A DNA stretch of 64,000 nt from Actinomycetes bacterium (GCA_024276735.1 JAJRWQ010000042.1:4563-68562), one strand, 5' to 3'. Positions 1 to 64,000 are shown, counted from the first letter of the stretch. The notes: generated by a model not told the origin, from the letters alone. Made by a program: numbers and translations.

Positions 1-1064
1 CCTGCCAGGTGTCGCACATGGTGGCCGCCGGCAACACCACCATGACCCACCTGCTCACCGGTGTCGATCCCACCTACATCCGCATCGACCCCTACGTGCC
101 GGCGGCGGCCTTCCTGCCCCCGGTGCGGGCGGCGGACCTGGGCATCGAGGCCTGCCGGCACGTGCACCTCTACACCTTCCCCTGCGTCTCCAGCTACGTG
201 GGCGGTGACATCGTCAGCGGCATCATCGGTTCCGGGGTCTTCCGGACGGACAAGGTAACGCTCTACATCGACATCGGCACCAACGGCGAGGCGGTGGTGG
301 GCAACCGCGAATGGCTGGTGGCCACCTCCTGCAGCGCCGGCCCCGCCTTCGAGGGCGGCGGCATCAGGCACGGCATGAGGGCCACCCGCGGTGCCATCGA
401 GGCGGTGCAGGTGGAGCCCGCCACCGGCGAGCCCCACATCCTCACCATCGGCGGCAGGAAGCCGCTGGGGATCTGCGGCACCGGCATCATCGACGCCGTG
501 GCCGAGCTCCTGGAGGCGGGCATCCTGGAGCAGAACGGCAAGTTCAACCAGGAGGCGGAGGGTGAATGGCTGCGGCGCGACCAGGACGGCCAGTGGGAGT
601 ACGTGCTGGTGCGCGAGGAGTACACCGCTTCCGGCCGCGGCGACATCGTCATTACCGAGCCAGACATCGACAACCTGATGCGGGCCAAGGGGGCCATCTT
701 CGCCGGCGTCAGTACCCTGCTGGACAGCGTGGGCATGACCATGGAAGCGGTGGAGCAGGTTTACGTGGCCGGCGGCTTCGGCAAGTACCTGCAGCTGGAC
801 CGGGCGGCGGCGATCGGCCTCTTCCCGGAGATGGACGCCGAGCGCTTCACCTTCGTGGGCAACGGCTCGCTCCTGGGAGCGCGCCTGGTCTCCTTCTCGC
901 GGGAGATGCTGGCGGCGGCGGAGCAGGTGGCGAAGATGATGACCAACATCGAGCTCTCCGACAACCAGCAGTGCATGGACGAATACATGGCGGCGCTCTT
1001 CTTTCCCCACACGGACATGCAGTGGTTCCCGCGCATGGAGCGGATCCTGGGGAAGCTGAAGTAG
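1..1064 (+). CDS. RACo-like reductive activator of corrinoid Fe-S protein, C-terminal ASKHA (DUF4445) domain; 5' end lies outside the window
   Basis: ORF 9..1064 is open to the window edge. The translation carries ASKHA/acetate-kinase-fold motifs (DIGTNGEAVV, CSAGPAFEGGGI, ICGTGIIDAV) typical of the C-terminal ATPase domain of CoFeSP activators. It lies directly upstream of cooC and the acs genes. Confidence 0.65.
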   Translation, partial: CQVSHMVAAGNTTMTHLLTGVDPTYIRIDPYVPAAAFLPPVRAADLGIEACRHVHLYTFPCVSSYVGGDIVSGIIGSGVFRTDKVTLYIDIGTNGEAVVGNREWLVATSCSAGPAFEGGGIRHGMRATRGAIEAVQVEPATGEPHILTIGGRKPLGICGTGIIDAVAELLEAGILEQNGKFNQEAEGEWLRRDQDGQWEYVLVREEYTASGRGDIVITEPDIDNLMRAKGAIFAGVSTLLDSVGMTMEAVEQVYVAGGFGKYLQLDRAAAIGLFPEMDAERFTFVGNGSLLGARLVSFSREMLAAAEQVAKMMTNIELSDNQQCMDEYMAALFFPHTDMQWFPRMERILGKLK

Positions 1065-1273
1065 GCGGGCGGGGCGATGGAGCGGGCCCCGCCGGGGACG
1101 AAGTGCCGGCGGGGACAGCTTTGCCGGAAAGCCGCTCCAGTTCCCGGGCTCGTCCACTTGCGAAAGGGCTTGCCGCACCGGAGCGGCCCGACCGCAAGAG
1201 GGAGGGTGGCTGCGGGAAAACAGTAAGGGAGAAAGCAGGTGCACCCGCGGTCGTGCGGAGCACCCAGGGAGGC

Positions 1274-2044
1274 ATGGCACGCAAAATGGCGACGATAGCA
1301 GTGGCGGGAAAAGGGGGCACCGGCAAGACCACCATCTGCGCGCTGGCGATCCGCTACCTGCTGGAGCAGGGTGAGACGCCGGTGCTGGCGGTGGACGCCG
1401 ATCCCAACTACAACCTGGGGCAGACCCTGGGCGTGGAGGTGGGCATCACCGTGGGCGCCGCCCGCGAACAGGGCTTCGCCGGCGACCGCGACATCCCTTC
1501 CGGCATGACCAAGGACGACTTCGTCGAGTACAAGATCCAGGAGGCGCTGGCGGAGTCGGAGGGCTTCGACCTGCTCACCATGGGCCGGCCCGAGGGCGCC
1601 GGCTGCTACTGCTTCGCCAACAACATCATCCGCCGCTACATGGACGCCCTCGCCGACGACTACCGGCACGTGGTGATGGACAACGAGGCGGGCCTGGAGC
1701 ACCTGTCGCGGCGGACCACGCGCCGTACCGACGTGCTGCTGGTGGTGGCCGACGCCGGCATCAGGGGCATCGGCGCCGCGCGGCGGGTGCTGGACCTGGC
1801 GGCGGAGATGGAGATCGAGGTGGGGGAGAGCCTCTTCGTGCTCAACCGGGCGGACGCGTCGGCCCGGGACGCGCTGATGCCGGAAATCGAGCGCCTGGAG
1901 CTGCCACTGGCGGCGGTGATCCCCGAGGACCCGGCGCTGTTCGAGGCGGAGGTGGCCGGCCGCTCGCTGCTGGAGCTCACGGACGAGGCGCCGTCAGTTG
2001 ACGCCGCGGCACCGCTTTTTGATAAGATTTTCGCCACGGCCTGA
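1274..2044 (+). CDS. cooC: CO dehydrogenase / acetyl-CoA synthase nickel-insertion ATPase (CooC/AcsF, MinD-like P-loop)
   Basis: MATIAVAGKGGTGKTT deviant Walker A, DADPN motif, about 255 aa. The start is ATG 1274 or ATG 1286; homology favours MATIAVAG at 1286. The long ORF 566..2044 upstream of this start is out-of-context open frame in GC-rich DNA. Confidence 0.85.
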   Translation: MARKMATIAVAGKGGTGKTTICALAIRYLLEQGETPVLAVDADPNYNLGQTLGVEVGITVGAAREQGFAGDRDIPSGMTKDDFVEYKIQEALAESEGFDLLTMGRPEGAGCYCFANNIIRRYMDALADDYRHVVMDNEAGLEHLSRRTTRRTDVLLVVADAGIRGIGAARRVLDLAAEMEIEVGESLFVLNRADASARDALMPEIERLELPLAAVIPEDPALFEAEVAGRSLLELTDEAPSVDAAAPLFDKIFATA

Positions 2045-2127
2045 CGGCGGCAGAGCCGTTGCGGTAGCCCGGGCGGACGAGCCGCCCGCAGGCCCGGCCA
2101 GCTTTGAAGCGAAGGGAGAGGAACAAG

Positions 2128-2985
2128 ATGGCGGCATCGATCATCGACGGCAAGCAGATCGCGGCGGACGTCCGCGCCGAGGTGGCGGCGGAGGTTAAGA
2201 AGATGCAGGCCGCCGGCGGGCCCACCCCGGGTCTGGCGGTGGTGCTGGTGGGGGAAGACCCTGCCTCCCAGGTCTACGTGAACAACAAGGATAAGGCCTG
2301 CCAGGAGGTGGGCTTCAACTCCTTCAAGCACGAGCTGCCGGCGGACACCAGCGAAGAGGACCTGCTGGCCCTGGTGGAGGAGCTCAATGGCAGGGAGGAC
2401 GTGCACGGCATCCTGGTGCAGCTGCCGCTGCCGGGCCACATCGACGCCGAGCGGGTGCTCATGGCCATCAGCCCCGACAAGGACGTCGACGGCTTTCACC
2501 CCATGAACGTGGGCCGACTGGCGGTGGGAGCGCCGGTGTTCGTCTCCTGCACGCCCGCCGGGGTCATCGAGCTGCTCAAGCGCAGCGGCGCCGAGCTCGA
2601 GGGGGCCGACGCCGTGGTGGTGGGCCGCAGCAACATCGTCGGCAAGCCGGTGGCGCTCCTGCTATTGCAGGAAAATTGTACGGTGACCATCTGTCATTCC
2701 CGCACGAAGGACCTGGCCGCCGTCTGCCGCGGGGCGGACGTGCTGGTGGCGGCGGTGGGTGTCCCGGAGATGATCAAGGGCGACTGGGTCAAGGAAGGCG
2801 CCACCGTGATCGACGTGGGCATCAACCGCACCGACGACGGCCTGGTGGGCGACGTGGAGTTCGAGGCCGCCGCCGAGCGGGCGCGGGCGATCACGCCGGT
2901 GCCGGGCGGGGTGGGGCCGATGACCATCGCCATGCTGCTGAAGAATACCCTGTTGGCGGCGGAGCTCGCCAGCCGGGACCGATAG
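2128..2985 (+). CDS. folD: bifunctional 5,10-methylene-THF dehydrogenase / 5,10-methenyl-THF cyclohydrolase
   Basis: The protein [12 protein letters not shown]...[14 protein letters not shown]...GILVQLPLP is the classic FolD family. RBS GGGAGAGG lies 6 nt upstream of ATG 2128. Confidence 0.9.
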
Positions 2986-3081
2986 CATTGTGCAAACGCG
3001 GCAAACCGGCTCAGGGTGTTTTTTCGCCGCAGCCGGGTAAGGTATCAGGAAACGGAAAAACCGGATCGGATGGAGGCAGAG

Positions 3082-3588
3082 ATGAAATGGAAGTTTCTGG
3101 TTTTCATGGTGCTGGCAGCCATGTTCCTGGCGGTGGGCACGGGGACGGCGCTGGCGAACTGCGGCTCGGTGACGTTCAGCATCACGCCCAACAGCGGCCC
3201 CGCGGGCACGTCGGTAAATGCCAGCGGTGACGGGGCGATGTCCGACGACAGTTACTCCATCTACTGGGATACCGTCTCGGGCCAGCCGCTCTACTCGGGT
3301 ACCACCGACAACGGCGGCGGTTTCCAGGCCACGGTGACGGTGCCGGCGAATGCCACGCCCGGCGCCCACAGCATCATCTTCAGCGGCCTCGATTACAGCG
3401 AGGATACCGTGGAGTGCCCGCAGACCTTCACGGTCACCGGCGCCACCGGCAACGAGACCGTGCAGCAGGACGCCTACACCCAGGCCCGCACCACCATGCC
3501 CGAGACCGGCGCCTTTCTGCTGCCGGCGGGGCTGTTGGCGGCGGCGGGCACCGGGCTGCTGCTGGCCCGCAGGCGGAACCGGCCGTAG
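3082..3588 (+). CDS. secreted small protein, paralog 1 of 3, with C-terminal MPETG-type sorting signal
   Basis: Signal peptide MKWKFLVFMVLAAMFLAVGTGTALA, then NCGSV...; conserved C-terminus VQQDAYTQARTTMPETG + hydrophobic stretch + RRRNRP (LPXTG-like tripartite signal). RBS GGAGG 5 nt before the ATG. Confidence 0.6.
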   Translation: MKWKFLVFMVLAAMFLAVGTGTALANCGSVTFSITPNSGPAGTSVNASGDGAMSDDSYSIYWDTVSGQPLYSGTTDNGGGFQATVTVPANATPGAHSIIFSGLDYSEDTVECPQTFTVTGATGNETVQQDAYTQARTTMPETGAFLLPAGLLAAAGTGLLLARRRNRP

Positions 3589-3675
3589 CGGCGAATTACC
3601 TGTTCGGATGCAAGGAAGGCGGCAAGCGTGGCGGAGCCCGCCACGGGAGCTCACGTAAAGAAGACTGGAGGCAAG

Positions 3676-4191
3676 ATGAAAGTCAGGTTGTTGTTCACGA
3701 TGGTAGTAGCGCTGGTGATCATGTCCGCGCTTGCCGGCACTGCCGCGGCCCAGGGCGACTGCGGCACCATTGAAGTCTCCCTGGATCCCACCCAGGGCCA
3801 GGCAGGCACGCAGGTGACGGTGACCGCCACCGGCGCCTACTACGACAACGTGTATCAAATCTACTGGGACTCTCCCAACGGCGAGCTGCTGGCATCGGGC
3901 AGGACCAATTACTCGGGCGAGGCCACCGATACGGTCACCGTTCCCACCAACGCCACACCGGGGCTCCACGAGATCATCTTCAGCAGCACCGACTCCGACG
4001 ACTATGACCGGGACTGCCCGGCGGACTTCACCGTGACCGAAACGCAGTCGGGCGGCACCGCGCCCACCGTCCAGCAGGACGCCTACACCCAGGCCCGCAC
4101 CACCATGCCCAGCACCGGCTTCTTCCTGCTGCCGGCCGCGGGGCTCGTGGCAGGCGGCGCGGCCCTGCTCTACCGGCGGCGGCGCCAGTAA
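3676..4191 (+). CDS. secreted small protein, paralog 2 of 3, with C-terminal MPSTG-type sorting signal
   Basis: Signal peptide MKVRLLFTMVVALVIMSALAGTAAA, then QGDCGTIEV...; C-terminus VQQDAYTQARTTMPSTG + hydrophobic + RRRRQ. RBS CTGGAGG upstream. Confidence 0.6.
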   Translation: MKVRLLFTMVVALVIMSALAGTAAAQGDCGTIEVSLDPTQGQAGTQVTVTATGAYYDNVYQIYWDSPNGELLASGRTNYSGEATDTVTVPTNATPGLHEIIFSSTDSDDYDRDCPADFTVTETQSGGTAPTVQQDAYTQARTTMPSTGFFLLPAAGLVAGGAALLYRRRRQ

Positions 4192-4228
4192 CAGACCGCG
4201 CTGAACCGGGTACCTGCGCAGCAATGAC

Positions 4229-4262
4229 CGGGAAGCGGCCCCAGGGCCGCTTCCCGTTTTTT
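4229..4262 (+). terminator. rho-independent terminator after paralog 2
   Basis: CGGGAAGCGGCC-ccag-GGCCGCTTCCCG is a perfect 12-bp stem followed by TTTTTT. Confidence 0.6.
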
Positions 4263-4377
4263 ATAACTGCCATTTGCGTTGCCCTGGCCCATGGGATAGC
4301 CTTCCTGTCAGCTATATTTCTGTTTCCTCTGGCTAGGAACCGGGAAAGCCTTTACTGATCGGCCGGAGGAGGCAGTC

Positions 4378-4887
4378 ATGAAAAAGAAATGGTTGATCAC
4401 GGCGCTGGTGGCGCTGGTAGCAGTACTGGTACTGGCGGCTCCCGCCACGGCGCTGGAGGGCAACTGCGGCACCATCTCATTTACCCTGGCCCCGAACCAG
4501 GGCCCCGGGGGCACGCAGGTCACCGCCAGCGGATCCGGCGTAATGCCCGACTTCCCCTTCGGGATCTACTGGGAATCGATATCCGGCGACCTGCTCGTTT
4601 CCGGGACGTCGACCACCGGCGGTGATTACAGCGCTGTTTTCAACATTCCCGCCGATGCCGCTACCGGGGCCCACGACGTGGTCTTCTTCGGCACCCAGGA
4701 CAACGAGCAGCCCGCGGCCTGCACCCGGGTCTTCACCGTGACCGCGGCGACTGCCGGCGGGGGCGTCCAGCCCGACGCCTACACCCAGTCCCGCACCAAC
4801 ATGCCCGAGACCGGCGCCTTCCTGCTGCCGGCGGGGCTGTTGGCGGCGGCGGGTGCCGGGTTGCTACTGGCGCGCAGGCGCAGGTAG
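4378..4887 (+). CDS. secreted small protein, paralog 3 of 3, with C-terminal MPETG-type sorting signal
   Basis: Signal peptide MKKKWLITALVALVAVLVLAAPATA, then EGNCGTISF...; C-terminus VQPDAYTQSRTNMPETG + hydrophobic + RRRR. RBS GGAGGAGG upstream. Confidence 0.6.
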   Translation: MKKKWLITALVALVAVLVLAAPATALEGNCGTISFTLAPNQGPGGTQVTASGSGVMPDFPFGIYWESISGDLLVSGTSTTGGDYSAVFNIPADAATGAHDVVFFGTQDNEQPAACTRVFTVTAATAGGGVQPDAYTQSRTNMPETGAFLLPAGLLAAAGAGLLLARRRR

Positions 4888-4934
4888 CCGAAGAGAATCA
4901 CCGGCCCCGCGCCGGTGCGGTACCCGATGAATGC

Positions 4935-4962
4935 GAAGAGGCGGCCGATCGGCCGCCTCTTC
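4935..4962. terminator. perfect GC-rich palindrome between convergent genes (candidate bidirectional intrinsic terminator, no T-run)
   Basis: GAAGAGGCGGCCG-at-CGGCCGCCTCTTC, a 13-bp perfect inverted repeat. It lies between the end of the + strand gene at 4887 and the end of the - strand gene at 5014. Confidence 0.4.
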
Positions 4963-5013
4963 ACCTTGCTGGAGCATATCTCGGCGCGGAAATGTTCCCC
5001 ACCGAGCCGGGAG

Positions 5014-5352
5014 CTACCCGGCGCCGAGAAAGGTTAGCACCTCGTCCGCCGGCCGGGGCAGGCCGGCGATCTTCCAGGCGACCAGGGGGTCGATGAACTC
5101 TTCCTCGACACAGTCATCCGGCTGGTGCACGTTCTTGCAAACGCTCCTGATCACCGGGAAGAAGCCGTGCTTGCGGAAGTACTGGCGCATGAACATCAGG
5201 ATATCCAGCTGGTCGTAGGTGAGCGGCGCCAGGCCCAGGTTGTCCGCCAGCGCGTTGGCGACGGTGTCGTTCCAGGCCTCGAAGTCCTCCAGGTAACCCT
5301 CGTCGTCCACCTTCACCGTCTGGCCCGAGTAGTGCAATACTGGCATTACCAT
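5014..5352 (-). CDS. TusE/DsrC/DsvC-family sulfur-relay-like protein lacking the conserved C-terminal cysteines
   Basis: MVMPVLHYSGQTVKVDDEGYLEDFEAWNDTVANALA...FMRQYF...KIAGLP matches the TusE/DsrC fold pattern (EGYL, W.D..A..LA, KI/LAGLPKP). It ends ...GLPRPADEVLTFLGAG with no Cys. The start is taken at the first ATG giving the family-typical ~110 aa. Confidence 0.6.
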   Translation of the reverse strand: MVMPVLHYSGQTVKVDDEGYLEDFEAWNDTVANALADNLGLAPLTYDQLDILMFMRQYFRKHGFFPVIRSVCKNVHQPDDCVEEEFIDPLVAWKIAGLPRPADEVLTFLGAG

Positions 5353-5366
5353 CGCCTCCAGGCTGA

Positions 5367-5642
5367 TCAGCGGCCGGCGCTGCCGATGCCGACCTCTTCT
5401 TCCAGGTCCTTGGCATACTGCTCGATGAGGACGCCCAGGTAGAGGCACTGGCGCCCTTCCATGCACTCGTCGGCATCCTTGGCGGCCAGGAAGGCGTAGC
5501 GGCTGTGATCTCCCTTGACGAACCTCACCACCCAGGAGTCACGATCGGCATCGAAAGAGAGCTCGATGTCGATGCCCTCCCGTGCAAGCTCCGGGTACAT
5601 GGATGCCAGTTTTTTCTTCAGATCGTCGGCGGTGTATGGCAT
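5367..5642 (-). CDS. hypothetical small protein (91 aa) with a CxxxxC pair
   Basis: The ORF runs 17 nt upstream of the tusE-like gene on the same strand, so the two are probably co-transcribed. No confident family assignment from sequence alone. Confidence 0.4.
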   Translation of the reverse strand: MPYTADDLKKKLASMYPELAREGIDIELSFDADRDSWVVRFVKGDHSRYAFLAAKDADECMEGRQCLYLGVLIEQYAKDLEEEVGIGSAGR

Positions 5643-6113
5643 GGCGAACCTCCAGGGAATTCGGAAACCTTGTGCCGCGGTTCGTCCGCGTTTGCACCCT
5701 TAACCTTTACTATCCCCCCGGTGCCCTTTTTTACTCATTCGCCCGGCGGCGGCAGTCCCGGGAACGGGCTGCGCGTGGGCCGCCGCTGTGGATTTTCCCG
5801 GGCGGCCCCGGATGTGACGCATGTCATGGCGTCGATATTGACCCCGCCCGCACCGCGATGGTAATATCTGCCTTTAATGCAGGCCCGCTGCAGGGCGATA
5901 GCCCGCGGGTACCGGGTGGGGAACGGGCCTGCTGGTGAGGCCGGACTGGCACCATGCCGTAAAACGGCCCGCCGATGAATTTGGGTCCGAGTCGCAACGG
6001 CGCCGATCCCGTGAGGGCTGCGCCCAGCGTCTCGAACCTTTATTTTTCGCAAAAAAAGGGCGCCGCGGCAGCAGCCGCGCCCGCAGGCGAACATCTTGAA
6101 GGAGTGGATTGCC

Positions 6114-7061
6114 TTGTCTTTCGATGCACCGGTTGAGACATGCAAGGGCAACATCAGGGAAGTAGTGGTCGGCAGCGACGGCCGCATCGGCGGCGAGCAG
6201 ACCTTTCCCTTCCACCTGTGGGAGGGTGACATTCCCAACCCGCCGATGATCGCCATGGAGGTCTACGACGAGCCGCAGCCGGAGTGGCCGGAAGCGGTGC
6301 GCAAGGTGTACGAGGACGTGATGGACGACCCCGTCGCCTGGGCCAAGAAGTGCGTGGACCAGTTCGGCGCCGACGCGCTCTGCCTGCAACTCAGGAGCAC
6401 CGATCCCAACGGCACCGACGCCTCGCCGGAGGACGCCGCCGAGACGGTGAAGCAGGTGGCGGAGGCCGTGGACGTGCCCCTTTTCGTCTATGGCACCGCC
6501 TCCCCGGACAAGGACGCCGAGGTGCTGAAGAAGGTGGCGGAGGCGCTGCCGGACGAGAACATTCCCCTGGGACCCGTCGACGAGGCCAACCACCGGCTGA
6601 TCGGCGCCGCCGCCATGGGTTACAAGAAGCCGGTAGTGGCATTCACCTCCATGGATGTCAACCTGGCCAAGCAGCTCAACGTGCTGCTGGTGCAGCTGGG
6701 AGTGCCGGAGGACAAGATCATCATGGACCCCACCACCGGCGCCTTGGGCTACGGCCTCGAGTATTGCTATTCTATTATGGAGAGGGATCGGCTGGCCGCC
6801 CTGCTGCAGGGTGACGACAAGATGCAGATGCCGATCTTCAACAACCTGGCCCCGGAGACCTGGAAGGCCAAGGAATCCCGGGTCAGCGAAGAGGAGGAAC
6901 CCACCTACGGGGACGTGGAGACCCGGGGCATCCTCTGGGAGGCAATCACCGCTGCGACTCTTCTCCTGGCAGGTACCGACGTCCTGGTGATGCGGCATCC
7001 ACGGGCTGTGGAACTGGTGCGTACCGCCATCGAAGGTCTCCAGGCACAATCCAAGGAGTAA
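6114..7061 (+). CDS. acsD: acetyl-CoA decarbonylase/synthase corrinoid Fe-S protein small subunit (AcsD/CdhD)
   Basis: TIM-barrel delta subunit pattern (GADALCLQL, VPLFVYGTASPDKD, MGYKKPVVAFTSMD, LGYGLEYCYS). AAGGAG is at 6099-6104, so the start is more likely the in-frame TTG at 6114 than the TTG at 6096 in the ORF track. Confidence 0.85.
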   Translation: MSFDAPVETCKGNIREVVVGSDGRIGGEQTFPFHLWEGDIPNPPMIAMEVYDEPQPEWPEAVRKVYEDVMDDPVAWAKKCVDQFGADALCLQLRSTDPNGTDASPEDAAETVKQVAEAVDVPLFVYGTASPDKDAEVLKKVAEALPDENIPLGPVDEANHRLIGAAAMGYKKPVVAFTSMDVNLAKQLNVLLVQLGVPEDKIIMDPTTGALGYGLEYCYSIMERDRLAALLQGDDKMQMPIFNNLAPETWKAKESRVSEEEEPTYGDVETRGILWEAITAATLLLAGTDVLVMRHPRAVELVRTAIEGLQAQSKE

Positions 7062-7069
7062 CGAGTAAC

Positions 7070-9034
7070 ATGAGCGATTCCGCAGAAAAGAAAAGCAAGA
7101 AGAAAAAGGAAGAGCGACCCAAGAGCATCGACCAGGCAGCCCTGGAGATGCTGGAGATAGCCGCCGAGGAGGGCATTGGCACCGTCTTCTCACGCGTGGA
7201 CGAGATGAAGGCCTGCCCCATCGGCGCCGCCGGTTCCTGCTGCCAGCTCTGCGCCATGGGACCCTGTCGCCTGGTGGGCAAGGGCGCCGAGGAGAAGACC
7301 GGCATCTGCGGCGCCACCCACGGCACCATCGGCTCCCGTTTCATCGTGCGGGCCGTGGCCGCGGGCGTGGCGGCGCACTCCGACCACGGCCGTGACATCG
7401 CCCGCACCCTGCTGGCGCTGTCCAAGGGCGAGGTCCAGGGCTACGAGATCAAGGACCCGGAAAAGCTGAACCGGGTGGCGGAGATGCTGGGCGTCGAGAC
7501 CGAGGGCCGCGAGATCATGGAGATCGCCGGTGACGTGGCCCGCAAGGCGCTGGACAATTTCAACGGCGTGGTGGAGGACGGGCTCTCCTACGTGGCGCGG
7601 GCGCCGGAAAAGCGCCAGGAGCTCTGGCGCAAGCTGGGCCTGGTGCCCCGCGGCGTGGACCGCGAAGTGGTGGAGAGCATGCACCGCACCCACGTGGGCG
7701 TGGACCAGGACGTGGAGCACCTGCTGGACCAGGCCCTGAGGACCTCGCTCTCCGACGGCTGGGGCGGCGCCATGCTGGCCACCGACCTCTCCGACGTGCT
7801 CTTCGGCACCCCGAAGCCGCTGGTTTCGGAGGCGAACCTGGGGGTGCTCAAGGAGGACGAGGTGAACATCCTCGTCCACGGCCACGAGCCCACGCTCTCG
7901 GAGATGATCGTGGCCGCGGCCCAGAAGCCGGAGATGATCGAGTACGCCAAGAGCAAGGGGGCCAAGGGCATCAACCTGGCGGGCATCTGCTGTACCGCCA
8001 ACGAGGTGCTGATGCGCCACGGCATCTCCCCGGCAGGCAACTTCCTGCACCAGGAGCTGGCGATCATCACCGGCTCGGTGGACGCGATGATCGTCGACGT
8101 GCAGTGCGTGCTGCAGGCGCTCTCGCCGCTGGCACAGAAATACCACACCAAGCTGATCACCACCTCTCCCAAGGCCAAGATCCCAGGCGCCGTGCACGTG
8201 GAGTTCGACGAGCAGCGGGCGATGGAGATCGCCGAGGAGATCGTGCGCATGGGCGTGGACAACTACGAGAACCGGGGCGAGGTGAGGATTCCCAGCCAGA
8301 AGGGCGACCTGGTGGCCGGTTTCTCGCACGAGTATATCAACTACATGCTGGGCGGGCGCTACCGGGCTTCCTTCCGGCCGCTGAACGACAACATCATCAA
8401 CGGCCGCATCCAGGGAGCGGTGGCGATCGTCGGCTGCAACAATCCCCGGGTCACCCAGGACGCGGGCATCGTCTACCTGACCCGGGAGCTGATCAAGCGC
8501 GACGTGCTGGTGGTGCAGACGGGTTGCGCCGCCCACGCTTCCGGCAAGCACGGACTGCTGATGCCGGAGATGATGGAGGAAGCGGGCGACGGCCTGCGCG
8601 AGGTGTGCGAGGCGGTAGGCATGCCGCCGGTGCTGCACCTGGGCAGCTGCGTCGACAACTCGCGCATCCTCACCGTGCTCAGCCAGGTGGTCGAGGAAGG
8701 CGGCCTGGGCGAGGACATCTCCGACCTGCCGGTGGCGGCCATATGCCCCGAGTACTACTGCGAGAAGGCGCTGGCCATCGGCACTTACGCTGCGGCCTCC
8801 GGGGTCTACGTCGTCTTCGGCGTGCGCAACCCGGTGGAGGACTGCAAGGAAGTAGTGGAGATGATGAGCAACGGCTGGGAGGAGAAGGTCGGCGGACAGC
8901 TGCTCTTCGAGCCCGACTACGAAAAGGTACTGGAGATGGTGACCGGCCGCATCCAGGAGAAGCGCGTCGCCCTTGGCATCCACGAGGAGAAGGAACGGGT
9001 GCTGATGGACATGGCGGCGCGGCGCGAACTGTAA
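7070..9034 (+). CDS. acsA: anaerobic carbon monoxide dehydrogenase catalytic subunit (Ni,Fe-CODH)
   Basis: 654 aa with N-terminal Cys clusters (CPIGAAGSCCQLCAMGPCR, GICGATHGTIGSRF) and C-cluster region. AAGGAG RBS. Adjacent to acsB. Confidence 0.95.
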   Translation: MSDSAEKKSKKKKEERPKSIDQAALEMLEIAAEEGIGTVFSRVDEMKACPIGAAGSCCQLCAMGPCRLVGKGAEEKTGICGATHGTIGSRFIVRAVAAGVAAHSDHGRDIARTLLALSKGEVQGYEIKDPEKLNRVAEMLGVETEGREIMEIAGDVARKALDNFNGVVEDGLSYVARAPEKRQELWRKLGLVPRGVDREVVESMHRTHVGVDQDVEHLLDQALRTSLSDGWGGAMLATDLSDVLFGTPKPLVSEANLGVLKEDEVNILVHGHEPTLSEMIVAAAQKPEMIEYAKSKGAKGINLAGICCTANEVLMRHGISPAGNFLHQELAIITGSVDAMIVDVQCVLQALSPLAQKYHTKLITTSPKAKIPGAVHVEFDEQRAMEIAEEIVRMGVDNYENRGEVRIPSQKGDLVAGFSHEYINYMLGGRYRASFRPLNDNIINGRIQGAVAIVGCNNPRVTQDAGIVYLTRELIKRDVLVVQTGCAAHASGKHGLLMPEMMEEAGDGLREVCEAVGMPPVLHLGSCVDNSRILTVLSQVVEEGGLGEDISDLPVAAICPEYYCEKALAIGTYAAASGVYVVFGVRNPVEDCKEVVEMMSNGWEEKVGGQLLFEPDYEKVLEMVTGRIQEKRVALGIHEEKERVLMDMAARREL

Positions 9035-9070
9035 GCGCCGGGAACCGGTTGCAGGACTGAAAGGAATGCC

Positions 9071-11269
9071 ATGAGCAAGATAATCGCCACATCAGCGATC
9101 GCCGGAGCCCACCAGATCTTCGCCGAGGCGGAGGAGAAACTGAAGCAGGCGATCGACACCGTGGGGCCGGAAGCCGCGGTGGAGCTTCCCAACACCGGGT
9201 ACTACCTGCCGGTGATCTACGGTCTCACCGGCATCCGCGTGGAGAAGGTCAAGGACATGGAGCAGGTGCTGGAGCACGCCCGCGAGCTGCTGCCGGAGAA
9301 GCCGGCGGAGTACCTGTGGACGCCCTACCTGGGCACCACGCTGGACGCCGGCATCGCCACCCTCTTCTCGGAGGAGATCATCGAGTCCCTCAAGTACGTG
9401 CTGGAGCCGGGCACCTACACCGAGACCGACGCTCCCACCGATGACAATCTCTGGCTGGGCGCCGCCGACGACGTGATCATGCGCGAGCGCGGCGTGGAGT
9501 TCGTGGACGGCACCGCCCCCGGCTTCGCCGCCATAACCGGTGCCGCGCCGGACGTGGAGACGGCGGTACAGATCGCCAACGAGCTGAAGCAGAAGATGCT
9601 CTACGTGTCCATCGCCGGCAAGGACCAGGGCGTGAGCTTTGCCGAGCAGCTGGTGGAAGGCGGCGTGGAGCTGGGCTGGAACACGCGCCTGGTGCCCTTC
9701 AGCCCTTCCATCTACGGTCACATTTTCTCCCTGGGCTTCGCCACCCGGGCGGCGCTCTCGTTCGGCGGCGTGGAGGCCGGCGACTACCGCAACGTGCTCC
9801 GGTACAACAAGGAGCGCATCTTCGCCTTCGTGCTGGCCTTCGGCGAGGTCACCGACAAGAAGTACGCCACCGCGGCGGGGGCCATCTCTTACGGCTTCCC
9901 CACCATCGCCGACACGCCGATCCCGGAGATCCTGCCCACCGGCGTCTGCACCTACGAGCACGTGGTGAGCGACGTGCCCCACGACGAGATGGTGGCCAAG
10001 GCCATCGAGGTGCGGGGCCTGAAGGTCGTGGTCACCGAGGTGCCGGTGCCGGTGTCGTACAGCCCCGCCTTCGAGGGCGAGCGCATCCGCAAGGGCGAGT
10101 ACTGGGTGGAGATGGCCGGGCCCAAGTCACTGGGCTGCGAGCTCACCGAGATCGCCGAGGACGTGGAGGACGGCAAGGTGGAAGTGGTGGGTCCCGAGAT
10201 CGACGAGGTGGAGGAGGAGTCCACCATCCCCTTCGGCATCCACGTGGAGGTCACCGGCCGCAAGATGCAGAAGGACTTCGAGCCCATCCTCGAGCGCCAG
10301 GGCCACACCTTCTACAACGAGGCCGAGGGCGTGCTGCACATGGGCCAGCGCGACACCATCTGGATGCGCATCAGCAAGCGCGCCAAGGACGCCGGGCTCA
10401 CCTTCGAGCACCTGGGCAAGATCATCCACGCCCGCTACCACAACGACTTCTCGGCGGTGGTGGACAAGGTGCAGGTGACCATCTACACCCGCCAGGAAGA
10501 GGTGGAGAAGCTGCTGGAGAAGGCGCGCCAGGCCTACCAGGAGCGCGACGAGCGCCTGGGCAGCCTCACCGACGAGAACGTGGACACCTTCTATTCCTGT
10601 ATCCTTTGCCAGAGCTTCGCGCCCACGCACGTCTGCGTGATCACGCCGGAGCGGCCGGGCCTCTGCGGCTCCTACAACTGGCTCGACGGCAAGGCAGCCT
10701 ACGAGATGAACCCCACCGGCGGCAACCAGCCGGTGCCCAAGGGCGAGACCATCGACGCGGAGCGGGGGCAGTGGAGCGGCGTCAACGAGTACGTCAAGGA
10801 GCACTCGCAGGGGCAGGTGGAGGCCTTCAACACCTACTCGATGATGGAGAACCCCATGACCTCCTGCGGCTGCTTCGAGGTGATCAGCTGCGTACTGCCC
10901 ATGTGTAACGGCATCATGACCGTCAACCGCGAGTTCGAGGGGGAGACCCCTTCGGGCATGAAGTTCTCCACGCTGGCCGGCTCCGTGGGCGGCGGCGTGC
11001 AGACGCCCGGGTTCCTGGGTCACTCCAAGTTCTACATGGGGTCGCCCAAGTTCATCGCCGCCGACGGCGGCATCAAGCGCCTGGTGTGGATGCCCAAGGA
11101 GCTCAAGGAAGAGATCCGGGACATCCTCCAGAAGGCGGCGGAGCGCGAAGGCGTTCCCGACCTGGTGGACAAGATCGCCACCGAGGAGGACGGCGTCGAG
11201 GAGGAAGAGGTGCTGGAATACCTCACCAAGGTGGGTCATCCGGCGCTGGAGATGGATCCCCTGTTCTGA
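9071..11269 (+). CDS. acsB: acetyl-CoA synthase (A-cluster subunit, AcsB/CdhC)
   Basis: 732 aa; A-cluster motif CILCQSFAPTHVCVITPERPGLCGSYNWLD...CGCFE. Confidence 0.95.
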   Translation: MSKIIATSAIAGAHQIFAEAEEKLKQAIDTVGPEAAVELPNTGYYLPVIYGLTGIRVEKVKDMEQVLEHARELLPEKPAEYLWTPYLGTTLDAGIATLFSEEIIESLKYVLEPGTYTETDAPTDDNLWLGAADDVIMRERGVEFVDGTAPGFAAITGAAPDVETAVQIANELKQKMLYVSIAGKDQGVSFAEQLVEGGVELGWNTRLVPFSPSIYGHIFSLGFATRAALSFGGVEAGDYRNVLRYNKERIFAFVLAFGEVTDKKYATAAGAISYGFPTIADTPIPEILPTGVCTYEHVVSDVPHDEMVAKAIEVRGLKVVVTEVPVPVSYSPAFEGERIRKGEYWVEMAGPKSLGCELTEIAEDVEDGKVEVVGPEIDEVEEESTIPFGIHVEVTGRKMQKDFEPILERQGHTFYNEAEGVLHMGQRDTIWMRISKRAKDAGLTFEHLGKIIHARYHNDFSAVVDKVQVTIYTRQEEVEKLLEKARQAYQERDERLGSLTDENVDTFYSCILCQSFAPTHVCVITPERPGLCGSYNWLDGKAAYEMNPTGGNQPVPKGETIDAERGQWSGVNEYVKEHSQGQVEAFNTYSMMENPMTSCGCFEVISCVLPMCNGIMTVNREFEGETPSGMKFSTLAGSVGGGVQTPGFLGHSKFYMGSPKFIAADGGIKRLVWMPKELKEEIRDILQKAAEREGVPDLVDKIATEEDGVEEEEVLEYLTKVGHPALEMDPLF

Positions 11270-11391
11270 CCGTTCCGGCCTCGCCGGTGGAAAAACGTAC
11301 ATGCCGTGCGTACGGCGGGCGGGCAAGGCTGCGGCTTAACGGCTGCCGCCGGTGATGAAAACTGTTGTCTGTGGAGAAGGGAGTGTAACCA

Positions 11392-12738
11392 GTGGCACTC
11401 AGCGGGCTGCAAATATTCAAGCTGCTTCCCAAGACCAACTGCAAGGAGTGCGGCCAGGCCACCTGCATGGCGTTCGCCATGCAACTCGCCGCCGGCAAGG
11501 CGGAGCTGGACCAGTGCCCCTACGTCTCCGACGAGGCGAAGGCGGAGCTGGGCGAGGCCTCGGCGCCGCCGGTGCGCCGGGTGACCATCGGCGCCGGCGA
11601 CATGGCGGTGACCATCGGCGAGGAGACGGTGCTCTACCGGCACGAGAAGCGCTTCGAGCACATGCCGGGGCTGGGCGTGCTCATCAGCGACGAGATGGAC
11701 GACGCCGAGGTGGACGGTATCCTCGAGCAGCTGTCCCAGCAGGAATTCAACTACGTGGGCCAGACGCTGCGGCCGCGGGTGGCGGCGGTGAAGGCCGCCG
11801 ACGGCGCGGCGCTGGCGGCACTGGCGGCCAAGGCGGACGAGAAGGCGGGCGCGGCGCTGGTGCTGGTGAGCGAGGACGCGGAGGCGCTCAAGCAGGCGGC
11901 GGAGCCGCTCAAGGACAAGAAGCCGCTGCTCTACGCGGCCACCGAGTCCAACTTCGACGCCGTCTCCGCGGTGGCCAAGGAGCTGGACGTTCCCTTCGCC
12001 ATCAAGGCCGATTCCCTGGACGCGCTGGCGGACCTGGGACAGAAGGCCGTCGACGGCGACTTCAAGGAAGTGGTGCTGGATCCCTCCTCGGCCACGCTGG
12101 GCGAGGTGCTCAGGGACCAGACGCTGATCCGCCGGGCGGCGGTGAAGCAGACCTTCCGGCCCTTTGGTTTCCCCACCATCGGCTTTCCCTGCAACATGAC
12201 CGACGACAAGATGCAGGAAGCCGTCTTTGCTTCCACCTTCATCGCTAAGTACGCCGGTTTGGTGATCCTCTCCGATCTCGACCCGGCGCGGACCATGCCG
12301 CTGCTCTACCTGGCGCAGAACATCTACACCGATCCGCAGCGGCCGATGCAGATGGACCAGGGCATCTATCCCATCAACGACCCGGACGAGAACGCGCCCA
12401 TCCTGGTGACCACCAACTTCTCGCTCACCTACTTCACCGTCTCCTCGGAAGTGGAGGCCAGCAAGGTGCCCGCGTGGCTCTGCGTGATGGACGTGGAGGG
12501 CCAGTCGGTACTCACCGCCTGGGCGGCGGGCAAGTTCGTCGCCGACGCCATCGCCCCCTTCCTGAAGAAGAGCGGCATCGAGGAGAAGGCGCCGCACAAG
12601 AAGGTGACCATCCCCGGTTACGTGGCGCAGATCTCCGGCGAGCTGGAAGAGGAGCTGGGCGAGGGCTGGCAGGTGCAGGTGGGCGTGCGCGAGGCCGCCG
12701 ACATTCCCAAGTACCTGAAGCAGATCAGCGAAAACTGA
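11392..12738 (+). CDS. acsC: corrinoid iron-sulfur protein large subunit (AcsC/CdhE)
   Basis: N-terminal 4Fe-4S motif CKECGQATCMAFAMQLA...CPY plus TIM barrel and B12-binding domain. GTG start at 11392 follows GGAGAAGGGAG. Confidence 0.9.
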   Translation: MALSGLQIFKLLPKTNCKECGQATCMAFAMQLAAGKAELDQCPYVSDEAKAELGEASAPPVRRVTIGAGDMAVTIGEETVLYRHEKRFEHMPGLGVLISDEMDDAEVDGILEQLSQQEFNYVGQTLRPRVAAVKAADGAALAALAAKADEKAGAALVLVSEDAEALKQAAEPLKDKKPLLYAATESNFDAVSAVAKELDVPFAIKADSLDALADLGQKAVDGDFKEVVLDPSSATLGEVLRDQTLIRRAAVKQTFRPFGFPTIGFPCNMTDDKMQEAVFASTFIAKYAGLVILSDLDPARTMPLLYLAQNIYTDPQRPMQMDQGIYPINDPDENAPILVTTNFSLTYFTVSSEVEASKVPAWLCVMDVEGQSVLTAWAAGKFVADAIAPFLKKSGIEEKAPHKKVTIPGYVAQISGELEEELGEGWQVQVGVREAADIPKYLKQISEN

Positions 12739-12805
12739 GGCACGGCTGGGCGGCGGAAGCAGGTGCGGCCACTGATGCCGCCGGCGTCCGTCGCCGGCAG
12801 GAGAG

Positions 12806-14815
12806 ATGGCTGACATTCCCACCATAACCAGGAGTGTTTCCCGGCCGGTCTCCGGGGACGAGGCGCTGCGCCCGCCCTGCGAGGTGGCCTGCCCGATCCA
12901 TACCGACGTCCAGCGTTACGTGCAGCTGGTGGCCGAGGGCAAGCCGGCGGCGGCGCTGGCGGTGGTGCGGGAGACCAACCCCCTGCCCCAGGTGATCGGC
13001 CGCATCTGCGCCCATCCCTGCGAGGACAGCTGCCGCCGGGGACAGGTGGACGAGCCGGTGGCCATCTGCAATCTCAAGCGCGCCGCCTCCGACGGCGCCG
13101 CGGCGGCCGGCGAAGTACCGCCACCGCCCGAGCCCCAGTACGGCGACAAGCGGGTGGCGGTGATCGGCTCCGGCCCCTCGGGGCTGGCGGCGGCGCACGA
13201 CCTGGCGCTGATGGGGATTCGCTCGGTGATCTTTGAAAAACAGCCGGAACCGGGGGGCTTCCTGCGCACCGGCATCCTCGAGTACCGCCTGCCCAAGGAG
13301 ATTCTCGACCAGGACATCGCGTACATCACCGGCATGGGCGTGGAGATCAAGACCGGTGTTTCCGTGGGCAGCGACGTCACCCTGCCCCAGCTCCGGGAGG
13401 AGTTCGACGCCGTGCTCATCGCCGTGGGGCTCTCCCGCAGCCGCCCGCTGCCCATCCCCGGCGCCGACCTGGAGGGGGTGCTCCTCGCGGTGCCCTTCCT
13501 GGAGGACGTGAACGCCGGCCGCGAGGTGAAGCTGGGCGAGGAGATCATCGTCATCGGCGGCGGCAACGTGGCCATCGACGTGGCCCGCTCGGCCCGGCGG
13601 CTCTCGGGGGGCAAGGTGACCATGGTTTGCCTGGAGGCGGACCACGAGATGCCGGCCCATCCCTGGGAGATCGAGGACGCCGTGAGCGAGGGCATCGAGA
13701 TCATCTGCAGCCAGGGGCCGAACCGCATCGTCGGCGACGGGCGGGTCGAGGGCCTGGAGATGAAGAAGTGCGAGTCGGTCTTCGACGAGCAGGGGCGCTT
13801 TGCCCCCACCTTCTGCGAGACCTAGCTCTCCACCCTGCCCGGGGACACGGTGATCATCGCCATCGGCCAGATGTCGGATCTCTCCTTCGTGGACGACGGC
13901 GGGCCGCGCCTGGACGAGCGGGGGCTGCTGGTCTTCGACGCCGACCGCCAGGCCACCACCAGCCCCGACGTCTTTGCCAGCGGTGAGGTGGTGACCGGCC
14001 CCGGCGCTGCCGTGAACGCCATCGCCAGCGGCAAGCGCGCCGCCGTGGCCATCGCCCGTTACCTGGGGGTGGCGGCGGCGGAGCTGCCCGATCCCGACCC
14101 CATCGGCGAGCTGCCGAAAAGGCTGCGCGAGGGCTACGTGAAGCCGGCGCCGCGGCGGCGGATGCCGGCGCGCGACAGCAAGGAGCGCATCGAGGATTTC
14201 CAGGAGGTGGAGCTGGGATTCGCGGAGGTGGACGCCCGCTGCGAGGCCTCCCGCTGCCTGCTTTGTGGCAGCGGCGCCCGTTACTCGCAGCTCAAGTGCG
14301 TTTCCTGCCTCACCTGCGTGCGTGTCTGTCCCTACGGGGCGCCGTGGGCCGACAAGGATGGCCTGGGGGGCATCGATCCCGCGGCCTGCCAGGCCTGCGG
14401 CATCTGTTACACCCAGTGCCCCGCCAAGGCGATCGACCTGGAAGTGCGCAGCGAGGAGCAGGTGCTGGCGGAGATCGAGGAAAAGCTCGCCGGCGGCGGT
14501 GAGCTGGAGATCGGCTGCTGGTATCCCCAGTCGCGGGTGGCGCCCGATGCCGCGGCGGTGCTGCTTCCCTGCACCGCCCGCGTGAGCGTGCTGATGCTTT
14601 TGAGGGCGCTGGAGGCGGGGGCGGAGAAGGTTTACGTGGCCGTCTGCAGCGACGACGATGACGGCCACTTCAAGCACGGCCACCGGCAGACGCAGGCGGC
14701 GGTGGCGGAGGCGCGGGCGGCGCTGGAGGACATCGAGATGGACCCGGACGCCATCGAGCTGGTGGTAGTGGGAGAGAAGAAGTGCCTCCAGGGCAAGGGA
14801 GCGCCGGAAAAGTGA
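12806..14815 (+). pseudogene. GltD/NfnB-like NAD(P)H flavin oxidoreductase fused to 2x[4Fe-4S] ferredoxin and MvhD/FlpD domain; interrupted by an in-frame TAG at 13823-13825
   Basis: ORFs 12806..13825 and 13850..14815 are in the same frame, separated only by TAG plus 8 sense codons. The N part carries GltD Cys motifs and the Rossmann motif VAVIGSGPSGLAAA. The C part carries ferredoxin motifs CLLCGSG...CVSCLTCVRVCPYG...CQACGICYTQCP and an MvhD-like ...LLPCTARV...VAVCSDDDDGHFKHGH. The stop falls inside the FAD/NAD fold where a paralog (nfnB-like) has Tyr. Confidence 0.7.
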
Positions 14816-14858
14816 CGCCGGGCCGCCCGGCACGACCAAGGGAGCATTGCGGTAACCG

Positions 14859-15527
14859 ATGATAGTTGCCAAGCCAAAACCATTTCGCAAGATCAAGCAG
14901 TTCACCGATCCCTACCAGAACATCCTGGTGGTGGGATGCAATACCTGCGTCGCCGTCTGCCTCACCGGCGGCGAGAAGGAGGCGGAGCAGCTGGCGGCCA
15001 AGATCCGCTTGCACCGCCGCCGGGAGGGGCTGGGGGGCACGGTGGACACGGTGACGGTGCTCCGGCAGTGCGAGCATGAGTACATCGAGGAGATAAAGGA
15101 CGAGGTGGAAGGCCGGGATCTCATCCTCTCCACCGCCTGCAGCATCGGGCCGCAGGCGCTGGCCGAGCGCTACCAGGACGTGCGGGTGGTGCCGGGAATG
15201 AACACCAAGATGCTGGGCATGGTGAAGGAGCACCACACCTGGAGCGAGTACTGCGTGGCCTGCGGCGACTGCGTGCTGCACAAGACCGGCGGGCTCTGTC
15301 CCATCGCCCGCTGCGCCAAGGAGCTGCTGAACGGCCCCTGCGGCGGCTCCCAGGGAGGTCGCTGCGAGATCTCGCCCGAGGTGGAGTGCATCTGGCAGTC
15401 GATCCACGATCGCCTCAAGCGGCTGGGGATGGAGAATGACCTGAAGAAGATCCTGGGGCCGCGGAACTGGTCCTGGTCCAAGCACGGGGGCCCGCGGACC
15501 TTCCACAAGGAAGGATTCAAGCCATGA
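14859..15527 (+). CDS. metV: methylene-THF reductase C-terminal-domain (zinc-ribbon-like) partner protein
   Basis: Cys-rich pattern (VVGCNTCVAVC, CVACGDCVLHKTGGLCPIARCAKELLNGPCGG) typical of MetV. It overlaps metF by 4 nt. Confidence 0.85.
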   Translation: MIVAKPKPFRKIKQFTDPYQNILVVGCNTCVAVCLTGGEKEAEQLAAKIRLHRRREGLGGTVDTVTVLRQCEHEYIEEIKDEVEGRDLILSTACSIGPQALAERYQDVRVVPGMNTKMLGMVKEHHTWSEYCVACGDCVLHKTGGLCPIARCAKELLNGPCGGSQGGRCEISPEVECIWQSIHDRLKRLGMENDLKKILGPRNWSWSKHGGPRTFHKEGFKP

Positions 15528-16444
15528 AGTCCGGTTCCACCCTGGAAAAGGTACTGGTGGCGGGGAACTTCGCGGTCACCGCCGAGCTGGGACCGCCCAA
15601 GGGCGCCGACGCCCAGGTGATCATCGACAAGGCCCGCATCCTCTCGGGGCACGTCGACGCGGTGAACATCACCGACAACCAGACGGCCATCGCCCGCATG
15701 AGCAGCATGGCGGCGGCGAAGCTGGTGATCGAGCAGGGGATGGAGCCGATCATGCAGATGACCTGCCGCGACCGCAACCGCCTGGCGATGCAGGCCGACA
15801 TCCTGGGGGCTGCCGCCCTGGGGGTGAAGAACCTGCTCTGCCTCACCGGTGACCACCAGAGCTTCGGCAACCATCCCAAGTCCAAGGGTGTCTACGACCT
15901 GGACTCGGTGACCCTGGTGCGGATGGTCAAGGACATGCGCGACGTCCCCGCCTTCCAGTGCGGCGAGGAGATCACCGTGGCGCCGGAGCTGTTCATCGGC
16001 GCCGCCGCCAACCCTTACGCCGATCCCTTCCCCTTCCGGGCGATCCGCCTGGCCAAGAAGGTGGAGGCGGGCATCGACTTCGTGCAGACCCAGATCGTCT
16101 ACAATACCGAAAAGTTCGCGGAGTTCATGGCCCAGTGCCGGGAACTGGGCATCACCGAGAGGTGCCACATTCTCGCCGGCGTGGCGCCGCTGAAGAGCGC
16201 CGGCATGGCCAAGTACATGAAGAACCGCGTCGCCGGCATGGACGTGCCCGACGCGGTGGTGAAGCGCATGGAGGACGCCACCGACGCCGCCGAGGAGGGC
16301 ATCGACATCTGCGTGGAGATCATCGAGCAGGTGCGCGCCGTGGAGGGCGTTTCCGGCGTGCACATCATGGCGGTGGAATGGGAAGAGGCGGTGCCGGAGA
16401 TAACCGCCCGCGCCGGGCTGAAACCGGGATCGGCATCGTTGTAG
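15524..16444 (+). CDS. metF: 5,10-methylene-THF reductase
   Basis: MTHFR TIM-barrel motifs (VNITDNQTAIARMSS, MQMTCRDRNR, LCLTGDH); ends TAG. Confidence 0.9.
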   Translation: MKSGSTLEKVLVAGNFAVTAELGPPKGADAQVIIDKARILSGHVDAVNITDNQTAIARMSSMAAAKLVIEQGMEPIMQMTCRDRNRLAMQADILGAAALGVKNLLCLTGDHQSFGNHPKSKGVYDLDSVTLVRMVKDMRDVPAFQCGEEITVAPELFIGAAANPYADPFPFRAIRLAKKVEAGIDFVQTQIVYNTEKFAEFMAQCRELGITERCHILAGVAPLKSAGMAKYMKNRVAGMDVPDAVVKRMEDATDAAEEGIDICVEIIEQVRAVEGVSGVHIMAVEWEEAVPEITARAGLKPGSASL

Positions 16445-16572
16445 AATACTAGGCCACGGTTCCCGGCCGCCGGACCCGGTGACATCTGCGCCGGGCGGTG
16501 CCGGAAGGGCAACGGCGCCCGCGATCACCCCGGCGCCCCGGGGCCGACATCAAACCAGCTTTCAAGGAGGAC

Positions 16573-17364
16573 GTGTTGAAGACCATAGCCGAGAACATCA
16601 ACGTGATGTCCAAGAGCATCGGCGCGGCGATGAAGGACCGCGACCCGGGGCCGATCCAGGAGATGGCCAAGCGCTGCACCGAGGCCGGCGCCGACCTGCT
16701 GGACATCAACCTGGGGCCGGCGCGCAAGGACGGGCCGGAGATGATGGAGTGGGTGGTGAACACGGTGCAGGAGGTCTCCGACCTCCAGCTCTGCCTGGAC
16801 ACCAGCAACCACGAGGCGATGGAGGCCGGCATCCAGGCCTGCAAGAAGCCGCCGCTGCTCAACTCGTTCAGCGCCCAGCCGGACAAGATGGAGGACATCC
16901 TGCCGCTGGCGGCGAAGTACGACTGCGAGATCATCGGCCTCACCATGTCCACCCACATTCCCATCGATACCGACGAGCGCATCGCCATCGCCTACGAGAT
17001 CGTCGCCGCCGCCAACGAGCTGGGCATCCCCAACGAGCGCATCTGGATCGATCCCATCATCCTGCCCATCGGCGTCGAGGTGGGCCAGGCGCACGCGGTG
17101 GCGGTGCAGGAGGTGCTGAAGATGCTGCCGGAGGTCTTCGATCCGCCGGTGCAGACAACCTGTGGCCTTTCAAATACCTCCAACGGCGCCCCGGACGAGT
17201 TGCGCAGCGCCATCGACCGGGCCTTCCTGCCGATGCTGGCCGCCTGCGGCCTCACCTCGGCGATCGTCAACGCCTGCGACCCGGAGATGATGCGCACGGT
17301 GCGGCTGATCAACGCCCTCCGGAACGAGTCGCTTTATTCAGTTTCCGACGCCGAGCTCAAGTAG
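16573..17364 (+). CDS. acsE: methyl-THF:corrinoid Fe-S protein methyltransferase
   Basis: Pterin-binding (DHPS-like) fold. GTG-TTG start gives MLKTIAENIN, colinear with the family-typical MLIIGERING. AAGGAGG precedes it. Confidence 0.9.
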   Translation: MLKTIAENINVMSKSIGAAMKDRDPGPIQEMAKRCTEAGADLLDINLGPARKDGPEMMEWVVNTVQEVSDLQLCLDTSNHEAMEAGIQACKKPPLLNSFSAQPDKMEDILPLAAKYDCEIIGLTMSTHIPIDTDERIAIAYEIVAAANELGIPNERIWIDPIILPIGVEVGQAHAVAVQEVLKMLPEVFDPPVQTTCGLSNTSNGAPDELRSAIDRAFLPMLAACGLTSAIVNACDPEMMRTVRLINALRNESLYSVSDAELK

Positions 17365-17401
17365 CCGGCGCGGGTAGCGGCGGAAGAGAGTACGGCAGCG
17401 G

Positions 17402-18769
17402 ATGGCCACCAGCGCAGCGGACATCATCGATTCCATGAGCGGCAGCCCGCTGGCCGAGGTGCTCAGGGAGCTGCAGCGGCAGCAGGGCTTTCTCGGGGAG
17501 GAAGCGCTGGAGCTGCTGGCGCGCCAGCGGCGGGCTTCGCTGACCCAGGTCTACGCGGTGGCGGCGTCTTTCCCGGGCCTGGTGTTCGACGAGAAGGCGG
17601 AGCGGGCGCGCCCGGGGCTGCCGGAGGCAGATGAACCCGATTTCTTCAGCCGGGTGGTAGAGCCGGAAGCGGCGGCGGTGCTCACGCGCGGCCCCCTGGC
17701 GGCGCGTTTCGAGGACCCGCCGGCGGACCTGGAGGCGTATCGCCGAAGCGGCGGCCTGGAGGCGCTGGCGCGGGCGCGGGAGATAAAGCCGGAGCAGGTG
17801 CTCTCCGAGGTGGTGCTGGGAAAGATCACCCGCAACACCGCCGGCTGGCAACGGGCGGCGACGGCGCTCGAACCCCCGGTGATCGTCGCCAACGCCTGTG
17901 CCGGCGACCCGGTGGCGGGCCAGGCCCAGAAGCTGCTGGCGGCGGACGCCTGGGCGGTGCTGGAGGGCATGTTCATCGCCTCGCTGGCGCTGGGCGCCGA
18001 GCGCGGCTTCGTCTACGTGGACCCGGGATCGGCAGAGCGCTGCCGCTCGCTGGCCTCCGTGGCGAAGGCGATGATGGAAGCCTGGGAGCCCGGTTTCCGG
18101 GTGGAGGTCTTTTGCGGCCCCCGCAGCCTGGTGGGCTCCGAGGAGAGCGCGGTGCTGGCGGCCATCGAGGGACGGCGGCCGCTGGCGGGAAAGGCTTCCG
18201 AGGAAGAATTGAGCCTTTGGGGCGGGCCGGTGCTGGTGGACGGCGTGGAGGTTTTCGCCGCCATCACCGCCGTTCTCGCCAGTGGCGAGCGGGTGGATAC
18301 GCGCCTCTACCAGGTATCCGGCGCCGTGGTGGAACGGCCCGGGATCGTGGAGGCGACGCCCTCGGTGACGGTGCGGGAGCTGATGGAGACGGCGGGCGCC
18401 GAGGCCGGCGCCGAGGCGCTGCTGGGCGGCCTGTCGGGCGTGTTTCTCACCGAGGGCGAGCTGGACCAGGCGGTGGGCGAGCTGGAGACGGCGGACAACC
18501 CCCGCTGGCGCACGGTGCACGTGCTCAGGGACCGGCGCGATATCTATCCCATCGCCGTGCAGTCGGCGGCCTACAACGCCGCCGGCCTTTGCGGTTACTG
18601 CGTGCCCTGCCGTATCGGCTCGGCACGCATGGCGGAGATGCTGGAGCACTATCCGCTGGACGTGCAGGCGCTTGAGCAGGTAGCGGCGCTCGTGGTAAAA
18701 ACAGGCATCTGCAGCGCCGGCCGCGGTGCCGCCGGCATGGTGGCGTCGGCGCTGAAACACATCGTCTAA
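17402..18769 (+). CDS. NuoE-like / NuoF-like fusion protein with degenerate FMN and NADH motifs but an intact C-terminal 4Fe-4S site
   Basis: N-term LAEVLRELQRQQGFLGEEALELLARQRRASLTQVYAVAASFP follows the NuoE pattern but lacks the 2Fe-2S cysteines. The middle VIVANACAGDPVAG...VFCGPRSLVGSEESAVLAAIEG...GGPVLVDGVEVFAAI aligns to NuoF, with GGAGFPTG replaced by NTAGWQRA. C-term CGYCVPCRIG...GICSAG supplies 4 Cys. Confidence 0.6.
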   Translation: MATSAADIIDSMSGSPLAEVLRELQRQQGFLGEEALELLARQRRASLTQVYAVAASFPGLVFDEKAERARPGLPEADEPDFFSRVVEPEAAAVLTRGPLAARFEDPPADLEAYRRSGGLEALARAREIKPEQVLSEVVLGKITRNTAGWQRAATALEPPVIVANACAGDPVAGQAQKLLAADAWAVLEGMFIASLALGAERGFVYVDPGSAERCRSLASVAKAMMEAWEPGFRVEVFCGPRSLVGSEESAVLAAIEGRRPLAGKASEEELSLWGGPVLVDGVEVFAAITAVLASGERVDTRLYQVSGAVVERPGIVEATPSVTVRELMETAGAEAGAEALLGGLSGVFLTEGELDQAVGELETADNPRWRTVHVLRDRRDIYPIAVQSAAYNAAGLCGYCVPCRIGSARMAEMLEHYPLDVQALEQVAALVVKTGICSAGRGAAGMVASALKHIV

Positions 18770-18875
18770 AGCAAAAAGTTCCGGCGAGGTTGCTCGCTTG
18801 CGGTCGAACCCGCGAGGCGGCTGGTTCCGCCGCAAGCCAGCGGGGCCGGGCCGGAACCGGAGCCAAGAGGAGGCC

Positions 18876-19721
18876 ATGTACAAGATACTGGAAAAAGAAG
18901 ACTACTCGGATGACACCTACATGCAGGTGATCGAGGCCCCGGCAGTGGCCAGGGCGGCCAAGGCCGGGCAGTTCGTGATCGTCAGGCTGCACGAGGAGGG
19001 CGAGCGCATTCCGCTCACCATCGCCGACTTCGACCGCGACAAGGGAACGGTGACCATCGTGGTGCAGGCGGTGGGCAAGACCACCCGCGAGCTGCAGACC
19101 TACGGCGTCGGCGACAGCATCGCCAACCTCATCGGTCCCCTGGGAGTGCCCAGCGAGATCGAGAACTTTGGCACCGTGATCTGCGCCGGCGGCGGCGTGG
19201 GCGTGGCGCCGGTCTTTCCCATCGCCCGCGAGCTCAAGGCCGCGGGCAACAAGGTGATCTCCATCGTGGCCGCCCGCACCAAGTCGCTGATCCTCTGGGA
19301 GGACCGGATGCGCGAGGTCAGCGACGAGGTGATCGTCACCACCGACGACGGCAGTTACGGTCGCAAGTGCCTGGTGACGGAGCCGCTGAAGGAGCTTTGC
19401 GAGGAGGGAGGCGTGGACCTGGTCTACGCCATCGGCCCGGCGATCATGATGAAGTTCTGCTGCAAGACCACGGAGCCCTTCGGGGTGAAGACGGTGGTGA
19501 GCCTGAACTCGATCATGGTGGACGGCACCGGCATGTGCGGCGCCTGCCGCGTGGCGGTGGACGGCGAGACCAAGTTCGTCTGCGTCGACGGCCCCGAGTT
19601 CGACGGCCACGCCGTGGACTTCGACCTGTTGATGTCGCGGCAGCGGCAGTACCTGGAGCAGGAGAAGATCGCGTACGACTACTACTTGGAATGCCGGGGT
19701 GATAAAGCATGTCTGACGTGA
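18876..19721 (+). CDS. nfnA: NfnA/PyrK-like FAD + [2Fe-2S] electron-transfer subunit (sulfide dehydrogenase / NADH-dependent ferredoxin:NADP oxidoreductase small subunit family)
   Basis: MYKILEKEDYSDDTYMQVIEAP..., FNR-like barrel, C-terminal CGACRV cluster. AAGAGGAGG RBS. It overlaps the next gene by 13 nt. Confidence 0.8.
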   Translation: MYKILEKEDYSDDTYMQVIEAPAVARAAKAGQFVIVRLHEEGERIPLTIADFDRDKGTVTIVVQAVGKTTRELQTYGVGDSIANLIGPLGVPSEIENFGTVICAGGGVGVAPVFPIARELKAAGNKVISIVAARTKSLILWEDRMREVSDEVIVTTDDGSYGRKCLVTEPLKELCEEGGVDLVYAIGPAIMMKFCCKTTEPFGVKTVVSLNSIMVDGTGMCGACRVAVDGETKFVCVDGPEFDGHAVDFDLLMSRQRQYLEQEKIAYDYYLECRGDKACLT

Positions 19722-21199
19722 GCAAGAACAACAGCGGCGGCGGCAAGGAGCTCTCCAAGAAGGAGCGGATGGCCATTCCCCGCACGCCCATTCCCGAGCA
19801 GGACCCCCATGAGCGGGCCAAGAACTTCGACGAGGTGGCGCTGGGATACAGCGACGAGCAGGCGATCACCGAGGCCACCCGCTGCCTGCAGTGCAAGAAG
19901 CCCAAGTGCGTCGGCGGCTGCCCCGTGGGCATCGACATCCCGGCCTTCATCGATGCCATCGCCCACGGCGACCCGGCGGGCGCCATCGCCAAGCTGAAGG
20001 AAAAGACCAGCTTCCCCGCGGTCTGCGGCCGCGTCTGTCCCCAGGAGGAACAGTGCGAGCAGGTCTGCATCGTGGGCAAGAAGCACGAGCCGGTGGCCAT
20101 CGGCCGCCTGGAGCGCTATGCCGCCGACTGGGAAGCCAAGCAGGGCAAGGCGGGCAAGCCGGAGATCGCCCCGTCCAAGGGCAAGCGCGTGGGCGTGGTG
20201 GGATCGGGGCCCGCGGGCCTCACCTGCGCCGGCGAGCTGGCGAAGATGGGCTACGAGGTCGTGATCTACGAGGCCCTGCACAAGCCCGGCGGCGTCCTCA
20301 CCTACGGCATCCCCGAGTTCCGCCTTCCCAAGGAGATCGTCTTCCGCGAGTGCGAGTACGTGGAGAGCCTGGGAGTGGAAATCAAGACCGACTACGTCAT
20401 CGGCAAGACCATGACCATCGACGACATGCTCGCCAACGGTCACGACGCCGTCTTCATCGCCAACGGCGCCGGGCTGCCGGTGTTCATGAACATCCCCGGC
20501 GAGAACCTCAATGGAGTCTTCTCCGCCAACGAGTTCCTCACCCGCGCCAACCTGATGAAGGCCTTCAAGTTCCCCGAGTACGACACGCCCATCAAGGTGG
20601 GCAAGAAGGTGGCCGTGATCGGCGGCGGCAACGTGGCCATGGACGCGGCGCGCACGGCGCTGAGGCTGGGAGCGGACGTGCACATGATCTACCGCCGTTC
20701 CCGCGAGGAGATGCCGGCGCGCGACGAGGAGATCCACCACGCCGAGGAGGAGGGCATCCAGTTCCACCTGCTCAACAACCCGGTGCAGATCATCGGTGAC
20801 AACGATGGCTGGGTGGAAGAGATCGAGTGCATCCAGATGGAGCTGGGCGAGCCGGACGAGTCGGGCCGGCGCCGGCCGGTGCCGGTGGAGGGCTCCGAGT
20901 ACCGCATCCCCGTGGACGTGGTGATCATGGCCATCGGTACCCGTTCCAACCCGGTGCTGACCCAGGCCACGCCCGACCTGGAGCTCAACAAGTGGGGCAA
21001 TATCGTGGCCGACCCGGAGACGCTGGCCACCAGCATGGAAGGGGTCTTCGCCGGCGGTGACATCGTCACCGGCGCCGCCACCGTGATCCTGGCCATGGGC
21101 GCGGGCAAGACCGGCGCCCGCTCCATCGACCGCTACCTGCGGGGACTGCCACTGAAGCCGGAAGCGGAGGCTGAGACCGCCGAGCAGGCCAGCGCCTGA
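19709..21199 (+). CDS. nfnB: NfnB/GltD-like NAD(P)H-dependent FAD/Fe-S oxidoreductase (glutamate synthase small-subunit family)
   Basis: CLQCKKPKCVGGCPVGIDIP...CGRVCPQEEQCEQVC, VGVVGSGPAGLTCA, VAVIGGGNVAMDAART; 496 aa. Confidence 0.85.
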   Translation: MSDVSKNNSGGGKELSKKERMAIPRTPIPEQDPHERAKNFDEVALGYSDEQAITEATRCLQCKKPKCVGGCPVGIDIPAFIDAIAHGDPAGAIAKLKEKTSFPAVCGRVCPQEEQCEQVCIVGKKHEPVAIGRLERYAADWEAKQGKAGKPEIAPSKGKRVGVVGSGPAGLTCAGELAKMGYEVVIYEALHKPGGVLTYGIPEFRLPKEIVFRECEYVESLGVEIKTDYVIGKTMTIDDMLANGHDAVFIANGAGLPVFMNIPGENLNGVFSANEFLTRANLMKAFKFPEYDTPIKVGKKVAVIGGGNVAMDAARTALRLGADVHMIYRRSREEMPARDEEIHHAEEEGIQFHLLNNPVQIIGDNDGWVEEIECIQMELGEPDESGRRRPVPVEGSEYRIPVDVVIMAIGTRSNPVLTQATPDLELNKWGNIVADPETLATSMEGVFAGGDIVTGAATVILAMGAGKTGARSIDRYLRGLPLKPEAEAETAEQASA

Positions 21200-21208
21200 G
21201 GGGGATCG

Positions 21209-24200
21209 TTGGCGGAAGCAGCAGCCAGAGAAGCCGAGCGCATAGAGATCACCGTCGACGGCACGCCGGTAGCGGCGTGGACGGGGCAGACGGTGATGGA
21301 GGCCGCCCTGGCGGCGGGGATCGAGATCCCCCGCCTCTGTTACGACGGCCGCATCGAGCCGCGGGCCTCGTGCCGGCTCTGCATCGTCACCGTCGAGGGT
21401 GAGCGCGGCTTTCATACCGCCTGCACCCTGCCGGTGGCCGCGGGCATGTCCGTGACCACCGACAGCGACGAGCTCAAGCAGGCGCGGCGGCTGACCCTGG
21501 AGCTGATCCTCTCCGACCACAACGCTTACTGCCTGCCGCCGTGCCAGAACGGCTGCCCCGACAAGCTGGACATCCCCGGATACGTGGGGGCGGTGGCCCG
21601 CGGCGATTCCCGCGAGGCGGTGCGCATCATCAAGCAGCGCCTGCCCTTTCCCCGCGTGCTGGGGCGGGTTTGCCCGCGGCCCTGCGAGAACGTGTGCCGC
21701 CGGGGCAATCACGACGCGCCGGTATCCATTTGCACCATCAAGCGTTTCGCCGGCGACGACGCCGCGGCGGCGGGTTACGACGAGCCGCCGTTTCCCCAGG
21801 CCGAGCCCAGCGGCAAGCGGGTGGCGGTGGGGGGCGCCGGCCCGGCGGGCCTCACCTGCGCCTATTACCTGGCGCTGAAAGGCCACCAGGTGACGGTGCT
21901 GGAAGCGCTGCCGGAGCCGGGAGGCATGCTGCGCTACGCCATCCCCGAGTATCGCCTGCCCACCAGGGTGCTGGAGGAGGAGCTTGAGCAGCTCTGGGAC
22001 CTGGGGGTGGAGCTGGAGACCGGCGTGGCCATGGGCCGCGACTTCGACATCGACGGGTTGCTGGAGCGCGGCTACGACGCCGTCTTCCTGGGGCTGGGCG
22101 CCCACGGTGACCACCAGATGATGATTCCCGGCGAGGAGCTGGAGGGCGTGGTCTCTTCGGTGGATTTCCTCCGCAGGGTGCGGGCGGGCGAGAAAGTCGA
22201 TGTAGGCAAGCGGGTGGTGGTTGTGGGAGGCGGTTTCACCGCCGTGGACGCCGCGCGCACGGCCATCCGCCTGGGTGCCGAGGAAGCCACCATCGTCTAC
22301 CGGCGCAGCCGTGCCGAGATGCCGGCGCACGAGTCCGAGGTGGAGGAGGCGGAGACGGAGGGGGTCTCCCTGCAGCTGCTGGCGATACCCGAGCGCATCG
22401 AGGGGATCGACGGCCGCGCCACCGGCCTCTGCTGCCTGCAGGCGGAGCTGGTGGCGAGCGAGGAAGGACGGCGGCCGCGGCCGGTGGCCATCGAGGGCAC
22501 CGAGTTCTGCCTGCCGGCGGACACCATCGTGGTCGCCATCGGCCAGAAGCCCAAGCTGTACCACGAGGAAGGCGGCAAGCGGCGCCTGTTCCTGCCCGAG
22601 AAGGATGGCGTCAGGACCACGCGCTGGGGCACCATCGAGGTGGATCCCCAGACCCTGCAGACGGCGCGGCCGCAGGTGTTTGCCGGCGGCGACGTGGTCA
22701 GCGGTGCCGCCACGGTGATCGAGGCGGTGGCGGCGGGCCGCCGCGCCGCCGACAACATCGATGCCTACCTCGCCGGCGATGACGTGGTGGCGGCGGCACG
22801 CAAGTTCACCCCCGCGGAGCCCGTCTACCTGGACATCAAGCAGGAACCGCTGGTGGAGACGCCGCGGCAGCCGATGCCCATGCTCTGCCCGGAGAAGTGC
22901 TGCAACGACTTCACCGAGGTGGAGCTGGGATACAGCCCCGAGGCAGCGCGCCGCGAGGCGGCGCGGTGCATGCAGTGCATCTGCGAGGCGGAGCAGAACT
23001 GCGACCTGCGGCGCCTGGCTATCGAGTACGGCCTCACCGAGAACCGCTTCCAGGGCCGCATGCGCCCGGTGCCACGCCTCGACGATACCAACCCGGTGAT
23101 TCACCGCGATTACCGCAAGTGCATCGCCTGCGGCGCCTGCGAGGCCATCTGCGACGAGCTGGTGGCGGCGCGGGCGGTATCCCTGGCGGGAGGCGGCATG
23201 GACACCTACGTCACATGTGCCTACGGCCGCGGCCTGGAGGAGACCGACTGCGTCTTCTGCGGCCAGTGCGTTTCCGCCTGCCCCACGGGGGCCCTGGACA
23301 ACCGCATGAGCATGAAGCAGCGACCGTTGCCGCTGCGGGGGCGCCCGGAAGAGGTGCAGGAAGTGGACACGGTCTGCTGTTACTGCGGTGTGGGCTGCTC
23401 GCTGACGCTGCACGTCTACCAGGGGCGGGTAATCGAGGTTTCATCGCAAAATCCCTATGCCGTGAACGAAGGCAGCCTTTGCGTCAAGGGACGTTACGGT
23501 TTCGATTTCATTCACCACCCGGACCGGCTCAAGCAGCCGCTGGTACGCAGGGACGGCGAGCTGGTGCCGGTCTCCTGGGAAGAGGCGCTGGAGGAGGTGG
23601 GGGCGAACCTGGAGCGCATCCGCGACGAGCACGGCGGCCGGGCGGTGGGGGCCCTGGCCTCGGGCCGCTGCACCAACGAGGACAACTACCTGCTGCAGAA
23701 GCTGATGCGCTCGGTGATCGGCAGCAACAGCGTCGATCACTGCGCCCGCTTATGACACGCTCCCTCGGTCGCCGGTCTGGCGGCAGCGTTCGGGAGCGGG
23801 GCCATGACCAACTCCATCGCCGACCTGGTGACGGCGGACGTGGTGCTGCTGATGGGTTCCAACACCACCACCGCCCACCCGGTGATCGCCATGCGCCTGA
23901 ACCAGGCGCTGGCGGCGGGGATGAAGCTGATAGTGATCGACCCCCGGGCCACCACCTTCGCCCGCCGTGCTGACATCCACCTGGCGCTGAACCCCGGCAC
24001 CGACGTGGCACTCCTGAAGGCGATGATGCGGGTGATCGTCGAGGAGGGGCTGGAGGATTCCTCCTTCATCGAGATGCGCACCGAGGGTTACGAGGAGCTG
24101 CGCCGCAGCCTGGAAGAGCTGTCCATCGGGCAGGCGGCGGCGATCACCGGCATCGCCGAGGAGGACATCCGGGCGGCGGCCCGCCTTTTCGCCGGCTCCG

Positions 24201-25381
24201 GCCGCAGCGCCATCGTTTACTGCCTCGGTGTCACCCAGCACGCGCACGGCACCGACAACGTCCGCAGCATCGCCAACCTGGCGATGATTACCGGCAGCAT
24301 CGGCCTGCCGGGGACCGGCGTCAACCCCTTGCGGGGAGCCAACAACGTCCAGGGCTGCTGCGACATGGGAGGGCTCTACAACCTGCTGCCGGGCTACAAG
24401 AGCGTCGAGGACGGCGAAGCCCGGGAGCGGTTCGCGGCAGCATGGGGCGGGGAGATCGATCCCCGGCCGGGTCTCAGCGTCACCGAGATGATCGAGGCCG
24501 CGGGCACCGGCGAGCTGAAGGCGATGTACATCATGGGGGAGAACCCGATGCTCTCCGATCCCGACGCCGCGCACGTGAAATCGGGGCTGGAGAACCTCGA
24601 CTTCCTGGTGGTCCAGGACATCTTCCTTACCGAGACGGCGGCGCTGGCGGACGTGGTGCTGCCGGGCGCCACCTTCGCCGAGAAGAACGGCACCTTCACC
24701 AACACCGAGCGGCGGGTGCAGCGGGTGCACAAGGCGGTGGAGCCGCCCGGGGAGGCGCGGCCCGACTGGCGCATCGTGCGCGACGTCGCCAACGCCATGG
24801 GGGCCGACTGGCAGTACCAGAGCCCCAAGGACGTGATGAACGAGGTCCGGCAGCTGGTGCCGCAGTACGGGGGCATCCGCTACGCCCGCCTAGAAAAGGG
24901 CGGCATCCAGTGGCCCTGTCCCGCCGAGTCGCACCCGGGTACCGCCATCCTGCACCAGGAGGAGTTCATCTGCGGCCGCGGCAAGCTGGCGGCGGTAGAC
25001 TTCATTCCCGCCGACGAGCTTCCCGACGACGAGTATCCCTTTATATTCAACGCCGGCCGCGACCTGATGCACTTCCATACCGGCAGCATGACCCGGCGCT
25101 CGCGCAGCCTCGACCAGCTGGTGCCGGGGCCGCTGGTGGATATAAATCCCGCCGACGCCGCGAAACTGGGCATCGAGGACGGGACCCGGATCACCGTCAC
25201 CAGCCGCCGCGGCAGCATCACCGCCGCCGCCCGCCTCACCGACAGCACCCCCCGGGGCTCGGTGTTCCTGCCCTTCCATTACGCCGAGGCGGCCGCCAAC
25301 CTGTTAACGAATACCGCCCGCGACCCGATATGCAAGATACCGGAACTGAAGGTGTGTGCGGTACGAGTGGAAAAGGCTTGA
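21209..25381 (+). CDS. fdhA: selenocysteine-containing formate dehydrogenase catalytic subunit fused N-terminally to a [2Fe-2S] domain, a full GltD/NfnB-like NAD(P)H-flavin module and 4Fe-4S domains; in-frame TGA (Sec) at 23753-23755
   Basis: ORFs 21209..23755 and 23804..25381 share one frame. Reading through the TGA gives ...[31 protein letters not shown], colinear with the FdhF Sec motif CARVUHGPSVAGL. A stem-loop lies 3 nt downstream (CGCTCCC...GGGAGCG with inner CGCC-ggtct-GGCG, 23758-23798). The molybdopterin domains continue to a C-terminal MopB barrel. TTG start at 21209. Confidence 0.85.
23758..23798 (+). promoter_or_regulatory. SECIS-like stem-loop immediately downstream of the in-frame UGA of fdhA
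   Basis: Nested inverted repeats CGCTCCC/GGGAGCG and CGCC/GGCG with a 5-nt apical loop. Confidence 0.5.
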
Positions 25382-25442
25382 GCGGGGCGGTTGGTGATTG
25401 CCGGCAGTCGCGGCAGCATGGGCTCCTCTTATCAAGAGTTAT

Positions 25443-25470
25443 TGACTTTTGATTGATTTTGGAGTATAAA
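25443..25470 (+). promoter_or_regulatory. sigma70-like promoter for the polysaccharide locus
   Basis: TTGACT (25443-48), 16-nt spacer, TATAAA (25465-70), in a locally AT-rich island. A ~110-nt leader then runs to the ATG at 25582. Confidence 0.45.
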
Positions 25471-25581
25471 AAGCTAGCAGCGGCACGCAGGCAAGTTCGG
25501 CGAACCTCAGGTTTTACTCAGGATCACCATCCCCAGGCGCCTGAAATGCTGCTATGCTGCACCACTAGGGGAAAGGATGTC

Positions 25582-27135
25582 ATGGGCTATACTCCTGAGT
25601 CAGATCAGGCTGCCTGCAAGGGGGGTGCTTCGCATGCTTGGAGTTTCCTGCCGTACGAGAGCGGAAGCGGGAAGGCGCAGCGCCCGGAGCTGAAAGTGGT
25701 ACGGATCGTCAGGGGCGCGGTGATACCGCTGGTAGACACCGTTACCATCTCGCTGGCGCTGTTCCTGGCCTTCCTGATGACACAGGCATGGAATGAAGAC
25801 GGGCTGCTGGAAAGCCTGCTGGGGCCCGCGATGGGCGTGGTCGACGAACGCCTGCTGTTCCTGGGGCTGATGACCGTGCCCGTATGGCTGATCGTTTTCA
25901 CGTCGTTCGGCGTCTACCGGCGCGAGGTCCTGCGCCTTTCCGTGTCCACCTTCGACGAGTTGCCGCAAACGATAGGGGCGCTCGCCGTGGGAGCCTGGCT
26001 CAGTGTATCCATTCTCCTGCTCACGGCCGCCGATGACATTTCCTTCAAGAGTATCTGGGTTTTCGTGGCCTTCGCCTGGATGCTGCTGATTTTCCTGTTG
26101 CCGCTGGCGCGGGCGGTGGTGCGGATAGGCCTCTCTTTTTACAATCCCTTCCAGACCTACGCCCTGGTGGTGGGTGCCGGTGAAGTGGGTCGCAGCTTGA
26201 TAGGCAGGTTGAATCGCCACAAGGAATACGGCCTAAAGGTGGTAGGTTTTCTCGACTCGGGCCTGGCAGACGAGGACGAGGCGGAAGTGCAGCTGCTGGG
26301 GCGGCCGTCGGACCTGAGAGACATCATCGACCAGTACGGTATCAGCAGGGTGCTGATCGCTTTTTCGCAAACGACGTACGACAGGATCCTGGAAGTGATA
26401 CACGAGTGCCAGGAGATGAAGGTGGCAGTGAGCGTGGTGCCGCGCTTCTTCGAGGCGTTGTCGGCGCGGGTAGAGATGGAAGACGTGGAAGGGTTGACCT
26501 TGGTGAGCCTGCCGCGCTATGCCAGGCACGGTTGGTTGATGCGCACCGCCAAGCGCATGCTGGACCTGTTCATTGCGACCCTGGCGGCGGTGCTGCTTTC
26601 ACCGGTGCTGTTGCTCGTGGCCATTCTCATCAAGCTGGACTCGCCCGGACCGGTCTTTTTCAAGCAGGAACGCATGGGCAAGAATCACCGGCGGTTCATG
26701 ATGTACAAGTTCCGCTCCATGCGCGCCGATGCCGAGGAGATGAAGGAAAAGCTGGAACAGCACAGCGACGCCAGCGGCCCCATATTCAAGATGAAGGAAG
26801 ATCCGCGGATTACCAGGGTGGGCAAGGTGATCCGGAGGTTGAGCATCGACGAGCTGCCGCAGCTGATCAACGTTTTTCGCGGCGAGATGAGCCTGGTGGG
26901 CCCCCGCCCCCTGCCGGTGGAGGAGGCGGAGGAATGCACGGGGACCGCCGACATGCGGCACAAGGTCCAGCCGGGAATCACCGGCCTGTGGCAGATACTC
27001 GGACGCAGCGACATTCCCTACGAGGAAATGGTGCAACTGGATTACATCTACGTCACCAACTGGACGCTGAGGTGGGACCTGAAGATAATATTGAGAACGG
27101 TCCTGGCCATCGTCCGCAAGCGGGGAGCATACTGA
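25582..27135 (+). CDS. polyprenyl-phosphate sugar-1-phosphate transferase (priming glycosyltransferase, WbaP/WcaJ/EpsL-like)
   Basis: N-terminal TM helices and a C-terminal bacterial sugar transferase domain (RMLDLFIATLAAVLLSPVLL, KFRSM, DELPQLINVFRGEMSLVGPRP). Confidence 0.85.
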   Translation: MGYTPESDQAACKGGASHAWSFLPYESGSGKAQRPELKVVRIVRGAVIPLVDTVTISLALFLAFLMTQAWNEDGLLESLLGPAMGVVDERLLFLGLMTVPVWLIVFTSFGVYRREVLRLSVSTFDELPQTIGALAVGAWLSVSILLLTAADDISFKSIWVFVAFAWMLLIFLLPLARAVVRIGLSFYNPFQTYALVVGAGEVGRSLIGRLNRHKEYGLKVVGFLDSGLADEDEAEVQLLGRPSDLRDIIDQYGISRVLIAFSQTTYDRILEVIHECQEMKVAVSVVPRFFEALSARVEMEDVEGLTLVSLPRYARHGWLMRTAKRMLDLFIATLAAVLLSPVLLLVAILIKLDSPGPVFFKQERMGKNHRRFMMYKFRSMRADAEEMKEKLEQHSDASGPIFKMKEDPRITRVGKVIRRLSIDELPQLINVFRGEMSLVGPRPLPVEEAEECTGTADMRHKVQPGITGLWQILGRSDIPYEEMVQLDYIYVTNWTLRWDLKIILRTVLAIVRKRGAY

Positions 27136-27322
27136 TTGGCCCTCGCCGCCACCGATGATCTTCTCGACTGAACGGACGATTTCTCTTTCCCGGAGCCACG
27201 ATTGTTTCTCAGGCCTCACGTGCTGTTAGAATGAGCCTTCGGAAAGAGCAAGGGCTGGCCGGGACAGGGTTTTACAGGGGGCGGAGGCGGATCTTGAACC
27301 ACCGACTGACTGGAGATGAGCA

Positions 27323-28627
27323 ATGAATACGAGGGGACCGGACGGGGGGCGGGCCGTGGTCATCGGTCTCGATGGAACGCCGTTCAGCTTTCTCGATGCC
27401 GAGATAGCCAAGGGTAATCTGCCGGCGCTGGCCGCCATTGCGTCGGAAGGTGGATTGACGCGCATGGAGACGGAAATTCCCACCATATCTTCCGTGGCCT
27501 GGGCTTCGTTCATGACCGGCGTCAATCCCGGCAGGCACGGTATTTACGGATTCACCGACAGGAAACCGGGCACTTACGAGCTCTACTTTCCCAACTATAA
27601 TCACCTGAAGGTAGAGCCCATGTGGGAACGCTTCAGCGCCCAGGGGAAGCGCTGCTGCGTGTTGAACGTGCCTTCCACCTATCCTGCCCGTGAGCTGAAC
27701 GGCATCCTGGTGTCGGGTTTCGTCGCTCCCAGCCTCGAGCGGGCCACGTATCCAGCCGAGGCTTACGAGTATCTGGAGAAAGTCGGTTACCGGGTAGACG
27801 TGGACGCTTCCCGGGGGAGAGAGTCTCTCGATCTTCTTCTGGAAGACCTTCACCAAACGTTGGAGAAGCGTCGCGAGGTGATGCACCACTTCTGGAAGCA
27901 GGAAGACTGGGATCTCTTCGTGTGCGTCTTCACCGGTACCGACAGGTTGCACCACTTCATGTGGAGGCATTACGAAAACGAAGACCCCGTTTATGCCGAC
28001 GAGTTCACCCGTTACTACAAGAGGCTGGACGAGATCATCGGCGAATTCGTATCGGGGCTGCCGGATGGTATTGCCCTATTCATGCTCTCCGATCACGGCT
28101 TCGCCGGTATCAGGCGGGAGGTTTTTCTCAATGCTTTCCTGCGCCAGGAGGGTTTCCTGTCGCTGAAGGGTGATTCTCCGCGTACCATAGCCGATATCGA
28201 TCCCTCCACCACCAGGGCTTATTGCATGGATCCGGGAAGGATTTACGTGAATCTCGAGGGGCGCGAACCGGAGGGAAGCGTATCGTCCGGGCGTGAATAC
28301 GAGCAAGTATGCAGCGAGTTGAGCCGGGCGCTACTGGAACTGAAGGATCCCGAGTCCGGAGCAAGGGTGATCGATGCCGTCGTTGCCGGGATCGAGCTCT
28401 ACGAGGGTCCACACACGCAGGCAGCACCGGACCTGGTGGCTTTGCCCGCGGAAGGCATGGACCTCAAGGGATCCATGGCCAAGAATGAAATCTTCGTCGA
28501 GGGGCACCTGACCGGAATGCACACCCAAGATGATGCCTTTTCCCTCATTCGCGCGGACGAGGATCTCGAGCCCGCTGTACACATCCGGGAGCTGGCGGAC
28601 CGCATCGCAGCCATCATCCAGCCCTGA
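27323..28627 (+). CDS. alkaline-phosphatase-superfamily protein (type I phosphodiesterase / nucleotide pyrophosphatase-like, PF01663-like), paralog 1
   Basis: VIGLDGTPFSFLD...IPTISSVAWASFMTGVNPGRHGIYGF. Its stop TGA abuts the ATG of the following flippase. Confidence 0.75.
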   Translation: MNTRGPDGGRAVVIGLDGTPFSFLDAEIAKGNLPALAAIASEGGLTRMETEIPTISSVAWASFMTGVNPGRHGIYGFTDRKPGTYELYFPNYNHLKVEPMWERFSAQGKRCCVLNVPSTYPARELNGILVSGFVAPSLERATYPAEAYEYLEKVGYRVDVDASRGRESLDLLLEDLHQTLEKRREVMHHFWKQEDWDLFVCVFTGTDRLHHFMWRHYENEDPVYADEFTRYYKRLDEIIGEFVSGLPDGIALFMLSDHGFAGIRREVFLNAFLRQEGFLSLKGDSPRTIADIDPSTTRAYCMDPGRIYVNLEGREPEGSVSSGREYEQVCSELSRALLELKDPESGARVIDAVVAGIELYEGPHTQAAPDLVALPAEGMDLKGSMAKNEIFVEGHLTGMHTQDDAFSLIRADEDLEPAVHIRELADRIAAIIQP

Positions 28628-30202
28628 ATGCCAGCGAAAATCAACAGAACGGCTCCTGCGAACGGGCACCCTTGGGAGGATGACGATGAAGGGCGGAGCG
28701 ACCAGGCATCGCTTACTCACCTCGCCAAGGGCGCGGCGATCAACTTCTCCGGCTCCATCGGCAAGAAGGTAATTCTCTACGGCTATACCGTGGTGCTCGC
28801 ACGCCTGCTCATGCCCAGTGAGCTGGGTAACTACTTTCTGATGGCCACCATCGTCACCATTGCCGGGCTCGTCGCCACGGCGGGAATGGGCTTCGGCGTG
28901 GTTCGTTATGTCTCCATGTACGTGGGCGAAGGCAGCTATCGTAACGCCAGGAGGGCCCTGCAGACGGGGCTACGGCTGGCGTTGCCGATCTCGTTTGCTG
29001 CTACCGCCGTGTTGCTGTTCATGGCTCCCAGGCTGGCGGACATTCTCTTCGACGGTAGCAGCACGGCCATGCAGGGCTTGCGCATCTTTTCCCTCGCGGT
29101 TCCTTTCTGGGTGGCGGCGAAGCTGTTCAATGCCACTACCCAGGGAATGCATTACATGCAGTACCAGGTGTACAGCCGGGACTTTGGCGAGCAGGTCTCG
29201 AAAGTAGCCTTGTCGGTGGCTTTCCTGCTCCTGGGCGCGGGCCTGATCGGTGTCGTTTGGGCCAACGTGGGGGCGCTATGCATCGCTACGGCGCTGGCGG
29301 CCTTCTTTGCCTTCAGGATTTTGCCGGCGGCCGATCCCGGTGAAAGGGAAACGGCTTTTCCCACCCGGGAAATGCTATCGTATTCGGCGCCCATGGCAGG
29401 CGCGAACATTCTCAACCAGGCCCTGCTCTGGTCGGACCTGCTGTTGCTGGGCTATCTCAGCACTTCGGCCAACGTGGGTTTTTACGGCGCGGCGATGCGA
29501 CTGGCCACGGCTACCACCATCGTTCTCGGTGCTTTCTGCATCGTTTTCATGCCGATGATCTCCGACTTGAGCAACCGGCAGGAGCTTGACAAGCTGGGCG
29601 CCCTGTTCAAGACAGTCACCCGCTGGGTTTTCACCATCAGCCTGCCGGTGTTTCTATTGCTGGTTCTCTTTGCCATTCCCATTATGAGCGTCTTTGGTTC
29701 CGCTTACGTTGCCGGTAGCGCCGCGCTGGCCCTGCTGGCCCTGGGAAAGATGTTCGACTCCGCGAGCGGCCCGATAGGACACATGGTGATCATGTCCGGC
29801 CACTCGCGGCTGGAGCTGATGAACGTCGCTTTAACCCTGGCGATCAACGTAACTCTCTGCTTCCTGTTGATACCGAGGGTAGGCATGGTGGGGGCGGCGG
29901 TCGCCAACGCTTCCGGGTACTTCGTGCTCAACTTTACCCGGGCGGTGGAGATATGGTTACTGATGCACATACAGGCGTATGATCACGGTTACCTGAAGCC
30001 GGTGGCTGCGGCACTGGTGAGCGTGGCGATGGTATTCCTGGCGCGGTGGATGATCCCCGGCAGCGAGGGGCTGTTCGTGCTGATCGGCCTCGCGCTGGCC
30101 CAGGTAGCCGTCTACGTTGGATGCCTGCTGCTGCTGGGCCTGAACGAGCAGGACCGGATGATAATCGGCGTCATCAAGTCGCGAATGCGCACCATGGCGT
30201 GA
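28628..30202 (+). CDS. Wzx-type polysaccharide flippase (MOP superfamily), copy 1
   Basis: 524 aa, 12-14 predicted TM helices, polysaccharide biosynthesis protein pattern. Paralogous to the 34006..35580 product. Confidence 0.8.
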   Translation: MPAKINRTAPANGHPWEDDDEGRSDQASLTHLAKGAAINFSGSIGKKVILYGYTVVLARLLMPSELGNYFLMATIVTIAGLVATAGMGFGVVRYVSMYVGEGSYRNARRALQTGLRLALPISFAATAVLLFMAPRLADILFDGSSTAMQGLRIFSLAVPFWVAAKLFNATTQGMHYMQYQVYSRDFGEQVSKVALSVAFLLLGAGLIGVVWANVGALCIATALAAFFAFRILPAADPGERETAFPTREMLSYSAPMAGANILNQALLWSDLLLLGYLSTSANVGFYGAAMRLATATTIVLGAFCIVFMPMISDLSNRQELDKLGALFKTVTRWVFTISLPVFLLLVLFAIPIMSVFGSAYVAGSAALALLALGKMFDSASGPIGHMVIMSGHSRLELMNVALTLAINVTLCFLLIPRVGMVGAAVANASGYFVLNFTRAVEIWLLMHIQAYDHGYLKPVAAALVSVAMVFLARWMIPGSEGLFVLIGLALAQVAVYVGCLLLLGLNEQDRMIIGVIKSRMRTMA

Positions 30203-30226
30203 AACTGGAAACCGGGAGTGACCCCC

Positions 30227-31921
30227 ATGTCGAGAGTTTGCATCATCGGACTGGACGGAGCCACCTTCAGGGTGATCGATTACCTGGCCGGGAAGGGAGA
30301 GATGCCGGCGTTTTCCGCCCTGGCCGGCGAGGGAGCCCGGTCGACGCTGCTTTCCACGCGACCGCCGCTGACCCCGGCCGCGTGGGCCTCCTTCTATACC
30401 GGTTTCAACCCGGGTAACCACGGGGTGGTCGATTTCTTTCACCGGGTTCCCGGAACTTACCGTTTGTCGCCGGTGAACGCCGGCTCCATTCACGGTATTC
30501 CCCTGTGGAAACGGGCGAGCGCCGCCGGCATGCGCGTTTGTGTCTATAACGTACCCATGACCTATCCCGCGGCGGAGGTCAACGGGATCATGATCGCCGG
30601 CATGGATGCGCCGCGCCTGGATGAAAGGGCGGTCCATCCCGCCGATTTCCGGGAAAAGCTGCTGGAGGCGGTGCCCGGCTTTTCCATCAACCCGCCGGTG
30701 GATGCGAAGTACATCGACAACAATCATCCCGATCCCACCGGGGAATACATCGCCCAGCTGGAACAACACCTGGAAATGGAGCTGGGCACCATCCGTTACC
30801 TGATGAACCTGGAAGACTGGGACCTTTTCGTGGGGGGCATCAGGTCCACCGATACCCTGCAGCATGTCTTCTGGGAGTCGGTGGAGAAGGTGATCACCGG
30901 CAGCGAGACAACGGCCGAGGACGAGCGGCGGGCGGAGGCGGGATTTGCATGTTACCGGGACATCGACCGTGAGCTTGGTTCCTTCTGGCGCGAGTGGGCG
31001 TCGGGCTCCGACGTGATCATCCTCTCGGATCATGGCTTCGGGCTGTTGCGCAGCGAGGTTTGTGTCAATCGCCTGCTGGCCGATGCCGGTCTCCTGGCTT
31101 TCCGCCGGAAAGGTTTTCGCAGGCGGGCGAAGGAGAAGATCTTCGATGCTGCCCAGCGGCGGCTTCCGCCCCGCGCCCGGCGAAAGATCAAGCAGGCGCT
31201 GGGAAAGGAAGCCGAAGGCGGGCGCGCCGGCATCCTATTCGTGGATGCCCTGGTGGCCGATATCGACTGGAGTCGCACGCGGATCTATTCCCGGGGACAA
31301 TTCGGGTGCCTCTTCGTCAACAAGAAAGGGCGCGAGCCAATGGGGATGGTGGATCCCGGGGAAGTGCCGGCGCTGTTGCGAGAGACCAGGGAGGTCCTGT
31401 CGAGCGTCAAGGATCCCCGGGACGGGGAAAAGATCGTCACGGACTTCTTCCCCGCGGAAGAGCTGTACAGCGGTGCCAGGATGGAAATGATGCCGGACAT
31501 GGTCGTGGTCATGCGTGATTATCTTTTTCGCGGTATTTACAGCACATTTGCCGAATTCAGGGAGAGCGCGCTGGTCAGGCCGCCGCAGCCGGAGAGAAGG
31601 GTGCTCAAGCACAGCGGCAACCATCGCCAGGAGGGAGTGCTGCTGATGCAGGGCCCGGACATCGGGGGCTCCATCGCCGATGGAGCATCCATCGAAGACG
31701 TCGCGCCCACGGTGCTGAGGCTCCTGGGCCTACCGGGAGAGGAAGAGTGTGACGGCAAGGTGTTGGAGCAGGCCCTCACCGGCGAGGCGGCAGCACCACC
31801 CGCCCCGGCAGCCTCCCCGGGAGACCCGGGGTTGTCTGCACAGGAAGAGGCGGGGGGAACCCTGGACAACGACGACGAAGAGGAAATCCGGAGGAGGCTG
31901 GAGGATCTTGGTTATCTCTAG
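30227..31921 (+). CDS. alkaline-phosphatase-superfamily protein (PF01663-like), paralog 2, with C-terminal acidic linker and RLEDLGYL tail
   Basis: CIIGLDGATFRVID...RPPLTPAAWASFYTGFNPGNHGV. GGGAG lies 8 nt before ATG 30227 (alternative GTG 30218). Its stop abuts the start of the next gene. Confidence 0.75.
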   Translation: MSRVCIIGLDGATFRVIDYLAGKGEMPAFSALAGEGARSTLLSTRPPLTPAAWASFYTGFNPGNHGVVDFFHRVPGTYRLSPVNAGSIHGIPLWKRASAAGMRVCVYNVPMTYPAAEVNGIMIAGMDAPRLDERAVHPADFREKLLEAVPGFSINPPVDAKYIDNNHPDPTGEYIAQLEQHLEMELGTIRYLMNLEDWDLFVGGIRSTDTLQHVFWESVEKVITGSETTAEDERRAEAGFACYRDIDRELGSFWREWASGSDVIILSDHGFGLLRSEVCVNRLLADAGLLAFRRKGFRRRAKEKIFDAAQRRLPPRARRKIKQALGKEAEGGRAGILFVDALVADIDWSRTRIYSRGQFGCLFVNKKGREPMGMVDPGEVPALLRETREVLSSVKDPRDGEKIVTDFFPAEELYSGARMEMMPDMVVVMRDYLFRGIYSTFAEFRESALVRPPQPERRVLKHSGNHRQEGVLLMQGPDIGGSIADGASIEDVAPTVLRLLGLPGEEECDGKVLEQALTGEAAAPPAPAASPGDPGLSAQEEAGGTLDNDDEEEIRRRLEDLGYL

Positions 31922-33268
31922 GTGCCCATGAACGCGATACGCACAGAGAAGCTGGGCATGGCGGCCTTGTTCGGCCTGGCCGTGTTGATCGTTACCCTGG
32001 CGGTGGCGGTTTTCTTCCCGGAGACGTTTGCCGTGGTGGGGCCGAAGCTGGGAGGAAATCACCTCACGCCCCTTACTCTGGTAACTCCCTTCCTGATCGG
32101 CGCCTTCATCATTTTCGCCTGGAAAAAGGAGACCAGGCTCAAGCATACGCTGCTGGACCTTGTCGTTGCTGGGCTGGCGGTTTACATGGCGGTGCGGAAC
32201 CTGGTGGGAGACGCCCCGGCCGGGGCGGTGAAGTACGCGCTCTTCTTTTTCTCCCTGTACTATGTTTCCGCGGTCCTGGCCGAGAAGGTGGCGGGCCGGA
32301 AGGTGTTGTTCAGCGCGGCGGTAGTATTCCTGGCGGTCGTCGTCTTCTACGGCCTCGTGGAGTATGCCCTCGGGGAGAACCCCCTGTACCACACGCTGAC
32401 CGCGAAAACGATCCCTCCTTCCTCGGGCGACTATTACCGGGTTGGTTCCACGCTGGCTCATCCAATTTCACTGGCTGCCTTCCTGCTACAGATGACCCCT
32501 TTTGCCCTTTACTGGTGGCTGGGCTCGAAACAGCGCTGGCGCAAGCTGGTGGGCGCCGTCGTGTCGCTGCTTTCCGGCTTCGTGCTTTTTCTGAGTTTCA
32601 CCAGGAGCAGCATACTGATAGCCGCGGGCGGCATCGTGGCCCTGATAACCGTGACGCTGCGGCGCAACCGAAAAGATCTCATGCTGGGAATGCTGGCACT
32701 GGTGGCAGTGGCATGGCTGCTGACCGTGATATGGTTCGAAGACCTTTCCCAGGTGGCCAATCGGAACATGAGCCTTCGCCAGCGGCAGCTTGCCTGGGGC
32801 ATCGCCGTGCGGGCGGTACCCGGCAAGCCGGTTTTTGGAGCCGGCTACGGCCAGGCGGCGGCGGAGTTGAGGCGCCTCGATGAGCGGGCGGAGTTCCTTT
32901 ACCAATACACGGGCAGGAACGTGGCCGTCGACAACCAGTACCTTTCTTCCATCGTCGAGGGGGGTTTCATCCAGCTGCTCTTGCTGCTGGCGGTGCTGGT
33001 GCTGGTGGTGTGTGCAGGCTTCGGCCGCCTTCGCAGTGACATGAGTGCCGGCAACCCCATGTGGCCGCCGCTGACGGGGATAGTGCTGCTGATGCTGAAC
33101 GCGGCACTTTTCGACCCTCTCAGCATTTGGTCTAACCTCACTGTTTTCTGGTTCGAAGTGGGACTGGTGCGGGGCATCAGCGACGCCGGGCGCACGGGGA
33201 CCGTTGCTTGTTTGGTACCACCAGGCGAATATAATGGAGCGATCGAAACGAGTGATGCCGATGACTGA
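31922..33268 (+). CDS. O-antigen ligase / Wzy-like polymerase family membrane protein, copy 1
   Basis: Polytopic membrane protein with the Wzy_C-type motif LSFTRSSILIAAGG. Start GTG 31922 or ATG 31928. Confidence 0.65.
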   Translation: MPMNAIRTEKLGMAALFGLAVLIVTLAVAVFFPETFAVVGPKLGGNHLTPLTLVTPFLIGAFIIFAWKKETRLKHTLLDLVVAGLAVYMAVRNLVGDAPAGAVKYALFFFSLYYVSAVLAEKVAGRKVLFSAAVVFLAVVVFYGLVEYALGENPLYHTLTAKTIPPSSGDYYRVGSTLAHPISLAAFLLQMTPFALYWWLGSKQRWRKLVGAVVSLLSGFVLFLSFTRSSILIAAGGIVALITVTLRRNRKDLMLGMLALVAVAWLLTVIWFEDLSQVANRNMSLRQRQLAWGIAVRAVPGKPVFGAGYGQAAAELRRLDERAEFLYQYTGRNVAVDNQYLSSIVEGGFIQLLLLLAVLVLVVCAGFGRLRSDMSAGNPMWPPLTGIVLLMLNAALFDPLSIWSNLTVFWFEVGLVRGISDAGRTGTVACLVPPGEYNGAIETSDADD

Positions 33269-33965
33269 ACCTCTCTTTTTCAAGGAATACGCACGACGCC
33301 TGCGCCACGAGCCCGACTACTTCCAGCAGGAAGTGGACAGGCACCTGTTCGAGGGCGCGGTGGTGCTGGACGCCGGCTGCGGTAGCGGTGAGTTCGGTGT
33401 TCTCAGGAAATGTGGCGACCGTGCCGGCAGGATCATTGGCATGGATATCAGCGCCGAGGCACTGGCCCGCAACCAGACCATCGACGAGAGCATCGTTGGT
33501 TCGCTGGACAACATACCGCTGGAAAGCAGCTCTATCGACCTCATAGTTTGTGAATCCGTCTTCGAGCACCTGGAGCACCCGCAACCGGTATTTTCGGAAT
33601 TTTCCAGGGTGTTGAAGCGGGACGGGGTCCTGGTGATGAGAACCTTCAACAAGTGGAACTGGGCCAATTTCATCAGTGCCTGCCTACCGGTGGGCGTGAG
33701 GACACGCTTGAAAGGACACCTGCTTTCCGAAGACAGCGAGGGCACCTTCGAGACATATTACCGCTGCAACACGCGCAAGCGGTTGCAGCAGCTTTGTGCG
33801 AATGCCGGCCTGCGGGAGGAGAAGTTCATTACCTTCGGTGCCTGGCCCGGGTACTGGAGTAGCAGGTTCATGGTCTCCCTGTTCGCCCTGTATGAAAAGG
33901 TCACCGATTTCGGCGCACTCAGGAAAGGGAAGGTGTTGATCGTGGGGGTGTACCGGAAATGCTGA
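33255..33965 (+). CDS. class I SAM-dependent methyltransferase
   Basis: VLDAGCGSGEF motif. Overlaps the end of the preceding gene by about 14 nt. Confidence 0.7.
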   Translation: MPMTEPLFFKEYARRLRHEPDYFQQEVDRHLFEGAVVLDAGCGSGEFGVLRKCGDRAGRIIGMDISAEALARNQTIDESIVGSLDNIPLESSSIDLIVCESVFEHLEHPQPVFSEFSRVLKRDGVLVMRTFNKWNWANFISACLPVGVRTRLKGHLLSEDSEGTFETYYRCNTRKRLQQLCANAGLREEKFITFGAWPGYWSSRFMVSLFALYEKVTDFGALRKGKVLIVGVYRKC

Positions 33966-34005
33966 CTGGTTCAAAGCCGGGATCGGTATCTGCGGGATCA
34001 TCCGG

Positions 34006-35580
34006 GTGTTAGCCACGCGCAACACCGGAGAGAACGGCCGGGCAGCAGGCGGCGGCAGCCAGCCGCATAGCGGTCCGGAACCCGGAGAATTCGGCCTGCT
34101 GGCGAGCGTCATCAAGGGAGCCGGTATCAACATGTTTGGTACCGCCTTCCACGTGGCGATGACCTTCGCCTACGCCATCTTTCTCGCCCGCGTACTGTCA
34201 CCGTCCGAGCTGGGGCATTACTTCATTGGTTTCACGGTCATCAGCCTGCTGACCATCGTGGCCGACTTTGGGCTGGATTATGCCCTTTGGCGTTTTGTCG
34301 CGCTCTTTACCGGGGAGAAAGATCTCCCTCGCGCCCGCGGCGTAGTTTGGGCGTCGATCGCCACGGTGTTGCCGCTGAGCGTTTTACTGGCAGTGGCCCT
34401 GAGCGCCGCTGCCGGCTTCCTTGCCGACGACATCTTCCAGATGGAAGGGCTGGACACCGTTCTCAGGCTCTTCAGTATCTCCCTGCCCCTGCTGGCGATG
34501 GGGAAGGTCCTGAACGCAGCCACGCAGGGCCTGGGGCTGATGCGCTACCAGGTATACAGCAAGAATATCGGCGAGCAGGTGTCCAAGTTCGTATTCACCG
34601 CTGCCTTTGTTTTCACCGGCCTCGGGCTCACGGGAGTCATGTATGCCAACATCGTGGCGCCGCTCATCTCCATGCTGATGGCCTGGCGTTTTCTGCGTGG
34701 CAAGATGAGTGTCTTCGGCGCCGGGCTCAAGCGCATGGTCGAGTACGGCAAGATCATCAGATTTTCGACGCCCATGATGGTTTCGGCCACGTTGGGATTC
34801 CTTTTGTTGTGGGTGGACACCTTGTGGCTGGGTTATTTTCGCACGTCGGAAGACGTGGGCCTTTACAGCGTCGCGACCAGGGTGGCCATACTGGGAACCC
34901 TGGTGTTGACTGCTTTCAATACCATGCTCTCACCGGTGATATCCGACCTCTACAACCGTCACAAGAGGAACCTTCTCGAGGTGGTATTCAAGACTGTCAG
35001 TCGCTGGATATTCATGCTGACGCTGCCCATGTTCCTGGTTGTAATCCTGTTCGCCGATGAAATCCTAGGCATTTTTGGCCCCAAGTTCACCGTCGTCTCG
35101 GCGAGCCTGATAATCTTGGCGGTGGGGCAGTTTATCAATTCCGCTACCGGCCCCGTGGCCGGCATGGTGGCAATGTCCGGCCGGTCGTGGCTGGAGCTGA
35201 TAAACAACGCTCTCGCATGCCTGATCAACGTGATCATCTGCCTGCTGCTGATTCCACCGCTGGGCATCGTCGGTGCAGCCGTGGCCAATGCCTGTGCGAT
35301 CGCATCGGTGAACCTGGTGCGGCTGGCCGAGGTATACGTGCTCATGCGCATGCAGTGTTTCACCGTGGGACACCTGAGGCCGCTGTTTGCCGCGCTAGTG
35401 GCCGCTGCCCTGGTAGTGACAGCTGATTTTGTCCTCGCCCCGCCGCGCTCGCTGGAGCTTCTCCTGTTTGCAGCATTCGTTGTCGTGTACGGGGTGATGA
35501 TGGTGCTGATGGGGTTTGACAAGAAAGATGTGGCCGTGGCCAAGCTGCTGCGTGACCAGCTGGCCGGCGTGCCATCTTAG
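34006..35580 (+). CDS. Wzx-type polysaccharide flippase (MOP superfamily), copy 2
   Basis: Colinear with copy 1 (KGAGINMFGTAF vs KGAAINFSGSIG; YSKNIGEQVSKF vs YSRDFGEQVSKV). GTG start uncertain. Confidence 0.75.
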   Translation: MLATRNTGENGRAAGGGSQPHSGPEPGEFGLLASVIKGAGINMFGTAFHVAMTFAYAIFLARVLSPSELGHYFIGFTVISLLTIVADFGLDYALWRFVALFTGEKDLPRARGVVWASIATVLPLSVLLAVALSAAAGFLADDIFQMEGLDTVLRLFSISLPLLAMGKVLNAATQGLGLMRYQVYSKNIGEQVSKFVFTAAFVFTGLGLTGVMYANIVAPLISMLMAWRFLRGKMSVFGAGLKRMVEYGKIIRFSTPMMVSATLGFLLLWVDTLWLGYFRTSEDVGLYSVATRVAILGTLVLTAFNTMLSPVISDLYNRHKRNLLEVVFKTVSRWIFMLTLPMFLVVILFADEILGIFGPKFTVVSASLIILAVGQFINSATGPVAGMVAMSGRSWLELINNALACLINVIICLLLIPPLGIVGAAVANACAIASVNLVRLAEVYVLMRMQCFTVGHLRPLFAALVAAALVVTADFVLAPPRSLELLLFAAFVVVYGVMMVLMGFDKKDVAVAKLLRDQLAGVPS

Positions 35581-35778
35581 CCGGAGCTTGTCCTCCAGTC
35601 ACCGCGGGAAGAGAAAATGTGTATACTTAGTAGCTGGAGCTTTGTGATACCGAGAAGGGTACTGGCAGGCACCCGCTGCATTCGTGCGTGGAGAACTCAA
35701 TGCCGGGACGCTATCGGCCGATTGAGGGTTTGTTCGGTCCAAAGCAGTCCGGGATTAGCGTAGAGAAAGGATTATTTC

Positions 35779-36576
35779 GTGGACCTGATTGAGCTGCTGA
35801 GTATCATCCGGCGGAGCAAATGGATAATACTAGTGGTGACACTCATCGTTACCTCGGTGGTGGCGTACCGGGCATTCAGTGCCCCGCCCCGGTATGAAGC
35901 CGAGGTTATCATGACCGTGGGGGATTTTTCTCCTTCCGGAAAGAGTTTCAGTGATGAAGACATTATCGCCGCCAGCTATGCCGAGCTGGTGAATACCCCC
36001 CTGGTACAGGAGAAGGCTTTCGGGGAAACCGGCGTTTCCGGCGTTTCCGTGGTTCCCGTAACCGAGAAAGACAGTCCCCTGCTGCGGCTTACCGGCAGCG
36101 GATCGGAACCCGAGGCCGTGGCAGACGCGACCAACGCGGTGGCGACGGCCCTGGTGGACCGGGTTTCGGAAATCCAGATGGATATGCTGGAGAACTCGCG
36201 GCAGCGGCTGCTGGGCGAACTTACCAGGGTGGAAGGAGAGTTGTCCGGAGAAAAGGCAAAGCCGCAGGCGGACAGCAACAGGATCAACGCCCTGCAGGGC
36301 TACAGGCTGTCGTTGCTCAAGCAGAGTGAAGAGCTGGCGCTGCAGATGGGAGAGGGGCCGAACCTGACGGTGGTTTCTGCTGCAACCGAGAGTCACTTCA
36401 TCCCGGCCAGGTCACTGAGGAAAACGATACTGGGCCTGGCGATTGGTTTGCTTGGAGGGATCGTTGTCGGTTTCGTCTATCAATCGCTGAAAAAGGCGAT
36501 CGAGGGTGGCCGGGCTGAGCGAGCCGCGGGGGTGGCCCACCCGGGAACTGCCGCGAGTCCGGAAACTACTGATTGA
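35779..36576 (+). CDS. Wzz-like chain-length determinant (polysaccharide co-polymerase) protein
   Basis: N-terminal TM helix (RRSKWIILVVTLIVTSVVAY), coiled-coil periplasmic region, C-terminal TM helix (ILGLAIGLLGGIVVGFVY). No BY-kinase partner in the window. Confidence 0.6.
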   Translation: MDLIELLSIIRRSKWIILVVTLIVTSVVAYRAFSAPPRYEAEVIMTVGDFSPSGKSFSDEDIIAASYAELVNTPLVQEKAFGETGVSGVSVVPVTEKDSPLLRLTGSGSEPEAVADATNAVATALVDRVSEIQMDMLENSRQRLLGELTRVEGELSGEKAKPQADSNRINALQGYRLSLLKQSEELALQMGEGPNLTVVSAATESHFIPARSLRKTILGLAIGLLGGIVVGFVYQSLKKAIEGGRAERAAGVAHPGTAASPETTD

Positions 36577-36621
36577 CCTTGGTGAGGCGTCATCGGGCCG
36601 TGGCGGCCTCCGGGAAGCCGG

Positions 36622-37566
36622 ATGGATCTATCTGTAATAATCGTTAATTGGCGTACTCGTGATCTCTTGCGGGATTGCCTGTCTCACGTCGACGATGCAT
36701 GTCGCGGCATAACCGCCGAGACAATCGTTATTGACAATGGATCGTCCGACGGGAGCGTCGAGATGGTCAGGGAGCGGTTTCCCGACGTGCGGCTGATTGA
36801 AAATGCCCGCAACCTGGGGTTCGCCAGGGCAGCAAACCAGGGGATCGAAGCCAGCTGGGGCAAGTACATCGCCCTTGTCAACTCCGATACCATGCTATCA
36901 CCTGGCTCGCTGGCGGGGATGACGAAGTTTATCGACGGGCATCGTGACGTGGGGGCGGTGGGTTGCCAGTTGCTCTGGCAGTCGGGGAAGATGCAGTACA
37001 GCGGCGGTTCTGCGCCGACTATCGGTGCTGCCCTCCGGCAGCTGTTGATGCTGCCAAACATCACCGGCGGCCGTCTTACCGGCGTTTTCATGAACGTAAG
37101 GGACAACGGCGAGGCCCAGGAAGTCGACTGGGTTTGCGCTGCCTGCATGGTCGTTTCCCGGGAAGCAGTGGATAATGTAGGTCCGCTCACGGAGCAGAGA
37201 TTCATGTACGCGGAAGACATCGACTGGGGACTGAGGATGAAGGCGGCGGGGTGGAAAGTAATGCTGTTGCCCTGGATCAGGGTCGTTCATTACGGCGGCG
37301 CAAGCGGGTCGTGGCAAACCGGAGGCGGTCATACGGCTTGGCTGGAAGGACTTTTCGACGTGGCAAGGGATAATCACCAGGCAGGCGGTTATACCGTTTT
37401 CGGTTTGCTGATGTCGGCATCGTTCGCGATCAAGACCGTGGTGTATTCGCTTGTTTCCCTCGCCCGGGGCGGGCGGGGCAGTATGGCTGCGCGAGCGGCA
37501 GCCCAGAGGAACTACCTGAATACCTCTCTCGCATTGACCATGAGACGGCCGGCTGCCAAGAAATGA
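36622..37566 (+). CDS. family 2 glycosyltransferase
   Basis: LSVIIVNWRTRDLL...VIDNGSSDGS...ALVNSDT GT-A fold with DxD. Confidence 0.8.
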   Translation: MDLSVIIVNWRTRDLLRDCLSHVDDACRGITAETIVIDNGSSDGSVEMVRERFPDVRLIENARNLGFARAANQGIEASWGKYIALVNSDTMLSPGSLAGMTKFIDGHRDVGAVGCQLLWQSGKMQYSGGSAPTIGAALRQLLMLPNITGGRLTGVFMNVRDNGEAQEVDWVCAACMVVSREAVDNVGPLTEQRFMYAEDIDWGLRMKAAGWKVMLLPWIRVVHYGGASGSWQTGGGHTAWLEGLFDVARDNHQAGGYTVFGLLMSASFAIKTVVYSLVSLARGGRGSMAARAAAQRNYLNTSLALTMRRPAAKK

Positions 37567-38288
37567 GCATGAACCTGGCGCCACAACGGTTACTGGAACG
37601 GGCCGTCTGCCGGGCTAGGCGAAATTACGATTACCGGCTCGACCCCGAACTGGGCGCCATGGCGGCGACCCGGCTGATAGCACAGAAGTCTGCCTGTGCC
37701 GCCAGGGGGTTGCTACAGGGCATGCGCCTGCGCAGCTGCGGAATGCCGCTTTTCGTGGGAAGGCGGGTCATTATCAGGCACCCCGACATGTTATCTCTCG
37801 GCAAAGGGGTAGTCATCGACGATGGCGTCATCATCGAGGCCCTGTCCCGCCGTGGGGTAACCATCGGGGACGGAACAACGATAGAAAAAATGGCCCTGAT
37901 CAGGGTGACCGGCGTGCTCAGCAACCTGGGTGAAGGATTGACCATCGGCAGCTATTGTTCGGTAGGAGCGTTTTCCTACCTGGGTGCGGCGGGCGGTATC
38001 AGCATCGGTAACAACGTGCTGGTGGGGCAGAGGGTGAGCCTGCATGCCGAGAATCACATTTTCGATGACGCGGAGAGACCGATTCGCGAGCAGGGGGTCA
38101 GCAGGCGTGGTATCAGGATCGAGGACGATTGCTGGATCGGCTCGGGGGTGGTGATCCTGGACGGGGTGACGATCGGTCCCGGGACGGTCATTGGTGCCGG
38201 CAGCATCGTCACCGAGGATATTCCCGGCGGCTCGGTGACCGTAGGCGCACCCGCCAGGGTCATCAGGCGCAGGGGAGAGAGCGATTGA
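37563..38288 (+). CDS. hexapeptide-repeat (left-handed beta-helix) acetyltransferase
   Basis: Repeated [LIV]G..... hexapeptides (IGNNVLVGQRVSL, IGSGVVILDGVTIGPGTVIGAGSIV). ATGA overlap with the GT2 gene. Confidence 0.75.
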   Translation: MSMNLAPQRLLERAVCRARRNYDYRLDPELGAMAATRLIAQKSACAARGLLQGMRLRSCGMPLFVGRRVIIRHPDMLSLGKGVVIDDGVIIEALSRRGVTIGDGTTIEKMALIRVTGVLSNLGEGLTIGSYCSVGAFSYLGAAGGISIGNNVLVGQRVSLHAENHIFDDAERPIREQGVSRRGIRIEDDCWIGSGVVILDGVTIGPGTVIGAGSIVTEDIPGGSVTVGAPARVIRRRGESD

Positions 38289-38329
38289 GCATGCAACCGG
38301 CAGAGATGGTTCCCCGGGAGGTCAAGGGG

Positions 38330-39733
38330 ATGAACAAGACCGCCGCGGCCGTGGCGGTAGTGGCGGGGCTGATCATCACCTACCTGTGGCTGGGAAATCC
38401 ACTGGTACTCCTTTTCCTGATCATCGGAACGGTGGCCCTGATCGCGGTTTCGGACCTCTACCGGGGCTTCATCATCCTCCTGGTGGCGACGCAGTTCAAC
38501 GGTTACCGCTTCAATGTCGGAGCCTATACCATCCGCATCGAACACCTGGTTCTCCTGCTGCTCATCATTGTCTGGACGGCCAATTTTCTGCAGGGCCGCG
38601 TCCGCTGGCACAAGACCATGCTCAACAAGCCGATACTGGCCTTGATCATCACGGGGTTCGTTTCCTCGTACCTGTTCTCACCGGACGTGGTGAAAAGCTA
38701 CCAGGGAGTAATGCTGCAGATGCTCTACATCAGCATGTACTTCATGGCAGTGAATGTTCTCCTCGAGTACCCCGACAAGGTCAAGCAGGTGATCAAGATC
38801 TTCCTGGTCATTGGCGTCGCTCACGCCGTCTGGGCGCTGGTGGCCCTGGTCTTGTACCAGGCCGGTGTTTTCGTGGGCGGCATTTCACCTGGTAATTTTG
38901 GTACCCTGGGTCTTCCCGCAACTAGGGGGTTCCTGCAGGAGAGCGACCTGATGGGCGCTTACGGCGGCGTAATACTGTTGTTACTGCTGGCTCATTTCAT
39001 CAGCTACCGGCCTACTTACCTGGCGCGTCGCTGGGTCCTGCTGGCGGCCATGATTCCGCCGTTCATCGTCATCATCACCGCCATGGCACGGGCGGCGTGG
39101 CTGGGCATCTCCTTCTGCCTGGTGTTGATGATCTTCATGCTTCGTCCCCGGTTCAACGTGATCAACCCCAAGACACTGGGCGTGTTGATTACATCGCTGG
39201 TACTTTTCGTGGCCCTGGTCTTTCCCACGGTCAACTACGTGATGTCGACCGTTTCGGGAACCGAGAACGCGCTGGTGAAGAGGATCCAGGCGATCCTCGA
39301 TTTTGAAAGCGGCTCCGGCGCCGGCAGGGTGAGGGTTCAGAAGCTGGCGATCGAAGAATGGAAGGAATCGCCGTGGCTGGGCAGTGGCCTGTTCTCGATC
39401 CAGGGCGAGGATCTCCCTTCCGGTCACTGGCTGTACAGTACGCTCATCCAGGCCCTGCACGATACCGGCCTGGTAGGTTTCCTGCTCACGCTATGGATTC
39501 ACCTGGGAGTGATCGTCAGCAGCTTCGCGGCGATGATGAAGACTCGTGACCCCTTCATGAAGGCGACACTCGTAGGCTTCGGCATGGGGGCGATCACCAT
39601 CGCCGTCTCGTCACAGGCATCTTCGTTCTTCTGGCTCGGGTTTCCCTGGTTGTTCATGGGCATCGTCATGGCGGTTTCCATCATGGCGAAGGGCGGGGTA
39701 ACGGTGGCCACGCGAACAGGTGGTGCGACGTAA
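38330..39733 (+). CDS. O-antigen ligase / Wzy-like polymerase family membrane protein, copy 2
   Basis: Polytopic; the ITAMARAAWLG motif is a Wzy_C-like loop. GGGAGG lies 8 nt before ATG 38330 (alternative ATG 38291). Confidence 0.6.
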   Translation: MNKTAAAVAVVAGLIITYLWLGNPLVLLFLIIGTVALIAVSDLYRGFIILLVATQFNGYRFNVGAYTIRIEHLVLLLLIIVWTANFLQGRVRWHKTMLNKPILALIITGFVSSYLFSPDVVKSYQGVMLQMLYISMYFMAVNVLLEYPDKVKQVIKIFLVIGVAHAVWALVALVLYQAGVFVGGISPGNFGTLGLPATRGFLQESDLMGAYGGVILLLLLAHFISYRPTYLARRWVLLAAMIPPFIVIITAMARAAWLGISFCLVLMIFMLRPRFNVINPKTLGVLITSLVLFVALVFPTVNYVMSTVSGTENALVKRIQAILDFESGSGAGRVRVQKLAIEEWKESPWLGSGLFSIQGEDLPSGHWLYSTLIQALHDTGLVGFLLTLWIHLGVIVSSFAAMMKTRDPFMKATLVGFGMGAITIAVSSQASSFFWLGFPWLFMGIVMAVSIMAKGGVTVATRTGGAT

Positions 39734-39737
39734 GGTC

Positions 39738-40877
39738 ATGCGGGTAGTCATCGACGCACATGCCATCGGCGAACGCCTGACCGGCAACGAAACGTACATC
39801 ACCAACCTGATCGACAACCTGGTTGCGCTGGATGGCGGGATGGAGCTGACGCTGCTGTTTACCCACAAGGATGCCGAAGAAGAATGGCGATCGAGGCACG
39901 ACGGGGTGAAAACAGTGCTGGTGAGACCCGCAAATCCACTGGTGAGAATCCCCCTGGCGATGCCACTGGTGTCGAGACTGCGGAAGGCCGATATTCTTCA
40001 TGTTCAATACGTGGGACCGCCGGTGTCATCGCTGCCACTGGTGGTCACCGTGCATGACATCTCCTACGAACATTACCCGGAGTTTTTCACGCGCCGGTAA
40101 GCGCTGCAGTTCAAGCTCACTATTCCCTACACCGCGCGCAAGGCTGCCAGGGTGTTGACCGTGTCCGAGTTCTGCCGCAAGGACATCATTGATCGCTATG
40201 GTTTGCCGGAAGACAAGGTGGTGGTGACGTATGACGGCGTCGACGCCCGCTTCTTCGAGCCAGCGACGCCCGGGGAGATCGAGCAAACGAGGAAGAAGTA
40301 CGGCATCGGTGATGCCTACATCCTCACCGTTGGCAATCTCCAGCCGCGGAAGAACCTGGTGAGACTGATCGCTGCTTACTCACGGTTGCGGCGGGCGCGG
40401 CCGGACATCCGTCACCAGCTGGTGATCGTGGGCAAGAAAGCCTGGAAATATCACCCGATCATGAAGTCGGTGAAAGATTCGCCCTGGGCGGACGATATCA
40501 TTCTCACCGATTACATTCCTGACGAAGACCTGCCCGCGCTCTACAGGGGTGCCGCGGTAATGGCGTACCCTTCGATGTTCGAGGGTTTCGGGCTGCCGCC
40601 ACTGGAGGCCATGGCGTGCGGCACGCCGGTGGTGGTATCGGATCGCTCGGCGCTGCCAGAGGTGGTTGGCGGTGCCGGCATCAAGGTCTACCCGTACGAT
40701 GTCGAGGAGATAGCGTCGGCCATCGCCGCCGTGCTGCTTGACGAGGATGTCGCTGCCTGGTTCGGGCGCGCCGGTGAGAAAAGGGCGACCCGCTTTACCT
40801 GGGAGCAGTGCGCGAAGAGAACCATGCAAGTATACGAAGAAGTCTACCGGATGGCACGCGGAAGGAGCGGAAATTGA
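39738..40877 (+). pseudogene. GT4 glycosyltransferase interrupted by an in-frame TAA at 40098-40100
   Basis: ORFs 39720..40100 and 40152..40877 share one frame. The junction reads ...[39 protein letters not shown], colinear with the GT4 consensus (...FF.RR.RLYF..L.P...R.AD.I.TVSE). C-terminal EGFGLP motif. Confidence 0.65.
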
Positions 40878-42019
40878 AGATTTCCATGCTGGGCACCAGG
40901 GGCATTCCGGCCAACTACAGCGGCTTCGAGACCGCCGTGGAGGCCATCAGTACCCGTCTGGCGGCAAGGGGACACCAGGTGAGCGTCTATTGCCGTCCCC
41001 ACATGGTGGACTTCGAGGGTGAAGATTACCGGGGGGTGCGCCTGGTGCACCTGCCCACGGTGAAGAACAAGTTTCTCGACACCATAGTGCATACGTTTAT
41101 CAGTACCGTGCACATGGGTATCTTCAATCGCCCGGACGTGGCCGTCTACTTCATTGCCGGCAACAGCCCTTGTGCCCTGCTGTCCCGGCTGCTTGGTATC
41201 CCGTCTCTCATCAATGTTGATGGCCTCGATTCGCATCGCCAGAAGTGGAACCGGCTGGCGAGGAAGTATATCCGCTTAGCCGAATGGTTTTCACCCGTTG
41301 CCGCCAACCGCGTCATTTCCGACTCCCGCGTCATAAAAAAATATTACCGGGAGCGCTACGGCAAGGACAGCGACTTCATCCCCTACGGGGCCGACGTGCT
41401 TCAGGAGCAAGGAACTGAAACCCTGGAACAGTTCGGGCTGGAGGCTGGCCAATATGTCCTGTTCGTCGGTCGCCCGGTGCCCGAGAACTGCGCCCACGTA
41501 CTCATCAAGGCTTTCGAGAAGATTGAAACCGACATGAAGCTGGTGATAGTCGGCGATGCGCCCTACGCGGAAGAGTACATCGACGAGTTGCGCGCCACGA
41601 AGGACGAGAGAGTGATTTTCACCGGCTACCTCTTTGGAGAAGGTTACCGCCAGCTGAGCTATCATTGCGGGGTGTTCGTAGTGCCCACGGAGGTTGGTGG
41701 CACCCACCCGGTAATCCTGGAGGCGATGGCGGCCGGCGCCTGCCTGCTGGTGAATAATCATCCACCCAACCTGGAGTGCATCGGTGATGCCGGTGCCAGT
41801 TACGATGGCAGCAGGGGTGAAGAGGGCCTGCGCGAGGAGCTAGAGAAGCTGCTGGACGACCCGGATCTCAGGCGGCGGTTGAAGAAGAAGGCAGTGGAGA
41901 GGGTGCGCAGCGAGTATAATTGGGACCGGGTGGCGTCCATGTACGAAGAGCTTTGCGGTCGTTACGCAAGGAAGGGTTTCAGGAAGTCCGGAAAGCCGCT
42001 GGGAGAGGGTGGAACATGA
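40874..42019 (+). CDS. GT4 glycosyltransferase with DUF1972-type N-terminus
   Basis: MKISMLGTRGIPANYSGFETAVE is the hallmark DUF1972 N-terminus, followed by a GT1/GT4 C-domain. TTG start at 40874 lies 5 nt after GGAGG and overlaps the upstream stop. Confidence 0.8.
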   Translation: MKISMLGTRGIPANYSGFETAVEAISTRLAARGHQVSVYCRPHMVDFEGEDYRGVRLVHLPTVKNKFLDTIVHTFISTVHMGIFNRPDVAVYFIAGNSPCALLSRLLGIPSLINVDGLDSHRQKWNRLARKYIRLAEWFSPVAANRVISDSRVIKKYYRERYGKDSDFIPYGADVLQEQGTETLEQFGLEAGQYVLFVGRPVPENCAHVLIKAFEKIETDMKLVIVGDAPYAEEYIDELRATKDERVIFTGYLFGEGYRQLSYHCGVFVVPTEVGGTHPVILEAMAAGACLLVNNHPPNLECIGDAGASYDGSRGEEGLREELEKLLDDPDLRRRLKKKAVERVRSEYNWDRVASMYEELCGRYARKGFRKSGKPLGEGGT

Positions 42020-43707
42020 GCAAGAATGACGAGAAGTTGCTGATAATCGGGTTCGATGGCGCCAGCCCGAACCTGTTGGAACGATGGGTGGAGGAAGGAA
42101 AGCTGCCCACGATTGCCAGGCTGATGGAAGAGGGAGCATACGGTTCCCTGCGCTCGGTGCCCACCATGAGCAGTCCCCCGGCGTGGTCCAGCCTGGTCAC
42201 CGGCAAGAATCCCGGCAAGCACGGCATCTTCGCCTTTACCGAGCGCAAATTCGACGAGTATCGATATTCATACGTGAACGGCTCCCACAGGAAGGAGCCC
42301 GCCTTCTGGAAGCTGCTGGGTGATGACCTGGTGCTCTGCATAATCAACGTTCCCATCTCCTATCCAGCCGAGAAAGTGAACGGTTGCATGATCGCCGGCC
42401 TGGATGCGCCGGGGGTCGACAGCAGCCGCGTCTGCTACCCGGAGGGATTGATCGAGGAGCTCACCGACAGGAACGGCCGCTACAGCATCATGCCGGACTT
42501 CGGCGGCTTTCTCAGGCGCGGCGCCCGCTGGGGGGCGACGCTCCGGGAATTCCTGGACTCAATGGACAGGCGCAGGCGGCACTCGGAATACCTGATGCAG
42601 AAGTACCCATGGGATCTATTCAAGGTAGTATTCAACGAGACCGACCTGGCACACCATTTCTTCTGGAAGTTCCAGGACCCGGAACACCCGGACTATCGCG
42701 AGAGCGAAGCACGCGAGTTCGGGGACGCGATTCTCAAGGTATACCAGAAGATGGACGAGATCACGGCGGCATTCATGCAGCAGGCGCCCGGTGCCACCGT
42801 GATGCTGGTCTCGGACCACGGGGGTGCCATCAATACCAGGGGCACCGAGCTGATAAACGACTGGCTGGCGAACCTTGGCCTGTACAGCCGGGACGAGAGA
42901 GGGGGAAAGGGGCTGCCCTCGCGTATCGTGGAGGCGGTAACGCGGAGCGGTTACAATCTCCTCACGAAGTATCTTTCACAGAGCCTGAAGCACAAGCTGG
43001 CGAGACGCATGCCGCAGATGCGCGAAAAGGCAGAGGCGGCCGTCCGCCTCAAGGATATCGACTGGTCGCGCACCCGAGCCTTCTGTGACGGTGCCCAGGA
43101 TGACATATGGATCAATCTCGCCGGCCGCGACCCCCAGGGAATAGTCGACGAGGGCGAATACGACCAGCTGTGTGACTTCATTTGCGAGGAGCTGGGCCAG
43201 GCCGTCGACGTGGTGACCGGCGAGAGCATCGTCGACGCCGTGTTCAGGCCCAGGGACGTGTACAGCGGCGACTACGTCCACAAGGCAGCCGACATCAGTG
43301 TCCGCTGGAAGACGGAAAAGGTCATATACGGAATCTCCACCCCTGCCTGCAAGGGCAAGGTGATCGAGCCGAAGAAGTGGACGTGGGAGGCGGATCATCC
43401 CAACGGCGGGCACAGCCTCGACGGCATCGTCCTTGCTGCCTGTGAAGGGATCAGGAGCGGTACCAGGGTGGAGGATGCCGAGATAGCGGACATTGCGCCA
43501 ACCGTTCTCTATCTCTTCGATCGCGAGATACCGGCCGACATGGACGGCAGGGTCCTGGAAGGTATTTTCGACGAGGACCGCCTCTCATCACGCCCACCGC
43601 GCATCGCCGCCACCGGCAGCGACAAGGTGCAGAAGGACGAGGATATCTACACCGACGAAGACTCCGACGTGATCGAAAAGCGCCTGCAGGACCTGGGTTA
43701 CATCTAG
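42016..43707 (+). CDS. alkaline-phosphatase-superfamily protein (PF01663-like), paralog 3, with C-terminal acidic linker and RLQDLGYI tail
   Basis: LLIIGFDGASPNLLE...VPTMSSPPAWSSLVTGKNPGKHGI. ATGA overlap with the upstream GT4. Confidence 0.75.
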   Translation: MSKNDEKLLIIGFDGASPNLLERWVEEGKLPTIARLMEEGAYGSLRSVPTMSSPPAWSSLVTGKNPGKHGIFAFTERKFDEYRYSYVNGSHRKEPAFWKLLGDDLVLCIINVPISYPAEKVNGCMIAGLDAPGVDSSRVCYPEGLIEELTDRNGRYSIMPDFGGFLRRGARWGATLREFLDSMDRRRRHSEYLMQKYPWDLFKVVFNETDLAHHFFWKFQDPEHPDYRESEAREFGDAILKVYQKMDEITAAFMQQAPGATVMLVSDHGGAINTRGTELINDWLANLGLYSRDERGGKGLPSRIVEAVTRSGYNLLTKYLSQSLKHKLARRMPQMREKAEAAVRLKDIDWSRTRAFCDGAQDDIWINLAGRDPQGIVDEGEYDQLCDFICEELGQAVDVVTGESIVDAVFRPRDVYSGDYVHKAADISVRWKTEKVIYGISTPACKGKVIEPKKWTWEADHPNGGHSLDGIVLAACEGIRSGTRVEDAEIADIAPTVLYLFDREIPADMDGRVLEGIFDEDRLSSRPPRIAATGSDKVQKDEDIYTDEDSDVIEKRLQDLGYI

Positions 43708-43760
43708 GTCTTCGGCGGGCACCATTCCGCCCGGCTCGCAGGCACGTCGGGCTTCCTGGC

Positions 43761-43790
43761 AACCGCAGCTGTAACCAGCTGCGGTTTTTC
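43761..43790 (+). terminator. rho-independent terminator of the polysaccharide operon
   Basis: AACCGCAGCTG-taac-CAGCTGCGGTT followed by TTTTTCT. Confidence 0.6.
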
Positions 43791-43907
43791 TCGGTGGACG
43801 CATCAAGGCCCGGGCACCAGTTTCCGAAACTAATAGTGGAACTAGCGTAAGACGCTTTCGGAAGTACCCTTAACAGGCACATGGTTCGGGGGAGGCACCG
43901 GCTTCCG

Positions 43908-44000
43908 AGAGCGATACCTGGAAAGGGCAAACCCGTCACGAGGCGGGGGCGCAAAGCCAAGGGTCTCTCCAGCTGGGAGACAGCCTGGCTGCCAAAGGGG
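43908..44000 (+). ncRNA. c-di-GMP-I (GEMM) riboswitch-like element in the 5' leader of the 44011 gene
   Basis: Contains the two signature blocks GGCAAACC and GGCGCAAAGCC in the right order and spacing (...CCTGGAAAGGGCAAACCCGTCACGAGGCGGGGGCGCAAAGCCAAGGGTCTCTCCAGCTGGGAGAC...), with a small hairpin between them (CGTC-acga-GGCG) and a second hairpin after them (GTCTCTCC-agct-GGGAGAC). Confidence 0.55.
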
Positions 44001-44010
44001 TAAGGTAACG

Positions 44011-45810
44011 GTGCCGAAGAAGAACGTGCTTCTGGCTGCTCTCGTGGGGGCCTTCTTCCTGATCCTGGTCGTAGCGGAGGCTCCCGTCAGCAGTTCCCTG
44101 GCGGGTGAAGTGGGGATTCCGCCGGGGTACGGAGCCGCCACCGGCGGCAACGGATTCGTATTTTCCGACGACACCTCCGCCAAGAAACTCACGCTGGAAA
44201 ATGCCAACCTGAAGATCGTCTGGCATTACGGTTACCAGAGGACCGAGTTCAACAACCGCGGCGGCGGCAACATCTACGAGCTGTACGACAAGCGTACCGA
44301 CCCCCAGGCGGTGCGTAACCTGGTGGGCAACATCGACTACGGGACCGGGAGCACTGGCCCGCCCCTGATCGGAATCGGTGGCCTGGGATCGACGTATCTC
44401 TACGGCGCCGGCCTGGGGAATCCGGCCACCGGCGACAATGGTCACTTCGCGCGGCTGGTCGACGGCAGCATGTCATATTATGTCGACGCCGACGGTAACG
44501 CCGTGTTCACCGCGGCCTACATCGTCAGGAAGTGGGTCCTGCCTTATTCACCGGACTCTCCTGACAATTACCGGGTGGACAAGAAATGGACGGTGTACCC
44601 GGAGGGGCAGATCAAGTACGAGGTGAAAGTGACGCTGCTGAGGGATTTCACTGCACCCGACCCGGGCATCGCCGAGCCTTATTACGGGTTCGTGTTCAGC
44701 CGGGATTACGGTTGGACCAAGGCGGCTGCCTGGAGGCACGATCGCCACGACGTCACCAGGCGCGGACCTTGCCAGAATACCGGTTCGGATGGTTACGCAA
44801 ACAGCGCCAACGGGTTCCTGACCTTCAACGACATCGACAGCAACGATCATGCCATCTCCGACCGTAACTACTCGTTGGGACATACGCAGTACTTCACGCT
44901 CTACGGGCAGCAGAACGGGGTTTCCGTCCGCGTGAAAATGGACAACGGTGGCAAGGGTTTCGAGAACGGCGGCCTCTTTGCCTTCGGGTCGGAGAAGTGG
45001 GGCGGCCTGGCCGAGAACGTGACCTCGGAGTTTTCCAATGCCAACCTGTTGCCAACGCAGGCTTCATACGGACTGGGCCGCGGCTACTCCATTCACTGGT
45101 ATGGGTGGTGGGGTGGCGGTGCTCCTCCACCGGAACGGTACCGCACGGCACACGCGGGAGAATCCTGGTCGGATACTTTCTCGATCGAGCTGCTGACCAA
45201 CAGCGACCTGGCCTCGCCCCGTGTCGAGAACGTGCGGACCACCGAAGAGATTTCTTCGGCGACGGTGGAATGGGATACCAACGTGGCCTCGAGCACCGTG
45301 CTCGAATACTGGGAGCGCGGCAGCAATACGCGCCACCGGGTGAGCGTGGATGGCTGGACTCCGAAACACAAGGTGGTGCTGAACTCGCTAAGGGCCGGAA
45401 AGACCTATGATTTCGAGATCGTCAGCGGCGACGGATCGGGCGAGACGCGCACCAGCGGTTCGTTTGCCACCAATGCCGGCGTCTTCCTCGACCTCGGCCA
45501 GGAATCCGTCAGGTGGGACAGTTATGCAGATTACACCAACCGCCTGCTGACTGTGGACTTCGTCGCCCGTAATCTCGGGAGCGAACCTTTCAACCAGGCG
45601 GAGATAGTAGCGGTTAACAACAGTTCGGGGGTTGAAACCAGGCGGTACACCGCGCAGCTCGGCGACCTCGCCGTCGGCGACAGCGTGCAGTTCCAGGTGG
45701 CCTACTTCGTGCCGGTGGGCGTGCGCTCATTCAAGACGGAGCTCGTTTTCAAGGGCTTCAACAGCAGCGGCACGGAAATCTTCTTCCCGCAGGTTCCTCC
45801 CGGGTTCTGA
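44011..45810 (+). CDS. large secreted protein of unknown function with a C-terminal fibronectin-III-like domain
   Basis: GTG start; signal peptide MPKKNVLLAALVGAFFLILVVAEA; Gly/Trp-rich middle; FN3-like segment (ENVRTTEEISSATVEWDTNVASSTVLEYWERGSNTRHRVSVDGWTPKHKVVLNSLRAGKTYDFEIVSGDG). Confidence 0.55.
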   Translation: MPKKNVLLAALVGAFFLILVVAEAPVSSSLAGEVGIPPGYGAATGGNGFVFSDDTSAKKLTLENANLKIVWHYGYQRTEFNNRGGGNIYELYDKRTDPQAVRNLVGNIDYGTGSTGPPLIGIGGLGSTYLYGAGLGNPATGDNGHFARLVDGSMSYYVDADGNAVFTAAYIVRKWVLPYSPDSPDNYRVDKKWTVYPEGQIKYEVKVTLLRDFTAPDPGIAEPYYGFVFSRDYGWTKAAAWRHDRHDVTRRGPCQNTGSDGYANSANGFLTFNDIDSNDHAISDRNYSLGHTQYFTLYGQQNGVSVRVKMDNGGKGFENGGLFAFGSEKWGGLAENVTSEFSNANLLPTQASYGLGRGYSIHWYGWWGGGAPPPERYRTAHAGESWSDTFSIELLTNSDLASPRVENVRTTEEISSATVEWDTNVASSTVLEYWERGSNTRHRVSVDGWTPKHKVVLNSLRAGKTYDFEIVSGDGSGETRTSGSFATNAGVFLDLGQESVRWDSYADYTNRLLTVDFVARNLGSEPFNQAEIVAVNNSSGVETRRYTAQLGDLAVGDSVQFQVAYFVPVGVRSFKTELVFKGFNSSGTEIFFPQVPPGF

Positions 45811-45846
45811 GGTGCAGGCAACAGCGGCGTCGGGTGAAAAAGTCCC

Positions 45847-46950
45847 TCAACGCCTGAAGATACCCTTCAAAAAATCTGTGGCCACCCCGCGGTTCTTGTA
45901 GCCCGCCTTCAGCAGCGTTTTCGCCTTGCCCAGGGCGCCGGACTTCACCTCGGCGGCCTTTGCGGAATCGCCCTTGCTGGCAAAGGGCCTGGCCATTATC
46001 TCCCGCAGAACCTCCAGCCTGTCCCGGTAGCCGTTGACCAGGATCAGCTTCCATAGCCTGCGGGGCAGGTGGTCGGCAAGTATATCCTCCTCGATTATCC
46101 CGGTCAGCCTTTCACCCCACCAGCCGGCGCCAGCCTGGGCGCGAATATCCGCCATGAATGCCGGGGGGGCATGGGCACCCAGTACGTCGGTGGCCAGGCG
46201 GAGGGAATAGTAGACGCACCTGCTTATGCCGTGAACGGCGGAATCTGCCAGCACCTGCTCCCAGTCCATGGCATCGCCGTATTCAACCAGCACGGCATGG
46301 ATATCGGTCAATTCACGCAGGTTCTCCCAGTGATGCTTGTACTGGTGCAGGCACAGGTGCATCAGCTGGTTCTCGGGCGAGAAGATGAGCACCTCCTTCC
46401 CGCCGACTTTCTTTTTCACTGCCTTCCGGTGGAAGCGTTCGATGTCGATGCTGTAAGGAGCCAGCTTGTCCAGGAGGTCCCAGTGAATCTCGGCGACGGT
46501 ACCCTGGTTCACGTACGACCACTCGCAGCCCAGTTGCTCGTTGAGGTGATCGGGATTGCGATAACACCCCGATACGAGCTCGTATCCCAGCCTGGGCATG
46601 ATCTCTTTTGCTGCCGGAAGATCCTGCCTGCGGATCAGCAGATCGAGGTCGGTAAAAGGCCGCAATCCCGGGTCCGGGTAAACGGTCATGCACAGCGCAG
46701 GTCCCTTGAGGATGAAAAGGGGAATTCCCCTGTCGTTGAATGCCTCCAGCAACGGTTCCAGACGTTTCATCAGCCGACTGTTGTTCATGAGCGAGTAGAC
46801 GTAGGATTTCCTGAGTCCTTCGAAAATCTCGCCGGGGACGGCGTCGCGGCCAGCATCTTCGACAGATCCCAGGTGATGGAAGAGCAGCGGCGAGACGCGG
46901 TGGCGGTTCGACTTGTCGAGCACCCAGCGCCAGTCCTGGATCGATCGCAC
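45847..46950 (-). CDS. PF14907-type nucleotidyltransferase-family protein (as found in lasso/RiPP tailoring clusters)
   Basis: Pol-beta-like NTase core LFILKGPALCMTVYPDPGLRPFTDLDLLIRRQDL (G..........RP..D.D pattern). GTG start. Last gene of the minus-strand operon. Confidence 0.6.
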   Translation of the reverse strand: MRSIQDWRWVLDKSNRHRVSPLLFHHLGSVEDAGRDAVPGEIFEGLRKSYVYSLMNNSRLMKRLEPLLEAFNDRGIPLFILKGPALCMTVYPDPGLRPFTDLDLLIRRQDLPAAKEIMPRLGYELVSGCYRNPDHLNEQLGCEWSYVNQGTVAEIHWDLLDKLAPYSIDIERFHRKAVKKKVGGKEVLIFSPENQLMHLCLHQYKHHWENLRELTDIHAVLVEYGDAMDWEQVLADSAVHGISRCVYYSLRLATDVLGAHAPPAFMADIRAQAGAGWWGERLTGIIEEDILADHLPRRLWKLILVNGYRDRLEVLREIMARPFASKGDSAKAAEVKSGALGKAKTLLKAGYKNRGVATDFLKGIFRR

Positions 46951-47051
46951 CAGGAGACCCAGTCTTTCCTGTTCGCCCGGCTCAAGCGCGACACGTTAAC
47001 AAAGCAGCATCAGTTGCTTTTCCGGGAGATGGTTCGTTCCGGGTTGACCGT

Positions 47052-48941
47052 TCATGATATGCCTGTTTCCCTGGTGAGGACGGGAGCGCGCCGGTAGAGC
47101 CTCAGGTCGTTTCCCGCGTAGATGAGCTCGTATTCGCTGCTGGCTTCTACCGCTTCGACAATTTTTTCCCTGCCCGTGAAGAGACGAAAGCTTTCCAGGT
47201 TGCCAGGCACCCTGTCGTCTATGATGACGTAATCTTCCTTGAGAATCTCTTCACCGAGGTCGGCCCGGTAGGGTATCTGGAAATACCCCGTCGGCGACTG
47301 GTTCTTTCCCGCGAAGACAAGCATGTATGAGGGCATGATAACAGAAGCATCTTCGGGTAGTTGGTTCAGCACCCTGAGGGCGGCATCGTAATTGTATCGT
47401 GGCTGGTAACGTTGGGGCGTGAACCAGACATGGTAGGAGCCGATACAGGTGAACAGCATCACCACCAGGAGCGCGCTCACGAGGCGTTTCCTGGAAGCGT
47501 CGTCGCCGGGCTTCAGCTTGCCGGCCAGGCGGAGAAGGCCGGAGGCGAGGGCGGCAAACAGGGGCACGATGATGATTATCGTGTTCTGGGAGTTGATGGT
47601 TATCCTGGCGCCGGTGGTAACCAGGAGGTTCTCGGCGAGGCCTGGCAAGGCCAGCAGCGACAGGGGAGAAAGCAGGGGGATTCCAAACCCGGCGGTTTGG
47701 AACAGCCCGTACACCAGGCCCAGGTTCGACTGGCTGCTGAATGCCCTGGTAACGAGGGCCCACGGGTGGGAAACGAGGTATTTTGCCAGGCCCAGCTGGC
47801 TGCCCCCGTATTCCTGGTAGACGATTTTCAGTCTTTCGAAATCACCGGCCGGGTTCGAGAGCTGGATCAGGTAGTGGGTGGCGGCGATGAACCAGGCCGC
47901 CGAGAGCAGCGCTGGAAACAGTATCCAGCGCCAGTTACGACGGTTCAGGAGGGCCAGGAGAGCCAGGGTGAAATAAAGGAGGGAGATATCCTCGCGCACG
48001 CTCATGGTCAACAGCATGAAAACCATGAATGGAACCAGGCGTCTCTTCTGAAAGAAGTAGATGCTGAAAAAGAAAGGAAGGGCAAAAAAACGCATCTCCG
48101 ACATGTCCTGGACCCCCGCGGAACCGGCGATGGTGGGGCTGGCGAGGAAGGCCAGCGCCAGCAGCAGGCTCTGCGAGGATGAGAGTCGCGTGCGCGCAAC
48201 GAGGTAGAGGGGGAAGATGGCGGCGACCATGGCTAACTGGGCGATGACGAGGATGGTTTCGTAGCGCGGCAGCAGTAAGAACAAGGGGTAGATGGCGAAG
48301 AACACCAGGTTGGCATGTACCCCCAGCAAGCTGGCGCCGTCGGCCTGGAGCACCGTCGAATACAGCAGCCCCCTCTCGTCGAAGGCGTTTTGCAGTACCT
48401 GCACCGCGAGCTCGGTATTAGGCCCCCAGTCGTGCATGTAACGGTGCATGAGAATGCTCAGGATGCTGCCGACCGCAATCCAGGTGACGGCCAACACTGT
48501 CAACGTCAGCCACGGCCGCCGGGAAACCCTTGTCAGGGGTCCGCCACCGGGACGAAGGGTGGAAATCAACAGGAAAATGAGCACGATGCCCAGCAGCACC
48601 TCGGACAGCAAAACGAACCAGTTGGGCAAGTAGTCGACTTCGGTGTTCGGAAGCGATACCAGCCGGTGCCAGAGGTAGGGAGTGCTCAGCAGCAGGGGCA
48701 GGAGCCCGGCGACGAAGGAGAGAGCGATCCAGCCGCGGTCATACGCGCCTTCCGGCCGGGCCAGGCGACGATCGACCGCGAGCCAGGCGGTGGAAAAGAC
48801 GACCGCCGCCGGAAGCGCCGCGATCATTGCCATCGCCGGTTTGCTCCCGTTCACCACCAGCGCCAAGGCCGCGGTCACGAGGGCGGAAACGAATACCAGC
48901 AGGTGGTAACGATACTGGAGGAGAGGAGAACCCGGTGTCAT
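47052..48941 (-). CDS. DUF2079-like polytopic membrane protein (possible GT-C-fold glycosyltransferase)
   Basis: 629 aa with more than 12 predicted TM helices and large loops. Its ATG overlaps the stop of the upstream B2-like gene (ATGA), so it is translationally coupled. Confidence 0.5.
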   Translation of the reverse strand: MTPGSPLLQYRYHLLVFVSALVTAALALVVNGSKPAMAMIAALPAAVVFSTAWLAVDRRLARPEGAYDRGWIALSFVAGLLPLLLSTPYLWHRLVSLPNTEVDYLPNWFVLLSEVLLGIVLIFLLISTLRPGGGPLTRVSRRPWLTLTVLAVTWIAVGSILSILMHRYMHDWGPNTELAVQVLQNAFDERGLLYSTVLQADGASLLGVHANLVFFAIYPLFLLLPRYETILVIAQLAMVAAIFPLYLVARTRLSSSQSLLLALAFLASPTIAGSAGVQDMSEMRFFALPFFFSIYFFQKRRLVPFMVFMLLTMSVREDISLLYFTLALLALLNRRNWRWILFPALLSAAWFIAATHYLIQLSNPAGDFERLKIVYQEYGGSQLGLAKYLVSHPWALVTRAFSSQSNLGLVYGLFQTAGFGIPLLSPLSLLALPGLAENLLVTTGARITINSQNTIIIIVPLFAALASGLLRLAGKLKPGDDASRKRLVSALLVVMLFTCIGSYHVWFTPQRYQPRYNYDAALRVLNQLPEDASVIMPSYMLVFAGKNQSPTGYFQIPYRADLGEEILKEDYVIIDDRVPGNLESFRLFTGREKIVEAVEASSEYELIYAGNDLRLYRRAPVLTRETGIS

Positions 48942-49438
48942 TGCCTGTTCCTCGAAGATGTCCCGTTGTTGGCGACGTCGGAATCGCCCACGGTATCACC
49001 GGGATAAGCATAGGTCGTCACGTATGGCCGCTGCTGGTCCTCGAGGAAAACTTCACCGTCCAGGACCAACCAGCTATGCCCGGTGATATCCCGGTCGCCA
49101 TCGCCGGTTTTCATGATACCGAAGCGTATCTCCACCGGCCAGCCCTGGCGGCGCAGAAACTTGAAAAGGGTCAGCGAGCGGAGAAAACACCTGCCGTAGC
49201 GCCTGAGCAGCTTGAACTCCAGAAGGGCATCAACCATGTTGGTTGTCTTTCGCAAACCTGCCTCGTCGGTCGCGGTGCAGGAGACCCCGGGGTCGAGGCT
49301 TTTCAGCAAACGCGGCAGGCTCTGGGAGCGAATCTTGCGTGGCAAGCCCAAGATCGTGAAGAAGATCTCGAAAAAAAGCAGGAAATCACCCGGCCTTCGG
49401 GGCTTCAATGCTGCTTTGAACAAAGTGGATTTCTTCAT
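48938..49438 (-). CDS. lasso-peptide B2-like transglutaminase-fold cysteine protease (McjB-like)
   Basis: GRCFLRSLTLFKFLRRQGWPVEIRFGIMK...GHSWLVLDGEVF supplies the Cys, His and Asp of the B2 catalytic triad in the canonical order and spacing. Confidence 0.7.
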   Translation of the reverse strand: MKKSTLFKAALKPRRPGDFLLFFEIFFTILGLPRKIRSQSLPRLLKSLDPGVSCTATDEAGLRKTTNMVDALLEFKLLRRYGRCFLRSLTLFKFLRRQGWPVEIRFGIMKTGDGDRDITGHSWLVLDGEVFLEDQQRPYVTTYAYPGDTVGDSDVANNGTSSRNRQ

Positions 49439-49585
49439 CTCGATATGGCTGACCGGTCGTGGGAACGTTAGTGGAAGGGCAACGGCTCCCGACTTTCAAA
49501 AGGCTTCTCGATGACGGACCGACAGGGAAGCCTTGGCCCCTGTATGCCGAAAGCTCACTGAAAGGGAGAGGGTTGGGCGGGCCGT

Positions 49586-49900
49586 TTAAAGGTCTTCTTT
49601 GGACTGCGCCTCGTCCAGCGGAGACTCGGCGGTCCTGACCAGCCCTTCACTGACCAGCTGTTCCGCCAGTTCCATGATGTCCTTCTCGGCCACTTCCCGG
49701 GAGATCTCGAACTCCTGGGTGATCAATGACGCGAGGTCGGCGATGCTCTTGCTGCCATCCGCCAGTACCCACAGGCGGGACCCCACCTTGTTCAGGCTGT
49801 AATAGTCGCCGCGCTCGATGTGCAGCAGCACTGCATCTTCGCCCATGGACGTGAAAAGCACGTCCTCTTCCTTTATCAGGTAGTGGTCTCTCTTTATCAT
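49586..49900 (-). CDS. PqqD-family RiPP recognition element protein (lasso B1-like)
   Basis: 104 aa; DAVLLHIERGDYYSLNKVGSRLWVLADGSKSIADLASLITQEFEISREVAEKDIMELAEQLVSEGLV is the PqqD/RRE pattern. GGAGAGG RBS. Confidence 0.75.
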   Translation of the reverse strand: MIKRDHYLIKEEDVLFTSMGEDAVLLHIERGDYYSLNKVGSRLWVLADGSKSIADLASLITQEFEISREVAEKDIMELAEQLVSEGLVRTAESPLDEAQSKEDL

Positions 49901-49929
49901 ACCAACCTCTCCAAGTTCGGCCTCGAGGA

Positions 49930-51027
49930 TTAATTATCGCCGTCTGCGGCCACGCTGTCCAGCAATTTTCTCACCGTGCGCTCCAATTCCTGCTGATCGC
50001 TCCCGGAAAGGAGGCGGAAACTGCTGGCTTGCCGGGCCAGCTGCGAGAGCACCTGGAAGTGCCTGCCGGTGGTAGCGGGATCCATGAAGAAGAAGCCGTA
50101 CCGCAGCGATTCCGAGAGCGCCTCCGTCGGCTTCATGGGCTCCGCTTCCGTTTCGGCGGCGTTGCCGATGCGGGGGAAGATCATCACCGCCGGCTTGGCG
50201 GCCGTCTCCAGGCAGCCGGGGTAGAGCTCTTCCACGTCGAAGGAGGATTTCCGCCGCAGCTCGTTTTCGTTGAAACTCTCGACCCGCGACAGCTCCGGCA
50301 GCAGCTCGATGGTCTCCTTGCGCACGTTTATCTCCTCGGGGAACGACAGGGCTTCCACCTCGCCGTCCTGCTCCCGGAGGAATACCGTATCATCGCTGAG
50401 CAGGCCGAAGCCACTCCGGAGCAGGTTCAGCGACAGGGTCGACTTGCCGCTGCCGCTCCTGCCCAGGAAGAGGGACGCCTTGCCATCACGCACCAACCCC
50501 GCCGCGTGCAGGGGAAACAGGCCGTTCATCTTCAGCAGCTGCGCCCAAAGCGGATAGAAACACAGGTTGGTGACCAGCCAATCCGATTCCAGCAGGTTCC
50601 TGGCGGCGAAGCCGGCCGCCGTGCACTGCTCCACATCCGCGGTCACCCGGGCCCCCCGTTCCACCACCAGGAAACGGCAGGCATGCCGGTGGTAGACCTT
50701 GAGGGCCCCCCAGTCGTAGAGCAGCGATGCCTCGGGAACGGGGGACATTTCCTCGGCGAGGTCGTCGACGAAAAAGAGGTGAAAGTCGATATCGACCTCG
50801 GCCAGGGGCGCAACGGCGAACGGTTCCAGGAAGGTGGCCAGGGCTTCGGCAGCGCGGGGATCGTTGGTGGTAGCGCGGGTGGTGATGCCGTGAACATCGA
50901 AGGTGTTCACCACCAGGTCGGCACCGCATCTCTTTTTTCCCAGCCGTACCTGCTCGGCCCCGGCGTCGGGGTGGCAATCTTTCGTCATGCTGGAGCAATC
51001 GGTTTTGCGGATGGCACCGCGGATCAT
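49930..51027 (-). CDS. HPr-kinase-like P-loop kinase (C-terminal HprK domain), lasso/RiPP precursor-kinase-like
   Basis: LFLGRSGSGKSTLSLNLLRSGFGLLSDDTVFL is a Walker A in HprK_C context. First gene of the operon, 29 nt upstream of the PqqD gene. Start ATG 51027 or ATG 50994. Confidence 0.7.
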   Translation of the reverse strand: MIRGAIRKTDCSSMTKDCHPDAGAEQVRLGKKRCGADLVVNTFDVHGITTRATTNDPRAAEALATFLEPFAVAPLAEVDIDFHLFFVDDLAEEMSPVPEASLLYDWGALKVYHRHACRFLVVERGARVTADVEQCTAAGFAARNLLESDWLVTNLCFYPLWAQLLKMNGLFPLHAAGLVRDGKASLFLGRSGSGKSTLSLNLLRSGFGLLSDDTVFLREQDGEVEALSFPEEINVRKETIELLPELSRVESFNENELRRKSSFDVEELYPGCLETAAKPAVMIFPRIGNAAETEAEPMKPTEALSESLRYGFFFMDPATTGRHFQVLSQLARQASSFRLLSGSDQQELERTVRKLLDSVAADGDN

Positions 51028-51083
51028 CTGTCATAATAACACAGGAAGTGGATCGCATTTCACCTGCAGGGTGGAGAAAGCGT

Positions 51084-52187
51084 ATGAAAAGAGTGAGTCA
51101 CCTGTACGTGCACGTTCCTTTCTGCCGCCGGCGCTGTCACTACTGCGATTTCTACTCGGTGGCGGGCCGCCTGGAGCTAGCGCCGCGGTACGTGCGCGCC
51201 CTGCCCGGGGAGGCCGCGGGACACGGTGCGCTCTTGCAGGGCGTGGAGACGATATACATCGGCGGCGGTACCCCTTCCCTTCTGGGGCCGGAGCTGCTCC
51301 ACGGGCTGCTGGAGGGGCTGACGCCATTGGCAGCGTCCGCGGCGGAGGTGAGCGTCGAGGTCAATCCGGGCTCGCTGGATGCCGCCACGGCGGCGGCAAT
51401 GGCCGCGGGCGGAGTCACTCGTGTCACCATGGGGGTACAGAGTTTATCATCCCGGCTGAGGCACAACCTCGGGCGCCGGGGCAGCGCCGACGCCGCGAGG
51501 GCGGCGATGGGGGTGCTCAGGGAGGCTGGCTTCGACAACGTCGGACTGGACATGATCTTTGCCATCCCCGGCCAGGAGCGCGAGCTGCTGGAGCGCGACA
51601 TCGAGTCCGTGCTGGAACTGGAGCCGGAGCACATCTCGTATTACGAGCTGACGGTGGCCCCCGAAAGCGATTTCGCCCGCCGCCACCGGGCGGCGCTCGC
51701 GCGGGTGCGGCAGCGGTCGGCCGACGATTACGCCCTGGTGGTGGAACGGCTGGAGGCCGCCGGCTTCCACTGGTATGAAACCAGCAATTGCGCACGCCCG
51801 GGGTACGAGAGCCGGCACAACCTCGCCTACTGGCAGGGACGTGATTACCTAGGCCTCGGCGCCGGCGCCTGGAGCACCGTTGCCGGCGAGCGCTGGCAGA
51901 ACCGGCCGGACCTGGATGCCTACATCAGTTGCCGCGGCGAGCCGGCGAGGCTGCGGAGATACGAACGGCTCACCGGGAGGCAGCAGCTGGTGGAGAGGCT
52001 GATGCTGGGGCTGAGAACCTCCCGGGGCGTTCCCAGGGAGCTGGTGGCGGGAATTGTCGATGGGACGCGGGAGGCGGAGCTGGTGCAGGCAGGTTTCCTC
52101 GAGGCGGCGGATGACCGGTACACCCTCACGCGCAAGGGAAGGTTCGTGGGCAACGAGGTGACGGCGGCCCTGGTGGCGGAGCCGTAA
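51084..52187 (+). CDS. hemW: radical SAM heme chaperone HemW / coproporphyrinogen-III-oxidase-like
   Basis: HLYVHVPFCRRRCHYCDFYS CxxxCxxC motif and HemN_C domain. Confidence 0.85.
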   Translation: MKRVSHLYVHVPFCRRRCHYCDFYSVAGRLELAPRYVRALPGEAAGHGALLQGVETIYIGGGTPSLLGPELLHGLLEGLTPLAASAAEVSVEVNPGSLDAATAAAMAAGGVTRVTMGVQSLSSRLRHNLGRRGSADAARAAMGVLREAGFDNVGLDMIFAIPGQERELLERDIESVLELEPEHISYYELTVAPESDFARRHRAALARVRQRSADDYALVVERLEAAGFHWYETSNCARPGYESRHNLAYWQGRDYLGLGAGAWSTVAGERWQNRPDLDAYISCRGEPARLRRYERLTGRQQLVERLMLGLRTSRGVPRELVAGIVDGTREAELVQAGFLEAADDRYTLTRKGRFVGNEVTAALVAEP

Positions 52188-52339
52188 GCGGCCGGCGGCG
52201 GCCTGCAGGCTAATGGAAATTTCACCATCGTGCTAGAATAATAACGGTCGCCGGCAGCACTGCTGCTGGTCCTCCAGGGTCGGGGCCCGGCAGCGACGGT
52301 CCCGGTCCGCTAGCGAAAGCCGTAACCGCACCTCCCATC

Positions 52340-53359
52340 TTGAAAGAACTTACACCCAGACAAGCCGAGATACTGAGGCAGGTCACCCGGCTCTACATCG
52401 CCACCGGCAGGCCGGTGGGGTCGAAGAGCCTGCGCCGTGAATGCGGTTTCTCCGTTTCCGCCTCCACCATCCGCAGCGAGCTGGCGCGGCTTGAGGAGAT
52501 GGGGTACCTGGATCACCCGCACACTTCCGCGGGCAGGGTGCCCACCGACCACGGCTACCGGTTCTACGTCGACAGCTCGGGCGCCGGCGAAGGCCGCCGG
52601 GCCCGCTGCGAGATCGAGCCGCAGGCACTGGGTGACGAGATCGGCGATGCCATCAGGTACGCCGCCGCCCTGCTGGCACGCACCACCGGCTTCCTGGCGA
52701 TGGTTTCCTCGCCGGAGCAGGGGGATATCACCATCAGGCACGTGGAGGTGCTGCAGCTGCAGCCCGACCTGGTGACGGTGGTGGTGATCACCGGCTCCGG
52801 GGGGGTGGCGCGCAAGCTCTTCGTCTTCGACGAGCCGGTGGACCCCGGACTGGTGAACTGGGCCCGCGGTTACCTCAACGATGCCGTGACCGGCCTCTAC
52901 CTGGGCAGCCGCCTGCTCAGGCTGCGGCTGGCGGAGGCGGACCTGGGGCCGCGCGAGCGGGAATTCATCGATGCCATCTCGCCCGCGCTGCTGGAGTCCC
53001 CGGCCGGCCAGGGGGAAAACCTGGTGATGGAAGGGGCGCCGGCGCTGCTGGCACGCCTGGAGGCGGAGAACGGCTTCCGGGCCCGCGACCTGGTGGAGAT
53101 GCTGGAGCGGCAGGACGAGCTGCTGGCGATCCTGCGCTCGGCGCTGGTGGAGTACCGTGTCTACCTGCGCATCGGCAGCGAGCTGCCGGCGGCGGCCATG
53201 CAGCGCTGCAGCCTGGTGGCGGCCAACTACGGGCTCGCCCATCGCAACCTGGGTACGGTGGGGGTGCTGGGGCCGCGGCGCATGGACTACCCGGCGGTGA
53301 TCGGCAGCGTGGAGGCGACGGCGCGTTGCCTGAGCGAGTTCATCGAGGAGATATACTGA
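52340..53359 (+). CDS. hrcA: heat-inducible transcription repressor HrcA
   Basis: N-terminal winged HTH (LTPRQAEILRQVTRLYIATGRPVGSKSL) and HrcA C-domain. TTG start. Confidence 0.9.
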   Translation: MKELTPRQAEILRQVTRLYIATGRPVGSKSLRRECGFSVSASTIRSELARLEEMGYLDHPHTSAGRVPTDHGYRFYVDSSGAGEGRRARCEIEPQALGDEIGDAIRYAAALLARTTGFLAMVSSPEQGDITIRHVEVLQLQPDLVTVVVITGSGGVARKLFVFDEPVDPGLVNWARGYLNDAVTGLYLGSRLLRLRLAEADLGPREREFIDAISPALLESPAGQGENLVMEGAPALLARLEAENGFRARDLVEMLERQDELLAILRSALVEYRVYLRIGSELPAAAMQRCSLVAANYGLAHRNLGTVGVLGPRRMDYPAVIGSVEATARCLSEFIEEIY

Positions 53360-53434
53360 GGCGGGAAGGCGGCGGCTTTCACCGCCGCCGGGCCGTTGCT
53401 GTTGCAGACAGTCGACGGAGGATGATGACGGGCG

Positions 53435-54556
53435 ATGAAGAGAGACTACTACGAGGTTCTGGGTGTCAGCCGCTCCGCGAGCGGGGCAGAGATCAAGAAG
53501 GCCTTCCGCCGCCGGGCGCGCGAGCTGCATCCCGACGTCAACAAGGACGACCCTGACGCCGAGGCCAAGTTCAAGGAGCTGGCAGAGGCCTACGAGTGCC
53601 TGTCCAATCCCGAGACCCGCGCCACCTACGACCGCTACGGTTTCGAGGGCCTCAGGCGCGGCGGGTTCCAGGATTTCTCCCACGTCTCCTTCGAGGACAT
53701 CATCCGCTCCTTCTTCGGCGAGGGTATTTTCGGCGAGGGATTCTTCTCCGGCGGCTCCCGGCGCAGCCGGGGCGCCGACGTGGCGGTGGAGGTGGAGATT
53801 TCCCTGGAGGAAGCCGCTGCCGGAGTACAGCGGGAGGTGGAGTATTCCGTGGTCGGTGACTGCGAGAACTGCGGCGGCAGCGGCGCTGCTCCCGGCAGCT
53901 CCCGCCGTACCTGCCCCACCTGCGGCGGCGGCGGCGTGGTGCGCACGGTGACCCGTTCGGCGTTCGGGCAATTCGTGCGCACGGGGGCATGCCATGCCTG
54001 CGGCGGCGCCGGCAGCGTGGTCGACGAGCCCTGCAGCGAGTGCTCCGGCACCGGCGCCGTGCAGACGCAGCGGCGGCTGGCGGTGGATATCCCGCCCGGC
54101 ATCGACGACGGGCAGAGGATCCGCGTCACCGGCATGGGCAGCCGCGGCGAGGGCAACGGCCCCAGCGGCGATCTCTACGTCCAGGTGCGGGTGGCGGAGC
54201 ACGAGCAGCTGGTGCGCGACGGCGACGATCTCGTCTACCACCAGCCGCTGACCATCGTCGACGCCGCCCTGGGCACCACCGTCAGCATTCCCACCATCGA
54301 CGGCGAGATGGAGCTGGACGTGGCGCCCGGGACCCAGTTCGGGGAAGTGAAGACGATCCGGGGCAAGGGAATGCCCCGCCTGCGCGGGCGGGGGAGGGGT
54401 GACCTGAAGGTGGTAATGGACGTGATCGTGCCCCGCAATCTCAACCGGGAGCAGCGGGAACTCTTGAAGAAGTTCGAGGAGACCACCAGCGAGAAGAACT
54501 ACAACGGCGGGGAAGGCTTCTTCGAGAGGATCAAGGCTGCTTTCAGCCACCGCTGA
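53435..54556 (+). CDS. dnaJ: molecular chaperone DnaJ
   Basis: J domain ([31 protein letters not shown]), G/F region, four CxxCxGxG zinc repeats. Confidence 0.95.
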
Positions 54557-54590
54557 CCGGGGCGGCGCCACCGGGGTGGGGTTCGACGGC

Positions 54591-55313
54591 ATGAAGCACG
54601 TACACCGTTTCTTCGTATCCAGGCCGCTGAGCACGGGTGAAAAGGTGCGCCTGGAGGAGGGCGATTCCTTCCATGCCGTCCGCGTCCTGCGCCTGCGCTC
54701 CGGGGAGGCGATCGAGCTGGCGGATTCCCGGGGGCACGTCTTCAGCGCCCGGGTGATCCACGCGGACGGCGTCCTGGAGGCCCTGGCCGGCGGCGAGCTC
54801 GCCCGGCAGCCGCAGGTGGAGCTCACCGTGGACCAGGCGATTCCCCGGGGCCGCAGGATGGACCTGGTGGTGGAGAAGCTGAGCGAGCTGGGGGTTACCC
54901 GCCTGGTGCCGCTGCACACGCGGAAGACGGTGGTGCGGCCGCCGGCGGGCAAGGCCCGGCTGGAGCGCTGGCGGCGCATCGCCCGGGAGGCGGCCAAGCA
55001 GTCGCGGCGCGACGGGGTGATGGAGATCGGCCGGCCCCGGCGGCTGGAGGAATGGCTCCCGGAGCAGGGCGACGGGCTGGTGACGCTGGTGACCGAGGTG
55101 CCGGCCGAGCCCCTGGGAGAGGTAGCGGCGTCGCTGGCGGATGCTCCCTGCCTGCTCGTGGGCCCCGAGGCCGGCTTCGAGGAAGACGAGATCGAGCTGC
55201 TTGGGCGCGCGGGATCGCGTTTTGCCGCCCTCGGGCCGCTGCTGCTGCGCAGCGAGACCGCGGCCGTGGTGGCGGCGGCGATCGTGATGCATCGGTTGGG
55301 AATCGTCGGCTGA
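54591..55313 (+). CDS. rsmE: 16S rRNA (uracil1498-N3)-methyltransferase
   Basis: MKHVHRFFV... N-terminus and SPOUT C-domain (LLVGPEAGFEEDEIELL). Confidence 0.8.
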   Translation: MKHVHRFFVSRPLSTGEKVRLEEGDSFHAVRVLRLRSGEAIELADSRGHVFSARVIHADGVLEALAGGELARQPQVELTVDQAIPRGRRMDLVVEKLSELGVTRLVPLHTRKTVVRPPAGKARLERWRRIAREAAKQSRRDGVMEIGRPRRLEEWLPEQGDGLVTLVTEVPAEPLGEVAASLADAPCLLVGPEAGFEEDEIELLGRAGSRFAALGPLLLRSETAAVVAAAIVMHRLGIVG

Positions 55314-55400
55314 TGATTTGTGATTCGACCAGCGACTGGTGAGATGAGGGAAGAAGAGACGGGAAACGGGGCCGGCGGGCGAGGAGGAGACGCGCCCCGG

Positions 55401-56576
55401 GTGCGTTTCCTCGGCTGCAAGGTCAATTTCGCCGATACCCACGAGCTGGCGGCGAAGCTGGCGGCCGCCGGCGGCACGGCGGCGGTGGTGGGTACCTGCT
55501 GCGTGACGGTCGCGGCGGAGAAGCAGTCACGCAAGGAGGTGCGGCGGGCCCTGCGGGACAGCGGGGACGGCGCGGTGGTGGTCACCGGCTGCGCGGCGCG
55601 GCGTGACCCCTCTGCCTTCGAGTCCCTGGGAGCCGGCGTCACCGTTATCGACGGCCCCGGCGGCGATGGCGCCAGCGCGGCCGCCGGCGGCCGCCGGCGG
55701 GGGTTTCTCAAGGTCCAGGACGGCTGCGGCGGCACCTGTACCTATTGCATCATCCCCCGGGTGAGGGGAGGGCCGCGAAGCATCCCGGCACCGGTGCTGG
55801 AGCAGCGGGCGCGCGAGCTGGTGGATGGCGGTTGCCTGGAGCTGGTGGTGACCGGCATCGACGTGGGCGCCTACGACTGGCACGGGACGCGGCTGCCGCA
55901 GCTGCTGGTGCGGCTCCTGAAGACGCCGGGGCTGTTGCGGCTGCGGCTCAGCTCCATCGAGGTTGGGGCGATCGACGACCGGCTGCTGGCGGTGCTTGCC
56001 GGCGACGCCCGTGTCGGCCGGCACCTGCACGTTCCCCTCCAGAGCGGCGACGACGCGGTGCTCGCCGCCATGGGGCGCGGCTACGATGCCGCGACGTTCC
56101 TGCGGGTGCTCTCGGAGGTGCGCGAGGCGCTCCCGGGGGTGAACCTCACCACCGACGTGATCACCGGCTTTCCCGGGGAGGACGAGGCCGCCTTCGGGCA
56201 CACGCTGTCCGTGGTGGAAGAGGCGGGCTTCTCCAAGGTGCACGTTTTTCCCTATTCCCCCCGGGAAGGGACGGCGGCAGCCGCCGCCGGGGACGTGGCG
56301 GCGGCGGTGAAGAAGGAGCGCAGCCGGCGCCTGCGGCAGCTCTCGCGGCGGCTGGGGGAGGAGCATCGCCGCAGGAAACTGGGAGCGGTGAGCGAAGTTT
56401 TGCTGGAGTCGGAGATTTCGCCGGGAGTGTTCGCCGGTTACAGCTCCGACTACACCCGTTTCCACGTGGCCGGCGCCGGCGACGGCCCGCTGGTCGAGGT
56501 CAGGGGCCGGTGCCTGGAAGGCGAAAAGGTCGTGGGAGAGGTGATAGGCGGTGAGCAGCCGCTGCCTGTTCTGTGA
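55401..56576 (+). CDS. mtaB: radical SAM methylthiotransferase (MtaB/MiaB family)
   Basis: N-terminal RFLGCKVNF, radical SAM motif CGGTCTYCIIP, TRAM C-domain. Start GTG 55401 follows GAGGAGGAG (alternative ATG 55344). Confidence 0.75.
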   Translation: MRFLGCKVNFADTHELAAKLAAAGGTAAVVGTCCVTVAAEKQSRKEVRRALRDSGDGAVVVTGCAARRDPSAFESLGAGVTVIDGPGGDGASAAAGGRRRGFLKVQDGCGGTCTYCIIPRVRGGPRSIPAPVLEQRARELVDGGCLELVVTGIDVGAYDWHGTRLPQLLVRLLKTPGLLRLRLSSIEVGAIDDRLLAVLAGDARVGRHLHVPLQSGDDAVLAAMGRGYDAATFLRVLSEVREALPGVNLTTDVITGFPGEDEAAFGHTLSVVEEAGFSKVHVFPYSPREGTAAAAAGDVAAAVKKERSRRLRQLSRRLGEEHRRRKLGAVSEVLLESEISPGVFAGYSSDYTRFHVAGAGDGPLVEVRGRCLEGEKVVGEVIGGEQPLPVL

Positions 56577-56907
56577 CATAGTGGCGGGAAGGAGCGGGGC
56601 GGGGGTCATCCTCGCCGACGACGAGTTCGTGGCCATCCACGACAAGTACCCCAAGGCGCCGGTGCACGCCCTGGTGATACCGCGGCGGCACCTGGTCTCG
56701 CTGGCCGAGATCGGCGACCTGGACGCGGGCTACTGCCAGCGCATGCTGGAGTTCGTGCTGGCAACCGCCCGCGAACTGGGGGTGTCGGACCCCGGCTACC
56801 GGGTAATAACCAACGTAGGCCGGGGCGGGGGACAGGTCATCTTCCATCTTCACTGGCACCTGCTGGCGGGAAGGTCGGTGGGATTCGACATCGAGGAGGA
56901 ACTGTGA
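56551..56907 (+). CDS. HIT-family (histidine triad) hydrolase
   Basis: CLFCDIV... and HLHWHLL histidine triad. Confidence 0.75.
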   Translation: MSSRCLFCDIVAGRSGAGVILADDEFVAIHDKYPKAPVHALVIPRRHLVSLAEIGDLDAGYCQRMLEFVLATARELGVSDPGYRVITNVGRGGGQVIFHLHWHLLAGRSVGFDIEEEL

Positions 56908-57359
56908 GCATCACCGGTCGCATCAAGGAGGACATGACGGCGGCGATGAAGGCGGGCGACCGCGAGCGTGCCGCGGCCCTGAGAATGATACTCAGCGGCC
57001 TGCAGCTGGCTGCTAAGGAGGCCGACGGGGAGTTCGGCGAGGCGGAAGAGGCGAAGGTGCTCGCCGCCGAGAAGAAGCGCCGCCTGCAGGCGGCGGAGGC
57101 GTTCCGCGAGGGGGGCCGCGAGGAGCGGGCCGCCGCCGAGGAGGAAGAGGCGCGCCTCATCGAGGAATACCTGCCGCAGCAGCTGAGCGAGGCCGAGCTG
57201 GGCGAGATCGTCGATGCCGTGATCGCCGATACCGGCGCCGCCGGCATGAAGGACATGGGACGGGTGATGTCGGAGGTGATGGCGCGCGCCGCCGGCCGCG
57301 CCGACGGCAAGGCGGCCAGCGAGATGGTGCGCAGCCGCCTGGCCGGTGGTGGGAGCTGA
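56904..57359 (+). CDS. GatB/YqeY-domain protein
   Basis: IKEDMTAAMKAGDRERAAALRMILSGLQ matches the YqeY N-terminus. GAGGAGG RBS. GTGA overlap with the HIT gene. Confidence 0.7.
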   Translation: MSITGRIKEDMTAAMKAGDRERAAALRMILSGLQLAAKEADGEFGEAEEAKVLAAEKKRRLQAAEAFREGGREERAAAEEEEARLIEEYLPQQLSEAELGEIVDAVIADTGAAGMKDMGRVMSEVMARAAGRADGKAASEMVRSRLAGGGS

Positions 57360-57391
57360 CGGCGGGCGTCCCAGGGAAGGCGGTCGAGGCG

Positions 57392-58336
57392 ATGAAAAAG
57401 GCGCTCGAGATAGACAATGACATCATGGCCGATCTCGCGGGCGAGCTGGACGCCAACATCAGGGCCCTGGAGGAGCGCCTGGGCTGCGAGGTGAGCGTCC
57501 GCGGCAACGTGGTGACGCTCGAGGGAGAAAAGGAGGCCGTGGACCGCGGCAGCGCCGTGGTGGGCGAGCTGGTGGAGCTCATCGCCGCCGGGCACGTGGT
57601 GGACACCGAGACCATCGCCTCGGTGGGGGCGATGGTGGAAGAGGCGACCTGCAAGCCCTCGCAGGTGTTCGGCGACGTGGTCTGGGAGCACCGCGGCCGC
57701 CGGATCGTCCCCAAGACGCTCAACCAGAAACGCTACGTGGACGCCATCCGCCGCCACAGCATTACCTTTGCCATCGGTCCCGCCGGCACCGGCAAGACCT
57801 ACCTGGCGCTGGCGCTGGCGGTGAGCGAGCTCCTGGGGAAGAAGGTCAACCGCATCATTCTCACCCGGCCGGCGGTGGAGGCGGGGGAGAAGATCGGTTT
57901 CCTGCCGGGGACGATGCTGGAGAAGGTCGATCCCTACCTGCGGCCCCTCTACGACGCCCTCTACGACATGGTGGAGCCCGACCGGCTGACGGCGCTGATG
58001 GAGCGGGGCGCCATCGAGGTGGCGCCGCTGGCCTTCATGCGGGGGCGCACCCTCAACGATTCCTTCATCATTCTCGACGAGGCCCAGAACACCAGCCCCG
58101 AGCAGATGAAGATGTTTCTCACCCGCCTCGGTTTCGGCTCGCGCATGGTGGTGACCGGTGACGTCACCCAGGTGGATCTTCCCGACGCGCGTTTCTCCGG
58201 GCTGGTGAGCGTGGTGGACATTCTCGGCGGTGTTTCCGACATCGCCTTCATCAACTTCGAAAGCAAGGACGTGGTGCGCCACAAGCTGGTGCAAAAGATA
58301 GTGGCCGCTTACAAGAAGTATACCGGCGGCGATTGA
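57392..58336 (+). CDS. phoH: PhoH-family ATPase
   Basis: AIGPAGTGKTYLA Walker A and PhoH C-domain. Confidence 0.9.
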   Translation: MKKALEIDNDIMADLAGELDANIRALEERLGCEVSVRGNVVTLEGEKEAVDRGSAVVGELVELIAAGHVVDTETIASVGAMVEEATCKPSQVFGDVVWEHRGRRIVPKTLNQKRYVDAIRRHSITFAIGPAGTGKTYLALALAVSELLGKKVNRIILTRPAVEAGEKIGFLPGTMLEKVDPYLRPLYDALYDMVEPDRLTALMERGAIEVAPLAFMRGRTLNDSFIILDEAQNTSPEQMKMFLTRLGFGSRMVVTGDVTQVDLPDARFSGLVSVVDILGGVSDIAFINFESKDVVRHKLVQKIVAAYKKYTGGD

Positions 58337-60537
58337 GGACGGCGGGCGTGAGCGAAAAGAAACATCACCTGCGCGGCGGCGTGAACGTGGTCAAGAAACT
58401 TTCCCGGAAAGTGGATACCCGCGTATTCGGCATCCTGCTGGTGCTGTTTACCTTCCTGGCGACATGGGCGCTGCTGGCCAGCGTGTACCTGCCGGCGCGT
58501 TACGACCTCCAGGTGGGTGACGTCTCCCCGGAGCTGATCACCGCTCCCCGCACGCTGACCTTCGAGAACCAGGAGGAAACCGAGCGCCGCCGCCAGCAGG
58601 CCCGCGACGAGGTTACCGAGGTTTACGTCTTCGACGCGGAGATCCTGCCGCGGGTGAGTAACAACATCAACGAGTACTTCCAGGAGATCGGCCGCCTGGC
58701 GACGGCGGAGAGGCAGGCGGCGGAAGCGGAGTCCCGTCCCTTCGATCCCGGCAAGGTGGCGTCCGCCGTGAAGAAGATGGAGGGCCTGCCGGACATCGAC
58801 GAGGATACCACGGCCATGCTGGCGGGGCTCCCTCCGGAGAGGCTGGAAGCGATGCGCCAGGCGGTACTGGGAGGCGTGCAGCGCATCCTCGAGGGTAACG
58901 TCACCCAGGACACGCTGGAGACCGACCGCGCCCGCCTGGAGGCGGTGATATCGACGACGCCGCTGTCCGCGGAGGAAAAGCAGGCGGCCGCCGTGGTGGG
59001 CGGCGCCTTCCTGGAGCCCAACTACAAGAAGGACCAGGAGAAGACCGCCAAGGCCAAGGAGGAGGCCGCCTCCAAGGTGCAGCCGGTGGTGGTGACCGTG
59101 CGCAGTGGCGAGACCATCCTCTCGCCGGGCGAGGTGGTGACCGCGGAGAAGCAGGCCGTGCTGGAGGCCCTGGGGCTCACCAGCGCCCAGGAGAAGTACG
59201 GCGCCATCGCCGCCATCGGCCTGCTGCTGGCGATCGAGGGCCTGCTGCTGGTGCTCTACATCATCGCCTTCGAGAGGCGGGTGTTCGGCTCGCACGCGCT
59301 GCAGTTCATCACCGCCAGCCTGCTGGTGCTGTTCGCCATCCTCGACCGCGTGTCGGTGATTCCACCGCTGACGCCGCTGCTGGTTCCCATGGCTGCCCTG
59401 GGCATCCTGGCCTCGATACTGCTGCAGACGCGGCTGGCGATGATCCTGGTGGTGATCTCCAGCTCCAACCTGGTGATCGTGGGCGGCTTCGAGTCGCAGT
59501 ACCTGCTGGTGGCGCTGTTCGGCGGGCTCACCGGCGTTTTCCTGGCCACCAACGTCACCCAGCGGCGTGACCTGCTGCGGGCGGGCCTGGCCGCGGGCGC
59601 GGTGGTCACCATCACCGCCGCCGGCGCCGGCCTGCTGGTGGACAGCTCCACCCGGCACCTGGTGGAAAGTGCCCTCTGGGGCACCGCCAACGGCATCCTG
59701 GTGATCATCGTCTCCATGGGCCTGCTCTCCGTCTACGACATGGTCTTCAACCTGCCCACCCCCTTCAAGCTGCTGGAGCTGGCGGATCCCACCCGCCCCA
59801 TCCTCAAGGAGCTGATGATGCGGGCCCCCGGGACGTACAACCACAGCATCATCATGGGCAACATCGCCGAGTCGGCCGCCGAGGCCATCGGCGCCAACCC
59901 GCTGCTGGCCCGCGTGGGCGCCTATTACCACGACATCGGCAAGCTCAGCCGCCCCGACTACTTCATCGAGAACCAGTTTCACGTCAAGAACCCCCACGAC
60001 CGGTTGACGCCCAACCTCTCGCGGCTGGCGATCACCGCCCACGTGCGCGACGGGGTGAAGCTGGCCCACGAGGAGGGGCTGCCCGCGGAGATCATCGACA
60101 TCATCGAGGAGCACCACGGCACCACGGTGCTGTCGTACTTCTACCACAAGGCGCGACAGGCGGAGCCGGTGGGGCACGTGGAGGAAGAGGATTACCGCTA
60201 TGCCGGCAAGAAGCCGGCCTCGCGTGAGGCGGCGATCATCATGCTGGCGGACTCGGTGGAGGCGGCGGTACGGTCGCTCGCCAACCCCAGCATCAGGAAC
60301 ATCAAGAACATGATTCGCAACATCTTCGAGCAGCGGCTGCGCGACGGCCAGCTCAGCGAGAGCCGGATGACCTTCGGCGACCTGGAGAAGGTCCGCCTGG
60401 TGTTCGAGAAGAGCCTCAAGGGATTCGGCGCCACCCGGATAGCCTACCCGGCGGAGGTGGTGGCCGCCGCGGAAGCGGAGCGCCGGGGCCAGTCCCGCTC
60501 GCAGGGGGGCGGCCCCGCCGGTGAGGGCGGGCGATGA
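58333..60537 (+). CDS. 7TM-receptor-HD (7TMR-HDED) membrane phosphohydrolase, YqfF/PgpH-like
   Basis: Extracellular domain, 7 TM helices, and HD domain YYHDIGKLSRP...HHGT. Confidence 0.85.
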   Translation: MRTAGVSEKKHHLRGGVNVVKKLSRKVDTRVFGILLVLFTFLATWALLASVYLPARYDLQVGDVSPELITAPRTLTFENQEETERRRQQARDEVTEVYVFDAEILPRVSNNINEYFQEIGRLATAERQAAEAESRPFDPGKVASAVKKMEGLPDIDEDTTAMLAGLPPERLEAMRQAVLGGVQRILEGNVTQDTLETDRARLEAVISTTPLSAEEKQAAAVVGGAFLEPNYKKDQEKTAKAKEEAASKVQPVVVTVRSGETILSPGEVVTAEKQAVLEALGLTSAQEKYGAIAAIGLLLAIEGLLLVLYIIAFERRVFGSHALQFITASLLVLFAILDRVSVIPPLTPLLVPMAALGILASILLQTRLAMILVVISSSNLVIVGGFESQYLLVALFGGLTGVFLATNVTQRRDLLRAGLAAGAVVTITAAGAGLLVDSSTRHLVESALWGTANGILVIIVSMGLLSVYDMVFNLPTPFKLLELADPTRPILKELMMRAPGTYNHSIIMGNIAESAAEAIGANPLLARVGAYYHDIGKLSRPDYFIENQFHVKNPHDRLTPNLSRLAITAHVRDGVKLAHEEGLPAEIIDIIEEHHGTTVLSYFYHKARQAEPVGHVEEEDYRYAGKKPASREAAIIMLADSVEAAVRSLANPSIRNIKNMIRNIFEQRLRDGQLSESRMTFGDLEKVRLVFEKSLKGFGATRIAYPAEVVAAAEAERRGQSRSQGGGPAGEGGR

Positions 60538-61001
60538 GCCGGGTGACGGTGGAGATCGAGAACCGCTCCTCGCTCCCGCTGGACACCGGGGCCCTCGCCG
60601 GCACGGCCGAGCGCATTCTCGCCGCCGTGGGCATCGACGGCGGCGAGCTGGGGCTGATATTCGTGGGCGAGCAGGAGATGGAGAGCCTGAACCGCCGCCA
60701 CATGGGCCGCGAGGGGGTCACCGACGTGCTGGCTTTTCCCATCGACGCCCCCGAGGCCGGCGGCACCGGGGGAGAGGCGCCGCTGCTCCTGGGAGACGTA
60801 ATCATCTGCCCCGAGGTCGCCGCCGCACAGGCGGCGGGCGCGGGAGAGACGACGGCGCGGGAGCTCTGCCTGCTGTTGGTGCACGGCATCCTTCATCTCA
60901 CCGGCGCCGACCACGAGCGCGACCAGGGCGAGATGGAGGCGACGCAGCGACGGCTCTTCGAACAGGAGTGCCGCCGGTACGGCGAGGCAGCCGGCGAATG
61001 A
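60534..61001 (+). CDS. ybeY: rRNA maturation endoribonuclease YbeY
   Basis: HGILHLTGADHE zinc-binding motif. Confidence 0.9.
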   Translation: MSRVTVEIENRSSLPLDTGALAGTAERILAAVGIDGGELGLIFVGEQEMESLNRRHMGREGVTDVLAFPIDAPEAGGTGGEAPLLLGDVIICPEVAAAQAAGAGETTARELCLLLVHGILHLTGADHERDQGEMEATQRRLFEQECRRYGEAAGE

Positions 61002-61029
61002 CCGGGCCGCGGAAAACGGATGGCGGAAA

Positions 61030-61740
61030 TTGTATCGGCGCAACACGCTGAAAAGCTTCACCTGGGCCTTCGAGGGCATAGTCTACGTGCTGCGCACCCA
61101 GCGCAACATGAAGATCCACTTCGCCGTGGCCCTGGCGGTGATCATCGGCAGCCTCTTCTTCGAGCTTTCCCGCTCGGAGATGGCGGTGCTGCTGATCTCC
61201 ATCGCCTTCGTGCTGGTGATGGAGATGATAAACACCGCCGTGGAGGCGGCGATCGATACCTTCGGTACCGCCTTCGACCCCATGGCCAAGATCGCCAAGG
61301 ACGTGGCGGCGGGGGCGGTGCTGATCGCCGCCGTGAACGCCCTCGCCGTGGGCTACCTGGTCTTCTTCGACCGTATCGCCGAGCCCTCGCGGGTGATGGT
61401 CCAGAACGTGCGGCAGTCGCCCATGCACCTCTCGGTGATCGCCCTGGTGGCGGTGGTGCTGCTGGCGATCGTCTCCAAGGCGCTGCTCCACCGGGGAACG
61501 CCCTTCCACGGCGGCATGCCCTCGGGGCACAGCGCGGTGGCCTTCGCCGGCTGGACGGCGATCACCTACATCTCGGCGCCGCTGCAGTACGGGATCCTCA
61601 TCTCCATCCTGGCGTTCCTGATGGCGGTGCTGGTGGCCCAGAGCCGCGTGGAGTCGGGGATCCATTCCTTCATGGAGGTATTCCTGGGGGCGCTGCTGGG
61701 GATCCTGGTGACGACCATCTTCTTCCAGCTCTGGGGCTGA
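61030..61740 (+). CDS. dgkA: diacylglycerol/undecaprenol kinase (DgkA) fused to a PAP2-family lipid phosphatase domain
   Basis: N part KSFTWAFEGIVYVLRTQRNMKIH and EMINTAVE are DgkA motifs. C part has PAP2 motifs PSGHSAVAFA and SRVESGIHS. TTG start. Confidence 0.75.
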   Translation: MYRRNTLKSFTWAFEGIVYVLRTQRNMKIHFAVALAVIIGSLFFELSRSEMAVLLISIAFVLVMEMINTAVEAAIDTFGTAFDPMAKIAKDVAAGAVLIAAVNALAVGYLVFFDRIAEPSRVMVQNVRQSPMHLSVIALVAVVLLAIVSKALLHRGTPFHGGMPSGHSAVAFAGWTAITYISAPLQYGILISILAFLMAVLVAQSRVESGIHSFMEVFLGALLGILVTTIFFQLWG

Positions 61741-61798
61741 GCAGGACGCCCCGGGCGCCCCGGGGCCGGTGCGGCACGAAGGGTGAAGGAGGAAAGAG

Positions 61799-62137
61799 AT
61801 GCGCATAGATGCCTACAGCTTCGGCAAGATCGTGGTGGACGGCGAAAGCTACCAAAGCGACGTGATCGTCTTTCCGGACCGGGTGATGCCCCACTGGCGG
61901 CGGCGGCAGGGGCACAGCCTGTGCCTGGAGGATCTTGCCGCCGTGCTCGATTTCCGGCCGCGGCTGCTGATCCTGGGCACCGGCGCCATGGGGGCGATGC
62001 GGGTGCCGGCGGAGACGCTGGCGGCCCTGGGCGAGCGGGGCATGGAGGTGGTGGCGGCGAAGACCTCGCTGGCCGTGGAACGTTTCAACCGCGAGGCGGA
62101 CGCCGCCACGGTGGCGGCGCTGCACCTCACCTGTTGA
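61799..62137 (+). CDS. Mth938-like domain protein (DUF498 family)
   Basis: AYSFGKIVVDGESYQSDVIVFPDRV...RPRLLILGTG pattern. GGAGG RBS. Confidence 0.55.
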   Translation: MRIDAYSFGKIVVDGESYQSDVIVFPDRVMPHWRRRQGHSLCLEDLAAVLDFRPRLLILGTGAMGAMRVPAETLAALGERGMEVVAAKTSLAVERFNREADAATVAALHLTC

Positions 62138-62186
62138 CCCGGGTGCCGGCCTGCCCGGGAAAAATGACCGCCGCGGGAGTGGTTGC

Positions 62187-62645
62187 GTGCTCGAAGTGAG
62201 GCTCCTGGAGAACCTGGACGCGGAAATGCTCGATCGCCTTTGCCGGTACGGGGAAGAATCCCTGGGCGGGGCGGCGCCGGGAAGCTGGATGCTGCCGGTG
62301 ATTGCTGCCTGGGGCATGCTGTTCGTGGCCGAGGCGGACGGCGAGATCGTGGGATCGGCCCAGGTTTTTCGTTGCCGCCAGGACGGCGATGCCTACATGG
62401 ATGCCTTCTACGTGCGGCCCCGGTTCCGCCGGCGCGGCTACGGGGCGGCGCTGCTGGCGGCGGTGAAAGGGCGGCTCGCCGGCGTCGGCCTCTCGCGCCT
62501 GCTGGTGACGCTGGATCCCGCCAACGCGGCGGCGGCAGCTCTCTATGAAGCTGCCGGTTTCCGGGAGGTGGAGTCACTGCCCTCTTTTTACGGCCGGGGC
62601 CGCGACCGCCTGCTGCTGGCGGCCGGTCTGGGGGAGGAACGGTGA
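62187..62645 (+). CDS. GNAT-family N-acetyltransferase
   Basis: RRRGYGAALLAAV acetyl-CoA binding motif. Confidence 0.7.
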   Translation: MLEVRLLENLDAEMLDRLCRYGEESLGGAAPGSWMLPVIAAWGMLFVAEADGEIVGSAQVFRCRQDGDAYMDAFYVRPRFRRRGYGAALLAAVKGRLAGVGLSRLLVTLDPANAAAAALYEAAGFREVESLPSFYGRGRDRLLLAAGLGEER

Positions 62646-63544
62646 AGCCGGGCCCGGAAGAGGAGTTTCGCTCGGCGTTCGTCGCCGTGGTGGGCAGGCC
62701 CAACGTGGGCAAGTCGACGCTGGTCAACGCCCTGGTGGGCAGGAAAGTGGCCATCACCTCGCCGACGCCGCAGACCACCAGGCACCGGATCGCCGGCATC
62801 GTCAATCGCCCGGGCCTGCAGCTGGTGCTGCTGGACCTGCCGGGGTTCCAGCGCCCGCTGGACCTGCTCACCCGCAGGATGCAGAGGGCGGTGGACGAGA
62901 CCCTGGGAGAGGTGGACCAGATCTGGCTGATGCTCAACGCCGCCGAGCGCATCGGCCCGGGTGATCGTTACGTGGCCGCGCGCTCCTTCGCCGCCGGCAC
63001 CCCGGTCATCATCGTTCTCAACAAGGTCGACCTGGTGCCCCGGCCGAAGCTGCTGCCGCAGATGGAACAGGCGGCGTCGCTGGGCGATTTCCACGAGCTG
63101 TTTCCCGTGAGCGCCCTCGAGGGGGAGGGGCTTTCCGGGCTGCTGGAGGCAGCGGCGGCGCTGGCGGAACCGGGCCCCCGTTACTTTCCCGAGGATGCCG
63201 CCAGCGACCAGCCGGAGCGGGTGCTGGCGGCGGAGCTGGTAAGGGAACAGGTGCTGAGGCTCACCCGCGAGGAGGTGCCGCACTCGGTGGCGGTCTACGT
63301 GGAGTCCATGGAGCCGCGCCGCGGCGGCGAGCTGCTGGTGGTGCGCGCGGTGATCATCGTGGAGCGCCAGTCGCAAAAGGGCATCATCGTGGGCCGGAAG
63401 GGGTCGATGATCAAGGAGATCGGCAGCCGGGCCCGGCGGGAGATGGAGCTGCTGCTGGGGTCGAAAGTGTTCCTGGACCTGACGGTCAAGGTACGCCGCA
63501 AGTGGCGCGAAGACGCCCGGCGCCTGGACGAGCTGGGCCTGTGA
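62642..63544 (+). CDS. era: GTPase Era
   Basis: G1 GRPNVGKST, G3 DLPG, G4 NKVD, and C-terminal KH domain. Confidence 0.9.
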   Translation: MKPGPEEEFRSAFVAVVGRPNVGKSTLVNALVGRKVAITSPTPQTTRHRIAGIVNRPGLQLVLLDLPGFQRPLDLLTRRMQRAVDETLGEVDQIWLMLNAAERIGPGDRYVAARSFAAGTPVIIVLNKVDLVPRPKLLPQMEQAASLGDFHELFPVSALEGEGLSGLLEAAAALAEPGPRYFPEDAASDQPERVLAAELVREQVLRLTREEVPHSVAVYVESMEPRRGGELLVVRAVIIVERQSQKGIIVGRKGSMIKEIGSRARREMELLLGSKVFLDLTVKVRRKWREDARRLDELGL

Positions 63545-63617
63545 GCAGCGTCTTGACCACCGTGATACTATTGACGCGGAGATACGCGGATATCACGGAT
63601 GAAGACGGAGGTCATGC

Positions 63618-64000
63618 ATGGCGTTGCGCTTCGAGGAGCTGGCGAAAACCATCGACCACACCCTGCTGAGACCCGACGCCACCCAGGCGGACATCGAGCA
63701 GCTGTGCGAGGAGGCGAAGGAAAACCACTTCGCCACCGTGTGCGTCAACCCCGCCTGGGTGCCGCTGGCGGCGCGGCTGCTCAAGGGCTTCGACAGCAAG
63801 GTGTGCACGGTGGTCTCCTTTCCCTTGGGCGCCGACCTGGCTCCCACCAAGATCAAGGCGGCCGAGAACGCGGTGGGCGCCGGCGCCGACGAGGTGGAGT
63901 TCGTGATCAACATCGGGGCCATGCTCTCGGGAAATTTCAAGCTGGTGCGCGACGAGATCGCCGCGGTGGTGCGTGCCGTGCGCATGAAGAGCGTCAACGT
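63618..64000 (+). CDS. deoC: deoxyribose-phosphate aldolase, N-terminal part (3' end outside window)
   Basis: MALRFEELAKTIDHTLLRPDATQADIEQL...FATVCVNP...VCTVVSFPLG. GGAGG lies 6 nt before the ATG. The ORF is open to the window end, which is why it is missing from the ORF track. Confidence 0.8.
   Translation, partial: MALRFEELAKTIDHTLLRPDATQADIEQLCEEAKENHFATVCVNPAWVPLAARLLKGFDSKVCTVVSFPLGADLAPTKIKAAENAVGAGADEVEFVINIGAMLSGNFKLVRDEIAAVVRAVRMKSVN

Follow-up and report, generated by a model that had tools for sequence, protein, structure and literature searches.

Five co-directional genes occupy positions 45847-51027 on the minus strand of the window, that is, of the whole 64-kb stretch of actinobacterial DNA analysed here. 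They encode a kinase, a PqqD protein, a B2 protease, a DUF2079 protein and a PF14907 enzyme. All five ORFs are intact, retain their catalytic motifs and lie where a preliminary description of the sequence had placed them. The cassette and the features beside it are as follows:

49930..51027, minus strand: P-loop kinase of predicted HprK/PEPCK fold (365-aa ORF)
49586..49900, minus strand: discrete PqqD-type RiPP recognition element (RRE), lasso B1-like (PF05402, E 7e-19)
48938..49438, minus strand: putative B2-type transglutaminase-fold cysteine leader peptidase (PF13471, E 2e-14; NF033537, 39.6 bits)
47052..48941, minus strand: DUF2079 polytopic membrane protein, predicted GT-C fold (PF09852, E 5e-32)
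45847..46950, minus strand: predicted PF14907 nucleotidyltransferase-fold enzyme (PF14907, E 1.5e-59)
44011..45810, plus strand: secreted protein cl22 (signal peptide; no Pfam match above threshold)
43917..43997, plus strand: c-di-GMP-I-GGC riboswitch (Rfam RF03167, 72 bits, E 1.8e-15)
25453..43707, plus strand: Wzx/Wzy-type polysaccharide island (Pfam scans; GC3 below that of the flanks)

Proteins of the cassette

HMM searches (Pfam/NCBIfam) upheld the domain calls of the preliminary description gene by gene, and the motifs it had named, GRSGSGKST and GRCFLRS...GHSWLVLDGE, are both present. The first is the Walker A loop of the kinase. In alignments, H174 and LSDD are kept across 16 relatives; H174, G192, G194, K195, T197 and D213 are invariant, and S193 and D212 occur in at least 90% of sequences. 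Foldseek matched the AF2 model of this protein (pLDDT 88) to PEPCK (E 4e-10, TM 0.55) and HprK/P (E 1e-6). The Walker A loop, conserved His, Asp-Asp pair and modelled PEPCK-like fold are those of an HprK/PEPCK-fold kinase. Judging from its relatives in the alignment, Met14 (~50988) is probably the true start. At E<=1e-10, the kinase family counts 1,524 cluster representatives (clustering at 50% identity).

The best solved relative of the RRE is TbiB1 (6e-10), followed by PbaB1, TfuB1 and LppB. The RRE retains the Asp in 'EKDIMEL', which in LppB and actinobacterial B1 proteins forms a hydrogen bond with the leader Tyr. The B2 protein exceeds the 33-bit cutoff of NF033537 (lasso B2). In 28 relatives covering the two architectures, the Cys and the His of GH(S/C)W are invariant, and more than 90% have an acidic residue, usually Glu in an (L/V)E motif, 12 positions past the His. 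Judged from sequence, the window holds the pair that marks lasso clusters, an RRE (B1) and a B2 protease with a catalytic triad.

The preliminary description had likened the locus to catalogued cassettes of HprK-related kinase and PqqD. The HPr-rel-A (TIGR04352/TIGR04353) and SynChlorMet (ScmC/ScmD) systems do share with it an HprK-related P-loop protein and a PqqD-family peptide chaperone, but the resemblance did not hold up. TIGR04352 is the best HMM for the kinase, yet scores only 65 bits against a cutoff of 200, and eight related kinases score 55-73 bits; the PqqD protein has no TIGR04353 match at E<=0.1. Membership in the HPr-rel-A system was therefore rejected. The ScmC model reaches 27 bits (cutoff 125), and PF07475 reaches 22.6 bits, under its cutoff of 33.3. 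Nor does the cassette have a radical SAM partner.

The stop codon of the B2 gene overlaps the ATG of the DUF2079 gene by 4 nt (48938-48941), as previously described. The GT-C fold of the DUF2079 protein is clear in its predicted model. We compared it with the GT-C glycosyltransferases ALG12, PMT, AglB/PglB/STT3, ArnT, AftB and PimE, and also with PIG-U, which has the GT-C fold and is a subunit of GPI transamidase. The subfamily in the window appears to have lost the Asp that the wider DUF2079 family keeps in its first extracytoplasmic loop: the residue, found in 'FDLGN' of other DUF2079 proteins, is not conserved in the orthologues. Given this loss, glycosyltransferase activity is not assured. 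The motifs D..E.RF and RED are invariant in the subfamily. To our knowledge, DUF2079 has no characterised member, and we know of a GT-C protein paired with a cysteine protease otherwise solely from GPI transamidase, whose likeness to DUF2079 and B2 is one of analogy, not homology.

The nucleotidyltransferase (NTase) has the putative metal-binding motif FTDLDLLI, kept in all 25 relatives. Its family HMM match and DxD motif suggest a PsmN-like PF14907 enzyme. The motif corresponds in kind to the D134/D136 pair that PsmN activity requires; hexose addition to phospho-Ser needs PsmN (PMC6993621).

Conservation and genomic setting

A comparison of gene neighbourhoods, proposed in the preliminary description, established that the DUF2079 and B2 genes recur together across genomes in the fixed order kinase-PqqD-B2-DUF2079. 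This order occurs in 10 further distinct loci, from Thermoleophilia-type MAGs, whose kinases are 55-63% identical to that of the window. The Thermoleophilia-type cassette is always flanked by hemW-hrcA-dnaJ on one side and by a Wzx/Wzy glycan island on the other. Because the order recurs at one site in at least 10 such MAG loci, the arrangement is not due to chance. The B2 and DUF2079 genes overlap or are at most 11 nt apart in all 11 loci that have both (a count that includes the window and leaves out L003, a duplicate of L002). Only the kinase and PqqD are universal in the Thermoleophilia lineage. Each of the other three, B2, DUF2079 and NTase, is absent from some relatives, and the five genes may therefore not all belong to a single obligate pathway. 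One distant relative (L021) does look degraded: its B2 is truncated and PqqD is absent.

The glycan island encodes a Bac_transf priming enzyme, three PF01663 phosphodiesterases, two Wzx, two Wzy_C and a Wzz protein, as well as methyltransferase, GT2, acetyltransferase and GT4 genes (Pfam scans). A GT4 gene near the cassette is split. GC3 is ~0.7-0.8 for genes from 25453 to 51027 and ~0.9 in the flanks, and the composition of the cassette matches that of the island. Within Thermoleophilia, common descent, and not a common function, could account for their co-location.

The adjoining c-di-GMP-regulated secreted protein of the preliminary description is real: the riboswitch scores 72 bits against a gathering score of 59. 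We take it to control the cl22 gene, which is convergent with the NTase gene, and its sequence is kept at the same place in six relatives. Behind an ordinary Sec-type signal peptide, the cl22 protein has ~370 aa of unknown N-terminal domain, then FN3-like and CARDB/DUF11-like domains; its only Pfam matches (FN3, Pur_ac_phosph_N) are weak. A YxxP motif was looked for in cl22 and is absent. Homologues lie beside the cassette in L001, L007, L010, L015, L016, L017/L056 and L018; in L004, L009 and L014 there are distant relatives. In other phyla, unrelated secreted proteins adjoin the cassette.

Cyclase and precursor searches, and sister cassettes

Pfam scans found no Asn synthase (PF00733), ABC exporter or signal-peptidase-like gene among the island genes, and no signal-peptidase family among those of the island or cassette. 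With E. coli AsnB as the query, phmmer detected no cyclase in six-frame ORFs of the window and no AsnB-like protein in 46 related loci up to ~10 kb from the kinase, or as far as the contig reached (best E in either set, 0.56). Clustering of neighbouring genes gave no recurrent cyclase-sized family except cl36, which was ruled out as a secreted VWA/DUF3344-like protein.

No precursor-like small ORF is present anywhere in the window, and motif searches and clustering of intergenic small ORFs revealed no precursor in 16 Thermoleophilia-type loci. Neither set contains a lasso precursor (a YxxPxL...T(-2) leader with a core for a 7-9-residue ring plus tail). The window also has no ORF with YxxPxVLxHQxIxFETxxS, the precursor motif of the linear polyphosphorylated peptides (LPP) of Bacillota (Popov et al., Nat Commun 2026, PMC13381572). 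The lack of cyclase, exporter and precursor that had been noted earlier is thus confirmed for the 64-kb window (Pfam, phmmer and small-ORF searches).

The substrate precursor is probably encoded in trans, which we consider the most likely arrangement because all other examined branches of the kinase family carry a cis precursor. One Thermoleophilia MAG (L004) has a precursor (YAKPELVKHENLKEIT followed by FECSG...) beside a second kinase, and this precursor is partly similar to the LPP motif. Since its RRE is on a different contig from the precursor and second kinase, trans organisation does occur in the lineage. In an Omnitrophota locus, PqqD is fused to a GT2; the locus also encodes a pair of tandem YxxPxL precursors along with a kinase, NTase and ABC transporter.

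We found ~25 sister loci with the order PqqD-B2-kinase-NTase in Acidimicrobiia, Thermoanaerobaculia (Acidobacteriota) and Competibacteraceae (a gammaproteobacterium). They comprise the same four protein families as the window and likewise have no cyclase; of all sequences retrieved from outside the window's own clade, their proteins are closest to the window's four. The sister loci differ in gene order, in having a cis precursor and in lacking DUF2079, and those in Acidimicrobiia have housekeeping neighbours rather than a glycan island. The precursor gene is directly upstream of PqqD and encodes a lasso-type leader, Y-x-x-P-x-L-x3-G-x5-T-x. The cores, in most of which position 2 is a hydroxyl residue, have only 3-13 residues (FSF, YTF, VYF, FSFDHHQGY...) and are therefore too short to form a lasso. 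In the literature consulted, we found no description of such cassettes with 3-13-residue cores.

Known systems and possible function

The LPP family is the closest described system. Situated within loci for capsular polysaccharide, LPP clusters comprise an RRE, an uncharacterised NTP transferase and an HprK-like kinase but no cyclase; Ser3 of the core is polyphosphorylated by LppK, the exporter is MsbA-like, and the cis precursors have 35-200 aa (PMC13381572). The window resembles them in its discrete lasso-type RRE, its HprK-like kinase, its NTP transferase (a putative counterpart of LppN), the lack of a macrolactam cyclase, the polysaccharide locus and the expected product, a linear, phosphorylated and possibly glycosylated peptide. 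However, the LPP leader peptidase is the SpI-like (SipW-type) LppS, whereas the cassette has a B2 protease and no signal-peptidase family occurs in the cassette or island; the window lacks both the MsbA-like exporter and the cis precursor. LPP is reported from Bacillota only, with a patchy distribution (PMC13381572), while the cassette belongs to Actinomycetota, where its chromosomal site is constant and a DUF2079 GT-C protein is coupled to it.

With moderate confidence, we interpret the cassette as a cyclase-less, lasso-derived peptide-tailoring system, a B2-protease analogue of LPP whose place in Thermoleophilia is constant, on the border of a surface-glycan island. Of the earlier interpretation, the best-supported part is the linear peptide, phosphorylated or decorated further: it matches the LPP class shown experimentally in 2026 (PMC13381572) and the 3-13-residue cores of the sister loci. 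The likeness to catalogued cassettes fell away, as did their status as functionally unexplained, LPP having been described in May 2026. The missing exporter in the window, and the precursor not found there or in the 16 loci, count against our reading.

A small precursor, probably encoded at another site in the genome, would dock on the PqqD RRE through a YxxP-type leader. The kinase, with ATP, would (poly)phosphorylate a Ser, Thr or Tyr near the leader-core junction. The PF14907 enzyme may put a further group on the phosphate; in pseudomycoidin, the homologous step adds a hexose. The B2 protease would cut off the leader after Thr(-2)-x, leaving a short linear phospho(glyco)peptide. Through the start/stop overlap, the DUF2079 protein is presumably made in a fixed ratio with B2. 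It might act at the membrane by extending the peptide's glycan, or by linking the pathway to lipid-linked sugars of the Wzx/Wzy locus.

It is also conceivable, though rather unlikely, that RiPP machinery was exapted to work without a small peptide. The RRE, kinase, B2 and NTase would then act on a protein, e.g., the c-di-GMP-controlled secreted one, or, with the GT-C protein, on a membrane glycan or lipid intermediate, in envelope or matrix polysaccharide assembly. The missing precursor (0 of 16 loci) would fit, as would the close B2-DUF2079 spacing in 11 of 11 loci, the composition common to cassette and island, and the secreted proteins beside the cassette, whether cl22 with its riboswitch or the unrelated ones of other phyla. 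However, the leader-binding Asp and the B2 triad are kept, and cl22 lacks a YxxP motif, its signal peptide being of the ordinary Sec type. Moreover, small cis precursors occur in all other examined kinase-family branches, and GT-C enzymes work on the membrane's outer face, whereas the proposed partners are cytoplasmic.

We consider it improbable that the cassette is one part of a split paeninodin-type phosphorylated lasso cluster, providing B1, B2, kinase and NTase in trans while cyclase, precursor and exporter are encoded elsewhere in the genome. The four soluble proteins are the exact accessory set of paeninodin and pseudomycoidin clusters, i.e., split B1/B2, an HprK-like kinase (which there phosphorylates a precursor Ser) and an NTP-transferase-family enzyme (PsmN). 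The lasso B2 score and the lasso B1 as best solved relative of the RRE agree with this proposal, and with no cis precursor something must work in trans anyway. Those clusters, however, also code for an Asn-synthetase-like cyclase, an ABC exporter and a precursor whose core is long enough for a lasso; the window and the relatives examined have none of the three. The absence of AsnB-like genes from the window and around the kinase in the 46 loci, sister cores unable to make a lasso, and a cyclase-less order kept across more than 10 Thermoleophilia loci also argue against it. A decaying lasso-cluster remnant without present function is very hard to credit: the missing cyclase, precursor and exporter, the split GT4 gene and the degraded L021 would suit it, but the five ORFs are intact with catalytic motifs, ~70 kinase relatives are 44-65% identical, and the same site and order recur in many MAGs.

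If the cassette is indeed a peptide-tailoring system related to LPP, an LPP-like cassette would be present here in an uncultured actinobacterium, with another type of protease to which a membrane GT-C-like protein is coupled.

The cassette and its surroundings

The preliminary description placed five minus-strand genes at 45847-51027, and these coordinates proved exact. Each of its domain assignments was borne out by Pfam and NCBIfam searches, and the start of the DUF2079 gene overlaps the B2 stop, as it had claimed; the overlap is 4 nt. These genes are listed here with the two features next to them.

Features of the cassette and its flank
43917-43997, + strand: c-di-GMP-I-GGC riboswitch (72 bits), 14 nt upstream of the cl22 gene
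44011-45810, + strand: secreted-protein gene (cl22) between the polysaccharide genes and the cassette; unknown N-terminal, FN3-like and CARDB/DUF11-like domains
45847-46950, - strand: PF14907 nucleotidyltransferase (NTase; Pfam E 1.5e-59)
47052-48941, - strand: DUF2079 protein (Pfam E 5e-32)
48938-49438, - strand: Transglut_core3 / lasso B2 protease (NF033537, 39.6 bits, cutoff 33)
49586-49900, - strand: PqqD, the RiPP recognition element (RRE; Pfam E 7e-19)
49930-51027, - strand: P-loop protein whose best models are HprK-related (TIGR04352, 65 bits, below the cutoff of 200)

The P-loop protein, hereafter the kinase, probably starts at Met14 (~50988), judging from alignment with its relatives, and has the Walker A loop, His and Asp-Asp signature common to them. 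Its AF2 model (pLDDT 88) matches PEPCK and HprK/P. We rejected membership in HPr-rel-A and SynChlorMet, for which scores were far under the curated cutoffs. The nearest solved relatives of the PqqD protein are lasso B1 proteins, namely TbiB1 (6e-10), followed by PbaB1, TfuB1 and LppB, and it retains, within E-x-D-I-x-x-(F/L), the Asp that forms a hydrogen bond with the leader tyrosine. In B2, the Cys and the His are kept in 28 relatives, and an acidic residue 12 positions past the His in over 90% of them. The NTase retains its DxD motif, and the corresponding pair is essential in PsmN, an enzyme of the pseudomycoidin cluster (PMC6993621).

PqqD and B2 are separated by 147 bp of non-coding DNA (49439-49585) with no evident ORF or terminator, unlike in relatives having both genes, where these overlap by ~30-45 nt. 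Scanning the operon for promoters and terminators gave nothing above chance.

The cassette lies at the end of an island of lower GC3 (~25 kb, 25453-51027; GC3 ~0.7-0.8 versus ~0.9 in the flanks), which is bounded by a formate-dehydrogenase-like gene at one end and by hemW at the opposite end. According to Pfam scans, the remainder of the island is a Wzx/Wzy-type locus with a priming sugar transferase, three PF01663 phosphodiesterases, two flippases, two Wzy-like proteins and Wzz, as well as methyltransferase, GT2, acetyltransferase and GT4 genes. The adjacent polysaccharide locus that had been mentioned is present, and the riboswitch found ahead of the cl22 gene agrees with the earlier proposal of a c-di-GMP-regulated secreted protein.

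Some other features of this region are noted here. One GT4 gene is split into 39720-40100 (Glyco_transf_4, N-terminal) and 40152-40877 (Glycos_transf_1, C-terminal), both on the + strand; either it is a pseudogene with a frameshift or the assembly is wrong here. At 21209-25381 (+), two same-frame ORFs are parted by a TGA at 23753-23755, within '...NSVDHCARL*HAPSVAGL...', and a molybdopterin-oxidoreductase domain runs on across it. This TGA looks like a selenocysteine codon in a formate-dehydrogenase-type enzyme fused to 2Fe-2S and GltD-like domains. The window has no radical SAM/SPASM enzyme; hemW is a housekeeping gene.

Related loci and their architectures

About 70 kinase homologues share 44-65% identity with that of the window, and the named ones belong to Thermoleophilia, Gaiellales and other Actinomycetota MAGs. 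Below 44% there is a gap, and the next relatives are at 27-40% in other lineages. The wider family comprises 1,524 representatives of 50%-identity clusters (E<=1e-10). We compared 40 genome loci and several contigs. A metagenome scan with the PqqD protein as query yielded only three contigs, of 1-1.5 kb.

Loci of the window's type, found in Thermoleophilia, have the order kinase-PqqD-B2-DUF2079, in some cases with a methyltransferase or the NTase next. They invariably have hemW-hrcA-dnaJ on one side and, on the other, glycan genes whose set varies (GT2, GT4, Wzx, Wzy, PMT_2-like GT-C, radical SAM/SPASM and PF01663). In all 11 loci that have both B2 and DUF2079, the window included, the two genes overlap or lie no more than 11 nt from each other. 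The kinase and PqqD are the only genes present throughout this type: L016 and L017/L056 have a kinase-PqqD-NTase variant with neither B2 nor DUF2079, L015 and L018 have B2 without DUF2079, and the NTase is absent within 10 kb in L002, L008 and L010. A cl22 homologue, often with the riboswitch, occurs beside the cassette in about 10 loci, and the riboswitch is the only conserved intergenic element in the window and 16 loci of its type.

The sister type has the order PqqD-B2-kinase-NTase. It occurs in ~25 loci in Acidimicrobiia, with others in Thermoanaerobaculia, Dehalococcoidales and Competibacteraceae; in the Acidimicrobiia examples the neighbours are housekeeping genes.

Another family of secreted proteins, cl36, which matches VWA, Big and DUF3344 weakly, adjoins cassettes in Acidobacteriota (two loci), Chloroflexota and Gammaproteobacteria (L019 7353-8888, L021 6956-8866, L036 7224-8870 and L044 14017-14991). 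In L019, L021 and L036 it is directly upstream of the precursor or cassette. Homology between cl22 and cl36 was rejected (hhalign probability 3%). Because cl36 is unrelated in sequence to the Thermoleophilia cl22, it is large secreted proteins in general that recur beside cassettes.

Radical SAM/SPASM enzymes, at times B12-binding radical SAM enzymes, also recur near cassettes of both architectures (L002 7169-8548 and 15363-16508; L007 8195-9631 and 16946-17935; L008, L010, L016, L019 and L020). In L020 the enzyme is placed between B2 and the kinase.

Precursor peptides

Twenty-four loci of the sister type, from three phyla, share a conserved small ORF that immediately precedes PqqD. Such genes occur in Acidimicrobiia, Acidobacteriota and one gammaproteobacterium. 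Examples, with a slash between leader and core, are MESKRTYEKPELQKLGLLRRLTK/FSFTGNFPT, ...KKAYRKPSLRRLGLLRQVTR/FSF, ...KKPYKKPLLKKLGLLRNLTR/FSF, ...RRRYIAPRLTRLGLLRRLTR/YTF and ...ITQ/VYF. The leader is that of a canonical lasso peptide (Y-x-x-P-x-L-x3-G-x5-T-x, with Thr at -2). The core has 3-13 residues and is usually aromatic-(S/T/Y)-Phe, although cores include FSFDHHQGY... Judged from these sequences, the predicted core is too short for a lasso and places a hydroxyl residue beside the site of cleavage. Our literature search found no description of a short-core peptide family with lasso leaders.

Precursor genes of the sister type
L005: 9050-9196
L019: 8904-9053
L025: 9113-9211
L036: 8985-9062
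L038: 8983-9093
L044: 9672-9905
Others: ~18 further loci

Precursors encoded in cis also accompany other branches of the kinase family. In the Thermoleophilia MAG GCA_014874265.1 (L004, 5982-11026), the gene for a 1008-aa secreted repeat protein precedes a precursor-like ORF of 41-51 aa (YAKPELVKHENLKEITFECSGWQC...). This precursor, MAKKSQREPYAKPELVKHENLKEITFECSGWQCSVVVPPAP, lies after the secreted protein and ahead of a second kinase, which shares 40% identity with that of the window; a 197-aa Ser/Gly/Pro-rich secreted protein intervenes before the kinase. The 10 kb upstream of this kinase contain no RRE, and only ~380 bp of contig follow it; L016, a separate contig, carries the RRE of this MAG. 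The Omnitrophota MAG GCA_043817895.1 (L006, 1-8834) encodes a GT2-PqqD fusion, a B12-binding radical SAM enzyme, a related kinase, an ABC transporter and a 572-aa PF14907 protein, together with two tandem precursors of 45-46 aa at 3539-3679 and 3790-3927 ('...CAYQKPKLNKFKRLKRM...'). Through this fusion, the kinase family includes a case in which an RRE and a glycosyltransferase are physically joined.

Among the branches compared, only the window's type is missing a cis precursor. We found no precursor-like ORF in the 64-kb window or in 16 loci of its type, after matching the regex Y/WxxPx[LVIFAM], clustering intergenic ORFs of 12 aa or more with blastp and examining each intergenic gap. At their N-terminus, the Thermoleophilia kinases carry a conserved extension of ~28 aa (...SSAVADLVRLGQQ...), which has a superficial likeness to the 'LQRLG' of the leader. 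We rejected the idea that it is a kinase-fused leader: with an HMM of 18 precursors the best E was 14, and the Y/WxxP motif is absent.

Possible pathway and relation to known systems

The cis precursors in the sister type, L004 and Omnitrophota indicate that the kinase family serves leader-guided peptide pathways that have no cyclase. On balance, we favor an RRE-guided pathway that yields a short linear phosphopeptide or phosphoglycopeptide, with the precursor probably encoded in trans. The RRE would bind the leader, and the kinase would phosphorylate a hydroxyl residue near the leader-core junction. By analogy with PsmN, the PF14907 enzyme may decorate the phosphate, and B2 would remove the leader. 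In what is the weakest step, the GT-C-fold DUF2079 protein might act at the membrane on the product or on lipid-linked sugars.

The lack of a cis precursor in the window's type would also fit exapted machinery that acts on a protein or glycan and makes no small peptide, but given the precursors that accompany the other branches, we regard this as rather unlikely. A split lasso cluster with its cyclase elsewhere would be in keeping with the B1-like PqqD and B2, yet appears improbable. The preliminary description had reported that cyclase, exporter and precursor are absent, and all three are missing in our searches of the window. The island has no Asn synthase, ABC exporter or signal-peptidase gene. 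With E. coli AsnB as phmmer query, no AsnB-like ORF was found in any frame of the window, nor was an AsnB-like gene present within ~10 kb of the kinase, as far as the contigs extend, in any locus of the window's or sister type. This phmmer search took the place of a Pfam tally of 44 large neighbouring ORFs without a class, which covered the top 25 families. As a candidate cyclase upstream of the cassette in L019, L021 and L036, cl36 was rejected: it has a signal peptide and is not an Asn synthase. That the cassette is a decaying remnant is very hard to credit, since its catalytic motifs are retained. Some of the probability goes to none of these four readings.

The preferred reading in the preliminary description, a RiPP-like pathway to a linear, phosphorylated or nucleotidylated peptide, is largely right, but such a system is no longer without precedent. 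Linear polyphosphorylated peptides (LPP), from cyclase-less pathways akin to those of phosphorylated lasso peptides, were first described in 2026 in Bacillota (Popov et al., Nat Commun; PMC13381572). Their clusters lack a cyclase and are embedded in capsular polysaccharide loci, and the kinase polyphosphorylates core Ser3. The NTP transferase was inactive in a heterologous host, and the authors suggest a partner encoded outside the cluster. LPP were reported as restricted to Bacillota, with only a signal-peptidase-type protease and no biological role assigned (PMC13381572). The window likewise combines RRE, kinase and NTase in a polysaccharide context with no cyclase. However, its protease is B2 instead of SpI, it has neither an exporter nor a cis precursor, its cassette is coupled to a GT-C protein, and it occurs in another phylum at a fixed syntenic position. 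Our literature search found no papers on B2-type cyclase-less cassettes or on DUF2079, and none tying PF14907 to this context.

No described system explains a cysteine protease coupled to a GT-C-fold protein. GPI transamidase, which pairs a cysteine protease with a GT-C-fold subunit, offers a loose analogy. By this analogy, the translationally coupled B2 and divergent GT-C-fold DUF2079 protein could conceivably form a membrane-bound machine for peptide-glycan conjugation, by which a phosphorylated or phosphoglycosylated peptide, guided by the RRE, is attached to the adjacent Wzx/Wzy polysaccharide or serves as its primer or anchor. We consider this speculative and quite doubtful. If it were true, a ribosomal peptide would be a structural part of a c-di-GMP-controlled matrix polymer, and the presence of kinase/RRE/NTase cassettes inside polysaccharide loci of Bacillota and Actinomycetota would be accounted for.

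The B2-based cassettes represent a second version of the cyclase-less pathway, with some cores as short as three residues, that is widely distributed among uncultured Actinomycetota and extends to three or more further phyla. They offer entry points to a large uncharacterised kinase family (>1,500 clusters at 50% identity) and to an uncharacterised GT-C family. Cyclase-less cassettes are found inside surface-polysaccharide loci in two distant phyla, and this recurrence makes the long-suspected link of such peptides to capsule or biofilm polymers directly testable.
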